Shown piece by piece: positions 1 through 64,000 of a stretch of DNA of 64,000 bases; within the stretch, counting starts at the first letter, position 1, and every line of letters begins with the position of its first letter. The notes beneath the pieces are model-generated. The model ran no database searches. It had not been told where the DNA came from and worked only from the letters and a program-made list of their open reading frames with translations. This stretch comes from Patescibacteria group bacterium. Its GTDB lineage: Bacteria > Patescibacteriota > Minisyncoccia > Phycocordibacterales > CSBR16-119. Position numbers and translations under genes: made by a program. The stretch covers positions 94,408 to 158,407 of the forward strand of contig JBPOJJ010000002.1 of the NCBI GenBank assembly GCA_052033715.1, read 5' to 3'.

Positions 1-449
1 CTCGACTTTTACGCGATCGCCATATGAATATTTGGGAAAAAGTTCAGTCGAAACAAGTATTCTTTGATTTATTGGGTAAATCTCTTCACGAAAATTCAGT
101 TTATCTGCTGAGACTAATAGCCTTTGGCCAGATTCTCTAACATCGACTTCGGAGCGGACAATTCCTTCAATTGAAACACTTTGACCAACAAAATTATCGA
201 GTTTGTTTTTCGGTTCGTTTGTATCTTTGATATAAAATCGCAATATTCCAATCGAGACGAAGATTAGAAATATGGAAAATAAAAGTATGGTTTTCTTCGG
301 ACCAATATTTAAAATCGCTAGCGCAAGGAAGACAATTCCCAGAAGGGCAAAAAATAATACGAGCGAGATTCCGATTAAAAAGATCGAAGAAACAAATACC
401 CCTGTCAAAAATCCAAGGATAATTGAGAGAAATATTTTCTGCGACATTG
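1..449 (-). CDS. Partial CDS running off the window start: N-terminal multi-TM segment plus start of a soluble domain, possibly ComEC/Rec2-like (DUF4131)
   Basis: Manual minus-strand translation from ATG (complement of 447-449): MSQKIFLSIILGFLTGVFVSSIFLIGISLVLFFALLGIVFLALAILNIGPKK...GQSVSIEGIVRSEV. Hydrophobic helices then an OB-like segment. Not in the ORF track because it is truncated by the window edge. Confidence 0.35.
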
Positions 450-451
450 GA

Positions 452-1156
452 TTATTCCAACCAAGATTTTATAATTTTTTCTTCGTCGGCTTTGGAGAAT
501 GTTTTTTTGAATCGCGCCTTCTTACCTTTAACTCTGGATTCGCACTCTTTCCAAGTTTTATGAGTTTTGATTTCTCCGTCTACCATCGATAAGTATGAAT
601 AAATTTTATCGGTTTTTTGACTGGAGGATTTACCATAGGCAGGAGCGAGATTTTTTATGTCGACAGAATATTCATTGATGTTACCCCTGAAAAGAGTTGG
701 TTTCTTGCCGGCAGCAAATTCAGTAGCGATTGTGTCAACTCGTTCGTTCCCTGCGATTCCTGAATGCCCCTCGACATACTTCCACTCAATTTCAAGATCA
801 CGAACCTTGGCAGAAAGTAGCTGCCACAAGTCTTTGTTCAAAACAGATTTTTTATTAGCAGTAAGCCAGCCACGCTCTGCCCAGCCATATACCCATTTAG
901 TAATGCCATTGATGAGATACTGCGAATCAGTAAAAAAAGTTATTTCAGCTTCCGATAAATCTTTTTCGTCTAAAAATTTGAGTGCTTCAATTGCCGCGGT
1001 CATTTCCATCCGATTATTCGTCGTTTTAGGATTGTGTCCGCCAAGCTCATTTACACATTTCCCTGTCTTGTCCGCGACAACCGCCGCCCAACCTCCGGGA
1101 CCAGGATTCCCTAGCGAGCTCCCGTCAGTAAATATCGTAATTTCTTGCATGGACAC
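452..1156 (-). CDS. rnhA: Ribonuclease HI with a C-terminal hybrid-binding (Cauli_VI-like) domain
   Basis: RNase H catalytic core (TDGSSLGNPGPGGWAAV...EGHSGIAGNERVD). C-terminal ~50 aa (IYSYLSMVDGEIKTHKTWKECESRVKGKKARFKKTFSKADEEKIIKSW) matches the FYAV...GIY..W.EC...V.G..GA.YK.F consensus of the RNase H1 hybrid-binding domain. Confidence 0.85.
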   Translation of the reverse strand: MSMQEITIFTDGSSLGNPGPGGWAAVVADKTGKCVNELGGHNPKTTNNRMEMTAAIEALKFLDEKDLSEAEITFFTDSQYLINGITKWVYGWAERGWLTANKKSVLNKDLWQLLSAKVRDLEIEWKYVEGHSGIAGNERVDTIATEFAAGKKPTLFRGNINEYSVDIKNLAPAYGKSSSQKTDKIYSYLSMVDGEIKTHKTWKECESRVKGKKARFKKTFSKADEEKIIKSWLE

Positions 1157-1204
1157 TATTATAACGCAAAATCCCCTTTCGGGGATTTTGCCTGAATTAT
1201 TTTA

Positions 1205-1966
1205 TTATTTGACCCTATAAACAATCGAAACGCTGGAGTAAATTCGATTCTGTCCTGTTTCGATAGTTGGAGCTGGGGTATTTGCGCCACCTGCATCCAT
1301 AGCCATTTCTGCCTTGGCATACATGATTGGTCCGCCATATCCACCTTCGTTAAATGAAACGATGCGTCCAAGTCGAACTCCGAGCTGGTCGGCCAAAATT
1401 TTGGCCTTTTCTTTGGCTTCTTTGATCGCTTCTTTGCGAGCTTCTGTCTGAAGAGCGTCCTTGTTCTCAATATCGAAGTTTGGTCCTTGAATATCAGAAA
1501 CTTTGGCAGTACCGACGGCACCGATAATCTGGCTTACTTTGGCCAAATCGCGAACTTTGACTGTCGTTGTCTGAGTAACCTGATATCCCGTTAGTGTTCC
1601 GTTGGAACCTCCGCAACCGAATTGTCCGCAACGATAATCGTACTGCGGATAAGCATTGTAATAAGTTGTCTGGATGTCTTTGGTATCGATGCCGAGCGCT
1701 TTCACTGCTTCGATAGCCGCACTTGAATTCTTCTCGACTTCAGCTTGAGCGTCTTTGAGTTCTTTCATGGTGGATGATGCTCCAAATGAAATAGTTGCAA
1801 TGTCCGGTGCGGCAAAAATCTCGGCATCACCGTCAACAGTGATCGTGTTCTCGGCATTTACATCGGTTGTCTTAAATCCTTTTACTACTTCAATACCAAA
1901 GAAAATTGCGATGAGTACTAAAACCAGCGTTGCAACCTTGATTAGATCTTTAAGTGTTTTATCCAT
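1205..1966 (-). CDS. SIMPL-domain (DUF541/YggE-like) periplasmic protein with N-terminal TM/signal
   Basis: N-terminal hydrophobic helix. Overall layout and KEAxxxAKxKAxxLA motifs are typical of SIMPL/26 kDa periplasmic immunogenic protein family. Confidence 0.75.
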   Translation of the reverse strand: MDKTLKDLIKVATLVLVLIAIFFGIEVVKGFKTTDVNAENTITVDGDAEIFAAPDIATISFGASSTMKELKDAQAEVEKNSSAAIEAVKALGIDTKDIQTTYYNAYPQYDYRCGQFGCGGSNGTLTGYQVTQTTTVKVRDLAKVSQIIGAVGTAKVSDIQGPNFDIENKDALQTEARKEAIKEAKEKAKILADQLGVRLGRIVSFNEGGYGGPIMYAKAEMAMDAGGANTPAPTIETGQNRIYSSVSIVYRVK

Positions 1967-1998
1967 ATAAGTTGTATGTTTTTTATAATAAATAATCG

Positions 1999-2646
1999 TT
2001 AGCGTACTGGTTCTGACGACAATGCCGGAAGAATATTACTTGGTTCCTCAGATTTACCATTGTTTTTAAGTTTATCGTAAAGAGCGGCCATGGCAATTCC
2101 TGATAGCGGTATGGTAAACAATAACCCAACCAACAAAGCCAAGAAGCCTAAAATATTTATGCCCGCCAACACTAAGACAAAGAGGAAAATTCGCCATTTA
2201 TGACCCTTGGTCATAGAGTAACTTTTCTTGATCGCCTCCCAGAATTTCCAAGATTTCCATGGCATTTTCTTATCTTCCTCAACCAAAATGTAACTTACGA
2301 AAGACAACATAATAGCCACTATCACACCTGGAACGATCAGAAGTCCGAGTCCAGCGACGACAAAAATCGTAGCTATAAAAATTCCAACCAGATAGTGCAG
2401 TATCTTGGCTCCAGACAAATCGTCAAAAACCTTTCTCCTATCAAATTTACCCCCTTTGGCAATTCTCAGAAACACACTTGTCAGGATAAAAGATGTCAAA
2501 ATATCAACAACAAAACCAAGGTGGATTTCTCTTCCCAGCGCCCCAACAACATAAATAATGGCCATGAAAGCAATAATCGGCCAAAAGTTCTCTTTGGTTT
2601 TAGTCCAGCCAATCTTTATGAGTTCTTTGTTTTTCCAGGTTGTCAT
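1999..2646 (-). CDS. Integral membrane protein, hypothetical (about 5 TM)
   Basis: 215 aa ORF with multiple hydrophobic helices. No confident family assignment. Confidence 0.5.
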   Translation of the reverse strand: MTTWKNKELIKIGWTKTKENFWPIIAFMAIIYVVGALGREIHLGFVVDILTSFILTSVFLRIAKGGKFDRRKVFDDLSGAKILHYLVGIFIATIFVVAGLGLLIVPGVIVAIMLSFVSYILVEEDKKMPWKSWKFWEAIKKSYSMTKGHKWRIFLFVLVLAGINILGFLALLVGLLFTIPLSGIAMAALYDKLKNNGKSEEPSNILPALSSEPVR

Positions 2647-2648
2647 TT

Positions 2649-3170
2649 TTATTGCACACCTTTAGGATTTATAGCCAAAAGCTCAACGTCAAAAACCAAG
2701 GTGGCGTTAGCTGGAATAACTCCCGGCACACCCCTTTCACCATAAGCGAATTTGCCAGGAATAACGATTTTTCTAACTTCTCCGACTTTCATACCTTTCA
2801 TGCCAATTTCCCAACCCTGAATAACTTGTCCCATTCCCAGAGTAAATTGAAATGGAGTTCCTCGATCAACGCTCGAATCAAACTTCTTTCCGTCCAAGAG
2901 ATATCCTGTGTAATGTACGGATAAAATGTCTCCGTCTCGAGAAACAGCATCACCTGTGCCAGATTTAACTATGGTCATTTTAAGCTCGTCTTCAGACGCT
3001 GGTTTTGGAGTAGACGCAACAGAGGTCGTTGAAATTTCACTTTGTGTTGCCACAGACTCTTCCTCTGAGACGACTACCGCGTCAGAAGGAGCAACTGGAT
3101 TTCTTTTTAATAGAAGAAAGACAACGACCACGGCAACAACTACAATAATTATCGAATACATTAATTTCAT
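2649..3170 (-). CDS. FKBP-type peptidyl-prolyl cis-trans isomerase, membrane-anchored
   Basis: [15 protein letters not shown]...[63 protein letters not shown] is a canonical FKBP domain. N-terminal TM. Confidence 0.85.
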
Positions 3171-3214
3171 ATTTAATTACTATTTAATAAAGGTTGAGGC
3201 TATTATAGCACCTT

Positions 3215-3901
3215 CTATTTATTGAGGCCTTCAATGACAGACTTGAGCTCATCGTAGGGCAAAGCTCCAGTAAAAGAAAACTTTTGACCATTTTTGTCAA
3301 CCAAGACAGTATGCGGTGTTCCATTGAATCCGAGTAAAATCTTATTTTGGGTGAATTCTTGGCGGATTTCTTTTTCGATTTCAGAATCTTTTATACAGAC
3401 CCCATATTTAGTCGCGTCAATTCCAAAAGTCTGGGCGACTTCTAAATAGTATTCTGTTTTTAGTTTATCTTGATTGGCGAATAATTCATCAGAATATTTC
3501 CAGAAAGCCTCTTCGCCACCGATACGCCCAACGCAAGAGCTCGCCACAGCTGCTTCGACATTAAAAATTGGTAAATGTCGATAAATCCATTTGATCTCGC
3601 CCTCAGACTCGTCCACGAGTTGCTTGAGTGTCAATTGGAACTGTGCGCAAAAATGACACGAAAAGTCTGCATACTCGATAAGAGTGACCGGTGCGCTTGC
3701 CTCCCCTCTCACAAAGTCCTCCTCGCGGACCTCAGCCACGAGATTGAGCTTATCCCCGCCCTCAGCGATAGCCTTCTCCGCCGGCTCTGCGCCTTTCAAG
3801 AAAACCGCGGAAGCTATAATTACAGCTCCCAGTACTATCGCTCCAGGAATGTTCAGTCTTGGCTTCGATACAGTTTCGATTTTTATTTCATTATTTTCCA
3901 T
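3215..3901 (-). CDS. DsbA-like thioredoxin-fold thiol:disulfide oxidoreductase, membrane-anchored
   Basis: CxxC active site in FSCHFCAQF. N-terminal TM. Thioredoxin-like length. Confidence 0.75.
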   Translation of the reverse strand: MENNEIKIETVSKPRLNIPGAIVLGAVIIASAVFLKGAEPAEKAIAEGGDKLNLVAEVREEDFVRGEASAPVTLIEYADFSCHFCAQFQLTLKQLVDESEGEIKWIYRHLPIFNVEAAVASSCVGRIGGEEAFWKYSDELFANQDKLKTEYYLEVAQTFGIDATKYGVCIKDSEIEKEIRQEFTQNKILLGFNGTPHTVLVDKNGQKFSFTGALPYDELKSVIEGLNK

Positions 3902-3902
3902 T

Positions 3903-4316
3903 TTATTTTTTCTTTAAACACTTAACACATTTGCAACCGACTGGTTTTATAAATTCATCAAAATATTCTTCTCCGTAATCATACGAGAGTTCCTCTCCCG
4001 CAGCAATGTTTTTGATGGCCATGATCATAATTCTGCCTTTCTTGATCTCAACTTCGCAGTTTGGCCGACAAGAATGGTTTATATACCTGGCGGTATTCCA
4101 TCTGGGCGAACCATCGATGGTAAATTTATTGTTAATTTCAAACAAGTATTTCCCCGTATGGTCTTCGACTTCTTTGTTCGGCTTTTTTATACCAATATAT
4201 TCGACAATAAAATCACCTTTCTTGAATAATTTATTCGTGACCAAACCAAACCCGAGCCCCTTGCCCGGTCGAATGATTCGAAAATCTTCGACTCTTTTAT
4301 TTTTCATTTTCGCCAT
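3903..4316 (-). CDS. SET-domain protein (putative lysine methyltransferase)
   Basis: NHSCRPNCEV and ELSYDYG motifs typical of SET domains. Ends in a Cys-rich post-SET-like tail (GCKCVKCLKKK). Confidence 0.8.
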   Translation of the reverse strand: MAKMKNKRVEDFRIIRPGKGLGFGLVTNKLFKKGDFIVEYIGIKKPNKEVEDHTGKYLFEINNKFTIDGSPRWNTARYINHSCRPNCEVEIKKGRIMIMAIKNIAAGEELSYDYGEEYFDEFIKPVGCKCVKCLKKK

Positions 4317-4364
4317 ACGCGAGATTATAACACACAGACAAAAACCCCCTTTCGGGGGTTTTTG

Positions 4365-4574
4365 TTAGTTCCTGGGAGCGTCAGGATAAAACTTTTCTGG
4401 ATCTCTCTCGCCAAAACTACTTTCGACAGCTTCTTCAGACTCTAGAATATTTTCTGCCGGATTACTGTTACTTGGATAGTTCGTCTCACCCGTGCTTGAC
4501 GTTTGGTTATTTTTTATAAAAATATAACCGAGAACAATTAAACCGAGTATTAATATAGCAATTATTGTTTTCAT
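4365..4574 (-). CDS. Small secreted/membrane-anchored hypothetical protein
   Basis: 69 aa with N-terminal hydrophobic helix. Flanked by terminator hairpin at 4340-4365. Confidence 0.3.
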   Translation of the reverse strand: MKTIIAILILGLIVLGYIFIKNNQTSSTGETNYPSNSNPAENILESEEAVESSFGERDPEKFYPDAPRN

Positions 4575-4592
4575 AGATTTATTCTATCATGA

Positions 4593-7500
4593 CTAACAAT
4601 TTCCATATTCGACCACGATAGCTGTAAATGGTTGAATGGTATATGTCTGCGTTCCGCTCGTTGATTGGCCATTAACTCTACAAGCGTTGGTTATTACTTG
4701 AGAGGTTGGAGATATAGTCGCGTTGTAGAAGATCTGCGGTGCCTGAGTTGCGGTGTACGTTCCATCAGTTGAGTTAACGTCTTCGTTTGAACTTGTTTTC
4801 CACTGGCCCAAAGTCCAATTGTTTGTTTGACCACTGAAGTTCTTCATCTGTTGAACTTTTGTTGTTCTGTATGGATTGGAATAATAATTGCTGTTTATGG
4901 TTCCAAAATCAGCTACCGCGCCTGTGCCATTACTATATGAGTGCAGGAAGTACAGTGGATTTTGATAAGAAGCTATTCCGTATATCTTGTTTCCAGTGAC
5001 TACGTCATTGTATTGTGGCCAGAAACATGGACTATTTGAGTCGGGTGTAGGACATCCGCCGGAAACAGTTCTATAGTTTGACCAGTCCGCAAAAGCAATT
5101 CCTGATCGATTGAAATCGTAAATTATATTGTTTCGTATTTTGTTGTCACGGAACAATGTATTGTGATCAACCCATATACCATCAGTTGCATTTATAGCGA
5201 TGTTTGAGTCGAGATCAAGATTGATAATAGGGCCTACTGTACCATCTCCAAAGTAGTAGGCCTTGTCTCTTGCTACGTACCCAACGTACAGTATTGGCTG
5301 AGAAGCCATGTTTGGAGAACCACCAGTTCCGGCATTTTGACCAGAACCGACACCGATATCTTTGACGATGTTTTTACTGATAGTCAGGCCGTTTGTGTTG
5401 TCAAAGGTGATTCCTGCGCCGTCGGTAAGCGTCTTCATCGCTCTTTCAACCAAGTTCTCGGTTATAGTACCCGACCCCGCTGCCCAGATTCCGGCATATC
5501 CTGTATCGCGAACAATGTTTCTCCTAGAAACAATATTACTTCCACCACCAATGTGAATTATTCCGGAATGTGTCATTTCTGAACTATACATTCTGTCTTC
5601 TACAGTAGAAACCCGTTCGATGACATTGCCCTCTATCAAGTGACCATTGCCTCCCTGAACAGATATACCAGTTACATTTAGATCATGGAGATAATTATTT
5701 CTCAAAGTATTTTTGTCAGATTCTGCAACACCATCGATTCCTGAATGGTAAACACCGTGGTAAGCATTTCTTATTTCTAGATTTTCTACTGTTATACCTT
5801 TTAGATTTGTTCCACTTTGGCTTCTTAGCCAAACGGCATAACCCGTCTGACCCTCGACGATAAGATTCCTAACTATTATATGTCCGGCGCTCGCGATGTA
5901 GACTCCGTCTGATTCAGAGGTCATTTCGACTGTTAAGGTGTTTGGGTTGGCATTGCCTGGGGCCCATAGGTACACAGTATTTGTCGCGGAGTCAAAATAC
6001 CATTCACCGGCAGTATCAAGTAATGATAATTTATTTCTCAAAATATAACCCCATGCCAGGTTGGTCCATTGTGATCCGTATTTCATGGCAGTGCCGGGAG
6101 TCGTGTGGTCATATCTTTGCAAATCTATTCTCGATCCAGAATTTCCAGTTATTTTTCCGATAGAAATAGACCAAGGTGATCCTCTCGTTACAACCTCTCC
6201 ATTGGTCAATGAATTCGAACCTTGGGCCGAAAGCCATGAATTGTCTGAATCTGTTATGAGATTGGCGCCTCTAGAGTTTGTGAAGTACCATCCTGTGTTT
6301 GGCTGACGAGCCTGTGTTTGATAAGCACTGTTTATGAACAGATATTTCGGCGTTGATGCTGGTGCAGAAGAAACTGTCGCTTTCCAGATATTGCCACTGT
6401 GTTGTGTCCAGTTTGTGACCAATACGTTACCGGAAATCACTGGCGCCGAACCTGCTCCATAAGCGTCAACTATGATCTTGGATGAGGCGGTACCGGACTT
6501 GGTTATCGCTAGACGACCTCTGTGTGATTGCTCCCTCTTGAAACAAATCATTGTTCCAGCGTTGATACTCGACATTGAAGAATTCACCTTACTAATTGTC
6601 TTCCAAGGAGTAGAGACTGATGTTCCGTTGTTTGAATCGTTACCACTTACCGCATCTACGTAAAAGATGGTTCCGCCGGAAGGATTTGTACAAGAAGTCG
6701 GGTTCGTCGTAAGAGATGGTCCGACAGCGCCATTGATTCCGTTCATCGTCTGCCCACCAGTTGGTGGTGGGGGTGTTGGGTCAGATGAAGTTGTTCCTGT
6801 TGTGGCAGATGACCAAGATGTACAGTTTGGAGCAGTAACACCGTCGCATGCTCGGACCTGGTATTCATACGAAGTTCCGGCGACAAGTCCGGTATTTGAA
6901 AATGATGTCGCTCCGCCACTATACACTTCTGCGAATGTTCCTGAAGGAAGAGTTCTTCTTTGAAGTTTGTAAGTAATTGGTGTTGTGGCGTCTGTTGCAG
7001 TGTTCCAAGATACTGTCAATGAAGTAGTCGTTGGTGAAGCGGTGGCTAAATTTGGTGTTCCGGCAGTCCAAACAGGATTCTCGTTGTCAATCAAGGGAGT
7101 GCCCCCGCCCGAGCCATTAACCGCTCTTTGGATTTGTGGAAGTGAAGAATTGTTTGTGTTTACCAGTCTGTAATACGGCGCTGTGGCGTTCGATAGTGTT
7201 ATGGTCTTGATCCCGAGTTTTCCATTTGGTGCAGTAATGCTTGTTTGACCAGACACATCTGTCCAAGATGTTCCGTTCGTTGAACTTTGCAATTTCCATG
7301 TTTCTCCTGGCTTGATGTGGGTTATGTTTATAGCCAAAATGTTATTGGAGAATGTAATCTGTGGATCTTTCCATGGGTTGGCTAGAGGCTCTCCGACGAA
7401 GTTTGTATTTCCATTCTTCTCGACAGAAGACCAGTATGATTGGAGAGCGGATGCACCAGTGTAATATTCTCTCCACAATTGTGTTGTTTTGGAAGATTTT

Positions 7501-10500
7501 CTAGCAACCCCAGATGAACTATCCCATGGCTCTTTTTGTGTGCCAGAACTTGCCGTTGCGCCAGCTTTCAACATTTCTGTTATTGACAGTTGAGCTCCCG
7601 TTCCTCCTGAAACTCCGTCTTGAGACAAAAAGCCACTGTTGCTTGTTGCATAATCAACGAGAGCACCTTTTAGGAAATTTAGAGTTGAAATATACGGCGG
7701 ACAAGCAAGAGCTGTATGGTAGCCCAAAACATCTGTTTTATTTTTCAAGAAACTTGGTTCGTATTGTGAACCACCTATATAACTTTGTGTTGAAGTACAA
7801 TTTCCTGGACTACCTCCGGCAGCATAATTCGATACCGTAGTGTGTTCCGTTGCTAAATTATTTTGATTGAACAATCCAGCGAGAGTTAGTATATTCGAAT
7901 GTCTTATCGGCGCTCTATTTGTATCGAATGTTGAAATTGAATAAATCTTACTTGTTGGATGTGTGTTATCAGCCTGTACACCCTGATCTACGAACTGTTT
8001 ACCTTCGTTATAGTTTCCTGAAGCAAAAGGCAACAAGAAAGCTGGGATGAGGTTATGAGTTTGTCGTGGAGTCAAAAATCCGGAAGAATTTTCAAAATAG
8101 GCATTTGTTGGCATGCTGCCAGAACTAAGCAACGCATCACCATCAACATATTGCCCTTTTGCAAATGCTACAACCAGAGAAACACATGGTTCTGTTCCAC
8201 TGCCGGTATTACAATTAGTGGTAGCGTTTCCAACCATGAAAGGATATCTCCACACAAGCATCGCGCCTTGAATGTCAGGAGAACCAAGACCGGCCGAAGT
8301 ATATGCAGAAGTTATCTGATTTAGAACATGAGCTCGCATGTTTGTTCCACCGAAACCTGTTTCGAAAGTGCTTCTTAGCATAATCCTGCCATTATTATCC
8401 ATCGGCGCGTTAAAACTAAGGGTTACTTTGTTTTGCGCAGGAATACCTCTTTGTTGTATATAGTAATCAGCTAGCTGACACGATTGGGAGTATTGTGAAT
8501 TGCACACAACGGCTATTTGATTTGGATTGAATGACCTTTGTGGAGTTGAAACTATTGGCGCCGAAGATGGAGGTGCGCTTGCAACGCTAAATGTAACACT
8601 TACGCTTGATGTCATCGGATTTCCAGCCGTATCTTGGCAGCGAACATATCTTGTATAAGATGTTCCGTCTGTCAAACCAAGGAGCGGATAGTTGTGAGAA
8701 GTCGATCCAGAGCCAGTAAAGGTGTTGGTCATGGAAGCGTAAGCAGTATCTGTTGTTGCCCACTTACAAGTTGCAGCTTCATTTGTCGTGGCTGTCATCG
8801 TAAATGTTGTTGTACCCGCGGAGAGAACCTGATTATTTGTCGGCGCGGTAATGTTAGCCGTTGGAGGAATTGTGTCAGTTGGTGGTGGAACGTATGAATC
8901 AATATTGTTTTCATTGACCCAACCATCAGTACCAGTTGCAAAGTCGACATACCAATAATTGATTCCGCCACTTATCCAAACTGGATTTATAGGTCCAGCC
9001 GAGCTGTTGGTTATCACGCCAACTGTACCAGCAACTTGATTTCCGGCATTACCAGAAGCGTCAGGTGTAACCTTGATGCTTGCTGTGGTATTTGTCTCAA
9101 CCTGGTTACCATTGGCAAAACTAGTTGAGAGTGTTGGAGCACTGACAGCATTTGAAACACCTGAAGTATTTCCAACGTTATCAACCGCGGTAATCGTATA
9201 GCTATAAGTTCCTGTTGATGTGACGCTGGTATCAACAAAAGTTGTTTGGTTTCCAACGTTTACTGTTGTGCCAGGATTTCTGGTGACATTGTAGTGATTA
9301 ACTCCTCCGGCATCTGTCGAAGCTGCCCAAGACAATCTAATCTCTCCTGCCGAACGATATGTTGAGGCTGCAGAAGTTGGATTGGTTGGAGGAGTTAGAT
9401 CGTCAAAGTTAGACAGGATGAATTGATTAACGACTGGTGTTCCAGCTGCGCCTGTACAAGTGGCGGCGGCATAAGGGGTGACGGTGAGGGTATATGCGCC
9501 CAAAATCTGAGTCGATGTTGGCCAAGAAGTATATGTCCCCGAAGCATCGCCATAAAGAGCAAATGGTGAAGAGCTTTCGCACTGAGTATAGGCGGTAAAT
9601 CCAGACGGCCCAGTTAGATCAAATTTGATACTTGCTGGAGCTGGTGTGCCTGGATTTGCTTTGATTGAGAAAGCTCCGCTAAGTGGTGCATATGTGGCGT
9701 TCGCCTGACTTCCAACGTTTAGCTGCTGACCAGAGGCGAGGGTGGACACAACTGTGCCGTTTATTTGAACAACCTGAAGAGAGGAAACGATTGTTGGTAT
9801 CGCTGTCGTTGTTGCTGTAACTGCAGATGATTGAGCAGAACAATTTTGCGTTGGCGCACTGTCGCAAGCAGAGATGGTGTATGAATAGAGTGTTCCAGCA
9901 ACCAAATCAAGATCCGTCATCGAAGTGCCTGAGATTGGAGAGCCAATGTAAGTACCATTTCGATAAATTCTATAAGTAACTGGAGAAGAAGCATCTGTCA
10001 CAGCATTCCAAGACAAAGCAACGGTTGTCGAAGTAACTGCGCCAACAGAAAGCGTTGGTACAGCTGGAGCGGTAGTATCGACTGGAGCGGCCACGCTAAA
10101 CTCACGACTTACACTTGTCGTCATTGTGTTTCCGACGGTGTCCTGGCAGCGTACGTATCGAGTGTATGATGTTCCGTTAACAAGACCCGTAAGCGACGCG
10201 TTGTGGCTAGTAGAACCAGCCCCAGCAAGTGTGTTGATCATGCTTGAGTAGGCAACGTCTGTTGTGTTCCATTTACATGTTGCCGCTTCGTTTGTTGTGA
10301 CCGACAAGGTTGTGCTTGTCGTACCAGCCGGCAGAACTTGACCCGCGGTTGGAGCAGTAATTGTGGCTGTTGGAGCAGTTGCATCCGACGGCGCTGCTGT
10401 CGTACCACTAACTGCGGATGATTGAGCAGAACAATTTGTGGTAATTGCTATATAGCAAGCCTGAACCTTGTAGTAATAAGTTACGTTTGGAGAAAGAGAC

Positions 10501-11858
10501 GAGTTTGTGTAGGTGAGGGCCGTTTGGAGAGTTGAGTTAAGTTGGGAGAAGGATCCGGTGGCTGAAGTTCCTCGGAAAATTTTATATCCGATTGTCTGCC
10601 CCGCCGCCCCCGTCGAAGCAGCCCAGCTAACGGTGATTGAATTTTGGGTTGAGGTTGTGGCGAGACCAGACGGAGTTGAAGGCGCGGCAACAGTTGCGGT
10701 TGAAGTCGTCCCAGAAACTTGAGAGGTGAGCGATGAAACGTTGCTTGCATCATCACGCGCGCGGAGTCTGTATTTGTAAGTTGTGCCGGGATTTAGGTTT
10801 TGGTGAGTAAAAGTGTGAGTTCCAGCAAGGACAGTTCCGACAGGTGTGGTTGTATTAACAGAAGTTGATCCTCCCGCGTTGGCATAAATTACATAATCAA
10901 AGACGTTAGCAGAAGACGAAGGAGACCAATTCAACGTAAGTGAGCTTGTTGTCGGAGAAACGACAGTAACACTTGTTGGCGCGGCAACGGCGAGCGTTGT
11001 TCCAGCAACCCTGGCGGAAAGCGCCGATTTATTGCCCGCAGCATCCACGGCCTTGATATTGTAGCGATAGGTTCTACTAGAAAGGAGCCCTGAATTTGTA
11101 TAAGTAGTTGCTGGGGCATTTACAATGGCAAATGGCGTCGTGGTATTAACACTGGTCGCACCACCATTATTTCGATAAATCTCGTACTTTACGACTCCTA
11201 CATTGTCGGTCGAAGCTGTCCATGAAACACGCAAAGAACTTGATGTGGCCAAACTAATATTTACACCAGTCGGGACCGAGGGCGCAACGATATCGGCAGC
11301 TGGGTATGTACAAGAGCCATTGTCGACGGTCGCATTCGGATTGTAGTTTGTGGCCGCAGGATCAGTACAGCCAGGAATAGGTGCTGGGGCAGACACAAAA
11401 TTCATCCCAACGGCCTGAGTTATAGAATTATAGTCTGTGTTTGTCGTCAGGTCACGGAAAAATACAACGCACTGGAGTTTAAAATTAGAACCAGGAGTTA
11501 TGCTTGGAAGAGTAACCGTTTTACTATGATTCCCGGCTGTGAGATATTCATTACTTGTAGCTCCGTATTGGTATATTTCAAAAGTACCCACCTGAGCACC
11601 ATTATTCTGAAACCAAGACCATTGCATTCTTCTTACGACAATGTTAGGGCCCGTGGTGCCGACCGTACAAGTCATGTTCCTGGTTTCTCCAGGATAAAGA
11701 GTTGTATTCTGAGCAGGGTCAGTTAGGCTTATTGACCCAACAGCGTTACTAACGCTGGCAACTTGGGCTTTTTGGTTGTCTCCACCAGAGAGCAGAGATC
11801 CGAGCGACACAACGAACGCAAGCGCGATGACTAGAAAGAAAGCCTTTTGTAATTTCAT
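4593..11858 (-). CDS. Giant (2421 aa) secreted surface protein: signal peptide, multiple FN3/Ig-like repeats, central unknown ~450 aa domain, C-terminal right-handed parallel beta-helix region
   Basis: N-terminal signal peptide (MKLQKAFFLVIALAFVVSLGSLLSG). Many repeats of the SW.AS.D..GV..Y.IYR FN3 signature. NxIxN/beta-helix-like repeats near the C-terminus (NNIIYDFNRSGIAF...). Two diverged copies of a ~95 aa module (..TTNEAATCKW.TTD.AY.SM.NT..G.GSTSHN..L.GL..GTSYTRYVRCQDT.GN.M..SVS..FSV). Confidence 0.85.
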   Translation of the reverse strand: MKLQKAFFLVIALAFVVSLGSLLSGGDNQKAQVASVSNAVGSISLTDPAQNTTLYPGETRNMTCTVGTTGPNIVVRRMQWSWFQNNGAQVGTFEIYQYGATSNEYLTAGNHSKTVTLPSITPGSNFKLQCVVFFRDLTTNTDYNSITQAVGMNFVSAPAPIPGCTDPAATNYNPNATVDNGSCTYPAADIVAPSVPTGVNISLATSSSLRVSWTASTDNVGVVKYEIYRNNGGATSVNTTTPFAIVNAPATTYTNSGLLSSRTYRYNIKAVDAAGNKSALSARVAGTTLAVAAPTSVTVVSPTTSSLTLNWSPSSSANVFDYVIYANAGGSTSVNTTTPVGTVLAGTHTFTHQNLNPGTTYKYRLRARDDASNVSSLTSQVSGTTSTATVAAPSTPSGLATTSTQNSITVSWAASTGAAGQTIGYKIFRGTSATGSFSQLNSTLQTALTYTNSSLSPNVTYYYKVQACYIAITTNCSAQSSAVSGTTAAPSDATAPTATITAPTAGQVLPAGTTSTTLSVTTNEAATCKWNTTDVAYSSMINTLAGAGSTSHNASLTGLVNGTSYTRYVRCQDTVGNTMTTSVSREFSVAAPVDTTAPAVPTLSVGAVTSTTVALSWNAVTDASSPVTYRIYRNGTYIGSPISGTSMTDLDLVAGTLYSYTISACDSAPTQNCSAQSSAVTATTTAIPTIVSSLQVVQINGTVVSTLASGQQLNVGSQANATYAPLSGAFSIKANPGTPAPASIKFDLTGPSGFTAYTQCESSSPFALYGDASGTYTSWPTSTQILGAYTLTVTPYAAATCTGAAGTPVVNQFILSNFDDLTPPTNPTSAASTYRSAGEIRLSWAASTDAGGVNHYNVTRNPGTTVNVGNQTTFVDTSVTSTGTYSYTITAVDNVGNTSGVSNAVSAPTLSTSFANGNQVETNTTASIKVTPDASGNAGNQVAGTVGVITNSSAGPINPVWISGGINYWYVDFATGTDGWVNENNIDSYVPPPTDTIPPTANITAPTNNQVLSAGTTTFTMTATTNEAATCKWATTDTAYASMTNTFTGSGSTSHNYPLLGLTDGTSYTRYVRCQDTAGNPMTSSVSVTFSVASAPPSSAPIVSTPQRSFNPNQIAVVCNSQYSQSCQLADYYIQQRGIPAQNKVTLSFNAPMDNNGRIMLRSTFETGFGGTNMRAHVLNQITSAYTSAGLGSPDIQGAMLVWRYPFMVGNATTNCNTGSGTEPCVSLVVAFAKGQYVDGDALLSSGSMPTNAYFENSSGFLTPRQTHNLIPAFLLPFASGNYNEGKQFVDQGVQADNTHPTSKIYSISTFDTNRAPIRHSNILTLAGLFNQNNLATEHTTVSNYAAGGSPGNCTSTQSYIGGSQYEPSFLKNKTDVLGYHTALACPPYISTLNFLKGALVDYATSNSGFLSQDGVSGGTGAQLSITEMLKAGATASSGTQKEPWDSSSGVARKSSKTTQLWREYYTGASALQSYWSSVEKNGNTNFVGEPLANPWKDPQITFSNNILAINITHIKPGETWKLQSSTNGTSWTDVSGQTSITAPNGKLGIKTITLSNATAPYYRLVNTNNSSLPQIQRAVNGSGGGTPLIDNENPVWTAGTPNLATASPTTTSLTVSWNTATDATTPITYKLQRRTLPSGTFAEVYSGGATSFSNTGLVAGTSYEYQVRACDGVTAPNCTSWSSATTGTTSSDPTPPPPTGGQTMNGINGAVGPSLTTNPTSCTNPSGGTIFYVDAVSGNDSNNGTSVSTPWKTISKVNSSMSSINAGTMICFKREQSHRGRLAITKSGTASSKIIVDAYGAGSAPVISGNVLVTNWTQHSGNIWKATVSSAPASTPKYLFINSAYQTQARQPNTGWYFTNSRGANLITDSDNSWLSAQGSNSLTNGEVVTRGSPWSISIGKITGNSGSRIDLQRYDHTTPGTAMKYGSQWTNLAWGYILRNKLSLLDTAGEWYFDSATNTVYLWAPGNANPNTLTVEMTSESDGVYIASAGHIIVRNLIVEGQTGYAVWLRSQSGTNLKGITVENLEIRNAYHGVYHSGIDGVAESDKNTLRNNYLHDLNVTGISVQGGNGHLIEGNVIERVSTVEDRMYSSEMTHSGIIHIGGGSNIVSRRNIVRDTGYAGIWAAGSGTITENLVERAMKTLTDGAGITFDNTNGLTISKNIVKDIGVGSGQNAGTGGSPNMASQPILYVGYVARDKAYYFGDGTVGPIINLDLDSNIAINATDGIWVDHNTLFRDNKIRNNIIYDFNRSGIAFADWSNYRTVSGGCPTPDSNSPCFWPQYNDVVTGNKIYGIASYQNPLYFLHSYSNGTGAVADFGTINSNYYSNPYRTTKVQQMKNFSGQTNNWTLGQWKTSSNEDVNSTDGTYTATQAPQIFYNATISPTSQVITNACRVNGQSTSGTQTYTIQPFTAIVVEYGNC

Positions 11859-11958
11859 ACAATAATGGTGATTATAAAATTTTAATGAACTAATTATAAA
11901 ACAAAGCCCAACAATAAGATATTGTCAAATCAATAAAGTGTTTAAAACTTATGTGTTA

Positions 11959-13722
11959 TTAAATCTTATTTAGTTTAGAAAACTTTTCGAAAATGTCTTC
12001 GAGCGAAACGTCGGAGAACTCTTCGCCTCCCTCGTCCGCGACTCGGCCTTCCAATTTAAATTTATTTGATTCGATTTCTTTGTCGCCGATAACCATAATG
12101 AATGGAACTTTTTGATTTTTTGCTTCACGGACACTTTTGCCAAGTCCGGCGGTCATAAGTTCGGCGCGAACGCCATTTTCAGTCATTTTTTCGTAAATTC
12201 CCTTCGCAAATTCCCCGTGGGTGTCTTCTTTGATTGGAACGATAGCAATTTGAACGGGCGCGAGCCAGAATGGAAAATTACCAGCAAAGTGTTCAATCAT
12301 AATGGCCAGGAAGCGCTCAAGAGAGCCGGCGATCGCGCGATGAATCATGACAGGAGTCTGTTTGGTGCCGTCTTTGGCTGTATATTCGAGTCCAAACCGT
12401 TCTGGCTGGACAAAATCTATCTGGGCGGTTGCAAGCTGGCGCTCACGGCCAAGCGCATCTTTGAACTGAAAGTCTAATTTTGGGCCATAAAATGCCGCTT
12501 CGCCGGGCATGCGCTTGGCATCAAGACCGAACTCGTCGGAAATTTCCTGCAGAAAATTCTCAGCCTTGGCCCAATTCTCATCAGTTCCGAGGTATTTCTC
12601 TGGAGTCTTTGGGTCGCGGACGGACAAGGATACCCAGAAAGTTTCGCCTTTTTTGTACATACCAAGCGCGCTGTAAAATTCCTCGATGGTTTTGACAATA
12701 TTTCTAACTTCGTCCTTGATCTGATCTGGCGTACAGAAAATATGCGCATCATCGACGGAGATCGAACGCACGCGGGAAAGCCCGAGCAATTGTCCCGGCT
12801 TCTCGTCGCGATACATCATCGTCAGTTCATTGAGGCGGATCGGCAAATCACGATAGCTGTGAGGCACGGCGGCGTAAATCTGAGTGTGGTGTGGACAATT
12901 CATCGGTTTGAAGACAAATTCATCTCCGCTTTGCGCGCCACGAACATAGAAAAATTCATCTTTGAATTTGGCGGCGTGGCCCGAAGTCTCGTAGAGGGCA
13001 AGTTTGGCGATATGCGGAATGGTAACTTTCTCGTATCCGTATTTTCGAGATATATTCCAAAGGCGATCAGTCAAAGCTTCACGCAATTTGTGTCCACGCG
13101 GAGTCCACAGAGGCAATCCCGCGCCGACGAGCTCGGAAAAAGTGAAGAGATTCAGCTCTTTACCAATTTTCCGGTGATCCCGTTCTTTGGCTTCTTCCAC
13201 GAGTTTCAAATGGGAATCGAGTTCAGACTTGTTTTCAAATGCCAGGCCGTAGACTCGGGTCAACATCTTGTTATTCTCGTCTCCGCGCCAATAAGCACCG
13301 GCGAGTTTGTCGAGTTTGAAGGATTCAGTGTCAATTTCTTGGGCTGGATTGTCTAAGTGCCCCCCTCGACACAGATCGGTAAAGCCTCCACAGGTATATA
13401 GAGTGATTTTCTCCCCTTTTTCGGCAATTTCCTCAATGAGCTCAAGTTTGTAAGGATTCCCAGCGAAAACACTCTTGGCTTCATCTACCGAAACCTCTCG
13501 ATGAGTGAATTCTGTCCAGCTCGGGAGGAGCTTTCGCATGACTTTCTCGATCTTCGGCAGATCGGCATCGGTCAAAGGCTTGGAAAATTCCATATCATAG
13601 TAAAAGCCGGTATCAATGGCAGGGCCTAAGGTTAATTTCGTATCTGGGTATTGCTCAAGAACGGCCGCCGCCAAAAGGTGGGCCAAAGTATGTCTTTTTT
13701 TCGAAATATCGTTTGTTTCCAT
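11959..13722 (-). CDS. thrS: Threonyl-tRNA synthetase lacking the N-terminal TGS domain
   Basis: Class II aaRS core plus editing-domain motifs (HRKIGKELNLF, FKPMNCPHH, anticodon-binding C-terminus). 587 aa, starting directly in the N2 editing domain. Confidence 0.9.
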   Translation of the reverse strand: METNDISKKRHTLAHLLAAAVLEQYPDTKLTLGPAIDTGFYYDMEFSKPLTDADLPKIEKVMRKLLPSWTEFTHREVSVDEAKSVFAGNPYKLELIEEIAEKGEKITLYTCGGFTDLCRGGHLDNPAQEIDTESFKLDKLAGAYWRGDENNKMLTRVYGLAFENKSELDSHLKLVEEAKERDHRKIGKELNLFTFSELVGAGLPLWTPRGHKLREALTDRLWNISRKYGYEKVTIPHIAKLALYETSGHAAKFKDEFFYVRGAQSGDEFVFKPMNCPHHTQIYAAVPHSYRDLPIRLNELTMMYRDEKPGQLLGLSRVRSISVDDAHIFCTPDQIKDEVRNIVKTIEEFYSALGMYKKGETFWVSLSVRDPKTPEKYLGTDENWAKAENFLQEISDEFGLDAKRMPGEAAFYGPKLDFQFKDALGRERQLATAQIDFVQPERFGLEYTAKDGTKQTPVMIHRAIAGSLERFLAIMIEHFAGNFPFWLAPVQIAIVPIKEDTHGEFAKGIYEKMTENGVRAELMTAGLGKSVREAKNQKVPFIMVIGDKEIESNKFKLEGRVADEGGEEFSDVSLEDIFEKFSKLNKI

Positions 13723-13794
13723 AGGGTTCTATCGTAGCACAAAGGTGGATTTCCAAAAAGATTACAGTTCCTGGTTCAATCTTTGCAACAACGA

Positions 13795-14487
13795 CTACTT
13801 AGTCTTGGAAACTTCCTCGGGCACAGCCAGTGGCTCAATTATCTTTTCCAGTGCAGCGGTGCTTTTTTTGAACAAATTAAAAATGATAGCGATGGTCAAA
13901 ACCGAAAGTGCAAAATTGGTATTGATATAAGCAAGCGGTATGGCGACAAGAGAAAAAATTATCGGAATATTTATACGCATGTGAGCATGGCGACGCTCGG
14001 ATTCTTTCATTTTTCTATTTTTCAATTCTTTGGAACGATGAGCATATTCTCGCATACCAAAAAGTAAAAGGCCGATGACAAAAATATTCACCGCAAAAAC
14101 AACCACTGTGACCGGCGAACGCGAGTAAAGTCCCAAAAGGTGGGACGAAAACGGCACCAAGGCAACGAAAAATAAAAATGTTGCTGAAAGGTTCAGGAAA
14201 TTATGATTGTGAGTTTTTACAAAATCAGTTGCAACAGCGTGGTATCCTCGCCAGTATGTAAACAGTGTGGCAAACGATAATACATATGACAAGAATAACG
14301 GCATGGCATCTTTGAGCACTCGGACAATCGCTTCGTCGGAAACGAATCCGAGATCCGGAACCTTGATCTCAAGCACCAAGAGCGTCATGACAATGGCGAA
14401 AATCCCGTCGGCTAAAACTGAAAGTCTAGATGAGTCTTGCATACGAATATTGTAATACATTTGCGAGTGACTTTCACCTCTCACCAA
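13795..14487 (-). CDS. DUF1211/TMEM175-family putative K+ channel membrane protein
   Basis: Signature RLSVLADGIFAIVMTLLVLEIKVP near the N-terminus and multiple TM helices. Confidence 0.7.
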   Translation of the reverse strand: MVRGESHSQMYYNIRMQDSSRLSVLADGIFAIVMTLLVLEIKVPDLGFVSDEAIVRVLKDAMPLFLSYVLSFATLFTYWRGYHAVATDFVKTHNHNFLNLSATFLFFVALVPFSSHLLGLYSRSPVTVVVFAVNIFVIGLLLFGMREYAHRSKELKNRKMKESERRHAHMRINIPIIFSLVAIPLAYINTNFALSVLTIAIIFNLFKKSTAALEKIIEPLAVPEEVSKTK

Positions 14488-14522
14488 ATCAAAAAACCGA
14501 CTCGTGCCGGCTTTTTGATTTC

Positions 14523-16145
14523 TTATTGCATCGAGTTTATATACGCCCTAGTTTTCTCTCCGAAAAACCCCGTTCCTTTTACGAGACCATAGGGCATCAA
14601 GATCTCGGTCTTGTAAGCTTCCTGGAATTTTACGAGCGCGGCAAAAGTGAGCGGTCCGAAGAATTCTGTTTCGGAGCCTGGCGCGCCAGAACCAGTTGCC
14701 GCAAGTTTAAATCCGGCACTGTTTAGAAACATCTGGAGTTTTTTGACTTCTAGACTTTTTTGTCCGAGGGCGAGATTCATTTCAAATTTACTAGACGAAT
14801 TTACCGTCGGGGCTTGAGTTGGGGCTGGGGCTTTGGGGGCGGTTTGTGATTCTGGTTTTTGAACTACTTGGTTAGTCTGATTGGTAATCGGGTAAGACCC
14901 AGAAGACTGCACCTGACTTGATTCACTTCCAAACAATCCAAATATTGAAAACGATGATGTCTCGCATGTAACAGTCATCGCGCCAGTATTGGTCGAACAA
15001 TTATTAAGTGCCTCCCATCCGATACCATCAGTATAGTGATAAATAGTGAGACTATTAGGATCAAGTCCTACAATGTCTTCTTCGGTATAATCGATAGTAA
15101 TCTCGACCGGCGCGTCAAATTCTTCGTCCAGCTCTGTTTTTTCATCTTCGAACGCTTTCAATGAATATGCTTGCCCAACCCAACTTTTCCCTGACGGAGT
15201 AGAAATCTCACTTTGAACTAAACTTTTCTGCAACTTCAAGGCCTCAACCCCAACCTCAGATAGACCACTCTTAAGATTGGCTGGCACAACAGCCTCAAGT
15301 CCCTTACCCCTAACCTTTGCTGAAATTGTTGTCCCAGCAAGGGCAGTTGATACCGAAGCTTGGTATGTAACGATTTCTGAATCGCCCTTGCATCCAGTAG
15401 TTTTAAAATCTCCGCCCTGACTTTCTGCCAAGTTTGAACTGTCGTCATAAGAAATAACCTTAAACCAGTATCCTGCACAAGAAGTTAAATCTTGGATCTC
15501 TATAGAGTGGTCTGTTGTTTTTGCTGCACCAGCGGTAACCTCTCCTTTAAAATCATCTGTTGGTCCATACTCAACAACCGATGTGCCCTTAACGGTTGTA
15601 GCCCAATCAATAATTGCTGTTGTGGCTGTTGTGGTTACTATAGGTTCCCCAAATAAAGCTATCGGATCATCCGGACCACCGCCACCGGTTGGAGTTGCCG
15701 TGACAGATAAAGACCTCTCACTTTCTGATAAATCAGACAAAGTGGTGATCTCAAAAGTGTACTCAGTATTATTTGTTAGACCAGTAACAGTATATGAAGT
15801 CTCAATACTACCAGTATCAACGGAGCTCTCTCCTTCTTTGCTTGCTGAATAATAGACTCGATAACCTGTTATGACTTCAAGTTGTAATCCTGGTTCCTGC
15901 CAAGCAAGAGACACTTCCCCGTCTCCAGCGGTTGCCGTTGGTTTCGATGGAGAATCTAAACCAAGCGCAATCTCTGGATATATAACAAACCCCCAGAGAG
16001 ACGCGAGTCCGGCGACAATTATCATAACCAAAACATGCTTATGAACTGTTTTTAATGAGTTAATTTTTTGCATATAAAGTAACAAAAATTTTATTAGACC
16101 ACTAATAAACAGATCATAGCACCTTTTCGATTGCGTCAAGGCCAC
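14523..16145 (-). CDS. Secreted protein with FN3 domains and C-terminal peptidoglycan-binding (PG_binding_1-like) domain
   Basis: N-terminal TM/signal, FN3-like segments, and a C-terminal LGQKSLEVKKLQMFLNSAGF...GPLTFAALVKFQEAY motif typical of putative peptidoglycan-binding domains. True start may be an internal Met (MQKINS... or MIIVAGL...). Confidence 0.7.
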   Translation of the reverse strand: MALTQSKRCYDLFISGLIKFLLLYMQKINSLKTVHKHVLVMIIVAGLASLWGFVIYPEIALGLDSPSKPTATAGDGEVSLAWQEPGLQLEVITGYRVYYSASKEGESSVDTGSIETSYTVTGLTNNTEYTFEITTLSDLSESERSLSVTATPTGGGGPDDPIALFGEPIVTTTATTAIIDWATTVKGTSVVEYGPTDDFKGEVTAGAAKTTDHSIEIQDLTSCAGYWFKVISYDDSSNLAESQGGDFKTTGCKGDSEIVTYQASVSTALAGTTISAKVRGKGLEAVVPANLKSGLSEVGVEALKLQKSLVQSEISTPSGKSWVGQAYSLKAFEDEKTELDEEFDAPVEITIDYTEEDIVGLDPNSLTIYHYTDGIGWEALNNCSTNTGAMTVTCETSSFSIFGLFGSESSQVQSSGSYPITNQTNQVVQKPESQTAPKAPAPTQAPTVNSSSKFEMNLALGQKSLEVKKLQMFLNSAGFKLAATGSGAPGSETEFFGPLTFAALVKFQEAYKTEILMPYGLVKGTGFFGEKTRAYINSMQ

Positions 16146-16218
16146 TTGTTCACAGTTTTAAATTCCCTCTCAGTGGAGCAAGACATAAAAAAAATTAATT
16201 TTTATATTTTGCGGAACC

Positions 16219-17988
16219 TTATATGACGCCGTCTTTTTGAGCCTGCCAGAGTTTGAAGTAATATCCGCCCTTGACCAAAAGCTCTTCGTGTCCACCATCT
16301 TCGACGATTTTACCTTTATCAAGCACTACGATACGATCCATTTTCTGCACGGTTGAAAGTCTGTGAGCAATGACTAGCGTCGTACGGTCCTTCATCACCT
16401 CATCAAAAGCTTTTTGGATCAAGTTTTCGCTGATTGAATCAAGACTTGATGTCGCTTCATCGAGAATGAGTATCGGCGCATCTTTGAGCATGACGCGAGC
16501 AATAGCTATGCGCTGGCGCTGTCCACCCGAGAGCTTCACCCCACGCTCGCCAACAAGAGTTTCATAACCTTCTTTGAATTCTTTGATAAATTCATCAGCA
16601 TGGGCTTTCTTCGAAGCTTCTAAAACTAAGAGTTTCGACGCATTCGGGTTTCCATACATAATATTTTCGCGCAAAGTCCTATGAAAGAGTGCCGGCTCTT
16701 GTGGAACATACGAAATATTTCGGCGTAAATCATCCTGGGTGATATTTCGAATATCCTGCCCGTCGATTTTAATCGCACCAGCTTGTACGTCCTCGAACCG
16801 CAAAAGTAGATTCGTAATCGTCGTCTTCCCCGAGCCAGAATGTCCTACAAATCCGACTTTCTGCCCAGCTGGAATCTCAAGGCGGAATTTCTTGAAGACA
16901 TCTTTGCCGTCTTTGTATTCGAATGTGACGTTGTCGAACAAAATATTTCCGTCTTTGATTTTAGACTTCTCTGGCTTCTCAGGATCTTTTATATCAATTG
17001 GTGTTTCAAAAATTTCTACCATTTCTTTGGTATCGGAAATTGAATCTTGTAACCCGATGATTGCGTTGCCCATATTCCAGATTGCCATATCAAGTTGAGT
17101 AATATACACCTGAACCAACACCACAAATCCAATATCGACAACGCCTTTTGACCACAGGGTTATTACGGCATACATCCCGCCAATCTCAAGAGAGAAAAGC
17201 ATGATTGACTGGATCACTTTGTGGAAGTTCGAAACATTTCCGGCTTTCCTGCGAAGCTTTTCTTCTTCGTCAGTTTTTGCAAAATAATTTTTTGCTTCAC
17301 CTTTTGTGAAGGAAAAAACTTTGGCAGTTAAAATATTTGTAACGATGTCTGATAAAAGGCCTGTCGTCCTAGAATTCGCCGCAGCTCGTCTTTCATTGTA
17401 TGGAATCTTGCGTCGAGCAAAAAAAATAGACAGGGTAGTGTACCCGAGAGACCAAAAAAGAAATATGAAACCCAGGAGACTATTCTTGCTAAACAATACA
17501 ATCAAAATTCCCGTAATTGAGACGATTGTTAACCAAAAACTAAAAAGTGTGATTTCGGCGAGCGCCGTAAGGGCTCCGGTAAATCTGGAATGTTTAGCCA
17601 CAATCGATCCTGAAAAATTATCAGCAAAGAATTTCCTGGAATGATTGATTGTAAGATTGAAAGCTCTGTCTGAGAGATCTTTTGTAATTTTTGTCTTGGT
17701 GTAAACAAAAGCATAATCAGATATTCGCCAAGCTAAAGAGTTGCCCAGGAGCGCTAGGATCAAAATCAAAAACCAGTGCCAAATTTCTGGAGTGAAACCA
17801 GGGACGGAAGCCGAGTAAATTGCATTGATGATGTTTTTATAAACTACTGGCTGAAAAACAGCGCCGAGAAAAATCGCTGTTGTACTAGCGAAAAATACTA
17901 CGAGGACCTGCCACTTTAATTTAAGTAGCGACGGCCAAAAGTATTTTAGGACCGTCGAAAATTTTACTTTGCTTTTGTGTTTTTCCAT
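16219..17988 (-). CDS. ABC transporter, fused permease/ATP-binding protein (MsbA-like exporter)
   Basis: Six-TM N-terminal domain, Walker A GHSGSGKTT, signature LSGGQRQRIAIARV, Walker B ILILDEATSSLD. Confidence 0.9.
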   Translation of the reverse strand: MEKHKSKVKFSTVLKYFWPSLLKLKWQVLVVFFASTTAIFLGAVFQPVVYKNIINAIYSASVPGFTPEIWHWFLILILALLGNSLAWRISDYAFVYTKTKITKDLSDRAFNLTINHSRKFFADNFSGSIVAKHSRFTGALTALAEITLFSFWLTIVSITGILIVLFSKNSLLGFIFLFWSLGYTTLSIFFARRKIPYNERRAAANSRTTGLLSDIVTNILTAKVFSFTKGEAKNYFAKTDEEEKLRRKAGNVSNFHKVIQSIMLFSLEIGGMYAVITLWSKGVVDIGFVVLVQVYITQLDMAIWNMGNAIIGLQDSISDTKEMVEIFETPIDIKDPEKPEKSKIKDGNILFDNVTFEYKDGKDVFKKFRLEIPAGQKVGFVGHSGSGKTTITNLLLRFEDVQAGAIKIDGQDIRNITQDDLRRNISYVPQEPALFHRTLRENIMYGNPNASKLLVLEASKKAHADEFIKEFKEGYETLVGERGVKLSGGQRQRIAIARVMLKDAPILILDEATSSLDSISENLIQKAFDEVMKDRTTLVIAHRLSTVQKMDRIVVLDKGKIVEDGGHEELLVKGGYYFKLWQAQKDGVI

Positions 17989-18125
17989 GGGACTTAGATT
18001 ATACCTGACGATCGAGCGTGGCCAACATTTCCCGAAGCAAAGATTATTTTACATTCCAGACAATACTTTTAAAATCCAAATGAGAACTGCCCGAGGGCGA
18101 GCAGTGCTCATCTTCGGGCAGGTTG

Positions 18126-18446
18126 TTACATATTGGCGGCTTCTTCGGCCAAAACCATCTCGCAGTACTTCGCCACGATCTGATTCTTGGCGACTGGACC
18201 CGTTGCCGCTTCGTGCGCCTTGAAAAGTTCATCTGGCGTCTCGAACTTCCCGAGCTGCAAAAGTTCGATGAGCTCCTGGTCCTTTGGACATGGAATGTTC
18301 CATGCTGCGGCGATCTGTCCGACGCTGAACGGGCCGTTTTTGGCTAATTCCGTCGCTCCATCCCAGTTAGAAATGCTCTTCGCTGGCGGCTTGGTTATGG
18401 TACTCATGATGGCGTGGTGTTTTAATGCTATATTACACAAGCCCAC
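18126..18446 (-). CDS. Hypothetical protein, GC-rich (~50%) relative to flanks
   Basis: 106 aa ORF with rho-independent terminator-like hairpin downstream (18093-18133). No recognisable family. Confidence 0.4.
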   Translation of the reverse strand: MGLCNIALKHHAIMSTITKPPAKSISNWDGATELAKNGPFSVGQIAAAWNIPCPKDQELIELLQLGKFETPDELFKAHEAATGPVAKNQIVAKYCEMVLAEEAANM

Positions 18447-18478
18447 GAAAAGAAAAGGCTCAACTTCTCGGATACTTT

Positions 18479-18946
18479 TTATTTCTTGAAACCCCTTAAA
18501 TCCACCAGCACTTCCTCGGCATGAGTTTCTGGATTTACTTTCGAATAAATTTTTCTGATTTTCCCTGTCGGATCGATGAGATACGACTTTCGTAATATGC
18601 CGATAAATTTTTTGCCGTACATACTTTTCTCACCGAGCGCTTCGTATTTGGCGAGTACTTCCCTTTCGACGTCAGCAAGAATTGGAAAAGGCAGGTCGTA
18701 TTTTTCTTCGAAGCGTTTATGACTTTTGACTGTGTCGGCACTCACCGCTAGAACTTTGCATTTCAGCTTTTTGAAATTGTGAAAATCATCGCGAATACTA
18801 CACGCTTCTTTGGTGCAGCCAGGCGTGTCGTCCTTGGGATAAAAATAAAGCAAAACCCAATTACCTGAGTATTCTTTCAAAGAGTGAATTCTACCGTCCT
18901 GGTCTGGAAGCTTGAAGTCCTTGGCCTTGGTTCCAATTTTTATCAT
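18479..18946 (-). CDS. bcp: Peroxiredoxin, Bcp-type (thiol peroxidase)
   Basis: DDTPGCTKEACSIRD peroxidatic Cys motif and thioredoxin-fold length (155 aa). Confidence 0.85.
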   Translation of the reverse strand: MIKIGTKAKDFKLPDQDGRIHSLKEYSGNWVLLYFYPKDDTPGCTKEACSIRDDFHNFKKLKCKVLAVSADTVKSHKRFEEKYDLPFPILADVEREVLAKYEALGEKSMYGKKFIGILRKSYLIDPTGKIRKIYSKVNPETHAEEVLVDLRGFKK

Positions 18947-19000
18947 AGACCCATATTACTACTCTTTTCCCAGCCAGAAAACATCTGATATACTCGGCCC

Positions 19001-19741
19001 ATGGCCACATATGCCCTACTGAGCGTCGTCGTCGTCAGCCTCGTTTCCCTCATCGGGGTTTTTGCCTTGTCTATCAAAGAAGGACGCGTACGCAAATATC
19101 TTTTCATCCTTGTATCGCTTGCCGTCGGTGCGCTTTTGGGTGATGCGTTCATCCACCTCGTCCCCGAGGCATTTGAAATCTCTGCTAACACGACCACTAC
19201 CGCCCTACTCATCATCGGCGGAGTATTAGCGTTTTTCATCATCGAAAAATTCCTGCACTGGCATCATCATGACGATGACACCGCGCATAACCACGTCCAT
19301 CCGGTCGGCAAGCTTATCCTCATTTCTGACGGCGTACACAATCTTATAGACGGTATCATTATCGGCGCTGCATATTTTGTGAGCATTGAAGTCGGCGTCG
19401 CGACGACGATTGCCGTCATCCTCCATGAAATCCCTCAGGAAATCGGCGACTTCGGCGTATTGCTCCATGCTGGATATTCGAAACGAAAAGCTCTCTGGTT
19501 CAATTTCCTCTCAGCGCTTTTCGCTATCGTCGGAGTTGTAATCGCGCTTGCTCTTGGTGAAAATTCTGAAACGTTTATTAATTCAATCCTTCCAATTGCG
19601 GCCGGTGGATTTATTTACATTGCTCTCTCTGATCTAATTCCCGAACTCAATAAAACAAAATCTGGCAAGCAATCCATCTATCAGATACTCGCGGTTATCG
19701 TGGGTGTGCTCGCTATGGTCGCACTCGTCGCTCTCGAGTAA
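19001..19741 (+). CDS. zupT: ZIP-family zinc transporter
   Basis: HNLIDGIIIGAAY and HEIPQEIGDFGVL motifs. Histidine-rich loop (HWHHHDDDTAHNHVH). 8 TM. Confidence 0.85.
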   Translation: MATYALLSVVVVSLVSLIGVFALSIKEGRVRKYLFILVSLAVGALLGDAFIHLVPEAFEISANTTTTALLIIGGVLAFFIIEKFLHWHHHDDDTAHNHVHPVGKLILISDGVHNLIDGIIIGAAYFVSIEVGVATTIAVILHEIPQEIGDFGVLLHAGYSKRKALWFNFLSALFAIVGVVIALALGENSETFINSILPIAAGGFIYIALSDLIPELNKTKSGKQSIYQILAVIVGVLAMVALVALE

Positions 19742-19797
19742 TTACCCCAAACAGAAAGACCCACGCCATATGGCGTGGGTCTTTCTGTCAGAGCAGA

Positions 19798-19995
19798 TTA
19801 TGCTCGTGTGATGTTCTTCGCACTAGGTCCTTTGTCACTTTCAACCAAGTCAAAGTTTAGTGTGTCTCCGACTTTCAAGTCTTCAAAAGCAACACCTTGC
19901 AAATCTTTGGCATGAAAGAATAGATCCTTTTCTTCGCCTTCGCGAGCGATGAATCCAAAACCTCTGTCCGTAAGAGTTTTAATTGTTCCAGTCAT
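19798..19995 (-). CDS. cspA: Cold-shock protein (CspA family)
   Basis: MTGTIKTLTDRGFGFIAREG...FFHAKDLQG carries the RNP1 and RNP2 motifs. ORF-track N-terminal extension to 20094 rejected because it reads through the upstream terminator hairpin and promoter. Confidence 0.85.
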   Translation of the reverse strand: MTGTIKTLTDRGFGFIAREGEEKDLFFHAKDLQGVAFEDLKVGDTLNFDLVESDKGPSAKNITRA

Positions 19996-20075
19996 TTGTT
20001 TTTTATATTTTTCTGCAGAAACCCCGACCTCAATTTCTAATGGGAGTATAATAGCACACCCACATAGAAAGTAAA

Positions 20076-20120
20076 CCCCCACACCAATTTTCATAGAATT
20101 TTAGAAAATTGGTGTGGGGG
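20076..20120 (-). terminator. Perfect 17-bp-stem hairpin immediately after the pif1-like stop codon (CCCCCACACCAATTTTC ... GAAAATTGGTGTGGGGG)
   Basis: Inverted repeat seen directly. It shares its arm sequence with the hairpin after polA (54085-54219). Confidence 0.55.
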
Positions 20121-20125
20121 TAAAG

Positions 20126-21829
20126 CTATTTGGGGACAAAGACCCGAGCCAGCCTAATATCCTCAAAAGACATGTCGTTTCCCGCCCTTTTCAACTGACT
20201 CTTTATATAAGCGAGTTTTCCCTCACTTTTGGGTACATATTTAGCTACTAGTTCGATATTAGCCTCGGCCGGTCGCAAGTATTCCAGATCAATTTCGGGA
20301 AAGTCAGTCGCGATTTGCTCTATGTGATTGATTATGGTGCTCAAGACCAAACCTCGTTCGTCCATAATTTCTTCGATCGACTTTTTCTCCTCGATTAATT
20401 TCCGCGTAATCTCAAGAGTTGAAACTTTTTTCTTCGGTCCGCCGAAGCCTTTGGCGGAGGCGACTATCGTTCCCCCGTTTCGTTCAATAAAAGCATTAAC
20501 GAGTTTCTTGTGTTCGGCGTCCGAGAGCTTACCAAACATTTCGGCGTTCTCATCTGATTCAATTTGCAAACTTTCGTCAAAGGCGAGAATCCGTGGATCC
20601 ATCGACAAAGATTCAGCATTAAATCCAACAAGTCTCAAGCCCTCGAGTTTGCGCACACGCGACAGCGCCACATAGCCCATGCCGTATGTAAAAGTTTTCG
20701 ACAAATCAATTTCGGCGTAATCGAGACTCATGCCCTGACTTTTGTGTATGGTTATGGCCCAAGCGAGTCGTAGCGGATACTGGATAATTTCTGCTTTTAT
20801 TTTTCCTTCTTCGTCAATCTTCCAAGATTCCTGACCGACTTCAATGCGTCGTCCGTCGAGAGTCTCGACAATCGGGTCACCGCTCACTGCAAAATCAACC
20901 ACGGTTCCCTGTGTGCCATTTACGTATCCTTTCTCAGTATTATTTTTCACAAACATTACTTTGGCGCCGACTTTCAGCCGGAGTTCAAAACTCGCCAAAC
21001 ACGATTTTTTTAAAATCTCGATCAGGTTCGTTCGGCCTTTTGAGTACATGTCGAACTTTTTCTCGGTGCTGGAAATTTTCTGAAGTTCAACTAAATTTAT
21101 CGTGTCGACGTCGGCATTGTGCGTGTAAAGTCTAGTCGGCATGACGTGTGTTGGCAGTTCGGCGTGTAGACGCTCTTCGATTATTCCAAAGTTTTCTTCG
21201 TAGACATTGCCCTCACGGATATTATTTAAAATCTTTGTGTACACGTCGTCTTCTTGGCGATGCTGTTCAGTCAAATAGCACACGGCCGGCTTCATGCGGG
21301 CCCAAGCGTCAGAATAAAAAACGAAATCTTTTTTTACTTCATCGGCATCTTGATTATCGTTATCCTCCTGATTCCAGCTTTTGGAAATTGGCGGGAGCTG
21401 GAAAAAGTCGCCCGAGAGAATTACCTGCATTCCACCGAAGGCCAACTCATTTCTTTTAAATGCTCTCGCCACGCGCTCGACCATATCGAGCGTTCGCGCA
21501 TGAAGCATCGAAACTTCATCGATGATTAGAACCTGCGTATCGGCAAAGCGTTTCGCAAGATATGGCTTCTGTGTCAGCGCATCGAGATCGTAGTCGGAAA
21601 GTGTGTCACGAATTCCGACACCCGAGAATCCATGGATCGTCATGCCGCCCATATGCGTGGCCGCAATTCCAGTCGAAGCTGTAACCGCAACAGATATGTT
21701 GTGATCACGAAGCCACTTGATGTATTGATTTAGGAGATATGTCTTGCCCGAACCAGCCGAACCTGATAAATATACGTTTACGCCTGTTTGCATAATTTTG
21801 AGAGCTTCCGCTTGAGTCATATCATTCAT
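20126..21829 (-). CDS. Pif1/RecD-like ATP-dependent DNA helicase with C-terminal HTH-like domain
   Basis: Walker A GSAGSGKTY, AAA_30-like N-domain, Pif1-type motifs (VLIIDEVSM, ILSGDFFQLPP), and a C-terminal helicase domain followed by a small alpha-helical domain. Confidence 0.8.
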   Translation of the reverse strand: MNDMTQAEALKIMQTGVNVYLSGSAGSGKTYLLNQYIKWLRDHNISVAVTASTGIAATHMGGMTIHGFSGVGIRDTLSDYDLDALTQKPYLAKRFADTQVLIIDEVSMLHARTLDMVERVARAFKRNELAFGGMQVILSGDFFQLPPISKSWNQEDNDNQDADEVKKDFVFYSDAWARMKPAVCYLTEQHRQEDDVYTKILNNIREGNVYEENFGIIEERLHAELPTHVMPTRLYTHNADVDTINLVELQKISSTEKKFDMYSKGRTNLIEILKKSCLASFELRLKVGAKVMFVKNNTEKGYVNGTQGTVVDFAVSGDPIVETLDGRRIEVGQESWKIDEEGKIKAEIIQYPLRLAWAITIHKSQGMSLDYAEIDLSKTFTYGMGYVALSRVRKLEGLRLVGFNAESLSMDPRILAFDESLQIESDENAEMFGKLSDAEHKKLVNAFIERNGGTIVASAKGFGGPKKKVSTLEITRKLIEEKKSIEEIMDERGLVLSTIINHIEQIATDFPEIDLEYLRPAEANIELVAKYVPKSEGKLAYIKSQLKRAGNDMSFEDIRLARVFVPK

Positions 21830-21872
21830 TGTAACAAAAGAAGCTCTCGCGAGCTTCTTTTGTTTTTTTATT

Positions 21873-22256
21873 TTATTTAAACCAACTTGTGAGCCAACCT
21901 TTCATCATCTGTATCTCATCTGTCTGGGCCTTTATGATATTGTTCGCAAGATTAATTAATTCCGGCCTTTTGGATTTTTCAAGCACGGCTTCGGCCATGA
22001 CGACTGCACCCTCATGATGAACAATCATTTCAGACAGGAACGCTTGATCAAACTCATCGCCCTTTTTACCTTCGAGCTCTGACATCATGTCAGTCATCAT
22101 GGCATCCATGCTCATTGATTCATCATGCATCATCGTGCCGTCTGGCATCATGTGCATACTTCTCTCTCCACCTCGTGTACCCCAAACCAAGTATCCAACC
22201 AAAACCCCAAGCACCAACGCAACGACGATATAAATTGTGTTATTTTTATTTTCCAT
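21873..22256 (-). CDS. DUF305-family protein (four-helix bundle, metal-resistance-associated) with N-terminal TM
   Basis: HHEGAVVMAE and IIKAQTDEIQMMKGWL motifs typical of DUF305. His/Met-rich linker. Confidence 0.6.
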   Translation of the reverse strand: MENKNNTIYIVVALVLGVLVGYLVWGTRGGERSMHMMPDGTMMHDESMSMDAMMTDMMSELEGKKGDEFDQAFLSEMIVHHEGAVVMAEAVLEKSKRPELINLANNIIKAQTDEIQMMKGWLTSWFK

Positions 22257-22273
22257 AAATTCTTATTAAATTA

Positions 22274-22921
22274 TTAACTTATAAACAACATTATAATCCC
22301 AAGCACCATCATCCCAAAGTCCTCGATCAGGGTAACTTTCGTAAGCGGAACCTTGAGGAACGTCCCCAAACATGCGCACATAAACGGCTCTTTCTTGGTA
22401 ATCTTTATCGCAACACCGAGTCCGCTAAAACCCATGACTATTACTTCAGCCCACAATAACCCTGTAGACATTGCGCCGACAAGCATAGACAAGCCGAAGA
22501 AAAGTTCAATAAACGGGTAGATGTATCCGTAGCCTTTCCACTTCGATGCGAGCAAGTCGTATGTCGAATACCCTTCGGCAAATCCTGGCAGGTCCATAAG
22601 TTTAAACATCGCGAACACCAGAAAGAATCCGACCATGAAATATGAGATAGATGACTGCGCCATGACAACTCCAATGTTTGTATCACGAACAGTCAGAACA
22701 ATCGTCGCCATCAATATCACGCCGACAACAGAGATGAGCGGTAGATAACTTTTCCAAGTTATCGGGCCGAGACCTTGATCTTCGATCGGCGCGACGTTAA
22801 TTCGCGTCGAACCTTCTGGCGCATGATGGTCGCAATAGTAATGAACTAGGCCGGATGCATCACGCTTGGTGTGTGTTCCCTCCATACTGCAGAGTTCACA
22901 TTTTCTTTTTAGCATTTCCAT
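22274..22921 (-). CDS. Membrane protein (DoxX/MauE-like) with N-terminal Cys/His zinc-ribbon-like motif
   Basis: N-terminus CELCSMEGTH...YYCDHH followed by 4-5 TM helices. Confidence 0.4.
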   Translation of the reverse strand: MEMLKRKCELCSMEGTHTKRDASGLVHYYCDHHAPEGSTRINVAPIEDQGLGPITWKSYLPLISVVGVILMATIVLTVRDTNIGVVMAQSSISYFMVGFFLVFAMFKLMDLPGFAEGYSTYDLLASKWKGYGYIYPFIELFFGLSMLVGAMSTGLLWAEVIVMGFSGLGVAIKITKKEPFMCACLGTFLKVPLTKVTLIEDFGMMVLGIIMLFIS

Positions 22922-23047
22922 ATCTGAAGTATATCGTGTTTAACCTTTTCGGGGAAAGGGTGTGAAACGGATAGTCTGTACCTGGATACCCTTACAAAAC
23001 AAGGCTAAAACACAAAACCCTCGACCAAAGGTTCGAGGGCTTTGTTT

Positions 23048-23123
23048 TGGGGTGGCTATCGGGAATCGAACCCGAATTGAGAGCTCCACAAGCTCCAGTG
23101 TTAACCGTTACACCATAGCCACC
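23048..23123 (-). tRNA. tRNA-His(GTG): tRNA-His (anticodon GTG) with extra 5' G(-1), CCA encoded
   Basis: Manual fold of reverse complement GGTGGCTATGGTGTAACGGTTAACACTGGAGCTTGTGGAGCTCTCAATTCGGGTTCGATTCCCGATAGCCACCCCA. Anticodon loop TTGTGGA. Followed by terminator hairpin (23021-23050). Confidence 0.8.
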
Positions 23124-23178
23124 ATGTTCATCGGTCGAAGCCGACGTCTGCTACCTTATCAATTTCTCCTCCGAAAGT

Positions 23179-24228
23179 CTATACGTTGGTCGTCGGACCA
23201 TTCCCGTCCGTTGGATGCTCTTTCTTATAGTTTCGCACCATTTTGCGATCAAGCAACTGACTCGCGACAACAGCGAAACACAACACAAGGCCGTAGAGTA
23301 TCACAGCAGTTTTGAAAGGAATTGGGATGGATTTGAGAGAGCCTAAAATGAAAATGATGTACCAGGAAGAGATTGAGATGCCGCCGAGCGCGAACGACAG
23401 TCGGCGCATAAAACGTACTCCGTTTTTGTCTGAATCTGCAGAATCCGAGAAATCCATCTGGAGCATTTTTGGTGAAACAACCAAGTTCAAGAACACACCA
23501 TTTATCGTCACCACCGCCACCGCGACAACTTTGGTTAGGAATTTGGGCGAGTCGAGAAGTCTTTCGGACGCTGGCAAGTATAGACCAATTCCGGTTAGGA
23601 TAATGACCCCGAGCGCGAACCAAATTATATTGGACAAAGTATCCATCATGTCCTTTTCGCCCTCTGAAATCTTGTAGTCTCTTAAAAACCTGAAGAAGAA
23701 AATGTCCGTTATCGTCGCTGTTCCAACCCCGACTGCCGCAGCCAATGCGTGCGCAACGATGATAAATGTCCTATATTCGGTCAAGAATCCAACGAGGTCG
23801 ATCTGACTACCAAAGACAGCCGTGATGAAAATAAACGTTGAAAATCCAGCCGAAAACAGACACCAGGTACACCATTTCTTAAGGACAAAAGCTTGGATGA
23901 AAATTAGATAAAGAGAAAAGACAAATGCGCCAATCGTCATGCCCATCATGATGAAAAGGACAGTGTCCGATAGAAGCCACGGGATTAGGACATTAAGGAC
24001 ATAAATCAAAACGACAAGTCCATAATAAAGGATCCCCATTGCCTCAACAGGGACGCCGAGGAATTTGGAATATTTACTGGTCGTCACAACTTCACATTCA
24101 CCGTTTAAAGGACAGACCATTGGTTGGGCGGTTTTCTTTTTCCAGAAGACGTATCCGGCGACGCTTAGTCCGGCTAAACCAAAAACAATTGGTCCAAAAC
24201 TAAAAAAAACTTGTTCAAAAATTGTCAT
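23179..24228 (-). CDS. Vitamin K epoxide reductase (VKOR)-family membrane oxidoreductase with C-terminal multi-TM extension
   Basis: CTWC (CxxC) in a TM helix after a Cys-containing loop (MVCPLNGEC). Extra ~180 aa membrane domain. Confidence 0.7.
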   Translation of the reverse strand: MTIFEQVFFSFGPIVFGLAGLSVAGYVFWKKKTAQPMVCPLNGECEVVTTSKYSKFLGVPVEAMGILYYGLVVLIYVLNVLIPWLLSDTVLFIMMGMTIGAFVFSLYLIFIQAFVLKKWCTWCLFSAGFSTFIFITAVFGSQIDLVGFLTEYRTFIIVAHALAAAVGVGTATITDIFFFRFLRDYKISEGEKDMMDTLSNIIWFALGVIILTGIGLYLPASERLLDSPKFLTKVVAVAVVTINGVFLNLVVSPKMLQMDFSDSADSDKNGVRFMRRLSFALGGISISSWYIIFILGSLKSIPIPFKTAVILYGLVLCFAVVASQLLDRKMVRNYKKEHPTDGNGPTTNV

Positions 24229-24496
24229 GGAAATATTTTAACATATCCAATGGGGACTCTGTCACGCATAAATTTCCTGACGGAAATTTTGCTTAAGCCC
24301 GTTTTTTAATTTGTGGTCACAAATAAGGACTCGCTCACGAGTTACTAATTCGCTACGCTTATAAGTACTCGCGAGCCCGCCTCGCAGTCGCTGGGGCGAC
24401 ACGGCTGCGACTTTCTCGTCCTGACAGAGGCCAAGCAGTTGGCCTCTTTCCCGGGCACAAAATAAAAAGACTGGCCAAAGCCAGCTTTCTATTTTG

Positions 24497-24578
24497 TGCC
24501 CGGGACAGGACTCGAACCTGCATGCCTTTCGGCGCTACCACCTCAAGGTAGTAAGTCTACCAGTTTCTCCACCCGGGC
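24497..24578 (-). tRNA. tRNA-Leu(GAG): tRNA-Leu (anticodon GAG), long variable arm
   Basis: Reverse complement GCCCGGGTGGAGAAACTGGTAGACTTACTACCTTGAGGTGGTAGCGCCGAAAGGCATGCAGGTTCGAGTCCTGTCCCGGGCA. Anticodon loop TTGAGGT. Confidence 0.75.
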
Positions 24579-24803
24579 ATAAACGCTATTCTAATAGATT
24601 TTTTATAAATTCTCTACCCTCGCCAGATTTTAGCCACTTTTCTTTTTTTCTGGCTTCCAAACGTATGCAAAATATTCCATAGCTTTTGTCTACCAACCTG
24701 CCGGCAGGCAGGTTTCTCCCCCCGGGCTTATGGAAAGATATTATCAGTTTTTTGAAAAAGTGAAAGGTCGCACAGAGATGCGACCTTTCAAAAGAAAACG
24801 AAC

Positions 24804-25160
24804 TCAGCCGACGACGAGCCTCTTCAGGTCCAGAGCAGAATTTCCACACAAGTGTTCAGCTGCCCTGACGATCAGGTAGAAGGAAACCCTGAATTCGCCA
24901 CCCGGATTTGGGGTGCGCTCAAGGCAGAGGAAGCATGTCACTGTCTGATCGTCATCGACACCGAACCTTCGAAAGGTCTCTTCCCGCAACGTCGTCTTGC
25001 GCAGTAAAAGATGGTAGTCGACAGAACTGTTCTTCAGATCCCTGAGGAAGGACTTTCCTTCCGAACCCTCAAACAAGGGTACTCCTTGGCTTGGTGGCAT
25101 GGGTATCAATGCCCTCTCTGGCGTTTTGTTCATCGCGTGCATGGTTTGCTTGTTCGTCAT
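24804..25160 (-). CDS. Hypothetical protein, GC-rich (~52%)
   Basis: AAGGAG Shine-Dalgarno 9 nt upstream of ATG. Rho-independent terminator hairpin at 24757-24785 followed by a T-run on the minus strand. No family recognised. Confidence 0.5.
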   Translation of the reverse strand: MTNKQTMHAMNKTPERALIPMPPSQGVPLFEGSEGKSFLRDLKNSSVDYHLLLRKTTLREETFRRFGVDDDQTVTCFLCLERTPNPGGEFRVSFYLIVRAAEHLCGNSALDLKRLVVG

Positions 25161-25223
25161 CTTTTATACTCCTTTTGAAAAATAAATCAATAAAAATTTC
25201 GAGTTTTTGAGTATAATAGCCGT

Positions 25224-25994
25224 ATGAAAATCATTTCTTGGAACGTAAACGGCATACGCGCGAATTTCAAAAAAGGTGCGTTCGCCGAGATTTTTAAATT
25301 AAATCCGAATATTCTGTGCCTCCAAGAAACCAAGGCCGAACCATCACAGCTCACAGAAGAAATCTTGAAGCCCAAAGGTTACACGTCATATTTCTCAAGT
25401 TCGAAAATCAAAAAAGGCTACAGCGGTGTGGCAATTTATACGAAAGAAATTCCAGAAAAAGTTACGTATGGAATTGATATGCCCGGTGACGATGATGAGG
25501 GCCGTACCGTCACGGCGCATTACACCGACTTTATTCTCATAAACTGCTACTTCCCCAACGGCGGCGGCGCACCGGAACGTCTGGAATACAAACTAGAATT
25601 CTACGACGCATTTTTGAAATACGTAAATAAATTAAGGAAGGCCGGGAAGCGCATAATTTTTACTGGTGATGTGAATGTTGCGCACACTGAAATAGATATT
25701 GCGAGACCAAAAGAAAATGAAACGCATGTCGGATTCCTCCCCGAAGAACGTGCTTGGGTAGACGAAGTTATCGCTGATGGTTACGTCGACGTGTTTAGGA
25801 ATGTCAATCCGATGAAGAAAGATGTTTACACATACTGGGATCAGAAGAGCGCCGCACGTGAACGCAACGTCGGTTGGCGTATCGACTACTTCTTTGCTTC
25901 ATCTTCAATAATAAAAAATATTAAATCTTTCAAAACTCATGCCGACATCTTCGGCTCGGATCATTGTCCGATCTCCATCGAACTTAATATATAA
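25224..25994 (+). CDS. xth: Exodeoxyribonuclease III (AP endonuclease)
   Basis: MKIISWNVNGIRA..., LCLQETK and GDVNVAHTEID motifs. TATAAT 7 nt upstream of ATG suggests leaderless mRNA. Confidence 0.9.
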   Translation: MKIISWNVNGIRANFKKGAFAEIFKLNPNILCLQETKAEPSQLTEEILKPKGYTSYFSSSKIKKGYSGVAIYTKEIPEKVTYGIDMPGDDDEGRTVTAHYTDFILINCYFPNGGGAPERLEYKLEFYDAFLKYVNKLRKAGKRIIFTGDVNVAHTEIDIARPKENETHVGFLPEERAWVDEVIADGYVDVFRNVNPMKKDVYTYWDQKSAARERNVGWRIDYFFASSSIIKNIKSFKTHADIFGSDHCPISIELNI

Positions 25995-26044
25995 AGTGCA
26001 AACAGCCCTCGTTCACGAGGGCTGTTTGCCAAGAGTGGTCTTGG

Positions 26045-26851
26045 CTACTGCACATAATACCGCACACCTACGCGCCATCCGTCAGTGACCTTGTAGCCGA
26101 TACGAGCCAATTCGTCGCGCTCTGCTTCTTCGGGCATGACGACAAGTCCTTCGAGCACAACATGCGGAACCGGCTTAAAAGAAATACCGGCGCCGTACCC
26201 AGTGAACATCTCCTGAGTCAGCACGACCTCAAGACTTCGCAAGGGCAAGACTTTTTTGGCCGGAACAAGTAGGTGCCCGAGTCGGCCAGTGGCCCTGATG
26301 AACGAATGCATGTCGTTCAGTTCGAAAGTATTCGAGATCAGGAATGTCCAATGCTTCTGAGACGTCTGCATGTACGCGCCCCACAAAGGATACGTATCGA
26401 ACATTTTACTTCGACGAGTAATGAAATTCCCGTCCGAAGCAACATGGCGATAGTATTTGCCACTAGACACTCCGAAGCTCCATCGAAGTGGACGACATGT
26501 TACTCCGAGACTGATCCGCGACGAAATGTAGTGCGACGGATAGCCGTCTAGACCCACCAAAACGTAGGGCTCGAAAAGATGATCTCTCTTGGCGGGAAAG
26601 TAGAATTGAATTTCCATTTGTCCGCCATACAAACGAGATCTCGATTCCACGTCGCCCAACCGCTTGGTCTGGTTGTCGGTCATGGATTCGGTTCGCGGAA
26701 TCATGCAATCGAATCGAAGTAACACGATAACGTCGTTAGTCGTGTCCGCGCGGTTTGGGATAAAATCCGAAACCAGGTTCATCGCTAGTTGGGCCGAGGC
26801 AGTAAGCCAAGAGATTCCAACAGCAAAAATCAAGCAACACATCGTCTTCAT
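26045..26851 (-). CDS. Secreted hypothetical protein, GC-rich (~53%), C-terminal amphipathic beta-strand pattern (beta-barrel-like)
   Basis: Signal peptide MKTMCCLIFAVGISWLTASAQ. Alternating hydrophobic pattern ending ...GWRVGVRYYVQ. Composition strongly atypical versus flanks. Confidence 0.5.
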   Translation of the reverse strand: MKTMCCLIFAVGISWLTASAQLAMNLVSDFIPNRADTTNDVIVLLRFDCMIPRTESMTDNQTKRLGDVESRSRLYGGQMEIQFYFPAKRDHLFEPYVLVGLDGYPSHYISSRISLGVTCRPLRWSFGVSSGKYYRHVASDGNFITRRSKMFDTYPLWGAYMQTSQKHWTFLISNTFELNDMHSFIRATGRLGHLLVPAKKVLPLRSLEVVLTQEMFTGYGAGISFKPVPHVVLEGLVVMPEEAERDELARIGYKVTDGWRVGVRYYVQ

Positions 26852-26935
26852 GGCTTGGGGGTTTATGTGTGGTGGAAAGGACTGTTTCTGTCATTTACAT
26901 TTTACTATATAAAAATAAGCGCTTATAATTAGACC

Positions 26936-27373
26936 ATGCACGATCACGAGAAGAAAAAGTTAGACGAACAACATCCTCTAAACAAAAAGACGGGCAAAGA
27001 ACTCTACAACTTTGTAAAAAGTATGAAGAGTATTGGTCACGCTTGGCGCGGAATAATTGTATTCCTAAAAACGACAAACAATTTACGTTTCCATATTATG
27101 GTCGGCGTCATTGTTGTCTATTTTGGTTTTTATTTTCACATCACCACGACTGAGTGGCTTTTCCTGGTCCTCGCTATCACCATGGTCATCGCAGCCGAAT
27201 GTTTCAACACCGCTATCGAATTTGACATTGATCTGACCTCCCCCGAATATCACCCTTATGCCAAATACACCAAAGACGTCGCCGCCGGCGCTGTGCTTCT
27301 GACCTCTATCGGAGCTGTTGTTGTGGGACTCATCATTTTTATCCCCAAATTCATCCTTTTCTTCTGCTCTTGA
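26936..27373 (+). CDS. dgkA: Diacylglycerol/undecaprenol kinase (DgkA family)
   Basis: Three TM helices and AAECFNTAIE motif. 145 aa. Confidence 0.8.
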   Translation: MHDHEKKKLDEQHPLNKKTGKELYNFVKSMKSIGHAWRGIIVFLKTTNNLRFHIMVGVIVVYFGFYFHITTTEWLFLVLAITMVIAAECFNTAIEFDIDLTSPEYHPYAKYTKDVAAGAVLLTSIGAVVVGLIIFIPKFILFFCS

Positions 27374-27722
27374 CTTTTTTACCTGTGCATGTTATTGTTC
27401 AACTAAGCAGAACATCTCATGTGGATCATCAAGGAACTGATCGATGGGTTTGCCCGACTGACACCGTCAGACGGAATTACCCTTAGCGTAGCAACGGGCT
27501 TACTGGCCACCCTACTGACCTGGGGTATCAATAAGCTCGAGAGCCTGGCAAAGGCTCGTGCATGAAGATCGTTGAACTACGTGGACACAGCGTTTGAAGA
27601 GAAGGCACCGGCACACAGTCATGGTGGAATGGGTGGCGGCATGGACAAGACGCAAGTCGCGTCCAGCGCATCTCTTTGATCGAAGGGCCTCGCACGAGCG
27701 GGGTCCTTTGTCTTTTTAATAA

Positions 27723-29222
27723 TTATTTAACGTTATAATCTTTTCTGATTTTTTTGACTTCGAGGTCTTCTGCTTCGTCTTTAGCATTCTTCCCTGCTTC
27801 ACCAAGCTTGCGCAAATGTTCATCAGAAAGTTTTAGAAGTTCTGTGGCTTTATTTTCTAAATATTCTGCCGTATTTAATTTTGGATCTTCGAGAACTTCT
27901 TCGAGAAGTGCATGAAGTGTCCAACCAATATGTGGACCGGGTCTTCCCTGCCTGCCGGCAGGCAGGTCCGCCATTTCCATAATTCTATTTCCGTCAATTT
28001 TGAGCATGCCGACGTTTATCGGATCACGCATAACTTCTTCGATCATCGATTCAAATTTGCGAAGTCTGTATGGCTCTTCTTTGGGCCTGCCCATTCCGAC
28101 ACGATCACAAATTCGCAGGTCTATAAGATCCCAAACATTGTCTGCACCGACTTTGGCCACAAGTCTCCTGACCGCCGATAGAGTTATCTGATCCGTGTCA
28201 GAGAAGAACATGTGGTATCGCACAAGTCGAGTAATTTTGTCAGTCAATTCGTTGCCAAATTTCAATCGCTCGCAAATCTTCTTTGTGATTTTTGCTCCGA
28301 CAACATCGTGTCCGTAAAACGTATAATCTTCTTTTTCTTTGGACCATTCTCTGGTCGCAGGTTTCCCAATGTCATGAAAAAGCCCAGCCAGGCGAATGTG
28401 TACTGGCCATTCTTTGTCCGCGGCGTGTTGCATTGTACGGAGATTGTGTTCCCAAACATCGTAAATGTGTTCACCGTTTTGTTCGACGCCGATTCCAATC
28501 TCGAGCTCCGGTGAGATGTATTTCATGATTCCCAATTTCTGCGCCAAAGTAATTCCAATTATTGGTTCGGCCGACATTATCATTTTCAAAAACTCGTCGC
28601 GAATGCGTTCGGCTGAAATATTCGCCAGAAGTTCAACGTTTCTATTCATCGCCATCATCGTATCGTGCTCGATGACAAATCCGTGTTGGGTCGAGAAACG
28701 CACAGCACGAAGAATGCGTAAGGCGTCTTCTTGGAACCGCTCATCGGCGATACCCACAGCTTTGATCATTTTATCTTTGATGGCTTCGAGCCCGTCGTAG
28801 AGATCTACCAGTTCCCCATTCGACGGTCGGTAAGCGATGGCGTTCATGGTAAAGTCGCGACGTTTCAAATCGTCTTCTAGATTTTTGGAAAATTTTACCT
28901 CGTCTGGATGACGATTGTCTGAGTAAGTTGATTCGAGTCGATATGGCGTGACCTCAATAACTTTTAGATTTTCATTTTCGGTAATTTTGTTCTCGACACC
29001 GACGGTGCCAAATTTATTTTCATAAAAAGTGTCCGGGAAAATCTCCTGGATTTGCTCCGGCGTTGCATTGGTCGTCACATCCCAGTCTTTCGGCGTCTTC
29101 CCTGTCAACAAATCGCGAACACACCCGCCGACGATGTAGGCCTCAAAACCAGCCGACTCCAGACCATCAGTCACAATCTTAACTTCCGATGGAATATCGA
29201 AATCTTGTTTCATAAGTAACAT
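27723..29222 (-). CDS. cca: CCA-adding enzyme / tRNA nucleotidyltransferase with HD domain
   Basis: Pol-beta-like head (GGCVRDLLTGKTPKDWDVTT) plus HD motif (LAGLFHDIGKP). C-terminal region carries an in-frame GC-rich palindrome insertion (ADLPAGRQGRPG). Confidence 0.85.
   Translation of the reverse strand: MLLMKQDFDIPSEVKIVTDGLESAGFEAYIVGGCVRDLLTGKTPKDWDVTTNATPEQIQEIFPDTFYENKFGTVGVENKITENENLKVIEVTPYRLESTYSDNRHPDEVKFSKNLEDDLKRRDFTMNAIAYRPSNGELVDLYDGLEAIKDKMIKAVGIADERFQEDALRILRAVRFSTQHGFVIEHDTMMAMNRNVELLANISAERIRDEFLKMIMSAEPIIGITLAQKLGIMKYISPELEIGIGVEQNGEHIYDVWEHNLRTMQHAADKEWPVHIRLAGLFHDIGKPATREWSKEKEDYTFYGHDVVGAKITKKICERLKFGNELTDKITRLVRYHMFFSDTDQITLSAVRRLVAKVGADNVWDLIDLRICDRVGMGRPKEEPYRLRKFESMIEEVMRDPINVGMLKIDGNRIMEMADLPAGRQGRPGPHIGWTLHALLEEVLEDPKLNTAEYLENKATELLKLSDEHLRKLGEAGKNAKDEAEDLEVKKIRKDYNVK
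27947..27966. repeat. GC-rich perfect palindrome CCTGCCTGCCGGCAGGCAGG (in-frame inside cca). Related copies at 24697-24712 (16 nt) and 30264-30285 (22 nt)
   Basis: Three occurrences seen directly. Sharply GC-rich in an AT-rich background. Confidence 0.85.
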
Positions 29223-29258
29223 TCTAGCAAGAAACTCTTAATTTAGACTCTAAATTTG

Positions 29259-29330
29259 TGCACCCAGAGGGATTCGAACCCCCAATAACGGTTCCGAAGA
29301 CCGTCGTGATATCCATTTCACCATGGGTGC
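29259..29330 (-). tRNA. tRNA-Arg(TCG): tRNA-Arg (anticodon TCG)
   Basis: Reverse complement GCACCCATGGTGAAATGGATATCACGACGGTCTTCGGAACCGTTATTGGGGGTTCGAATCCCTCTGGGTGCA. Anticodon loop CTTCGGA. Confidence 0.75.
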
Positions 29331-29490
29331 ATCACCTGTGCGAGTAAGGGTCGGTCACAACTCTTTTGCTCCGCAAAAGGTCGCGACCCCGCCTCGCCCG
29401 TCGCTATTGCGACATGGCTCTGGCTTTCGATTCCCCACGCGAGACACGCAGGTGTCTCGCTTTCACGCACAAAAAGCTTTTAGCTTTTTG

Positions 29491-29561
29491 TGCGAGTAAG
29501 GGGAATCGAACCCCTGCCGTCTGATTGGCAACCAGACGTTCTACCATTAAACTATACTCGC
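29491..29561 (-). tRNA. tRNA-Gly(GCC): tRNA-Gly (anticodon GCC)
   Basis: Reverse complement GCGAGTATAGTTTAATGGTAGAACGTCTGGTTGCCAATCAGACGGCAGGGGTTCGATTCCCCTTACTCGCA. Anticodon loop TTGCCAA. Confidence 0.8.
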
Positions 29562-29641
29562 AATAAACAACACAATATCAATTTTCTCCAACAAATACAA
29601 GAAAGCCCGACTCGCGGGCATCCCTGCTAGTCGGGCTCAAC

Positions 29642-30013
29642 CTATTTCCACCGGTATCCAGTTATGCGGTAAAGTCGGTATTTTAGCCTACTTGTTGATT
29701 CTAGTTTGGTCGAACCCAGAAGTTCATCAAAAACCTCGGGCTTGACCAGACAATCAACTAAACAAACTGTCTCCCCTGCGCACGTCCAGGTGCGAGAAAT
29801 CACTTCGGCAACACCTTGTCCAAGGTCACACGCGGAGATCTGGAAATAGTCCCCTTTGCTTATAACCTCGGGCCAGTTCTCTATTTCGACCTCCACATTC
29901 TCAGGCCGGTCAACTGTGCGAAAGTTTAGGATTGCTTTCATGTTCTGTGTTTTGCTAAACATTAACATCCGGCGTTTTATATAGCAACTATTGTCCCTTA
30001 TCCCCCTACCCAC
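29642..30013 (-). CDS. Hypothetical protein (likely starting at an internal Met, ~100 aa), moderately GC-rich
   Basis: 123 aa ORF. No family recognised. Lies between the tRNA cluster and a repeat-rich intergenic region. Confidence 0.35.
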   Translation of the reverse strand: MGRGIRDNSCYIKRRMLMFSKTQNMKAILNFRTVDRPENVEVEIENWPEVISKGDYFQISACDLGQGVAEVISRTWTCAGETVCLVDCLVKPEVFDELLGSTKLESTSRLKYRLYRITGYRWK

Positions 30014-30308
30014 ATGTTTATCCCCTTTTGTCTTTTAAAATCTAAATACACAAGGTGTTGTAAAATAATGCTTTTTTGACACTGGTCTGTGGATAACCCT
30101 GTTTATAACGTTGATAACTAGTAGTTTTTTACCCTAAAAATGTCCTTTATGAATTAAAAACGTTGACTTATAAGGGTTTTTACCATTTCACATGTAACGT
30201 TTCATGTGAAACGTATTTAAGGCACGTTTATAAGGGTTTTTAAACATCAAGTTGTTACGCATGTCCTGCCTGCCGGCAGGCAGGAACATTTACTTAGTTT
30301 CTGGTATT

Positions 30309-30719
30309 ATGTTATTCATGAAACAATTCACTTCCAAAACCCAGAAGTTGGGTGAAATTGGTGAGAAATTGGCCGTAATGTTTCTCATGAAACATGGATT
30401 TCAGGTTTTGGAGACCAATTACACGAAGAAATGTGGGGAAATAGACATTGTGGCCCAAAAGGGTAAAAATTTACACTTTATTGAGGTTAAAAGCGTTTCC
30501 CGTGTAACGTTAGACGATGTTTCATCAGAAACGTCTGGCTATAGGCCAGAAGAGAATATGCATCCGAAGAAAGTCGAGAGATTCGTCCGAACGGCTGATT
30601 ATTACCTTATGGAGAAGAATGTACCTGATACGATCGAATACCAGATCGATCTAGCTCTCGTCTACATAAACCCGATAAAACGCGCAGGGAAGGTAGTCCT
30701 TATGGAGCAGGTGGTTTAA
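30309..30719 (+). CDS. yraN: YraN/UPF0102-family endonuclease-like protein
   Basis: KLGEIGEKLAVMFLMKHGFQVLETNYTKKCGEIDIVAQKGKNLHFIEVKS matches the UPF0102 core. ORF-track start at 30252 reads through the GC palindrome and is rejected. ATG at 30309 or 30318. Confidence 0.75.
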   Translation: MLFMKQFTSKTQKLGEIGEKLAVMFLMKHGFQVLETNYTKKCGEIDIVAQKGKNLHFIEVKSVSRVTLDDVSSETSGYRPEENMHPKKVERFVRTADYYLMEKNVPDTIEYQIDLALVYINPIKRAGKVVLMEQVV

Positions 30720-30769
30720 AAATTTATTGTTTTTCGAATCTGTTGTGCTAATATAACTTCATTGTTTTA

Positions 30770-30842
30770 CGGGGCGTGGTGTAACGGCTAACATGTCTGT
30801 TTTGGGAACAGATGACTCCGGGTTCGAATCCCGGCGCCCCGA
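30770..30842 (+). tRNA. tRNA-Pro(TGG): tRNA-Pro (anticodon TGG)
   Basis: CGGGGCGTGGTGTAACGGCTAACATGTCTGTTTTGGGAACAGATGACTCCGGGTTCGAATCCCGGCGCCCCGA. 7-bp acceptor stem pairs, anticodon loop TTTGGGA. Confidence 0.8.
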
Positions 30843-31046
30843 CAAGGAAGCGAGCGAGCAAACTGCTTTGCTCGCGTCCGGGATTCGAAAGGCTTTTCCG
30901 TACGAGCGAAGCGAGGTGGAAAAGCACCCGCGGCGGTAGGCCGAGAATCCATAAGAGCGCCCCGACTCAGGAAATCAGAAAAACAGATTCTCCGGAGCCT
31001 AAATGGCTCCGCGACCTGAAAGGAGATGACTTTAGTAATAATAATT

Positions 31047-31117
31047 GCGGGATTAGTTTATCGGTAAAACAACAGTTTTCCAAACTGTGGTGAGGAGTTC
31101 GACTCTCCTATCCCGCA
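31047..31117 (+). tRNA. tRNA-Gly(TCC): tRNA-Gly (anticodon TCC)
   Basis: GCGGGATTAGTTTATCGGTAAAACAACAGTTTTCCAAACTGTGGTGAGGAGTTCGACTCTCCTATCCCGCA. Anticodon stem ACAGT/ACTGT, loop TTTCCAA. Confidence 0.75.
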
Positions 31118-31141
31118 CAAAAAATTTGATATACTCTCTTT

Positions 31142-32146
31142 ATGGAAAATGGACCGAAAATCCGAGTCATAGGGAATGCCGACGAGAATCTAAAAAACCA
31201 ACTAAGGGATGAGATTTTTCAAAACCTCCAACAAAAAGGTGGTTTAAACGCCACTGACCTAGAAAAACTAAAAGGGCTCGAGCAAGAAAAAACAGAAAGG
31301 GAGTTGGCTTTAATAGAATTTGCCGATCAAGAAGTTTCACGCCTTATGGAAGAAGCGGGGCTGGAGTCATACAGCATTCCCAGCGACAACTATCATTTGT
31401 TGCCTTCTGACTTCTATCAGAAACATTTTGGTAAAAATAATAACGCCACGGCAAAAATACCTCGACAAGGAATTATGTTTGATGCGGATACTTTTCGCGA
31501 CAAACCAATATTTTTTGGATCTGTCGCGGTTCACGAGACATTACACCTGAAGTCACACCTATCGATGGAATTAAACGAGACTGAAGGGGAACCAGAACAA
31601 ACACCATACAGAGAAGGAGTAGCGATAAAGGCTCTTCAGCGAGATGGTTTCCATGGAAATTATCATGAACATTTTTCTGGTCTACATGAAGCGATTGTGG
31701 CAGAGACACAGAAAAAACTTTTTGATAAAATGTTGAACTTGCCAGAGCTAGCGACTGAAAAAACCTGGCTTGAATCAAAAGAGGCTAAAGATAAGAGGGC
31801 GGCTATCGCTAAGAGAAAAAAGTTACCTGAAGACACGATAATTTGGGTAGGAAACAATGAAGACGAAAAAGATTGGGAGATGATATCTTATGTCACACAA
31901 AGACAAGTATTAAATTATATCTGCGAAGAAATTTCAAAAGATTTGCCAGAAAAATATCCAACACCAGAGGATGTTTACAAAGAATTTTTAAAAGCACAAT
32001 TTACAGGACACCTAACTTCCATCGCAAGAATAGTTGAAGGAACTTTTGGGGAAGGAAGTTTTAGGATTCTGGGAGAAATGAAAACGACAAAAACTAGTGG
32101 GGAAGAGTATTTGAAGAAGATGAAAGACCTAAGATCGAACAAATAA
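31142..32146 (+). CDS. Hypothetical protein with HExxH zincin-like motif
   Basis: VAVHETLHLKSH contains HETLH (HExxH). 334 aa, charged, no signal peptide. Confidence 0.45.
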   Translation: MENGPKIRVIGNADENLKNQLRDEIFQNLQQKGGLNATDLEKLKGLEQEKTERELALIEFADQEVSRLMEEAGLESYSIPSDNYHLLPSDFYQKHFGKNNNATAKIPRQGIMFDADTFRDKPIFFGSVAVHETLHLKSHLSMELNETEGEPEQTPYREGVAIKALQRDGFHGNYHEHFSGLHEAIVAETQKKLFDKMLNLPELATEKTWLESKEAKDKRAAIAKRKKLPEDTIIWVGNNEDEKDWEMISYVTQRQVLNYICEEISKDLPEKYPTPEDVYKEFLKAQFTGHLTSIARIVEGTFGEGSFRILGEMKTTKTSGEEYLKKMKDLRSNK

Positions 32147-32199
32147 CACAAAAGCCCCTCTTGGGGCTTTTGTGATTTACAGAATTCTCTAAATTGTGA

Positions 32200-32472
32200 C
32201 TACTTTACTGCGTCTTTCAAAGCTTTAGAAGCTCTAAACTTTGGCACTTTCTGTGCGGCAACCGCTACAGCTTCGCCCGTTCGAGGATTTCTCGCGGTGC
32301 GAGCTTTTCTCATTTTTGCTGAGAAAATTCCGAATCCAGAAACAGAAACCTCGCCGCCTTTTTTCATCTCGCTGGTGATGGCGTCAAAGATTCCATCTAC
32401 CACTTGTTCGGCCTGAGTTTTGGTGCCGCCAAGCATGCCATGAACATGTTCTACCAATGCTGCTTTATTCAT
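32200..32472 (-). CDS. hup: HU/IHF-family DNA-binding protein
   Basis: MNKAALVEHV...GFGIFSAKMRKARTARNPRTGE, the classic HU arm motif. Confidence 0.9.
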   Translation of the reverse strand: MNKAALVEHVHGMLGGTKTQAEQVVDGIFDAITSEMKKGGEVSVSGFGIFSAKMRKARTARNPRTGEAVAVAAQKVPKFRASKALKDAVK

Positions 32473-32620
32473 ATCGTTTTTAGATTATTAATAATAACCC
32501 TCCCGATTAAGATTTGCTCTGAAACCATTATATAACGAGGCTTCGTAAACCGCAATTATAAAGGCTTTTTCAAAATTTGAAGCGCCTTTATAATTGCGGT
32601 TTGACTACGCAAAAGAGTGA

Positions 32621-34141
32621 CTAGCGGGCGAATGAGATAGTTCTAGATTCTCTGATGACAATAACCTTGATTTCTCCTGGATATTGGAGTTCTTGCTCGA
32701 TTGACTTGGCAATGTCTCGAGAAAGCTCGGCGGCGCGTAAATCGGTCGTTTTCTCAGGGTTTACAAAGACTCGAACCTCGCGACCAGCGGCAATGGCGTA
32801 TGACTTCTCAACGCCGTCAAATGAATTGATGAGAGTTTCGAGTTCTGTCAGGCGTTTCAAATAGTTTTCAGCCGTGTCAGATCGTGCGCCTGGTCGTCCA
32901 CCAGAGATGGCGTCGGCGGTTTGGACAATGTGTGATTCAACTGATTCGTAAGGGAATTCTTCATGATGAGACTTCATGGCGGTGATGATTCGAACATCTG
33001 TGCCAAATTTCTGCAAAATTCTCATGCCGATTTCGACGTGAGTACCCTGAACTTCGTGGGTAAGAGCTTTGCCGATGTCGTGAACGAGGCATCCGGCCTT
33101 GGTCACAGCCACATCAGCCCCGAGCTCAGTCGCGATGATTCCGCCGATGTGTGCCATTTCAACCGAATGAGCGAGGACGTTTTGTCCATAACTTGTGCGG
33201 AAGTGTAGGCGGCCGAGAATAGCGATAACACGTGGATCAAGATTGAATATTCCACATTCGTAAACAGCTTCTTCGCCTTTTTGTTTGATTATTTTATTTA
33301 TATCTTCTTTGGCCTTCTCAACCGTTTCTTCGATCTTGGCTGGCTGGATGCGTCCATCTAGAATCAAGTTCTCTAGGGCAATACGAGCAACTTGTCGGCG
33401 CACAGGGTCAAAAGAAGAAATTGTAATGACCCCAGGTGTGTCATCAACTATGACCTCAACCCCGGCAGCGTTTTCAAAAGCACGAATGTTTCGGCCTTCT
33501 TTCCCAATGATTTTGCCTTTGATTTCGTCGTTAGGAATGGCGACGGTTGTGGCCATCAATTCACCAACGCCGTCATTGGCCAAACGCTGGATCGAAGAGG
33601 CGAGGATCTCTCGAGCGCGTAGATCAAGTTTCTCTTTTGTTGTATTTTCCAATTTCTGCATACGAACCAAAGTATCTTCTTCGCTTCGCGCTTCGATCTC
33701 ACGGAAAAGTTGCTCTCGCGCCTCCTCACGAGTCAGTCCGGAAATTTTCTCAAGTTCTGTTTCTAGGCTTAATTTTTTTTCTTCAATTTCAAGTTTTGTT
33801 TTGTTTACTTCTTCAACTTTCTTGTTTAATTCCTCAGTATGCTTTTGAAGCTCGCGATCTTTTACATCAAGACTGTCTTCTTTACGAATCAGACGATCTT
33901 CAGATTTTTTCAAATCTTCAAGACGAGTTTTTTCATGATCTTCAACTTCTTTTAGTCTGTCTTCGGCCTTTTTGTTGGCCTCAGTTAAAATCTTCTGCGC
34001 CTCCTCCTTGGCTGTGAGCATCTGGTTCTTGATGTCGAGCTCCATCGATCCTTGCTTGGCAAGCGCGACAACCATGCGTAGATAGTATCCGACACCCGCA
34101 CCCACAAGAAGTCCGATGACTGCAAAAATTATTGTGTTCAT
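32621..34141 (-). CDS. rny: Ribonuclease Y
   Basis: N-terminal TM, coiled-coil, KH domain (GKIIGKEGRNIRAFE) and HD domain (LAHSVEMAHIGG...HHE). Confidence 0.9.
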   Translation of the reverse strand: MNTIIFAVIGLLVGAGVGYYLRMVVALAKQGSMELDIKNQMLTAKEEAQKILTEANKKAEDRLKEVEDHEKTRLEDLKKSEDRLIRKEDSLDVKDRELQKHTEELNKKVEEVNKTKLEIEEKKLSLETELEKISGLTREEAREQLFREIEARSEEDTLVRMQKLENTTKEKLDLRAREILASSIQRLANDGVGELMATTVAIPNDEIKGKIIGKEGRNIRAFENAAGVEVIVDDTPGVITISSFDPVRRQVARIALENLILDGRIQPAKIEETVEKAKEDINKIIKQKGEEAVYECGIFNLDPRVIAILGRLHFRTSYGQNVLAHSVEMAHIGGIIATELGADVAVTKAGCLVHDIGKALTHEVQGTHVEIGMRILQKFGTDVRIITAMKSHHEEFPYESVESHIVQTADAISGGRPGARSDTAENYLKRLTELETLINSFDGVEKSYAIAAGREVRVFVNPEKTTDLRAAELSRDIAKSIEQELQYPGEIKVIVIRESRTISFAR

Positions 34142-34331
34142 GCGATTTTAAAATCGCTTTTTAAAAGCCTGTTTTATGGCCGTTTTTGAGTATCTAGGGG
34201 TGATTGTAAACTTCTTAAAAACATATTTTGGTGTAAAACAAACGATTTAAAGCGATTTTTAACTAAAAATTATAAATTTCGGTACTTCCAATATAACAAA
34301 AAAGACCCCCTTATGTCCATGAGAATCTTTT

Positions 34332-34796
34332 TTAAAGAGGTTGTTTGAAAAATATGACGACTCGCCGCGATGGGCCAACACCAGTAGATTCGGAGGCGAG
34401 GTCTGGATGCTTGGAAACGAAATCATGAACAATGCGGCGCTCGTAAGCATTCATCGGTTCGAGTTCGATTTTGCTTTTGAAAAATCTGGCGCGTTCAGCC
34501 ATCATGTGAGCTGTTGTCTTGATTTTGTCGACACGAGCTTTTTGGTAATCGTTGATGTCGATGGTGACACGCGGAGTGTTTTCACCTAAACGCTTCTCGA
34601 GCATTCTTTTAATCAAATGATTTAGACTTTGGATTGTTTCTCCGTTTTTACCAATGAGATGGTGTGAATCCGGCGTACCGACAGAAATCCAATAAGACCC
34701 CGAATCCGTATCGAGTCGAACGTCTATGTTGTGTAAACCGAAACCCGAGCTTTGAATGAATTCTTCGATCAATTGTTTCAAATCAGATTCCATCAT
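34332..34796 (-). CDS. khpB: Jag/KhpB-like RNA-binding protein (KH + R3H)
   Basis: R3H-type C-terminus (MNAYERRIVHDFVSKH). Conserved position next to yidC. Confidence 0.75.
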   Translation of the reverse strand: MMESDLKQLIEEFIQSSGFGLHNIDVRLDTDSGSYWISVGTPDSHHLIGKNGETIQSLNHLIKRMLEKRLGENTPRVTIDINDYQKARVDKIKTTAHMMAERARFFKSKIELEPMNAYERRIVHDFVSKHPDLASESTGVGPSRRVVIFFKQPL

Positions 34797-34799
34797 GTT

Positions 34800-35531
34800 T
34801 TAATTCTTGTTTACGATGACAGCCTGTTCTTTTTTGGTCATCTTTTTGTGAATCAAATATTCTTGAATGGTAGTAAAAATATTGTTGACTGACCAGTAAA
34901 GAGCGATGGCGGCCGAGATTTGATAGGAGATAATGGCCACAAAAACCGGTAAGAAATATTTCATTTGTTTACTCATCATTTTATTCATGTTGGCTGACAT
35001 AGAGTTATCGTTTGGATCGGGAACAGGAGTTCTTTGGGCAGAAAAATGAACCTGAAGATATTGAGTAATTCCAGCAATGGCGGCAAAAATGATTGATTTT
35101 TGTGTTAGATCTAAAAGTCCAAGAAATGTTAGTTTAATCGTTTGGGGCTCTTGGATAAAACTATATAGAGGCATTGTGTCGAAACTAAACCCTCCCAGAA
35201 AAACACGATAAAGCGCCAAGATGATCGGGAGTTGAATTAAAATTGGTAAACATCCGGCGAGTGGAGAAATTTTATGCTCTTTGTAGAGTTCAAATGTTTT
35301 AGCAGCTTGAACTTGCTTGTCAGGATACTGTTTCTTGATTTCGCGAAGCTTTGGCTCGAGTTTCTTCATCTCAAATTGACCGCGAATAGCCTTGGCGTGA
35401 AGCGGCGCCAGGACAAACTTAACCAAAAGAGTGAGAACGATGATGGCAATACCTACATCGTGCCACGGCACGACATTGACGAGAAATACCAATAAGTTAT
35501 ACAAAGGCTCAACAAAAATCGTCTTAAACAT
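34800..35531 (-). CDS. yidC: Membrane protein insertase YidC (short form)
   Basis: YidC/Oxa1 motifs (GCLPILIQLPIILALY). 243 aa short form. Synteny rnpA-yidD-yidC-jag. Confidence 0.85.
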   Translation of the reverse strand: MFKTIFVEPLYNLLVFLVNVVPWHDVGIAIIVLTLLVKFVLAPLHAKAIRGQFEMKKLEPKLREIKKQYPDKQVQAAKTFELYKEHKISPLAGCLPILIQLPIILALYRVFLGGFSFDTMPLYSFIQEPQTIKLTFLGLLDLTQKSIIFAAIAGITQYLQVHFSAQRTPVPDPNDNSMSANMNKMMSKQMKYFLPVFVAIISYQISAAIALYWSVNNIFTTIQEYLIHKKMTKKEQAVIVNKN

Positions 35532-35567
35532 CTTTCGATTCTATCTTAAAAGAGGGGAATCTCAAAA

Positions 35568-35792
35568 TTATTTTGGTACTTCATCCACTCCCGACCCTCC
35601 CCAAGGATGACAGCGCGAAATTCGTCGGAAAGAAAGCCAAAAACCCTTGAAAAATCCGTGTTTTTGGAAGGCTTCACGCGAATAGTGTGAACAAGTTGGG
35701 TAAAACCGGCAATTTACGCCAAGAATACGGAAAAGGGGAGAAAGGGTGTGTTGATAGAGCCAAATCAATGAAATAGCTATATATTTCAACAT
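35568..35792 (-). CDS. yidD: Membrane protein insertion efficiency factor YidD
   Basis: YQHTLSPL...[14 protein letters not shown]...[11 protein letters not shown] is the YidD signature. Confidence 0.9.
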
Positions 35793-36112
35793 ATTTTCGC
35801 CTTTTCTAGGATCGCAATAATATCAGCTTCCGTTTCGGCAAACGTTGCTTTTTCGACACCCTTTTTACCAAAAAGTATTATGTAGTATGGGTTTTTGACC
35901 GCTTTGCCGAGCACGGAGTAAGCTCGGCGACGGATTTTGTTCCTAGAAATGGCTGTTTTGGCGACCTTTTTAGCAACCACAACACTAAAATGCGTTGAAT
36001 TTAAAGGGTTTTTCAGGAATCTGAGCGTGAAAAAAGACGAGTTTAAAAACCCGCCTTTTTTCATTACTTTCTCGAAATCTTCCCGATTCATCCTGTTGGT
36101 CTTCGGGATCAT
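35786..36112 (-). CDS. rnpA: RNase P protein component
   Basis: Basic 108 aa protein with RNR motif region ([14 protein letters not shown]). Sits between rpmH and yidD. Confidence 0.85.
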
Positions 36113-36118
36113 GAGAAT

Positions 36119-36281
36119 ATTATTTAGCCGACTTAATACGAGGTTTAGAAACGGTTAGTTTCTTGCGTCCTTTGCGGCGTCGAGCAAGCAAAACCTTCTT
36201 TCCGGAGGTCGTTTTGGATCGAGCACGAAAGCCGTGAGTTTTGGCTCTTTTTTTCTTTTTTGGATTGTATGTTCGTGACAT
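36119..36281 (-). CDS. rpmH: 50S ribosomal protein L34 (with short C-terminal extension)
   Basis: Manual translation [53 protein letters not shown]. Below the ORF-track size cut-off. Confidence 0.8.
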
Positions 36282-36379
36282 GTAGGGGAGTATATACTAG
36301 ACATAAAAATAAATCAATGTCTGGTGCGAAAAAACTTCTATTTAGAACCTGGTTTGTATATAATTTATTCATAAATTTT

Positions 36380-36427
36380 TTATCCACAGCAATCCACAAG
36401 TTGTTAACAATTTTTGAATTATCCACA
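36380..36427. promoter_or_regulatory. DnaA-box cluster (candidate oriC / dnaA promoter region) in the rpmH-dnaA spacer
   Basis: Two perfect TTATCCACA boxes (36380-36388, 36419-36427) and a near-box AATCCACAA (36390-36398). AT-rich flanks (36300-36480). Confidence 0.75.
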
Positions 36428-36480
36428 GTTTCTGAAAATAGATTATAATTCCAAACATTAATCTTTATAAAAATTAAATC

Positions 36481-37830
36481 ATGGTTGATAACAAGCAAAT
36501 TTGGGAAAGTTGTTTAGACGAGATCGAATCCTCTCTTTCCAGAGCCAATTTTGTCACCTGGTTTAAAAACACCAACCTTTCCAAGCAAGAAAACGGCACC
36601 GCCTACATAAGTGTTCCAAATGAATTTGTTAAAGATTGGTTAAACACCAAACACAAGACGACAATATTGGGCCTTCTTAGAAATTACTCTGACGGAATTC
36701 GAAGCGTTGAGTTTGTAATTTCCAAACTTTCAAACAAAAAGCCGGAGGGGGACACGGGCGGCGGAGATGGTTTTGTGGTCAACGAACTTCCACTAAAGAA
36801 TCTCTACGTCGACAAAAAAGATAACTTGAATCCTCGCTACACATTTGACTCTTTTGTGGTTGGCTCTTTTAACGAACTCGCTCACGCCGCCGCTCAATCT
36901 ATAGTCAAAAATCCAGGACACAACTATAATCCCTTCTTCATCTACGGACCAACGGGCCTTGGTAAGACCCACCTTATCCAGGCGATAGGGAACTCAATAA
37001 AAGAAAAGTTCCCAAACAAACAAATTCACTACATTCCTCTCGAGAAATTCGCCATCGATTATGTAAACGCTCTTCGAAACAATAAACCAAACGAATTTAA
37101 GCAAAAATACCGCAAATACGATGTCTTGATCATGGACGACGTCCAATTTATCTCTAACAAAGAAAAGACCCAGGAGGAGCTCTTCCACCTTTTCAACACC
37201 CTCCACGAAACCCAAAAGCAAATAATCTTCTCCTCGGACAAACACCCAAACCAAATCATCGGCCTTGAAGATCGTCTCAGAACCCGTTTTGGCCAAGGGA
37301 TGATTGTTGACATAACCGAGCCAGATATTGAATCTAGAACAGCAATTATTCGCTCTAAGCTCGACGAAAACAGCCTGACTTTATCAGACGAGGTGGTTGA
37401 GTATATTGCTACGGCCATTTCGGGAAGCGTCCGCGAGCTCGAAGGAAGTTTAAACACAGTAATTTGCCAGATTCAGCTCAAAAAAAGAGACTTGTCGGTT
37501 GTGGAGGTTAAAAAGTTGATAAAAAACAACATCAAGCCAGGTAAAAACGTATCGATTCAGAGTGTGGTCAAGACAATTAGTGACTTCTATGAGGTTGAGG
37601 AGGAAAACATATATGAAAAGACTCGCCGAAAAGAGATTGTCAAAGCCCGACAGCTTATTATGTACATCCTTCGAGAAGACTTCAATATCTCGTACCCATT
37701 AATTGGCCAGAAGCTTGGGGGTAAAGACCACACAACCGTCATCCACTCCTGCCTGAAAATCAAGAACGACCTAAAAGGGGACCAAAAACTTGTTCGAGAC
37801 CTTGAGCAGATACGAATGATGTTTAAATAG
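36481..37830 (+). CDS. dnaA: Chromosomal replication initiator DnaA
   Basis: AAA+ Walker A GPTGLGKTHL, sensor motifs, and C-terminal DNA-binding domain (RQLIMYILRE...GGKDHTTV). Confidence 0.95.
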   Translation: MVDNKQIWESCLDEIESSLSRANFVTWFKNTNLSKQENGTAYISVPNEFVKDWLNTKHKTTILGLLRNYSDGIRSVEFVISKLSNKKPEGDTGGGDGFVVNELPLKNLYVDKKDNLNPRYTFDSFVVGSFNELAHAAAQSIVKNPGHNYNPFFIYGPTGLGKTHLIQAIGNSIKEKFPNKQIHYIPLEKFAIDYVNALRNNKPNEFKQKYRKYDVLIMDDVQFISNKEKTQEELFHLFNTLHETQKQIIFSSDKHPNQIIGLEDRLRTRFGQGMIVDITEPDIESRTAIIRSKLDENSLTLSDEVVEYIATAISGSVRELEGSLNTVICQIQLKKRDLSVVEVKKLIKNNIKPGKNVSIQSVVKTISDFYEVEEENIYEKTRRKEIVKARQLIMYILREDFNISYPLIGQKLGGKDHTTVIHSCLKIKNDLKGDQKLVRDLEQIRMMFK

Positions 37831-38061
37831 TGTTAATAAGTTCTTTAAAAGTAGGTGGAAATTCTTGTGGAATAAAACTAGTAACTTTCAATAAAAAGCC
37901 CTCGCGTTAAAAACCTCGGGGTTGTCGGCGAAAGTTACCTTGTTTTACACACCAGGATTTAGTTGTTTTGTCAGATTTTAAAAGGGCGGATGAGACTTAT
38001 ACACAATATCAACAGGGCTAATAATAATAGTAAATTTTAAAGAGTAATAAAAAAGAAAAAC

Positions 38062-39162
38062 ATGAAAATAGAATGTTCGGTGGAAAAACTAAAAGACGCG
38101 GTTGGTAAGGCAGACAAGATCGTCGGTAAGACCTCCTCTCTAGAGAGCCTTAGGTCTATCCTCTTTATTGCTTCTGGTAATAGTTTGAAAATCCGTTCGA
38201 CAAACCTGTCTCTTGGTTTAGAGATCGAGATTCCGGCCAAAATAGAAGTTGAGGGCGAAGTCGTTGTCTCTGGCGAAGTGATAAACAACACATTGATGAA
38301 TCTTAGTGTTTCGGACAAGACTATACGACTCGAGAAAGTAAACGAAAACCTTTTTTTAAACAACAAGAAAACAGCCATAACAATTAAAAGCATTTCTTCT
38401 GAAGATTTTCCAACAATTCCGACGGTCGAAGGAGCTTCTTTTGAAATCGAAACAGAAAAATTCATAGACGGCATAAAGGCGGTATTTTATAGTTCAGCCA
38501 CAAGCGATATTAAGCCAGAAATTGCCAGTGTATATATATACTCCCAGGAAAACAATATCTTTTTTGTCTCGACCGATTCTTTTCGTTTAGCTGAAAAAAA
38601 TATTAGGACAAAAAAACCAGCAGAAGTCGAAGGTTTAATAATTCCTTTTAAAAATGTTTTAGAAATTATAAAACTTCTCTCGGACACAAAAGGGGACATG
38701 AGGGTTTATTACAACAAGAACCAGATTTCTTTTGTCAGTTCGGGTTTTTATCTAACATCTAGGCTTATCAACGGATCTTTTCCAGACTATCGCCAGATTG
38801 TGCCAAAAGAATACAAAACTCGCGCTGTGCTAATCAAGAAAGATTTTATAGAGGCCATCAGGCTCTCTAATGTCTTCTCAGACAAGTTTAATCAGATAAA
38901 ACTTATCATTGACCCAAAAGCTAAAAAACTCGAGGTCTACGCCCTAAACAAAGATGTAGGTGAAAACAAAACATTTGTTGATGGGGCACTTGAGGGAAAC
39001 GCTGTTGATATGAATTTAAATTACAAATATGTTCTTGATTGCTTCCAGTCCATAAACGAAGATTCTGTTGTGCTTGAAATGAATGAAGTAAACCGGCCGA
39101 TGGTCATAAAAGGCAACGGAGATAAGACGTTTTTATACTTAATTATGCCGATGAATCGCTAA
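38062..39162 (+). CDS. dnaN: DNA polymerase III beta sliding clamp
   Basis: 366 aa, three-domain clamp layout, located immediately after dnaA. Confidence 0.85.
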   Translation: MKIECSVEKLKDAVGKADKIVGKTSSLESLRSILFIASGNSLKIRSTNLSLGLEIEIPAKIEVEGEVVVSGEVINNTLMNLSVSDKTIRLEKVNENLFLNNKKTAITIKSISSEDFPTIPTVEGASFEIETEKFIDGIKAVFYSSATSDIKPEIASVYIYSQENNIFFVSTDSFRLAEKNIRTKKPAEVEGLIIPFKNVLEIIKLLSDTKGDMRVYYNKNQISFVSSGFYLTSRLINGSFPDYRQIVPKEYKTRAVLIKKDFIEAIRLSNVFSDKFNQIKLIIDPKAKKLEVYALNKDVGENKTFVDGALEGNAVDMNLNYKYVLDCFQSINEDSVVLEMNEVNRPMVIKGNGDKTFLYLIMPMNR

Positions 39163-39172
39163 CATAAAACAC

Positions 39173-39433
39173 ATGACAGTAAACATCTCTCAGTTTTTAG
39201 ATATCTTCAAGCAGGCTATTTCGGGTAACGAAAATTTTAAAGAAACCATTTGCGCCGTTGTGTTGGAAACAATAAAATTCCCAATAGAAAAGGGCGCGAT
39301 TTCTTTCAAGAACCAAAATATTTACCTTAAAACCGACCCCTATATCAAAACAGAAATAAAATTACACAAAGAAAAAATTTTAGAGAAGCTAAAAATTGCT
39401 TTCCCTGGAAAAATAATCAAAGATATTTTTTAA
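39173..39433 (+). CDS. Small protein, possibly DUF721/DciA-like (helicase-loader antecedent)
   Basis: 86 aa directly downstream of dnaN. Weak similarity in layout to DUF721. Assignment tentative. Confidence 0.3.
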   Translation: MTVNISQFLDIFKQAISGNENFKETICAVVLETIKFPIEKGAISFKNQNIYLKTDPYIKTEIKLHKEKILEKLKIAFPGKIIKDIF

Positions 39434-41952
39434 ATATCAACGATAAATTCTGCGGTTGCCTCAGCTTTATTGTAGACCTCGTCGCGAAGGATCACTTTTA
39501 TTTCATTAATATCTCCAATGTTTTCAATGTCTCTGGGGACAAAAGAGAAATTAAACGGTGCAGAATTTTTTGTCGCTAAATAGGTGTCGTTAATAAAGAC
39601 GTCAACCGAGCGCACGTCGAAGTGGGAGGTGTAATCAATTCGAATATCGACTGATTGGTTGGCGTCGTAAGTTTCGCCAGCTTCAGGGTTCTCGATTAAA
39701 ACTTCTGGCTGAGTGTTTTCGGTGTGAATGTCGTCGTAGTCGCTTGGAATTTCTGAGTCACCAACTAAATTATATTTACTTTTGTTCTGTTCCCACCAAT
39801 TCTGTGTCGCGGTTTCCCAGTTCATGTATTGTTGGTTTGTTTGTGGTCCGGGTGCGGCACCTAAAATATCGTCGCGGTCAATCCAATAAAGTGTCGAATG
39901 GATATTCCCCGGCACGAGCTCTTTCTTTGTTTCCTCTGGCGTAAGGTCTGTGGCGAGCTTTCCAGAAATCGTGTCAATGAATACCGACTCTCCTCCTTGC
40001 CAAACTCCACGCAAAACAGGCTTCAGGCTCAAATCAGTATTGATTTCCGGAGTATTGAAAGAATCGCGAGGGATTTTCTTGAGCGCCACGTCCATGAATT
40101 CTCTCCAAAGATGTCCGGAGATTGCCGAACCTTTTTTCATTGGGGTGTTGTCGTTGTTTCCAGACCAGACGCCAACAGTAATATTTGGTGTGTAGCCCAT
40201 CATCCAAGCATCCTTATTGTTGTTGGTTGTACCGGTCTTGCCAGCCACAGAAACATTTCCAAAATAAGCGAATGAGTTGGCGCCGAAAAGTGGTGTTCTG
40301 GCGACGTTGTCAGACAAAACATCAGAAATTTGTCGTGCCACATTTTCTTCCAACACTCTTTGGCCACCCCTAGGTTGAAATTCTTCTAAAACTTTACCCG
40401 ATGCGTCCTCGACACGCAGCACTGCTTGTGGCTCGTAACGGATACCTTCTGTTGCGAATACTCCATAAGCTGAAGTCATATCAAGCAAGCTAACCTCACC
40501 ACCTCCCAAGACGAGCGTAAGTCCGTAAGTGTTTGGATCGCGAAGGGTTGTGATTCCCATATTTTTAGCGGTCTTTAAAGAGTCGGCGATTTTAGTTAAA
40601 TATAGAAGCTGAACTGCCGGCACGTTTCTCGATTGCGCTAGAGCGTTTCTTAGGCTCACTGGCCCAATATAGGCGTTGTCGTAGTTGCTTGGGCTATAAC
40701 AGTTTTCTTGAGGACCTGTTTTGGCGCGGCCATAGGGATCACAAGTTGATTGAAATTCGGTTGGTACATCAAAAAGTACTGAGTTTGGAGTGAAGCCTTT
40801 GGCGAAAGCCGTGGCATAGATAAATGGCTTGAAGGACGAACCTGGTTGGCGTTTAGCTAGGGCAATATTGAACTTACCGTCAATTTCTTTGTCAAAATAA
40901 TCACGTGATCCTACCATGGTGAGAATTTCTCCGGTGTTTGGGTCGATCGCGACAAGCGAGGCGTTAGATGCGTCCCAGGCTTTGTCGTTTTCCAGGGCGT
41001 TTTTCAAAACAATGTCTTCGGCTTTTTCTTGTAGCTCGTAATCTAGGGTCGAAATAACTTTTAGACCCCCAGACTCAACCGCCTGAACGCCGTATTTCTC
41101 TTCCAAATAGTCTTTGATATAGAAAACAAAGTGTGGCGCCTTGATGCCAAGTTTGTCTTGGGTTTGAAATTCTACAAGCTCGACTTTGGCCGCGTCGCGT
41201 TCTTCCTCGGTAATAAATCCAAGTTTAGCCATTCTGTCTAAAACAAGATTTTTTCTGGCCTCCAGAAGATCGACCTTTGATCCATAAGGAGAATAACGGG
41301 TCGGGGCCTGGGGAATGGCTGCCAAATAAGCTGATTCAGCCAAAGTTAGGTCGATTGGTTTTTTGGCAAAAAAGGCCGAGGTTGCTTCGCTAATGCCATA
41401 AATACTTCCGCCGTATGGCGCGTCGTTTAGGTAGACTTCTAAAATTTCATCCTTCGTCATTTCCTTGTTGACTTTCAGGGCCAAGAAAATTTCTTTAATT
41501 TTACGAGAGATGGCCTTGTCTGTTGTTAAGAGGGAGTTTTTAACAATCTGCTGGGTGATTGTTGATCCGCCTTGAGAGTAAGATCCAGATCGAATGTTGA
41601 CCAAAATAGCGCGAACAATGGAACGCAAGCTAACACCGCTATTCGTGTAGAAAGTGTCGTCTTCGATGGCGACCGTCGCTTGTGTAATTCTTTCACCCAT
41701 TTGATCGAATGGAATAAGCGTTCTTTTCTTGTCTTGGTGGATATCATAAAGAACGATTTCTCCGGTCTTGTCATAGATTTTAGTCGAACTGTCGATTCGA
41801 CGCTCATCAAAAGACTTAAAATCTGGAACCTTGAGTGTGGTTACCCAGATAACAATAATACCCAAAAAAACGACGCCAACGGATCCTCCAACGATCGCAA
41901 CATTGAGCCAAAAATGCTTGTGGCGGTGAAAGAATTTCTTTAGTTTGTCCAT
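39430..41952 (-). CDS. Class A penicillin-binding protein (PBP1A: transglycosylase + transpeptidase) with C-terminal beta-sandwich extension
   Basis: N-terminal TM. GT51 motifs (EDDTFYTNSGVS, GGSTITQQ). Transpeptidase SxxK (SSFKP), SxN and KTGT motifs. Confidence 0.9.
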   Translation of the reverse strand: MDKLKKFFHRHKHFWLNVAIVGGSVGVVFLGIIVIWVTTLKVPDFKSFDERRIDSSTKIYDKTGEIVLYDIHQDKKRTLIPFDQMGERITQATVAIEDDTFYTNSGVSLRSIVRAILVNIRSGSYSQGGSTITQQIVKNSLLTTDKAISRKIKEIFLALKVNKEMTKDEILEVYLNDAPYGGSIYGISEATSAFFAKKPIDLTLAESAYLAAIPQAPTRYSPYGSKVDLLEARKNLVLDRMAKLGFITEEERDAAKVELVEFQTQDKLGIKAPHFVFYIKDYLEEKYGVQAVESGGLKVISTLDYELQEKAEDIVLKNALENDKAWDASNASLVAIDPNTGEILTMVGSRDYFDKEIDGKFNIALAKRQPGSSFKPFIYATAFAKGFTPNSVLFDVPTEFQSTCDPYGRAKTGPQENCYSPSNYDNAYIGPVSLRNALAQSRNVPAVQLLYLTKIADSLKTAKNMGITTLRDPNTYGLTLVLGGGEVSLLDMTSAYGVFATEGIRYEPQAVLRVEDASGKVLEEFQPRGGQRVLEENVARQISDVLSDNVARTPLFGANSFAYFGNVSVAGKTGTTNNNKDAWMMGYTPNITVGVWSGNNDNTPMKKGSAISGHLWREFMDVALKKIPRDSFNTPEINTDLSLKPVLRGVWQGGESVFIDTISGKLATDLTPEETKKELVPGNIHSTLYWIDRDDILGAAPGPQTNQQYMNWETATQNWWEQNKSKYNLVGDSEIPSDYDDIHTENTQPEVLIENPEAGETYDANQSVDIRIDYTSHFDVRSVDVFINDTYLATKNSAPFNFSFVPRDIENIGDINEIKVILRDEVYNKAEATAEFIVDI

Positions 41953-42008
41953 ATGGATTTAATACTAGCAGGTTTTTGATTTCCTCCCAAAAGTGATAAA
42001 GTATTCTA

Positions 42009-43202
42009 ATGCAGGTAAATAATGACGTGGCAAAGATAGACGAATTACTCTCGCGTGGCGTCGAGGAAATTATTGACGTGAAAGACTTGCGTGAGAAGCT
42101 TTTGTCGGGTAAAAAGCTCCGTGTTAAGCTCGGTATTGATCCGACGAGTCCGAATGTTCACCTGGGTCGTTCGATTCCACTTATAAAGCTTCGTGATTTT
42201 CAAGATCTTGGGCACCAGATTGTTTTCATTGTCGGAGATTTTACTGGAGTTATTGGCGATACTTCTGACAAAGATTCCGAGCGACCAATGTTGACCGCAA
42301 AAACAATCAAAGAAAATCTTAAAGACTACAAAAAACAAATTGGCAAGCTTATCAACGTTAGTAAGGCCGAATTTAAATTCAATAGTAAGTGGTTGAAGAA
42401 ACTGGACTACTTGGATATTTGCGAACAAGCTAATCTTTTCTCAATCAATCAATTTTCTTCACGCGACAATATTCGCAGGCGACTAGACGAAGGAAAAAGA
42501 GTTTCGCTTCGCGAAATGTTGTACCCGCTCATGCAAGGATATGATTCTGTGGCAGTAAAAGCAGACGTTGAGCTTGGTGGGACTGATCAGAAATTCAATC
42601 TACTTGCCGGACGTGACTTGCAAAAGCATTTTGGCCAGACTCCGCAGAATATTCTCATGAATCCGCTCGTGGAAGGCTTGGACGGCAGGAAGATGAGTTC
42701 TAGTTGGGGTAACACAGTTAATTTTCTTGACGACGCAAATGAGATGTTCGGCAAGATAATGTCGATGAAAGATGAATTCGTTGTTAAGTATTTCGAACTC
42801 CTGACCCGTGTGCCGCTTTCACAAATTTCTGAATACCGAAAAGCGCTTGAAAATGGCGAGAACCCGAAAAATATTAAAGTGATTTTGGCCAAAACTATTG
42901 TCACAATGTATCACTCACAAAAAGACGCAGATAAAGCAGCAGGGGCCTGGGAAGAAACTTTTTCCAAAGGCGGAATTCCAACAGATGTCGAAGAGGTGAG
43001 TGTCGCGAGCGGAACAAAATTAAAAAGTGTTTTGGTAGAAAATAAAATCGTCGAATCAAATTCTGAATTCTCCAGACTTCTGTCTGTGGGTGCGATAAAG
43101 AATGCCGAGACCGAAGAAAAGATTATGTCAGATATAGAAATCACAGAGAATCAAATACTTAAAGTCGGGAAGAGGAGGTTTGTAAAAATAATTCTTAAAT
43201 AA
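42009..43202 (+). CDS. tyrS: Tyrosyl-tRNA synthetase
   Basis: HIGH-region GIDPTSPNVHLGRSIPL. KMSKS as KMSSSWG. C-terminal S4-like domain. Confidence 0.9.
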   Translation: MQVNNDVAKIDELLSRGVEEIIDVKDLREKLLSGKKLRVKLGIDPTSPNVHLGRSIPLIKLRDFQDLGHQIVFIVGDFTGVIGDTSDKDSERPMLTAKTIKENLKDYKKQIGKLINVSKAEFKFNSKWLKKLDYLDICEQANLFSINQFSSRDNIRRRLDEGKRVSLREMLYPLMQGYDSVAVKADVELGGTDQKFNLLAGRDLQKHFGQTPQNILMNPLVEGLDGRKMSSSWGNTVNFLDDANEMFGKIMSMKDEFVVKYFELLTRVPLSQISEYRKALENGENPKNIKVILAKTIVTMYHSQKDADKAAGAWEETFSKGGIPTDVEEVSVASGTKLKSVLVENKIVESNSEFSRLLSVGAIKNAETEEKIMSDIEITENQILKVGKRRFVKIILK

Positions 43203-43205
43203 AAT

Positions 43206-43232
43206 CAAAAACCGCCGAGATGGCGGTTTTTG
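43206..43232. terminator. Bidirectional rho-independent terminator
   Basis: AAAAACCGCCGAGATGGCGGTTTTT between convergent tyrS and the acidic small ORF. Confidence 0.7.
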
Positions 43233-43239
43233 ATTTGGC

Positions 43240-43443
43240 CTAGGCCCACTCGTCTGATTTGTAGTCTTCAAGAGGATTATAGCTGACTTCGTCGTCATCG
43301 TCTGCGTCGTCTTCATCTTCGTCATTAGCCAACTCGTCGTCTTCCGGAAGGAAAGTTTCTGGATCGAGCTCTTTGTCAGAGCCGAAATCGTCTTCTAGTT
43401 CGCTCGCGAATATTCCTGATGAATATAGATCGTCACTTTGCAT
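43240..43443 (-). CDS. Highly acidic small protein (67 aa, ~45% D/E)
   Basis: MQSDDLYSSGIFASELEDDFGSDKELDPETFLPEDDELANDEDEDDADDDDEV... No family recognised. Confidence 0.4.
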   Translation of the reverse strand: MQSDDLYSSGIFASELEDDFGSDKELDPETFLPEDDELANDEDEDDADDDDEVSYNPLEDYKSDEWA

Positions 43444-43575
43444 CGTTTTAAAAAATTATTTGTTAAGTTATGCATAGTTTTAACAAATCCATTTTTCCTT
43501 TGCAAGAGTTTTGAAATTCCACTGTGGATTATGGAATTTAGCAAGTCGTAAGTAGTAAGTTGTAAGTCGGGACGA

Positions 43576-44055
43576 TTACAAACGGGTCGTGGCGAATCCG
43601 GTAATGGCGACAGCAATCGCATCCACCTCATCATCTTGTTTGACTGTTTTCGGTAGCTCTATGAGTTTCGAGACCATGGTGTGTACTTGGATTTTTGTCG
43701 CTTTGCCATAACCCGTAACGGCATTTTTGATTTGGAGCGGTGTGTATTCCAAAATTTCTAAACCAGCATTTTTGGCCACGAAAATAATTGCACCGCGCGC
43801 TTCAGAGACGCCCATGGCTGTTTTTTGATTATTCTCAAAAAATAATTTTTCAATAGCCAACTTTTCCGGTTTGTATTTTTTGATCACCGATTCCACTTCA
43901 GCGCCAAGTAAGAAAATGCGTTCGGGGAGGGGGAGTTTCCCAGAAGTTTTGAAGCAGTTCGAATACAAAAGAACTTCTTTTTTATCTCCTTTATTTTTTT
44001 CCAAGACCGCGATGCCGATGCGTTCGTAGCCAGGGTCAATGCCAATGATTATCAT
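43576..44055 (-). CDS. ruvC: Holliday junction resolvase RuvC
   Basis: MIIIGIDPGYERIGIAVLE... RNase H-fold resolvase motifs. Confidence 0.85.
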   Translation of the reverse strand: MIIIGIDPGYERIGIAVLEKNKGDKKEVLLYSNCFKTSGKLPLPERIFLLGAEVESVIKKYKPEKLAIEKLFFENNQKTAMGVSEARGAIIFVAKNAGLEILEYTPLQIKNAVTGYGKATKIQVHTMVSKLIELPKTVKQDDEVDAIAVAITGFATTRL

Positions 44056-44113
44056 TCTAATAGTTTACAGGCTTTAGTCACCAGAGGCCAGTTAATATTG
44101 ACTTTTTGTTTAT

Positions 44114-44506
44114 TTGTGTTATGTTAAGGGCCAACCTGACAAGCACATGAAAAACATCGTATTGGTCGTCCCGCACCCGTTGATATCGGCAACCTTCCAG
44201 GATGTTCTTGGGCTCAAGGATCATTGCTTTTTACGGGCAACGACCGCTCAAGAGTTCCGTACGATCGTGGAGCTCTTGGACCCGGCACTGCCTGACTTGG
44301 TCGCTATGACAAGCGATGCATCGGATCCCGTGATCAAGGCCGTTGTTGATGGGTGGCCAGCCTTGCACGAGCGCATGGTGATCATGGCTATGGATCCTGC
44401 GGTCGCTTTTGACATGGTGCCATTGGTGTCTGTTCCCGTTCTTCCTAGGAGCAATGATCGATACAGCGACTTCTTCAAGAAGTGTCGTGAGATCCTTGGC
44501 GAGTAG
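44114..44506 (+). CDS. Hypothetical protein, GC-rich (~52%), possibly degenerate receiver-like fold; start may be internal Met (44147)
   Basis: Strong terminator at 44524-44558 (GCCGAAGCCCCCATCTCGGGGGCTTCGC + T-run). Interrupts the usual ruvC-yebC adjacency on the opposite strand. Confidence 0.45.
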   Translation: MCYVKGQPDKHMKNIVLVVPHPLISATFQDVLGLKDHCFLRATTAQEFRTIVELLDPALPDLVAMTSDASDPVIKAVVDGWPALHERMVIMAMDPAVAFDMVPLVSVPVLPRSNDRYSDFFKKCREILGE

Positions 44507-44556
44507 TAGAACTGCTCGCAAAAGCCGAAGCCCCCATCTCGGGGGCTTCGCTATTT

Positions 44557-45072
44557 TTATCCCGCGCTTGTATAAACATCTTGGATGTCGTCACGGTCTT
44601 CGAGTGCTTCGACGAGAGCCGACAATTTTTCCGAATCTTCTTCGGATAGTTCTGTTTTCATGTTTGCCACCCAGTCGCCTTCGGCACTCTTTGTAAAATT
44701 CCAAGCGACTGATCCAACACCACCCAAACTTGTTCCGTGTGTGTCGAGGAGATGTCTAAGTTCCTGACTACTCCTGTTGATGCTGTCGGTAAGTCCGGTC
44801 GCGAGAATTCCCACGCCACCTGGTCCATAAAATTCAAAAAGTATTGGTGTCATCTCTGCGCCGTCGGTTTTCTTTATCGCGCGTTCGATGTTTTCACTGG
44901 GCATATTTTCCTTTCGCGCTTTTTCAATCGCGGCTTTGAGTCCAGGAGAACCGAGGTTACCACCGGCCTTTTTTGCTTCCATAGAAATTAATTTTGCTAA
45001 TTTAGAAAAAACCTTCGCTTTTTTGGCGTTATTGTCCGCCATCTTTCCTAGTTTTTTGTGTGTTGATCCCAT
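44557..45072 (-). CDS. yebC: YebC/PmpR-family probable transcriptional regulator (short, 171 aa)
   Basis: N-terminal domain matches YebC (KAKVFSKLAKLISMEAKKAGGNLGSPGLKAAIEKARKENMPSENIERAIKK). Classical neighbourhood with ruvC/ruvB. Confidence 0.7.
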   Translation of the reverse strand: MGSTHKKLGKMADNNAKKAKVFSKLAKLISMEAKKAGGNLGSPGLKAAIEKARKENMPSENIERAIKKTDGAEMTPILFEFYGPGGVGILATGLTDSINRSSQELRHLLDTHGTSLGGVGSVAWNFTKSAEGDWVANMKTELSEEDSEKLSALVEALEDRDDIQDVYTSAG

Positions 45073-45073
45073 G

Positions 45074-46036
45074 TTATTTTTTTATACCCAAGTGTCCGTA
45101 AGCTTTGTCTGTGGCCACTCTTCCACGAGGTGTGCGTTCGATAAATCCGAGTTGTAGTAAATACGGTTCGATGACTTCTTCAATCGTCGCTTCTTCTTCG
45201 GATGTGGCGGCAGCGAGAGTGCCGAGACCAACTGGTCCGCCGTTGAATTTTTCTATAAGTGCCCGGAGAACACTTCGGTCGGTTTCAAAAAGTCCCATTT
45301 CATCGACGCCGAGAAGTTCCAGTGCCTTTTTCACATTTTCTGAATTCATATCTGCCTTGTTAACCTGCGCGTAATCACGAGCGCGTTTTAGGAAATAATT
45401 CGCTGTACGAGGAGTGAAACGACTTCGCTTTGCGATTTCTTTGATTGCCTCGGTTTCAGAGTCGACGTTCAATATCTTGCTTGAGCGTGCGAGAATCCTT
45501 TCCATTTCTTCATTCGTATAAAATTCAAGCCGATGAATTCCTCCCGAGAATCGTGAACGAAGTGGCGCTGACATCATGGCCGGACGAGTAGTGGCCGCGA
45601 TGAGGGTAAATGGAGGGAGGTCGAGCTGAATCGTTCTTGCCGACGGACCTTTGCCGATGATGATATCGAGAACGCCAGACTCCATAGCAGGGTAGAGGAT
45701 TTCCTCGACCATTTTGTTTAGGCGATGTATTTCATCGATGAAGAGGATGTCGCCGGACGAGAGGTTGGTCAGAATTGAAGCCAGGTCACCAACTTTTTCA
45801 ATTGCGGGGCCGGAAGTAATTTTAATTTGTCGGCCAGATTCTTTGGCGATCAAATGTGCGAGCGTGGTCTTACCAAGTCCAGCCGGTCCATGAAATAAAA
45901 TATGTTCGGGCGCGTGATTGCGCTCTTCGGCCGCTTGAATCAAGATCTTCAAGTTCTTTTTTATTTTCTCCTGACCGATGTATTCGTCCCATGTGCCAGG
46001 GCGGAGTTGGTTGTCGAGAAAGATGTCATTTTCCAT
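45074..46036 (-). CDS. ruvB: Holliday junction branch-migration helicase RuvB
   Basis: Walker [13 protein letters not shown], Walker [14 protein letters not shown]+ plus winged-helix C-terminus. Confidence 0.9.
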
Positions 46037-46084
46037 AATTTTATTTGGGGGCCGTGTTCCTCCGTAGCTTTATGCGAAGGGGGA

Positions 46085-46113
46085 TTGACAAACGTATTTA
46101 AAAATGTTATATA
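46085..46113 (+). promoter_or_regulatory. Sigma70-like promoter (TTGACA-17nt-TATATA)
   Basis: TTGACA at 46085-46090, 17-nt spacer, TATATA at 46108-46113. Reads into the candidate structured RNA. Confidence 0.5.
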
Positions 46114-46119
46114 TAAGCG

Positions 46120-46393
46120 CGTTAGGTATAAATTTAAACGTTTATCTCTCACAGTATAGCATTTTTGAAAAATATCGGTTTAGGGGCTTTACAAGAATTT
46201 TGAGGGTGTTATATTTATCACCCAAGCAGAAAGAGCCCTTTAACCTCTAAGTAATCGGGCACAGTTCATATGGTTTCAAAGAGGACGTCATGGTTACCAC
46301 TTCGGTGGAGTTACTGCGACTATCCTTCGCGATTTCATTACTTTTGGTTTTCAATCAAAAGGATTATTTAGAGGTTAAAGGGCTTTTTATTTG
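46120..46393 (+). ncRNA. Candidate structured ncRNA (~270 nt): long imperfect helix closed by a 16-bp stem, UUCG-capped apical hairpin, ends in T-run
   Basis: GCCCTTTAACCTCTAA (46235-46250) pairs with TTAGAGGTTAAAGGGC (46368-46383), followed by TTTTTATTTG. Interior has GGTTACCACTTCGGTGGAGTTACT. No ORF, own promoter. Class unknown (6S-like?). Confidence 0.35.
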
Positions 46394-46447
46394 CAAAAAA
46401 ACGAGGAAGTGATAGTTTGAATAACGAACACACCTAACACCACTTTC

Positions 46448-46651
46448 ATGAAACCGTTTAAAGCCATCTCTCGGGTGCTTCTGATACTTACGGCCGCGAC
46501 CTTCCTTCATAGTCTGGTCCGGCCGGAACACCTAAGCTTCCTGTCCTGGTTGCGCTGGGTGTTCTTGGGCCTCACTATCGTTTTTGCGGTCGTGAACTTC
46601 TTGCTCTCTTTGGTCAACAATCCTCAAGAAGATGGACCCCCAGGAGCATGA
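46448..46651 (+). CDS. Small membrane protein (two TM), GC-rich (~52%)
   Basis: 67 aa hydrophobic ORF followed by terminator GAAAGCCTCGGCACTCCCGAGGCTTTC (46658-46700). Confidence 0.35.
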   Translation: MKPFKAISRVLLILTAATFLHSLVRPEHLSFLSWLRWVFLGLTIVFAVVNFLLSLVNNPQEDGPPGA

Positions 46652-46704
46652 AGTCCTTTGTCGCCTGAAAGCCTCGGCACTCCCGAGGCTTTCGCGTTTT
46701 AGTT

Positions 46705-48537
46705 TTAATTTTCTTTTGTTGAGATCGGGATTTCATCCTCGGCGTATTCGTAAATGTCGACAACTTTTTTCAATTCTTCGATAGAGGTAACTCCGTTTAT
46801 GCATTTTACAAATCCATCCTCAACCATATTTAGAATTCCTTGTTTTTCGGAAATTTCTTTGATTTCTTTTTCACTTGGATTCATCGGCATGATATTTTGC
46901 AGAGCCTCATCGGCCATGATCGCCTCAAAGACCCCAATGCGGCCTTTATAACCAATACCATTACAAGCAGGACATCCTGGCGCCGTCCAAAGTTCTATTT
47001 TTTGTTTTGGGTCGACGTTGTACTCTTTTAATTTTTTTCCAAGTTTGTCGGCGCGGACCAAAGTTTTTCCAATAACGTCTTCCTCTTCCTTGGTTGCTGG
47101 TCTTTTGATCTTACATTTAGTACAAAGTTTTCGAGTGAGGCGTTGCGCGATAGCCATTGAGAGCGCTGAAGCAAGAATTTTTGGATTGACTCCGAGGTCG
47201 ATTAGACGAGGCACGACGCCGGCGGCGTTGTTGGTATGGAGGGTTGAGAATACCATGTGTCCAGTGAGCGAGGCCTCAACGGCAATACGCGCTGTGTCAG
47301 AGTCACGGATTTCTCCAACCATCACCACATCAGGATCCTGACGCAGGGCCGAGACAAGTCCCTCGAGGAAGTCGTAACCACGCTCGGGATTGGTTTGTGT
47401 CTGGGTTATTCCTTCGAGGTGATATTCAACCGGTTCCTCGATTGTCAGAATTTTAATTTCCGGCGAGTAAATTCGACGCAAGAATGCGTAGAGAGAAGTA
47501 GATTTTCCCGAACCTGTCGGGCCAGTGATAAGGATGAGTCCGTTTGGTTTATCAATCTCGCGCGAGATGATCCCGTAAAGTCTTTTGTCGATTCCCATAT
47601 CCTCAAGATCAACTTGAATTGATTTTGGATTCAAGATTCGCATGACAATACCTTCGCCGAACGCTCCGGGAATGATGCTGGTTCGCATGCTAATTTCTTC
47701 ACCACTTACGAAAATAGAAAATCTTCCATCTTGAGCTTTGTTGTGTGCTAGTTTTAGACCAGATAGAAGTTTGATGCGCGAATTTATGAATTCAAAAGTT
47801 TTGTAATCGATGAATGTGATATTGTGAAGTATTCCATCGAGCCTGATTCTCAAACGCACTTGGCCATCTTCGGGCTCGATATGTACGTCAGAAGCGCCAA
47901 GCGCGATTGCGCCCGCAAAAATAATTTCAATAATTTTTGAAACTCGGTGTGTCGTGGTTTCTGCGTTTGTCGCGTCGATCATTGTCTTGATGTCTTCGAG
48001 TAACTTAATTTTTTCGGCTGTTTTTAAAAGTGTATCGCCGGAAATATCCAAGCTTCCGGCTTTTATTTTTTCCGCTTGAGAAATTTCTTGGTAGCGATCC
48101 CAGGCTTTTTCAAGTGAGGCATGCGAAGCCATAAACCAACTAATTACAAAACCTTTTCTTTTCAAATCGGCTTCGAGTTCAGCCAAACCATCGTGTTCTG
48201 GTGCGCGAACGGCGACCAAGAGTTTTTTTCCGGCGATATTAAAGGGTGCGACCTCTAGTTTTCTAGCCAGATCTTCCGGAACAGTCTTGAGGGCGTCGTT
48301 TTCTAGGATGACTTTGCTCAAATCCACGTAGGGGACATGATATTTGGTCTCAGCTAGAGTCTTGGCCAAAGCCTCCTCCTCCTGTAAATAGAGAAGTTCG
48401 AGCTTTTTATCCTCTTTTTGGTCATCGAATCGGGGCATATTGGTAAACATATTATACGGGAAATTGTCAAAAAACCCTTGTTTTTCCTGTGTATTTAGAC
48501 CAGGAAAGGGGCGGTTTAAACGCTTGACAAGATTCAT
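46705..48537 (-). CDS. pilB: Type IV pilus / type II secretion assembly ATPase (PilB/GspE family)
   Basis: Walker A GPTGSGKST, Walker B/Asp box, tetracysteine CPACNG...C, N-terminal GSPII-like domain. ORF-track N-terminal extension to 48939 rejected (overlaps divergent gene). Start placed at MNLVKRLNRPF (ATG 48535-48537). Confidence 0.85.
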   Translation of the reverse strand: MNLVKRLNRPFPGLNTQEKQGFFDNFPYNMFTNMPRFDDQKEDKKLELLYLQEEEALAKTLAETKYHVPYVDLSKVILENDALKTVPEDLARKLEVAPFNIAGKKLLVAVRAPEHDGLAELEADLKRKGFVISWFMASHASLEKAWDRYQEISQAEKIKAGSLDISGDTLLKTAEKIKLLEDIKTMIDATNAETTTHRVSKIIEIIFAGAIALGASDVHIEPEDGQVRLRIRLDGILHNITFIDYKTFEFINSRIKLLSGLKLAHNKAQDGRFSIFVSGEEISMRTSIIPGAFGEGIVMRILNPKSIQVDLEDMGIDKRLYGIISREIDKPNGLILITGPTGSGKSTSLYAFLRRIYSPEIKILTIEEPVEYHLEGITQTQTNPERGYDFLEGLVSALRQDPDVVMVGEIRDSDTARIAVEASLTGHMVFSTLHTNNAAGVVPRLIDLGVNPKILASALSMAIAQRLTRKLCTKCKIKRPATKEEEDVIGKTLVRADKLGKKLKEYNVDPKQKIELWTAPGCPACNGIGYKGRIGVFEAIMADEALQNIMPMNPSEKEIKEISEKQGILNMVEDGFVKCINGVTSIEELKKVVDIYEYAEDEIPISTKEN

Positions 48538-48633
48538 GGTATATGCTATGATACACACAAAGGTTCCAGGCTCTTTGCAAAGTGAACCTACAACCAACGA
48601 AACAACAACCACAACCCAAATACCCAGAACGAC

Positions 48634-49569
48634 ATGAAAAAGCTGTTTTCCCTCCTCGCCATCTTCGTGATGGCCCTGAGCATGAACGCTCAGCAGAACA
48701 ACGCAACCCTGCTTCAGGGGCAAGCGTACCAGATCATGCAGACCATGGAGCGTGATAGCGTCCCGCAGATGACGATCGGAGTCGGTGGCCTCATCGCCAA
48801 CGGCCCGGCAGTGTCTCCTCGGACGGTTTCCCCTCCTGCTTCTGCACAACGCCCCGCGGCGAACAATGGTGTTCCCGCGAAAGCCAAAACGACGAAGATC
48901 AATGGTGTTGAGGTGTTCGTCACCCCGTACGGCCTGCATCTTCCAGGAGACATGTTCCCTGACCCGAATACAGGCGAGGAACTAGTCGTTGATGATTACG
49001 GTAACGTGCTCAAGACCGGCAAGATGTGGAAACAAGCGCCGCTACCTAATCCCAGCAACAACACGGGAAACGCGACAGCTAGTTTGACGGTGGTGCCTTC
49101 GATCGGCGATCTCTACGACACGTTGCCTGGCGGCCGCATTGTGGCTATCGGCGATGTGCGCGTGATCGATTCGGCAGGAAGCACTACTCAAGCCGGTTCA
49201 GGAACAGCCTCTACTGGTGGCGAATCGAAGTTCAAGAAGATGCAGATCGCACCAAACGAAATCCTCTTCAACGAGGAAACTGGTGAGGTTGCTCTGCTCG
49301 ATCGTCGCCGTGAGCGCTTGCGCACAAACCGTGGATACGGCGTTGGCACTAGCCCCGAAGAAGATCATCAACCGAATACGTGGCCGAACGCAATGGCTGC
49401 GCGGTTCAGTTCGATCGATGGTTCTGGAAGCGCCGCGAGCGGTGGAATGATGCTTGGTGCCGGAGGTGTTGCCTGCGGTCCGACCGTGGTCTACAATCAA
49501 CGGCCTCGCGCCGTTGCTACTTACGGTGTGCGTGGTGGTGATTGCTGGACTCCTTCGTGGAGGCGGTAG
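48634..49569 (+). CDS. Secreted hypothetical protein, strongly GC-rich (~57%)
   Basis: Signal peptide MKKLFSLLAIFVMALSMNAQ. Gly/Ala/Ser/Pro-rich. No family recognised. Composition very different from genome background. Confidence 0.6.
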   Translation: MKKLFSLLAIFVMALSMNAQQNNATLLQGQAYQIMQTMERDSVPQMTIGVGGLIANGPAVSPRTVSPPASAQRPAANNGVPAKAKTTKINGVEVFVTPYGLHLPGDMFPDPNTGEELVVDDYGNVLKTGKMWKQAPLPNPSNNTGNATASLTVVPSIGDLYDTLPGGRIVAIGDVRVIDSAGSTTQAGSGTASTGGESKFKKMQIAPNEILFNEETGEVALLDRRRERLRTNRGYGVGTSPEEDHQPNTWPNAMAARFSSIDGSGSAASGGMMLGAGGVACGPTVVYNQRPRAVATYGVRGGDCWTPSWRR

Positions 49570-49677
49570 GTTCTGAAATAGCTTGATGGGCGAGAGACTT
49601 CAAATCTCGCCCTCATTCCTAAGTTCTTGATTTAAAAATCGAGGATTTAGAGATGAAGATTAAATAATATAAATTAT

Positions 49678-51258
49678 ATGAAAAATATTACAAACAAAAT
49701 AAAACTAATCCCGTTTGCCATATTCGCTTTTGCGTTTTTGTTTGGTGCGCCGCAGTCAACTTTGGCTGCTTGTACCGCAACAGGTGGACCAACCGGATAC
49801 AATGAATGGCTCCAGAACCAATGGTGGTGTTTGGATGGTTCAAATGACGATGATAATGACGATGACGATAACGACGGGGACAACGACAATCTAAACGTCA
49901 TTACTCGTTCAGCTATCAATATCGACGAAGATTCTGCGACAATTCGTGGAGAAATCACAGAAATTGATGAAAGCGAGGACTACGTCAGATTCTTCCAGTG
50001 GGGAACTTCATCTTCAAATCTAAATCAAACAAGCACAATGTCTGGTACAACAGACAACGAGGGAACATTCTCTATGACCCTCTCTGGACTAAACGATAAC
50101 GACACTTACTACTATCGTGCTTGTGCGGAAAACGTCGACAATTCAAATGACGACGACTGTGGTTCGACATACTATTTCACAACCGACAACGATAGTTCTG
50201 ACGATAATGACAACGACAACGACAACGATAACGATAATGACAACGATAACGACGGTGACGTCTTGGGCGCGACAGATGGAGACATCATTACTACAGACGC
50301 GACGAATGTTACCGCCACATCTGCGACCCTAAACGGACTTGTTGCAGAAAACGACAGTTCTGAAACAGTTTGGTTCGAATATGGTCCAACCGTAGGTCTT
50401 GGATATAGAACAGCAAACAAAACCATCTACGCTCAACAGAGTATTGTCTCAACAACAATCTACGGCCTTACTCCTGGAAAAGCTTATTTCTTCCGATTGG
50501 TTTCAGCTGATGGCGAAACAGGCGACTTTAAAGCCTTCATTACAAATTCTGCCACAGTAACTTCTTCGGGAGGCGGTCACACTAGTGGAGGATTAAGTAA
50601 TTCTGGAAGCTCTAACTCGAACAACAATTCAAACAACAACACAAATACTGGCGAAGTAATATTCGAAACTATCCAGTACTTGAAAGTCGAATTGGTCGCT
50701 GCTCACTCAGACGTTCGTCCTGGAGACATAATTCCTTTCGAAGTCGTTTATGAAAACCTAAGCGACAAGAACTTGAAAGACGTTATTGTGGTTGTTGATT
50801 TTCCAAAGGAAATGACAGTAACTGATGTTGGTCCAGGTAAACTAATCTCGACTCAGAAGATTGAAGTCAGAATCCCGGTTCTTCCAGCTTACACAAAAGG
50901 TAACTTTGGTGTAACAGCGAAGGTTGGCGAAAAAACTCCTGACGAGACTTTCTTGGTCACCGTTGTTAATGCGAACTTCGAACACCCAGTTGAAAAGAAC
51001 ACTCGAATGGAAGTTGTAAACTCTTCAATCATCCGTGTCTCGATGCTTGCTCCAATGCGTGTGAGCCAGGCAGCTGCACTTGGAACTTTGGGAACATTTT
51101 TCCCAACTACATTCCTCGGATGGCTAGTGCTTATCACTGTTATCGTTATTCTCATCTACGTCTCTCGTAAACTTTACAAAGAGCGTGAAGAGGAAAAGAA
51201 ACGAAAGCAGAAAGAGCAAGCCGCCCACCAGCCTCAATTCAAAATAATCGATAGATAA
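49678..51258 (+). CDS. Secreted, C-terminally membrane-anchored protein with acidic D/N repeat tracts and Ig/FN3-like domains
   Basis: Signal peptide, DDDNDDDDNDGDNDN and (DN)n tracts, C-terminal TM (LGWLVLITVIVILIYV) followed by KR-rich tail. Confidence 0.7.
   Translation: MKNITNKIKLIPFAIFAFAFLFGAPQSTLAACTATGGPTGYNEWLQNQWWCLDGSNDDDNDDDDNDGDNDNLNVITRSAINIDEDSATIRGEITEIDESEDYVRFFQWGTSSSNLNQTSTMSGTTDNEGTFSMTLSGLNDNDTYYYRACAENVDNSNDDDCGSTYYFTTDNDSSDDNDNDNDNDNDNDNDNDGDVLGATDGDIITTDATNVTATSATLNGLVAENDSSETVWFEYGPTVGLGYRTANKTIYAQQSIVSTTIYGLTPGKAYFFRLVSADGETGDFKAFITNSATVTSSGGGHTSGGLSNSGSSNSNNNSNNNTNTGEVIFETIQYLKVELVAAHSDVRPGDIIPFEVVYENLSDKNLKDVIVVVDFPKEMTVTDVGPGKLISTQKIEVRIPVLPAYTKGNFGVTAKVGEKTPDETFLVTVVNANFEHPVEKNTRMEVVNSSIIRVSMLAPMRVSQAAALGTLGTFFPTTFLGWLVLITVIVILIYVSRKLYKEREEEKKRKQKEQAAHQPQFKIIDR
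50201..50259 (+). repeat. In-frame hexanucleotide microsatellite (GACAAC/GATAAC)n encoding (DN)n. Shorter tract at 49845-49890.
   Basis: gacgataatgacaacgacaacgacaacgataacgataatgacaacgataacgacggtgac seen directly. Confidence 0.8.
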
Positions 51259-51307
51259 AACAAAACTACCCCAAAAGGGTAGTTTTGTTTTATGTTAAAA
51301 TGGTCGC

Positions 51308-51742
51308 ATGATTACTAGGGGTCCAGAGGAAACCAAGGAGACGGCCAAGAAGTTTGTGGCAGATTTGGCTGGCTCAAAACTACCAGAACAAGGCGCGACA
51401 ATCGTCGAGCTGGTGGGGGATTTGGGTGCTGGCAAGACGACTTTTATGGGTGGAGTTGGCGAATTCTTTGGTATAAAAGAAGCAATCATTAGCCCCACTT
51501 TTCTAATTCAAAGAAATTACAAAATCGAAGGGAACTTTCCTTGGAAAAACTTGGTTCACCTCGATGCCTATAGAATTGAAAATGGGGATGAACTTCGGGG
51601 AATTAATTGGGAAAAATATTCGAGTAATCCGGAAAATTTGATTTTCGTTGAGTGGCCAGAAAATTTACGGACAAGTTTTCCAGCAACAAAAAGAATCGAA
51701 TTTAAGCATTTAAGCGAAAACGAACGTGAAATCCAAATCTAA
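51308..51742 (+). CDS. tsaE: tRNA t6A37 biosynthesis ATPase TsaE (YjeE)
   Basis: P-loop GDLGAGKTTF, ISPTFLIQRNYKI and HLDAYRIE motifs. Confidence 0.85.
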   Translation: MITRGPEETKETAKKFVADLAGSKLPEQGATIVELVGDLGAGKTTFMGGVGEFFGIKEAIISPTFLIQRNYKIEGNFPWKNLVHLDAYRIENGDELRGINWEKYSSNPENLIFVEWPENLRTSFPATKRIEFKHLSENEREIQI

Positions 51743-54083
51743 AAAAAGAATAGTTTTGCTCGACACTCATGCGATTATTCATCGCGCGTATCATGCCTTA
51801 CCAGACTTCACGACGTCCTCGGGCGAGCCAACCGGCGCGCTTTATGGGCTGTCGACGATGATTCTTTCGATTATCAAAGACTTAAAACCAGATTACATCC
51901 TTGCTTGCTATGACTTGCCGGGTGGAACTTTTCGAAACGAAATGACGGCCACCTACAAAGCCAATCGCAAGAAAGGTGACGACGCTTTGATTGAGCAAAT
52001 CGTAAAATCTCGCGAAGTCATGGAAGCTTTCGCTATTCCTTGTTACGAGAAAAAGGGTTACGAGGCTGACGACTTGCTCGGCACCATTGCCGAGAAACTA
52101 AAGGTCGACAAAGAGCGGGAAATAATTATCGCTTCCGGGGACATGGACACTATGCAGTTGGTGGATAAGGCGCAGGTTAAAATTTTTACTCTTCGAAAAG
52201 GTCTCTCTGACACAATTACTTATGACGAAAAAGCTGTCATTGAGCGCTTTGGCTTTGGTCCAAAATTTTTGGCGGACTATAAGGGCCTCCGAGGCGACCC
52301 ATCAGACAACATTGTTGGTGTTGCTGGAATTGGCGAGAAAACCGCCACAACCCTCATTTCTAAATTCGGTGGAATCGAAAATATTTATAAGAAACTCAAA
52401 AAAGGCGATGCAGAATTTAAAGAAGCCGGACTAACTCCGCGCATTATCGAGCTTTTAAAAAACAACGAAGAAGAAGCGCTCTTCTCTAAAACTTTAGCGA
52501 CCATCGTCCGTGATGCGCCAATCGATTTTACTTTGCCCGAGAAAACTTGGCGAGAAACTATTGATACAAACAAAACCGAAAAAATGTTTCAGAAGTTTGA
52601 ATTCCGTTCACTCGTTTCACGACTGCGAAACATTTTGGAAATAGAAGAGGTTGTCGTACCAAAGGAACAAAACAACATGGACCCGATAGAACTAAAAAAA
52701 CTTGGAATTGCGCTTTGGATTCTTGATTCTGAAACAACGACCCCAGATCTCGAAGATATCTTTGCCTATACCAAGACTCGCGATCTGGGTGACGCCAAAA
52801 AAGTTCTCTGGAACGATTTACAGAAAAACAAACTCGACAAGGTTTACACTGAAATAGAAGAGCCAATCATCAATGTAATTGAAGAAATGCAGCACTACGG
52901 TATCAAGATCGACAAGAAATATTTAGAGAATCTGTCACACAATTATCATAAAACGCTCGAGGGAATCGAAAAAGAAATCTACAAACTTGCCGGTCAAGAA
53001 TTTAACATCAAGTCACCAAAGCAACTCGGTGAAATTTTGTTTGAAGTACTGCATCTTCCAACGGCTGGAATCAAAAAATCCGCCACTGGTGGCTACTCGA
53101 CGCAGATCACTGTTCTTGAAAAACTCGAAGACGCTCATCCGATAATAAAGAAAATCATGGAATATCGCGAACTTCAGAAGCTTCTGTCGACTTATATCGA
53201 CGTCATTCCCGAAATGGTGGCCGAGGACGGACGCTTGCATGCGGAATTTTTACAAGCCGGGACAACAACCGGAAGATTTTCTTCGAACAACCCAAACCTT
53301 CAAAATATTCCGATCAAGTCTGAACTCGGCAAGGCTATACGCGGAGGATTTGTGGCAGGTGAGGGGAATGTCTTGATGTCATTTGATTACTCTCAGATGG
53401 AGCTTCGTTTGGCCGCAATTTTTTCCGGCGACGAGAGTTTGAAAAACATTTTCATTAAAGGTGATGACGTACACACGGCGGTGGCTTCGCGAGTCTTTGG
53501 TGTGCCGATGCCAGAAGTTACAAAAGAAATGCGTCGTCATGCCAAAGTTATTAACTTTGGAATTCTTTACGGCATGGGCGTCAACGCTTTGAAGAAAAAT
53601 CTGGGAAGCTCACATAAAGAAGCGGCGGAGTTTTATGCAGATTACTTCAAACAATTTCAAAGTTTCGAGTCTTATCTCGAAGATACGAAGAATTTTGCCC
53701 GAAAGTATGGTTACACCGAAACTTTGTTTGGCCGCCGCCGATATTTCCCGACGATTAACTCGTCTGTGCCGTTCATTCAAAAAATGGCCGAACGCACTGC
53801 AATAAATGCACCAATTCAGGGAACCCTGGCCGACATCGTTAAACTCGCCATGCGATTTATCGACGAGAGGTTGAAAAGTGAGGGGTTATCTGACTCGGCG
53901 CACTTGATTTTACAGATCCATGACGAGCTTATTTTTGAGGTCCGGGAAGGAGTAGTAGAGAAAGTGGCACCAATAATCAGGGAAGAAATGGAGGGCGTTT
54001 TGGAGAAATCCTATATCCACTTCAAAACCGAAGTGCCAATCACAGTCAATTATTCGGCCGGAAAAACTTGGCAAGAGCTATAA
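51726..54083 (+). CDS. polA: DNA polymerase I (5' nuclease + polymerase. Proofreading domain vestigial)
   Basis: 5'-3' exo/FEN N-terminus. Pol A motifs (DYSQMELRLAA, RRHAKVINFGILYGM, QIHDELIFE). 785 aa leaves little room for a 3'-5' exo domain. Confidence 0.9.
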   Translation: MKSKSKKRIVLLDTHAIIHRAYHALPDFTTSSGEPTGALYGLSTMILSIIKDLKPDYILACYDLPGGTFRNEMTATYKANRKKGDDALIEQIVKSREVMEAFAIPCYEKKGYEADDLLGTIAEKLKVDKEREIIIASGDMDTMQLVDKAQVKIFTLRKGLSDTITYDEKAVIERFGFGPKFLADYKGLRGDPSDNIVGVAGIGEKTATTLISKFGGIENIYKKLKKGDAEFKEAGLTPRIIELLKNNEEEALFSKTLATIVRDAPIDFTLPEKTWRETIDTNKTEKMFQKFEFRSLVSRLRNILEIEEVVVPKEQNNMDPIELKKLGIALWILDSETTTPDLEDIFAYTKTRDLGDAKKVLWNDLQKNKLDKVYTEIEEPIINVIEEMQHYGIKIDKKYLENLSHNYHKTLEGIEKEIYKLAGQEFNIKSPKQLGEILFEVLHLPTAGIKKSATGGYSTQITVLEKLEDAHPIIKKIMEYRELQKLLSTYIDVIPEMVAEDGRLHAEFLQAGTTTGRFSSNNPNLQNIPIKSELGKAIRGGFVAGEGNVLMSFDYSQMELRLAAIFSGDESLKNIFIKGDDVHTAVASRVFGVPMPEVTKEMRRHAKVINFGILYGMGVNALKKNLGSSHKEAAEFYADYFKQFQSFESYLEDTKNFARKYGYTETLFGRRRYFPTINSSVPFIQKMAERTAINAPIQGTLADIVKLAMRFIDERLKSEGLSDSAHLILQIHDELIFEVREGVVEKVAPIIREEMEGVLEKSYIHFKTEVPITVNYSAGKTWQEL

Positions 54084-54084
54084 G

Positions 54085-54219
54085 CCCCGACACCAAATAT
54101 CTCATGGTTTTTTATTATGCCAAAAGATTCGTCCAACCAAACCGGCTTTAGGCGAAGGATTTAAAATATCACGAAATTTATTTCGAAAAAGCAGAATAAC
54201 GAGATATTTGGTGTGGGGG
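54085..54219. repeat. 19-bp inverted repeat (CCCCGACACCAAATATCTC ... GAGATATTTGGTGTGGGGG) enclosing 97 nt, immediately 3' of polA
   Basis: Seen directly. Arm sequence is a close relative of the pif1-terminator hairpin arms (20076-20120). Confidence 0.7.
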
Positions 54220-54242
54220 TAGAAAAGGTCTATAATAGTCTT

Positions 54243-54731
54243 ATGAAAATGAACGAACGTCATCCTAAAGAAAACACTATCTCAAATTTGAGCTCGTATT
54301 CGACCATTGTCTTTGGTTTGGCGCTTTTTGTGGCTATTATCTTGGACATCGTTCACCCACTAAAGTTTTTGACTGAACCATTGAATAGATATCTGGGAAT
54401 CTCTCTAATCGCACTTAGTACGGTTATCATATATTGGGCCGAAAGACTCGGAAAAATATTTTCTGAAAGACGAAAGAAAGGTGAAATCAAAGAAGCAGAA
54501 CATCTGGCCATGGGTCCATATTTTTGGACCAGGAATCCGAAATATTTGGCCCTTGCGATTTTACTTATCGGCCTCGGTATTACTATAAATTCATTATTCG
54601 TTACTCTTTCATCGATCGTCGCTCTCATTATCGTCAATTATTTTCTTCTTTCCAAGGAAGAAGAGCTTATGGAAACTCGTCATGGCGAGATTTACCATGA
54701 ATACAAAAAGAAAGTAAGGAAGTGGTTATAA
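54243..54731 (+). CDS. Isoprenylcysteine carboxyl methyltransferase / phospholipid methyltransferase-family membrane protein
   Basis: WTRNPKYLALAILLIG...EEEELMETRHGEIYHEYKKKV is the ICMT/PEMT C-terminal motif. TATAAT 6 nt upstream of ATG 54243 (leaderless). ORF-track GTG start at 54213 lies inside the inverted repeat. Confidence 0.7.
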   Translation: MKMNERHPKENTISNLSSYSTIVFGLALFVAIILDIVHPLKFLTEPLNRYLGISLIALSTVIIYWAERLGKIFSERRKKGEIKEAEHLAMGPYFWTRNPKYLALAILLIGLGITINSLFVTLSSIVALIIVNYFLLSKEEELMETRHGEIYHEYKKKVRKWL

Positions 54732-54732
54732 A

Positions 54733-55431
54733 ATGATCTACGTTTTTTTAGGAGACGATTCAGATAAAAAATTAAAAGCGCGTGAAGAGGTTTTGAAAAA
54801 TTTCCCCGAAAGAGAAGTCTTTTTTCTAAACGAAGGTAATTTTTCTCGAGACCAATTTCAAAATTTCCTTGCAGGGAGCGATTTGTTTGCCAAAAAATAC
54901 GTCATCGTTCTCGGCTCTTTGATCTCGAGCGATGTTTCTGATTTTGTCTTGGACAAAGCCAGGCAGATGCAAGAATCCGAAAATATTTTTATAATTCTCG
55001 AGACAGAAATCCTAAAAGCCTCAAGCGAAATTTTAAAAAAAGTTGCCAAAGATTGGAAAACTTTTGATTTACCAAAAACGACAGAGACTAAGTTTAATAT
55101 TTTCTCCATCACTGATGCTTTCGGCGCACGAGACAAGAAAAACACCTGGGTTTTGATGCAAAAGGCTTTGCAAGAGGGAATTGCTGCCGAAGAAATTTTG
55201 AATATCTTGATCTGGCAGACCAAAAATCTATTGTTTGTTGTTGGGGGGGAAGACATGAAAAGTACGAGCTTAAGTCCTTTTGTTTACAACAAATCTAAAA
55301 ATTATTCCAAAAATTACAAACCAGAAGAACTCAAAGATATTTCGCGACAACTTGTAACGATGTTTCATGAAAGTCATTTGGGACTAGAGCTTGAGCCAAA
55401 TCTAGAAAAATTCTTATTAAAAACTCTATAA
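54733..55431 (+). CDS. Possible DNA polymerase III delta subunit (HolA-like), short form
   Basis: 232 aa. Layout loosely HolA-like. Followed by hairpin terminator GGCTCATTACT...AGTAATGAGCC (55441-55489). Assignment tentative. Confidence 0.35.
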   Translation: MIYVFLGDDSDKKLKAREEVLKNFPEREVFFLNEGNFSRDQFQNFLAGSDLFAKKYVIVLGSLISSDVSDFVLDKARQMQESENIFIILETEILKASSEILKKVAKDWKTFDLPKTTETKFNIFSITDAFGARDKKNTWVLMQKALQEGIAAEEILNILIWQTKNLLFVVGGEDMKSTSLSPFVYNKSKNYSKNYKPEELKDISRQLVTMFHESHLGLELEPNLEKFLLKTL

Positions 55432-55906
55432 AAGACAAATGGCTCATTACTCGAGTTTCGTCCGCGGGACAAAAACCAAGTAATGAGCCAATTGTTCAGC
55501 CAAGGGCTGATAGAAAAGAGCTGTGTGCCGTAGGAAACGACACCAAACGTCAACAAAGAACTCGGTATCTCGTAATCGGGACTAAGCGATTTGTGTTTCT
55601 TGGAACACCGTTTTATGCCATGCGACCCATTTAACGTTGCGTTAAATATTTTTTTCTAGAACCTACATGGTTCGAATGTTGGGTTGGCACTGAACGTTTC
55701 GCTTGTTTAAATTCTATTACCAAATGTCCTTTATGCAAAGGAGATAAAGGACATTCTGTGGATAAAGGACATTTCGCAAATCGTGTTTAGAAAAAGACAC
55801 GCGTTCCCTCCTGTAAACGGCGAGCCGCTAAGACTCAGAAAGTCGGCCATCAAGCCGACTTTCTTCCGTATTGTCTTTTTCTAAACATGCTTTGCTCCGT
55901 TGGTGG

Positions 55907-56443
55907 CTAGGAGGGGGTGGAGAATCTTCGTTTGTTGAGGGTCATTAGGATTATGACTACGAAGAAGGCTAGAGACATGACAGGGATATCGACAAAGCCG
56001 AAAACTTTGACGTAATTTTGGAGACACGACACGCCGATAACGTCGCAGGCCAAGACGTCTTTACCCAAAAACTTCTCAATATTGTGCCAAAGTGCGATAA
56101 GTCCACCAATGATCGATAAAACTAGGGCGTAATCCCAGATTTCTGTGGCTTTACGCTTCATAAGGGCGACAAAGGACATTATGGCAATCGGATACATAAG
56201 AATTCTCTGGTACCAACAGAGCGGGCAAGGTACAAATCCGATGAATTGGTAGGTCAAACTTCCGGCCATGCCAGCCAAAGAGATCAAAAACACCAACAGG
56301 AGTCCCTTTTTAGCCATCCAGGCGTAAATTGGACCCCTGTCTTTGGTAAACAGGCCAATAAGAAGCACTAAAGAAATAGCCAGAGACAGGATTGTCCCTA
56401 TAGCAAAGATAAAATTGACGGTGTTAATGATATCGGCGTTCAT
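55907..56443 (-). CDS. Disulfide bond formation protein B (DsbB/BdbC family)
   Basis: Four TM helices with CPLCWYQR in the first extracytoplasmic loop and a second Cys pair (C...C) in the second loop. Confidence 0.75.
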   Translation of the reverse strand: MNADIINTVNFIFAIGTILSLAISLVLLIGLFTKDRGPIYAWMAKKGLLLVFLISLAGMAGSLTYQFIGFVPCPLCWYQRILMYPIAIMSFVALMKRKATEIWDYALVLSIIGGLIALWHNIEKFLGKDVLACDVIGVSCLQNYVKVFGFVDIPVMSLAFFVVIILMTLNKRRFSTPS

Positions 56444-56447
56444 GTTT

Positions 56448-63787: not shown

Positions 63788-64000
63788 ATGCCAATTACAG
63801 ATGGAGCAAAAAAGGCCCTTCGAGTCTCTCGCCGCAAGCGCGTTTGGAACGATGCTCGCCGCAAGACTGCCAAAGAATCAATCAAGGCTGTCGCCAAACT
63901 TGTAAAAGACGACAAGAAAGCTGACGCCAAGAAAATGTTGTCCACGGCTTACAAAGCTATCGACAAAGCTGTTAAGCGCGGAGTTATGAACAAAAACGCC
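63788..64000 (+). CDS. rpsT: 30S ribosomal protein S20 (partial, runs off window end)
   Basis: Manual translation MPITDGAKKALRVSRRKRVWNDARRKTAKESIKAVAKLVKDDKKADAKKMLSTAYKAIDKAVKRGVMNKNA, S20-like. Confidence 0.75.
   Translation, partial: MPITDGAKKALRVSRRKRVWNDARRKTAKESIKAVAKLVKDDKKADAKKMLSTAYKAIDKAVKRGVMNKNA

Follow-up and report, generated by a model that had tools for sequence, protein, structure and literature searches.

A conserved RNA of about 170 bases (positions 46226-46394, plus strand) was identified between ruvB and pilB in the window, the 64-kb stretch of Patescibacteria DNA that was analysed here as a whole. It folds into a four-way junction of helices P1 to P4 followed by a U-run, and this four-helix junction is kept by compensatory evolution on the plus strand. 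We are highly confident that the locus represents a genuine family of stand-alone structured non-coding RNAs, which is probably a previously unrecognised housekeeping or regulatory RNA. The fuller statement, a new stand-alone family that also has a protein-binding role, is held with moderate confidence, the protein role being read from the pattern of sequence conservation. A novel structured RNA with its own promoter and terminator had been proposed for this site in an initial annotation, and the homologs, covariation, strand-specific G.U pairs and conserved promoters and terminators described below support that proposal. Its location between ruvB and pilB was confirmed by Pfam matches to both neighbours. 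The features of the locus are as follows.

45074-46036, minus strand: ruvB (Pfam RuvB_N, AAA_lid_4 and RuvB_C), the divergent neighbour, given for context and outside the RNA
46085-46113, plus strand: putative RNA promoter read from the sequence, with -35 TTGACA at 46085-46090 and -10 TATATA at 46108-46113
near 46120, plus strand: transcription start of the RNA, predicted from the promoter
46120-46225, plus strand: variable 5' leader of the predicted primary transcript, outside the conserved RNA and antisense to the ruvB promoter and 5' end
46153-46161, minus strand: extended -10 element TGCTATACT, the probable ruvB promoter, facing the RNA promoter
46188-46215, plus strand: second promoter-like site, TTTACA-16-TATATT with TG, from a consensus scan (10/12 matches), 14 nt before P1
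46226-46256, plus strand: P1 5' strand (MFE fold), with the nearly invariant box CUCUAAG at 46245-46251
46257-46267, plus strand: P2, short hairpin GGGC-ACA-GUUC (MFE fold)
46270-46338, plus strand: P3, long irregular hairpin (MFE fold)
46270-46277 with 46331-46338, plus strand: P3 outer stem (MFE fold)
46282-46286 opposite 46320-46326, plus strand: AGGAC and CUAUCCU of P3, conserved, with a C/UA internal loop
within P3, plus strand: G.U-rich helix of UGGU with ACUG (MFE fold)
46297-46308, plus strand: UUCG-capped tip of P3, CCACTTCGGTGG, read from the sequence
46341-46361, plus strand: P4, hairpin of 9 bp, CUUUUGGUU-UUC-AAUCAAAAG (MFE fold), abutting the P1 3' strand
46362-46394, plus strand: P1 3' strand (MFE fold), with the box UUUAGAG at 46367-46373, merging into the U-run at 46385-46397
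46385-46397, plus strand: T-run read from the sequence, the predicted 3' end of the RNA
46448-46651: orf67, a 67-aa ORF that is an insert of the window, with its own terminator at 46666-46694
46705-about 48300, minus strand: PilB/GspE-type ATPase gene (Pfam)

The plus strand of 46120-46400 was folded by RNAfold at -85 kcal/mol (z = -6.76), a stability reached by none of 200 shuffles, and the minus strand of the same region folded less well (z = -4.87). The two arms of the inverted repeat (46230-46256 and 46362-46388) were 27 nt long, 93% complementary and separated by 105 nt, and in the MFE fold P1 extended to 31 bp (46226-46256 with 46362-46394). Only two positions in the 27-bp core of P1 were not Watson-Crick pairs, and both were G.U on the plus strand. 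The perfect 16-bp closing stem described earlier is the run between these two G.U pairs, within a full stem of 27-31 bp. Likewise, the interior that had been read as a long irregular helix is instead the four-way junction, while the UUCG-capped hairpin and the terminal T-run were found as described, at the positions given above. The linkers between P1 and P2 and between P4 and P1 were 0-1 nt and those between P2 and P3 and between P3 and P4 were 3-4 nt, lengths that suggest a tRNA-like stacking in which P1 would stack on P4 and P2 on P3.

Homologs were sought using the RuvB protein of the window, for which an exact-sequence look-up returned no record, as a query to collect 80 ruvB loci from GTDB genomes. 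The closest loci were from Paceibacteria or 'Parcubacteria' MAGs with 57-77% RuvB identity. An nhmmer search with the intergenic region matched 20 of the 80 loci, in every case immediately upstream of ruvB and on the strand opposite to it. R1, a covariance model made from the matched loci, located the RNA in 32 GTDB Paceibacteria loci at 56-155 bits, compared to scores no higher than 48 bits for the opposite strand, and a second model built later (R2) contributed five weak matches in the same place (L030, L033, L034, L037 and L055). A pattern derived from two P1 boxes matched at least 120 metagenome contigs, and R2 confirmed the RNA in 77 of the 80 metagenome loci that were retrieved among those matched (89-142 bits). 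Many of the metagenome matches came from groundwater, including Hainich and other sites.

Each GTDB or metagenome locus with the RNA carried one copy of it, always in the same position, and the total length among homologs was 158-185 nt. The window scored 146.6-155.5 bits and was among the best members of the family. It carries the features proposed for the family, namely the CUCUAAG/UUAGAG box of P1, AGGAC...UAUCCU and YUGGU/ACUGG in P3, CUUU...AAAG in P4, the U-run and a divergent placement upstream of ruvB. Divergent variants are probably present at the same position in L034-L037, perhaps also L039, where the P1-P4 layout and a YUGG/CUGG helix were retained and details of P3 differed. Nothing comparable was found by model scan and intergenic folding at the ruvB loci of Uhrbacteria, Moranbacteria, Doudnabacteria, Buchananbacteria and Peribacteria. 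Its members are thus confined to Paceibacteria and their close kin among the Patescibacteria.

Support for the fold from covariation was obtained with two kinds of alignment. From a MAFFT alignment, RNAalifold derived 46 pairs, and double compensatory changes were seen in 30 of these. When 80 distinct sequences were aligned to the model, standard pairs filled 93.4% of cells compared to 41.5-51.7% for a control in which the partners were slid by 1-3 columns, both sides had changed in 39 of the 46 modelled pairs (615 cells), and none of 500 column shuffles reached any of the observed pairing measures. Counting on 32 sequences gave the same picture as on 80. A model-fitted alignment favours the structure, which is a caveat for these pair counts, and the signal was nevertheless considered real because the MAFFT result and the effect size agree.

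Covariation was distributed over the helices of the junction. Double compensatory changes were present in 23 of the 26 modelled P1 pairs, 7 of the 10 inner and all 4 of the outer P3 pairs covaried, and so did 5 of the 6 modelled P4 pairs. P2 and the inner part of P4 fell in insertion columns and were folded separately for each homolog. A hairpin of 3-9 bp with unrelated sequences occupied the P2 position in 31 of 32 homologs, the P4 hairpin was present in nearly all homologs with differing sequences, and several homologs had UUCG tetraloops at the tips of P2 or P3. An MI-APC analysis of the 80 sequences mostly recovered the nested helices and their extensions, along with a non-canonical pair in the P3 internal loop that covaried from C.A to U.C and a correlation of the last J3/4 base with the innermost P1 pair. 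No pseudoknot or loop-loop contact was found by MI-APC on these 80 sequences.

Conserved sequence was located in the helices, at the P1 box, P3 AGGAC/(C/U)UAUCCU, YUGGU/ACUGG and the P4 base CUUU/AAAG, while the apical loops and outer P1 were free to vary. The C-U-C/G-A-G pairs of the P1 box were invariant in the 80 sequences, as was the G86:C111 pair of P3 within the YUGGU/ACUGG helix. The outer third of P1 was kept as pairing only and its inner 14 bp were kept in sequence.

The modelled pairs contained 183 G.U and U.G combinations compared to 30 A.C and C.A, and the RNA strand is therefore the plus strand of the window. This ratio also bears on the idea that the locus is a DNA palindrome, a bidirectional terminator or a repeat element such as a MITE or DNA-uptake sequence without a functional RNA. 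A long inverted repeat with a purine-rich 5' flank and a U-rich 3' flank would fit such an element, as would the pilB gene that frequently ends 0-50 nt away. Against it, the interior is itself conserved and covarying with the strand bias just given, the arm sequence occurred in the 64-kb window solely as the 46230/46362 pair (0.00 expected by chance), R2 found one copy in the window and each homologous locus had a single copy in a constant position. We regard this reading as extremely improbable, and the repeat classes (MITE, REP and DNA-uptake sequence) were rejected on the copy number. A phage or plasmid origin was also rejected; blastn gave no match in phage and plasmid collections and the P1-box pattern had no match in viral contigs.

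A coding gene was rejected since no ORF within the RNA was conserved among 109 homologs, the longest internal ORF on either strand being 6-52 aa. The earlier description of some 270 nt lacking any ORF holds loosely in this sense, although ORFs of 33-48 aa do exist in the region. The extent of the RNA was also revised, as the conserved part is 46226-46394 and the preceding 105 nt or so form a variable leader.

The near-consensus TTGACA-17-TATATA promoter that had been noted is present at 46085-46113, with a 17-nt spacer and a TG at 46105-46106 that makes it an extended -10 promoter. Upstream of P1 (within 160 nt) a family promoter of the form TTGAC[A]-16..18-TGnTAnnnT was carried by the RNA strand at 98 of 107 loci, with a perfect TTGACA in 93 of these 98 and the TG of the extended -10 in all of them; the same rule on the opposite strand found only six. 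The window promoter is the ortholog of this TTGACA-16/18-TGnTAnnnT promoter, with which it shares the -35 hexamer, the spacer and the TG. It lies about 114 nt from P1, compared to 113 nt in L016, 109 nt in L135 and 110 nt in L100, the closest relatives, and the nhmmer alignment of the window with L016 starts at the TTGACA of the promoter. Two rule-based promoter scans missed it because its -10 hexamer ends in A, where the rule called for T at position 6. The second promoter-like site at 46188-46215 was not conserved among the closest relatives and is specific to the window; it may be fortuitous or may serve as an additional start site. A high level of expression is predicted because a perfect -35 hexamer is combined with an extended -10. 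The family loci also yield a clean promoter consensus for Paceibacteria, TTGACA-17-TGnTATAMT.

At the 3' end, a U-run of at least five U in 8 nt was present in 96 of 109 homologs, and P1 together with the U-run would act as an intrinsic terminator. At the 5' end the conserved alignment begins at P1 and not in the leader. The distance from the -10 hexamer to P1 varied from 8 to 132 nt among homologs, which is why the leader was not counted as part of the conserved RNA. It is probably trimmed off, as judged from this variation, and some genomes could use promoters nearer to P1.

The leader of the window is of interest for a riboswitch-like explanation, in which the RNA is an aptamer with P1 as its terminator and a ligand controls read-through into pilB or, in the window, orf67. 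The leader segment 46177-46190 repeats the sequence of the P1 3' strand and is able to form a helix of -19.2 kcal/mol with the P1 5' strand, and a four-way junction closed by P1 resembles the SAM-I aptamer. This pairing is confined to the window, which alone reaches z = -2.0, while the median z was +0.2 in 52 loci with long leaders, and a conserved antiterminator of leader and P1 was therefore rejected. Moreover, a P1 of 27-33 bp would form with or without ligand, no Rfam riboswitch matched, and the loci of relatives had no conserved same-strand gene downstream of the RNA, the next gene being the convergent pilB or variable inserts. The aptamer explanation is thus considered very unlikely. A role as a cis-leader for orf67 was rejected as well, as orf67 had a homolog in none of about 190 related loci and its site is a hotspot for insertions.

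The arrangement of neighbouring genes was strongly conserved on one side of the RNA. Pfam identified RuvB, YebC, RuvC and a PilB-type ATPase among the flanking genes at the locus. In all 69 metagenome loci with enough flanking sequence ruvB was upstream and divergent at a distance of 70-315 nt, and pilB was downstream and convergent in 60 of the 69; the GTDB loci had the same ruvB/RNA/pilB arrangement. Insertions of 0.7-2.4 kb occurred on the pilB side with cargo unrelated between loci, such as a RAYT-like transposase or a cysteine-synthase-like gene, and the ruvB side was never interrupted. In other phyla ruvA lies directly upstream of ruvB. Here ruvA was found at about 63240-63656 on the minus strand, about 17 kb from ruvB, and the RNA gene occupies the spot where ruvA lies in those phyla.

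The RNA promoter was frequently just 14-47 nt from the ruvB start codon. Of 100 loci, 56 had a perfect extended -10 on the ruvB strand (TGCTATAAT or TGCTATACT) in the interval from the RNA promoter to P1, with a constant offset of 24-25 or about 46 bp past the RNA -10 hexamer, and 37 showed no such element. The RNA and ruvB promoters would thus face each other with start sites that overlap by about 10-30 nt, as estimated from the standard spacing between a -10 element and a start site. Interleaving of this kind suggests an explanation for the uninterrupted ruvB side of the RNA, although the invariant linkage could instead reflect a role in cis.

Such a role was considered as a cis-acting device, in which the strong promoter regulates ruvB, and perhaps pilB too, through occlusion of the promoter, colliding polymerases or antisense pairing to read-through from pilB to ruvB, and the folded RNA is secondary. 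The placement of the RNA promoter inside the ruvB 5' region, the facing extended -10 with its overlapping start sites and the linkage to ruvB at 69 of 69 loci, whereas the pilB side takes insertions, are all in keeping with this. A promoter and a terminator would suffice for such a device, however, which leaves the covarying junction of about 105 nt, the invariant bases and the one-strand G.U preference without an explanation. The loci lacking a ruvB-strand element and the wide variation in promoter-P1 spacing also argue against it, and interleaving alone accounts for the synteny. We therefore consider that the cis-acting device is improbable and that the locus is better described by a stand-alone RNA.

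Known RNA families were compared to the locus. Rfam 15 at the gathering score left the RNA locus unmatched in a scan of the whole window, gave no match at E<=10 for 45950-46750 of the window and eight diverse homologous loci, and at the gathering score found no known RNA in the same position at 16 more distant ruvB loci. The Rfam scan that had been called for as a check was accordingly negative, and elsewhere these scans returned just tRNAs and chance matches. A tRNA, tmRNA, SRP RNA or RNase P RNA was rejected, with no ARAGORN call for tRNA or tmRNA and no Rfam match, in agreement with the earlier statement that no SRP, tmRNA or RNase P consensus was recognisable. Full-text sources on Patescibacteria non-coding RNA, a set that excludes most subscription journals, contained no description of this RNA.

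A mechanism can be proposed for the stand-alone RNA. It would be a trans-acting small RNA, highly transcribed from about 46120 and terminated at the P1/U-run hairpin. The leader may be removed by exonucleolytic trimming up to P1 or by an RNase III cut in outer P1, after which the mature form would measure about 140-170 nt; perfect duplexes of 27-33 bp are classical substrates of RNase III. P1 would shield both ends of the RNA and probably also halts the convergent pilB transcript. The mature RNA might then serve as a subunit, scaffold or decoy of a protein complex, with candidate recognition surfaces at the 8-bp P1 box CUCUAAG/UUAGAG, the P3 AGGAC/C-UA-UCCU internal loop and the tandem G.U helix in P3. 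A protein scaffold or decoy role is seen as the most likely because the conserved sequence is in the junction-near helices and the loops are free to vary, although a similar pattern of conservation would be expected for a ligand-binding or catalytic role. Interleaving of the RNA gene with the ruvB promoter would explain their invariant linkage, and expression of the RNA and of ruvB could be mutually exclusive.

A more ambitious form of this proposal is put forward tentatively, at slightly less than an even chance. It holds that the RNA belongs to a hitherto unrecognised ribonucleoprotein found across the class Paceibacteria and has no relation to 6S, Y, SRP, tmRNA or RNase P RNA, and that its junction and 30-bp helix recruit or sequester a cellular machine. 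In its boldest version the RNA junction would mimic a Holliday junction or cruciform and be bound by RuvA or HU. The Holliday-mimic idea was drawn from the ruvA-like position of the gene and its interleaving with the ruvB promoter.

Patescibacteria (the candidate phyla radiation) represent a large share of bacterial diversity. Their genomes are about 1 Mb and, to our knowledge, hardly any of their non-coding RNAs have been characterised apart from the universal ones. The RNA is very likely important to the cell because it is complex, strongly promoted and held at a fixed locus class-wide in streamlined genomes, and the covariance model makes the family searchable. Other orphan RNAs of similar complexity, such as OLE, raiA and HEARO (omega RNA), were later found to be unexpected ribonucleoproteins or guide RNAs.

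The known RNA to which the locus had originally been likened was 6S RNA, and the corresponding explanation is that this is the 6S-type RNA of the lineage, an abundant open-promoter mimic that sequesters RNA polymerase holoenzyme. In that case P1 would stand in for downstream DNA and P3 for the upstream duplex, with the two sides of the central bubble represented by the P2 and P4 regions. The likeness to 6S is a general one, limited to size and the long terminal helix. Both RNAs are about 170-185 nt and have their two ends joined in such a helix, each is a single-copy gene of its own with a strong promoter (for the RNA, as counted in the 64-kb window), and a hairpin occupies the 3' side of the central region in each. 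The 3' bubble strand of E. coli 6S contains CCUUGAACC-AAG-GGUUCAAGG, as read from the sequence, which we take to form a hairpin and to resemble P4. The homolog lengths of 158-185 nt and the conserved promoter and terminator also suit an autonomous, presumably abundant 6S-like gene, and no other 6S RNA was detected in the 64-kb window.

The models and the fold pointed the other way. RF00013 and the 6S-Flavo model had no match at E<=10 in 45950-46750 and eight homologs, while E. coli ssrS as a control scored 139.8 bits with the Rfam 6S model (gathering score 46.4), and R2 in turn did not match E. coli 6S, so that there was no covariance model similarity in either direction. 6S RNA is a rod with a closing stem, an open central bubble and an internal stem, whereas in the four-way junction P2 and P4 fill both of the would-be bubble sides with covariation-backed hairpins, some of 6-9 bp with UUCG caps. 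These join P1 through linkers of 0-1 nt, and P1 cannot stack on P3 as it would in a rod. The closing stem of 6S is bulged, in contrast to P1, which is a nearly perfect A-form helix. A 6S-type RNA is for these reasons an unlikely explanation.

Y RNAs are stand-alone small RNAs in which the ends form a long helix with a protein-binding box and a multi-branched module lies opposite. Bacterial Y RNAs and YrlA, whose partners are Ro and Rsr, share with our RNA a long terminal helix with a conserved box and a branched far end. They differ in that no Rfam match to Y_RNA or YrlA and no ARAGORN tRNA-like call was obtained for the RNA, and the T-loop-like conserved loop of Y RNA is absent from it, its loops being variable. 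Y RNA and YrlA genes are neighbours of rsr or rtcB, whereas the RNA is flanked by ruvB and pilB in more than 100 loci, and no adjacent rsr gene (Ro, TROVE domain) was present among the RuvB, YebC, RuvC and PilB-type ATPase genes at the locus.

In SAM-I aptamers P1 closes a four-way junction and the helices next to that junction are conserved, and SAM-I-type aptamers and the RNA have the same P1-P2-P3-P4 topology. The RNA differs from them in having neither a regulated downstream gene nor an Rfam match, and its P1 is too long and stable to switch.

Bacteroidales-1, Acido-Lenti-1 and raiA are orphan, lineage-specific structured small RNAs that were found by comparative genomics. As in our RNA, a complex fold backed by covariation is limited to one lineage and comes with its own promoter and terminator. 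Their sequences and folds are different and their Rfam models were unmatched, and the RNA, unlike them, has a fixed position interleaved with the ruvB promoter. The RNA is grouped with these lineage-specific orphan structured RNAs as a family of its own, and by analogy it may work most like the protein-binding RNAs with long terminal helices, 6S and Y. As an RNA family it is considered new, with the caveat that in function it may turn out to be the counterpart of a known class.

The promoter of the RNA gene (TTGACA-17-TATATA, 46085-46113, forward strand) and the probable promoter of ruvB were arranged face-to-face and overlapped, both in the window and in the homologous loci. The ruvB element on the opposite strand was located as follows.

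46153-46161, reverse strand: probable extended -10 element of ruvB

In 56 of 100 loci, the distance between the -10 elements of the RNA and ruvB promoters was quantised, at either 24-25 or about 46 bp. This arrangement suggests mutual occlusion or interference between the two promoters. The promoter consensus 5' of the RNA in Paceibacteria, drawn from about 100 of the related loci (L001-L161), was very clean and consisted of a -35 hexamer and an extended -10 element, cTTGACA-17-TGcTATAMT, which could be used for promoter annotation in this lineage.

A direct repeat linked the leader to the closing helix P1, as the leader segment 46177-46190 (GGTTTAGGGGCTTT) duplicated part of P1 on its 3' side, at 46373-46386 (GGTTAAAGGGCTTT). 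The leader copy falls where the -35 region of the ruvB promoter would be expected, and its potential pairing with the P1 5' strand was calculated at -19.2 kcal/mol; this pairing was not kept in relatives.

The related loci L034-L037, and perhaps L039, carried probable divergent RNAs 5' of ruvB in the same position as the RNA of the window, with a long and perfect P1 and a multi-stem interior. In L039, P1 was a perfect helix of 21 bp and the RNA was preceded by TTGACA-17-TACAAT. These divergent RNAs may represent sub-families of the ruvB-linked RNA.

The interval between the RNA and pilB and the region at the pilB N-terminus included the following features.

46448-46651, forward strand: hydrophobic ORF of 67 aa
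46666-46694: strong terminator, 3' of the 67-aa ORF
48634-49569, forward strand: ORF of 311 aa overlapping the pilB N-terminal extension

The GC content of the 67-aa ORF was 0.50-0.55 compared to about 0.37 in the flanking sequence. The ORF had no obvious ribosome-binding site and no Pfam matches, and about 190 related loci contained no homolog of it. The interval appears to be an insertion hotspot because relatives hold unrelated inserts of 0.7-2.4 kb at the equivalent site, including a RAYT-like transposase. Within 48300-49569, the listed pilB ORF of 744 aa is extended at its N-terminus by about 210 aa, and this extension looks implausible; the alignment of relatives begins only at about 48300. 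The start of the 311-aa ORF resembles a signal peptide (MKKLFSLLAIFVMALSMNAQ), and the ORF matched nothing in Pfam.

Two features lay on the other side of ruvB.

44056-44556, between yebC and ruvC: higher-GC stretch (0.50-0.56) of about 500 nt
44557-45072, reverse strand: YebC/TACO1 gene, 171 aa

The higher-GC stretch contained ORFs of 130 aa (forward) and 96 aa (reverse), neither with a Pfam match, and could represent either inserted sequence or a small novel gene; yebC directly adjoins ruvC in relatives such as the related locus L007. The yebC start overlapped the ruvB stop codon. The encoded protein was shorter than the usual YebC/TACO1 length of about 240 aa, and in relatives about 158-176 aa align.

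The remaining ruv gene was located about 17 kb from ruvB.

about 63240-63656, reverse strand: ruvA

Among the loci retrieved, those from Firmicutes, Chloroflexi and Nitrospinae had ruvA directly 5' of ruvB. In Paceibacteria this position was taken by the RNA gene and pilB.

Follow-up and report, generated by a model that had tools for sequence, protein, structure and literature searches.

A GC-rich, mosaic gene for a predicted secreted protein in a conserved pilB-adjacent slot of Candidatus Saccharibacteria

The pneumococcal genes pspA and pspC and the Neisseria genes tbpB, opa and porB are mosaic, strain-variable surface genes that are exchanged by natural transformation. In Borrelia, the hypervariable surface-protein gene vlsE has a GC content well above that of its AT-rich genome, and the vls locus changes inside a single cell, with adjacent silent cassettes donating sequence by gene conversion. 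Proteus IdsD/IdsE, Dictyostelium TgrB1/TgrC1 and Myxococcus TraA are polymorphic adjacent recognition pairs. ORFans and acquired genes are usually AT-richer than the genome that carries them, whereas the gene described here, which we call X, is GC-richer. X is a genuine chromosomal gene of one Candidatus Saccharibacteria clade and was studied in a 64-kb window (the whole stretch of DNA analysed, 64,000 nucleotides) and in related loci. As in mosaic surface-protein loci, conserved flanks enclose divergent alleles, and there are recombinants that no single tree explains.

The X locus and its conserved slot

The features of the locus, in window coordinates, are:
46705..48438, minus strand: pilB (type IV pilus / T2SS-E ATPase), divergent neighbour of X and conserved left flank of the slot
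48524..48552, plus strand: X promoter, TTGACA-17-TG-TATGAT, with 11/12 consensus positions and a TG extension
48559..48633, plus strand: predicted X 5' UTR, ~75 nt, its start placed from the position of the -10 element
48634..49569, plus strand: X, ATG start, 311 aa, a secreted modular protein (export predicted)
48634..48693, plus strand: signal peptide of X, aa 1-20, MKKLFSLLAIFVMALSMNA with cleavage before Q, n/h/c layout read from the sequence
49588..49656, plus strand: two stem-loops after the X stop, GGGCGAGA...UCUCGCCC and then a long AU-rich hairpin, from folding
49678..51258, plus strand: partner gene, a 526-aa surface protein directly downstream of X in all 16 loci

A preliminary description of the window had placed a 311-aa ORF at 48634-49569, divergent to pilB, with a signal peptide and no recognisable family, and each of these points holds. 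The coordinates are exact. The signal peptide is of the Sec/SPase-I type, with MKK, a 13-residue hydrophobic core (GRAVY 2.5) and a ...NA-Q cleavage site; the N-terminus reads MKKLFSLLAIFVMALSMNA and, past the site, QQ. The A-Q site and the same layout are conserved in every X allele with its 5' end present, and the signal-peptide codons have a GC3 of 0.85. The class III (prepilin) motif is absent from all X alleles, and X has no anchor motif. The mature protein has a computed mass of ~30.5 kDa and a pI of 7.9. X has no match in Pfam, NCBIfam, PHROGs, PDB sequence profiles or Rfam, and the Rfam search returned nothing within the ORF even at E<=10. Differences from the L001 allele number 23/19/104 at the three codon positions, with a dN/dS of 0.10, so the ORF is coding; this codon-position pattern rules out a structured RNA or other non-coding element. 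Several spurious ORFs overlap X on both strands. AlphaFold2 gave a mean pLDDT of 38 for the window allele (11 sequences), where the beta module at aa 85-131 alone reaches 63-74, and 35 for a long allele (9 sequences); both models are too poor to lend fold-level support to an adhesin or ligand role. X is largely low-complexity and probably disordered, and is built of exchangeable modules.

The ATG of pilB lies at 48438 on the minus strand, leaving a 195-bp spacer in which the X promoter is found. PilB orthologues 95% identical to that of the window carry PF00437 (T2SSE) and PF05157 (MshEN), and the gene is solitary here, with pilC, pilT and pilM not beside it. The X promoter is the sole site in the 64-kb window with at least 11/12 consensus positions, the TG extension and a 17-nt spacer, and TTGACA and TATGCTA..AT are invariant across 10 lineages and present in L052 too. 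The 5' UTR has a 5'-proximal hairpin (GGUUC...GAACC) followed by a ~50-nt unpaired, C/A-rich leader with a G content of 14% and no Shine-Dalgarno motif. Folds of the window allele, L014 and L016 each have one 5' hairpin and an unpaired leader, with differing stem sequences; the folding energy of the 5' UTR is no better than that of shuffles (z -1.0 to +0.35), and its RNAalifold consensus contains zero pairs. The stem-loops 3' of X have an MFE of -36.7 kcal/mol (z=-4.24), and 0/200 shuffles fold as well. They are likely a terminator or 3' stabiliser, judging from the predicted fold; a terminator scan did not call them because a canonical U-tract is absent. X would thus be transcribed alone, from an invariant near-consensus sigma-70 promoter through a leader lacking a Shine-Dalgarno sequence to a structured 3' end, and this combination suggests strong expression.

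The slot is stable. Sixteen related loci, taken from independent assemblies and with a PilB that shares 81-96% identity with the one in the window, have the order pilB, X, a surface protein with ND repeats and FN3 domains, and tsaE, and a signal-peptide ORF occupies the X position in 16/16, unlike an acquired island, which would be absent from the site in close relatives. An independent assembly, L007, has 0 mismatches over window positions 48283-49976, both junctions included, and the same X junctions occur in at least 18 independent assemblies. An HMM search of 1.84 billion representative proteins found 15 relatives of X, and all those traced lie in the pilB-adjacent slot; none of the matches was from another taxon, and phage or viral relatives gave zero matches. 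A motif scan of genome contigs yielded zero tblastn-confirmed relatives, since species representatives carry other alleles; a PilB scan recovered them. In metagenome contigs the PilB scan met distant PilB only (<=50% identity). No integrase, tRNA or repeat boundary was found at the locus, and the distance to the closest tRNA exceeds 7 kb.

Modules, allelic exchange and the partner tip

Three modules of the window allele can be delimited within X:
48886..49038, plus strand: exchangeable module B1, aa 85-135 (KINGVEVF...KTGKMW), a predicted beta-hairpin, present in the window allele, L001 and P0009
49234..49431, plus strand: conserved core module D1, aa 201-266, KMQIAPNEILFNEETGEVALLDRRRERLRTNRGYGVGTSPEEDHQPNTWPNAMAARFSSIDGSGSA, with variants D2-D4 in other alleles
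49432..49566, plus strand: module E1, a Gly-rich stretch and a C-terminal tail with Cys, aromatic and Arg residues (CG.TVVYNQRP.AVATYG.RGGDCW...)

X alleles are 24-87% identical, versus 81-96% for PilB, and dN against L004 is 0.29 in X and 0.035-0.09 in the neighbouring genes, which supports the earlier suggestion of a fast-evolving secreted protein. Synonymous sites of the neighbouring genes are saturated between lineages (dS 1.1-2.4). The divergence is unevenly spread along the gene: in L004 an unrelated module, B2, takes the place of B1 (pN 0.61 across the stretch), while the D1 core compared with the same allele has a pN of 0.00-0.01 and a pS of 0.45-0.79, a sign of strong purifying selection at the protein level. 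Modules B1-3, C1-2, D1-4 and E1 occur in incompatible combinations, with every pairing of C1/C2 and D1/D4 present. Between L049, L050, L052 and L053 the nucleotide identity of the flanks is 95-100%, and the X alleles are 24-64% identical. Among these L052 is a recombinant with its breakpoint near L052:3874: up to ~3873 it is 100% L049-type, and beyond that, across the spacer and into the start of the partner gene, it is 97-100% L050-type. X alleles are therefore exchanged between related Saccharibacteria by homologous recombination; these bacteria are naturally competent and need adhesins (PMC10633639).

Local sources of variation were sought in the window. The best blastn match to segments of X elsewhere in the 64 kb is 33 nt at 82%, so no such segments are present, and tblastn with 31 allele sequences found no silent cassettes within it. 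Within the 64-kb window X does not look like the target of a diversity-generating retroelement (DGR): a template repeat was not found there, and the variation consists of whole-module replacement. L004 carries a bAvd-like gene, at a place not adjoining X.

The partner has a signal peptide, a Cys-bounded aromatic tip loop (CTATGGPTGYNEWLQNQWWC), poly-(N/D) tracts, fn3/PhoD_N-like domains and, at its C-terminus, a TM anchor with a K/E tail; its best Pfam match is Pur_ac_phosph_N (1.3e-7), with PhoD_N and fn3 weaker. The divergent co-inherited block extends over its 5' end, and the X tail and the N-terminal Cys-loop of the partner are co-inherited as one haplotype block. In nearly all X alleles, cysteines occur nowhere but in the last ~45 aa. 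The tail and the partner tip also resemble each other: by permutation, p=4e-4 with 8 pairs and 1e-3 without the strongest pair, against 0.97 for a control region. With 10 pairs the values are p = 2e-4 to 9e-4, a signal driven by 4-5/10 lineages. The two pairs added later are not strong (the own partner ranked 4th), and the pair of the window itself is not significantly similar (p=0.73). Third bases are the same in 12/28 positions of the shared motif, and recent gene conversion between tail and tip is ruled out, as synonymous sites differ. In this co-variation and joint inheritance of their variable regions, X and its partner are like recognition pairs.

Base composition of X

X has 57.6% GC (GC1/2/3 = 0.60/0.51/0.62), versus 43.7% for the window and 42.7% for the +-10 kb flanks. 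The preliminary figure of ~57% for the gene is right, but the ~41% given for its background was slightly low. X is the GC-richest of all 936-bp windows in the stretch (mean 43.7%, sd 3.5%, z=4.0), and the GC-rich block coincides with the coding sequence: the 5' UTR has 46%, the pilB-X spacer 40% and the 3' spacer 32%. Such host-unlike composition and codon usage is what is expected of an island. It is, however, shared by the relatives. Across the 16 loci X has 54.4-62.0% GC in flanks of 33-50%, and its GC3 is 0.586-0.735 (sd 0.045) against 0.18-0.62 (sd 0.129) for host genes. At third positions (A/C/G/T) X has nearly the same values in the window,.13/.33/.29/.26, as in L050,.14/.33/.28/.25, while host genes are sharply different, with.28/.27/.17/.28 in the window versus.41/.11/.09/.40 in L050.

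Avoidance of A is marked, with 0.13 at third positions of X versus 0.27 in host genes of the window, and the protein is rich in Gly, Pro, Ala and Arg and poor in Lys, Ile, Glu and Phe. Host genes have 44.4% GC; X recoded with host codon usage would have 51.3%, and 57.7% is observed. About half of the GC excess thus comes from amino-acid composition and about half from A-avoiding synonymous codons. Polarised synonymous changes in X number 32 AT->GC and 38 GC->AT, without the excess of GC->AT expected of amelioration, and give a GC3* of ~0.59 (~0.47 for pilB), an approximate value because it comes from three-taxon parsimony at near-saturated sites. X is at its own compositional equilibrium (GC3 ~0.6), a stable property of the gene family and not the trace of a recent transfer.

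The gene for HU, a protein likely to be made in large amounts, has an ordinary GC3 of 0.41, so high expression alone is unsupported as the cause of the codon bias of X; the window holds zero ribosomal-protein genes. Two unrelated orphan ORFs in the window share the third-position signature of X, which hints at a process common to flexible genes and not specific to X. A homologue search with one GC-rich orphan ORF (26045-26851) for a donor taxon returned one syntenic relative only. We prefer to explain the GC content of X by a constraint specific to this gene, acting on its coding sequence or its transcript, because the GC-rich block stops at the ends of the coding sequence and the co-inherited spacer and partner 5' end are host-like and AT-rich.

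Proposed role, alternatives and known systems

Our reading is that X probably encodes a strongly expressed, diversifying secreted or surface ligand that works with the adjacent stalk protein, its GC content being held gene-specifically. As read from the sequences, X would serve as a ligand outside the cell or as part of a coat, kept variable by diversifying selection, and its Cys/aromatic tail would work with the matching Cys-loop tip of the partner, either by docking there or by acting on the same target, in the interaction of the epibiont with its host cell or kin. The locus is a hot spot of allelic replacement, in which modules and blocks joining the X 3' end to the partner 5' end are swapped by homologous recombination. 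A bolder version, which we consider unlikely, is that X and the first ~80 codons of the partner form a polymorphic ligand/tip cassette for allele-specific docking or self/host recognition, and that X and at least two fast-evolving orphans are held at ~55-60% GC, A-poor, in hosts of 33-50% GC, by a force specific to this class of gene. If true, that force would be transcript selection or a targeted mutational or repair process, undescribed for Patescibacteria.

Other explanations have to account for the same composition and synteny. There is hardly any chance that the locus arose from chimeric assembly, or that X is a structured RNA of high GC and not a protein gene. In AT-rich genomes a GC-rich island is often an RNA gene, and spurious ORFs overlap X on both strands, but most substitutions are at third positions of plus-frame codons, Rfam is empty, an independent assembly matches exactly over both junctions and more than 18 assemblies share the arrangement, which excludes the chimeric join once considered for this ORF. 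The preliminary description had also proposed recent acquisition from a phage or another bacterium. That X came recently from a phage or an unrelated GC-richer bacterium, with its GC a leftover of the donor, fits its atypical composition and codon usage, its lack of a family and its A-Q signal-peptide site, a style common in Bacteroidota. It is contradicted by the 16/16 synteny and the constant 54-62% GC, with the same slot and promoter in relatives and the same composition in hosts of 33-50% GC. Equally GC-rich homologues in low-GC relatives, named beforehand as the finding that would count against acquisition, were looked for and are there; a high-GC X in all relatives, low-GC hosts included, means that X is neither a chimera nor a recent foreign acquisition. 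The saturated dS of its neighbours alongside an X free of GC->AT excess, the absence of mobility boundaries, the zero phage or viral matches and the 15 relatives, all in the slot where traced, point the same way, and we consider recent acquisition very improbable. Repeated import within the clade is rather improbable but deserves more weight. X would then belong by composition to Saccharibacteria of higher GC, for example the L016 lineage, and would be brought into lower-GC relatives again and again by transformation, never staying long enough for amelioration. The L016 X has a GC3 of 0.66, resembling its own flanks (0.56-0.68), three unrelated orphan genes have one third-position signature, Saccharibacteria are competent (PMC10633639), and very different alleles in near-identical strains mean that replacement is recent. 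A shared import history should, however, give a shared composition, and the co-inherited spacer has 16% GC and the partner a GC3 of 0.24-0.32 versus 0.59 for X, so the host-like, AT-rich spacer and partner 5' end count against it. The shared modules are also old (core pS 0.45-0.79), and no two loci of different GC class were found to have near-identical X DNA, as a donor and its recipient would.

GC-biased gene conversion at a recombination hot spot could lift the GC of X without selection on its sequence, and recombining bacterial genes do have a higher GC3 (Lassalle et al. 2015, PMC4450053). X is the most recombining segment locally, and the excess is in both C- and G-ending codons, some of them unlikely to be translationally optimal. 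Conversion should act on the whole tract, but the GC elevation ends sharply at the coding sequence though the recombining block runs on through an AT-rich spacer into the partner; the block's spacer has 16-32% GC and the partner 5' end is slightly raised. Alleles 24-64% identical that are swapped as blocks would also give biased mismatch repair little heteroduplex to act on. At GC3 +0.40 in the low-GC subclade, the effect in X appears much larger than the differences reportedly seen genome-wide, and we give this explanation a small chance. A different reading of the product, as a secreted polymorphic toxin or bacteriocin whose variable C-terminus is matched by a protective or receptor determinant downstream, seems to us quite improbable. 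It would suit the strong differences between strains, the inheritance of the X 3' end and the start of the downstream gene as one block, and a Gly-rich tail with hydrophobic, Cys and Arg residues. Yet toxin, immunity and peptidase domains were not found in Pfam, NCBIfam or PDB sequences, and in X the central core is most conserved and the N-terminal and middle modules most variable, the reverse of the pattern in polymorphic toxins. The downstream gene encodes a large anchored surface protein and not a small immunity protein, and the X tail resembles the partner tip instead of being complementary to it.

A gene-specifically constrained, diversifying ligand gene thus remains our preferred reading, and the locus is useful beyond it. 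Here the GC-rich, A-poor codon signature of a single gene stays the same in hosts whose synonymous GC ranges from 18% to 62%, while the composition of its co-inherited non-coding neighbour does not, so that forces specific to a gene can be told apart from history, mutation bias and gene conversion along the whole tract. Screens for horizontal transfer should take note, as composition alone would mislabel X as recently acquired. Saccharibacteria live attached to other bacteria, how they choose a cell and how strains differ are little understood, and the X locus is a concrete candidate. Natural transformation, shown in other Saccharibacteria (PMC10633639), would make X testable, provided that some member of the clade, or a close relative with the locus, can be grown in culture.

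Among described systems, type IV pilE/pilS and pilus adhesins share with X its hypervariability and its place beside a type IV pilus ATPase gene, but X has a Sec-type A-Q signal peptide and neither the class III leader nor the hydrophobic helix of pilins. Like an acquired island or ORFan it has an atypical composition, no known family and a narrow taxonomic range; unlike these it has stable synteny, lacks mobility genes and boundaries, and is at compositional equilibrium, not in decay. Borrelia vls is likewise hypervariable and GC-richer than its genome, but it is not homologous to X, which varies between strains and has no cassette-like allele copies in the 64-kb window. With IdsD/IdsE, TgrB1/TgrC1 and TraA, X and its partner have in common that they are neighbouring genes for extracellular proteins with co-varying variable ends. 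They differ in that homology is absent, the ends resemble each other and are not demonstrably complementary, and the co-variation is uneven across lineages and not significant for the pair of the window itself. The pneumococcal pspA/pspC and Neisseria tbpB/opa/porB genes resemble X in having conserved flanks and signal peptide, shuffled modules and intragenic breakpoints in a competent organism. X has no sequence or domain relationship to these genes, and unlike them it is far GC-richer than its genome, keeps a constant composition in hosts of 33-50% GC and has a tail inherited jointly with the adjacent gene's tip.

The gene, its signals and its slot

X, the GC-rich secreted-protein gene, is the GC maximum among all 936-bp windows of the stretch (57.6% against a mean of 43.7%, sd 3.5%, z=4.0), with GC of 0.60/0.51/0.62 at codon positions 1/2/3. 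The preliminary description had set a ~57% GC gene in a ~41% background; the first figure holds, and the second is slightly low against 43.7% for the window. The GC-rich block is coextensive with the coding sequence, the predicted 5' UTR having 46% GC, the entire pilB-X spacer 40% and the post-stop spacer 32%. The locus is laid out as follows.

46705-48438, minus strand: pilB, start at 48438
48524-48552, plus strand: X promoter (TTGACA, 17 nt, TG-TATGAT; 11/12 consensus positions)
48634..49569, plus strand: X, ATG start, 311 aa
49678-51258, plus strand: partner surface-protein gene, with signal peptide, Cys-bounded aromatic loop, poly-(Asn/Asp) tracts, fn3/PhoD_N-like domains and C-terminal membrane anchor

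The divergent arrangement that had been described holds, as pilB starts on the opposite strand across a spacer of 195 bp. The reported signal peptide is likewise borne out by a Sec layout of MKK, a 13-residue hydrophobic core (GRAVY 2.5) and ...NA-Q, and the reported lack of a recognisable family by the absence of any match to X in Pfam, PHROGs, NCBIfam, the PDB sequence profile and Rfam. X is protein-coding; compared with the allele at locus L001 (87% identical) it has 23/19/104 differences at codon positions 1/2/3 (dN/dS 0.10), and its conserved core (aa ~201-266) has pN of 0.00-0.01 and pS of 0.45-0.79 against locus L004. Several ORFs on both strands overlap it, among them a version of the pilB ORF extended far upstream in frame (46705..48939), and are by-products of GC-richness. 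The solitary pilB lies between ruvB and X with no adjoining pilC, pilT or pilM, and a TATAAT hexamer just 12 nt 5' of its ATG suggests that its leader would be very short or absent. The window also carries dnaA, dnaN, ruvABC, polA, tsaE and dsbB.

The X promoter is unique in the window in combining at least 11/12 consensus positions, the TG extension and a 17-nt spacer, and both hexamers are invariant in 10 lineages with widely differing coding-flank GC and present in locus L052. In the predicted leader a small 5' hairpin precedes ~50 nt of unpaired sequence rich in C/A and poor in G, and no Shine-Dalgarno motif is present; the hairpin's position is kept in three lineages with different stem sequences, and its stability in these is not above that of shuffled sequence. 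Two stem-loops lie 3' of the stop codon (z=-4.2). We infer that X is probably monocistronic and strongly transcribed.

Searches for relatives of X returned 7 (word-indexed, 5.8 billion proteins), just 15 (exhaustive HMM, 1.84 billion cluster representatives) and two more from a profile search. Every relative with a fetchable contig has the same order of pilB (-), X (+), a ~480-530-aa ND-repeat/FN3-like surface protein (+), tsaE and polA, and no sequence relative was found outside this slot between pilB and the partner. The window PilB is 96-83% identical to that of five MAGs labelled uncultured Candidatus Saccharibacteria, and the five GTDB Saccharibacteria genomes found via PilB, whose slot ORFs were too divergent for the X-motif scan, likewise carry in the slot an ORF with a signal peptide (302-449 aa). 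Because relatives share the slot and an independent assembly (L007) matches window 48283-49976 across both junctions with 0 mismatches, the chimeric join that the preliminary description had wanted checked is excluded.

Mosaic alleles and coupling to the partner

X is modular, with a core under purifying selection and diversification elsewhere, and is genetically coupled to a surface stalk protein. It is indeed fast-evolving, as had been proposed, with dN of 0.29 vs 0.035-0.09 in its neighbours against L004. Across the clade X is 24-87% identical vs 81-96% for PilB (37% and 95.6% in L013, for example), and four strains with flanks 95-100% nucleotide-identical have X alleles just 24-64% identical. 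Alleles are mosaics of exchangeable modules (B1/B2/B3, C1/C2, D1-D4 and tail E1) in combinations that no single tree explains, all four of C1D1, C2D1, C1D4 and C2D4 being found. L052 is 100% identical to L049 until about L052:3873 and then 97-100% identical to L050, the latter part taking in the remaining X and the spacer and reaching ~250 nt into the partner. Natural competence of Saccharibacteria (PMC10633639) provides a route for this exchange. Elsewhere within the 64-kb window no segment of any X allele is repeated, which gives no hint of silent cassettes or a DGR template nearby, and X as a DGR target was rejected within the visible sequence. L004 has a bAvd/23S_rRNA_IVP-family gene (5674-6033, minus strand; DGR accessory type) between ruvB and yebC, which is missing at the corresponding place in the window.

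The Cys residues of X alleles lie almost wholly within the last ~45 residues, and this tail resembles the N-terminal Cys-loop (tip) of the allele's own partner across L008, L011, L015 and L016: GPVGYAQWQANQWW vs GGPEGYNEWLQNQWW in L008, RGVSHGVII vs RGYSHGVPI in L015. When partners are reassigned by permutation, p is 4e-4 over 8 pairs, 1e-3 if the strongest pair is left out, and 0.97 for an internal control region; with two more pairs, in which the own partner is not ranked first, p is 2e-4 to 9e-4, and the window's own pair shows no significant resemblance (p=0.73). Third bases in the shared motifs are the same at only 12/28; since synonymous sites differ, the likeness is kept at the protein level, and recent gene conversion is rejected as its source. 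Within the low-GC population, the tail type goes together with the tip type in a single haplotype block.

Long poly-(Asn/Asp) tracts separate the partner's domains (for example 49840-49900), its loop varies by lineage, and the L016 loop motif GYNGFQVYP recurs as the L049 X tail GYTGFQIYP. About 6 kb from X is a DsbB homologue (55907-56882, minus strand), directly downstream of a small membrane-anchored ORF with no Pfam match (L001 orthologue); the presence of DsbB suggests that disulfides form outside the cytoplasm, which bears on the Cys of the X tail and the partner loop.

Composition across the clade and its proposed causes

In 16 loci X has 54.4-62.0% GC and GC3 of 0.586-0.735 (sd 0.045), while GC3 of the flanking pilB and FN3 genes runs from 0.18 to 0.62 (sd 0.129). 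X keeps 54-55% GC and GC3 of 0.59-0.60 even in the low-GC subclade, whose flanks are at 33-36% GC and neighbour GC3 at 0.17-0.20. Its third-position bases (A/C/G/T) are near-equal between the window (.13/.33/.29/.26) and L050 (.14/.33/.28/.25), and those of host genes are far apart (.28/.27/.17/.28 vs.41/.11/.09/.40). Between these genomes dS in the neighbouring genes is 1.1-2.4, so time was ample for neutral sites to attain host composition. Synonymous changes in X are balanced (32 AT->GC vs 38 GC->AT), with implied equilibrium GC3 near 0.59 for X and about 0.47 for pilB; the three-taxon polarisation is crude at this divergence, and the contrast with neighbours is like-for-like. This implies that X is at its own compositional equilibrium. 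The preliminary description had proposed a recent horizontal acquisition and had named similarly GC-rich copies across lower-GC relatives as the finding that would speak against it; such copies are what we see, and X is not the recent transfer first proposed. A classical genomic island is also rejected.

Host genes average 44.4% GC, X recoded with host codon usage 51.3% and X as observed 57.7%, so about half of the excess is amino-acid composition (Gly 11.9 vs 7.3%, Pro 7.4 vs 3.8%, with Ala and Arg also enriched and Lys, Ile, Glu and Phe depleted) and about half synonymous choice, mainly avoidance of A-ending codons. GC3 is raised throughout, including the conserved signal peptide (0.85) and core (0.56).

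We favour a constraint specific to this gene, acting on its coding sequence or its transcript, because the GC block stops at the CDS ends and the co-inherited spacer (16-32% GC) and partner 5' end (GC3 0.24-0.32 vs 0.15 for the remainder) are host-like. Repeated import of alleles from GC-richer relatives is a less likely alternative and would fit L016, where X is compositionally at home, but the spacer and partner 5' end share its inheritance and are nonetheless host-like. GC-biased gene conversion, at a hot spot of recombination (PMC4450053), is another, although the GC boundary is sharp at the CDS and the exchanged alleles are extremely divergent. High expression alone is not enough, since the HU gene has ordinary GC3. 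The force responsible may act on a class of flexible genes, since the X-like third-position signature recurs in two fast-evolving, unrelated orphan ORFs of the window, which in relatives are likewise syntenic and GC-rich.

26045-26851, minus strand: orphan ORF, 50.9% GC, GC3 0.58, signal peptide ending ...SAQ
44147-44506, plus strand: small orphan gene between ruvC and yebC (L001 4024-4416, L004 4716-5087)
18126-18407 and 24804-25160, minus strand: two short putative ORFs without family, 53-54% GC, GC3 0.64-0.65
59997-61415, plus strand: 472-aa ORF, 51.5% GC
4593-11858, minus strand: 2421-aa predicted surface protein, five fn3 domains, right-handed beta-helix region
35786-39162, mixed strands: rnpA (-), dnaA (+), dnaN (+), marking the likely origin

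The sole relative of 26045-26851 (L054 4777-5553, 58% identity) likewise lies between DAGK and exonuclease genes, with 52.6% GC vs 46.5% in its flanks and dN of 0.29 vs 0.05 for a neighbour. The ruvC-yebC orphan has 49-53% GC, GC3 of 0.56-0.64 and A3 of 0.11-0.19 in three lineages, is hardly recognisable between window and L004 (dN 1.1), and is missing in the low-GC subclade, in which ruvC abuts yebC. The putative ORF at 24804-25160 adjoins tRNA-Leu (24496-24578). The ORF at 59997-61415, with an OrfB_IS605/TnpB-like match below threshold (29.3 bits against a cut-off of 30.5), is a possible IS200/IS605-type element, and the 4593-11858 product is predicted to be another large extracellular protein in a small genome. 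The replication origin is likely near 36.2-36.5 kb, and the cumulative GC-skew minimum lies near 29.5-30 kb, not exactly there.

Function and likeness to known systems

X is predicted to be exported, and we infer a variable ligand, secreted or associated with the surface, that acts together with the partner in host or kin contact; a role as pilin was rejected. AlphaFold2 models are unusable (pLDDT 38 and 35 in two runs, with only a ~45-residue beta module at 63-74), so structure does not help with function. X is a new family with an unusual clade-wide compositional decoupling and a co-inherited partner tip, which makes the locus a well-defined candidate for host or kin interaction and an unusually clean case for the study of base-composition forces. 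In behaviour it resembles the mosaic loci for surface proteins in naturally transformable bacteria and, like Borrelia vls, it is a GC-rich variable gene in an AT-rich genome.
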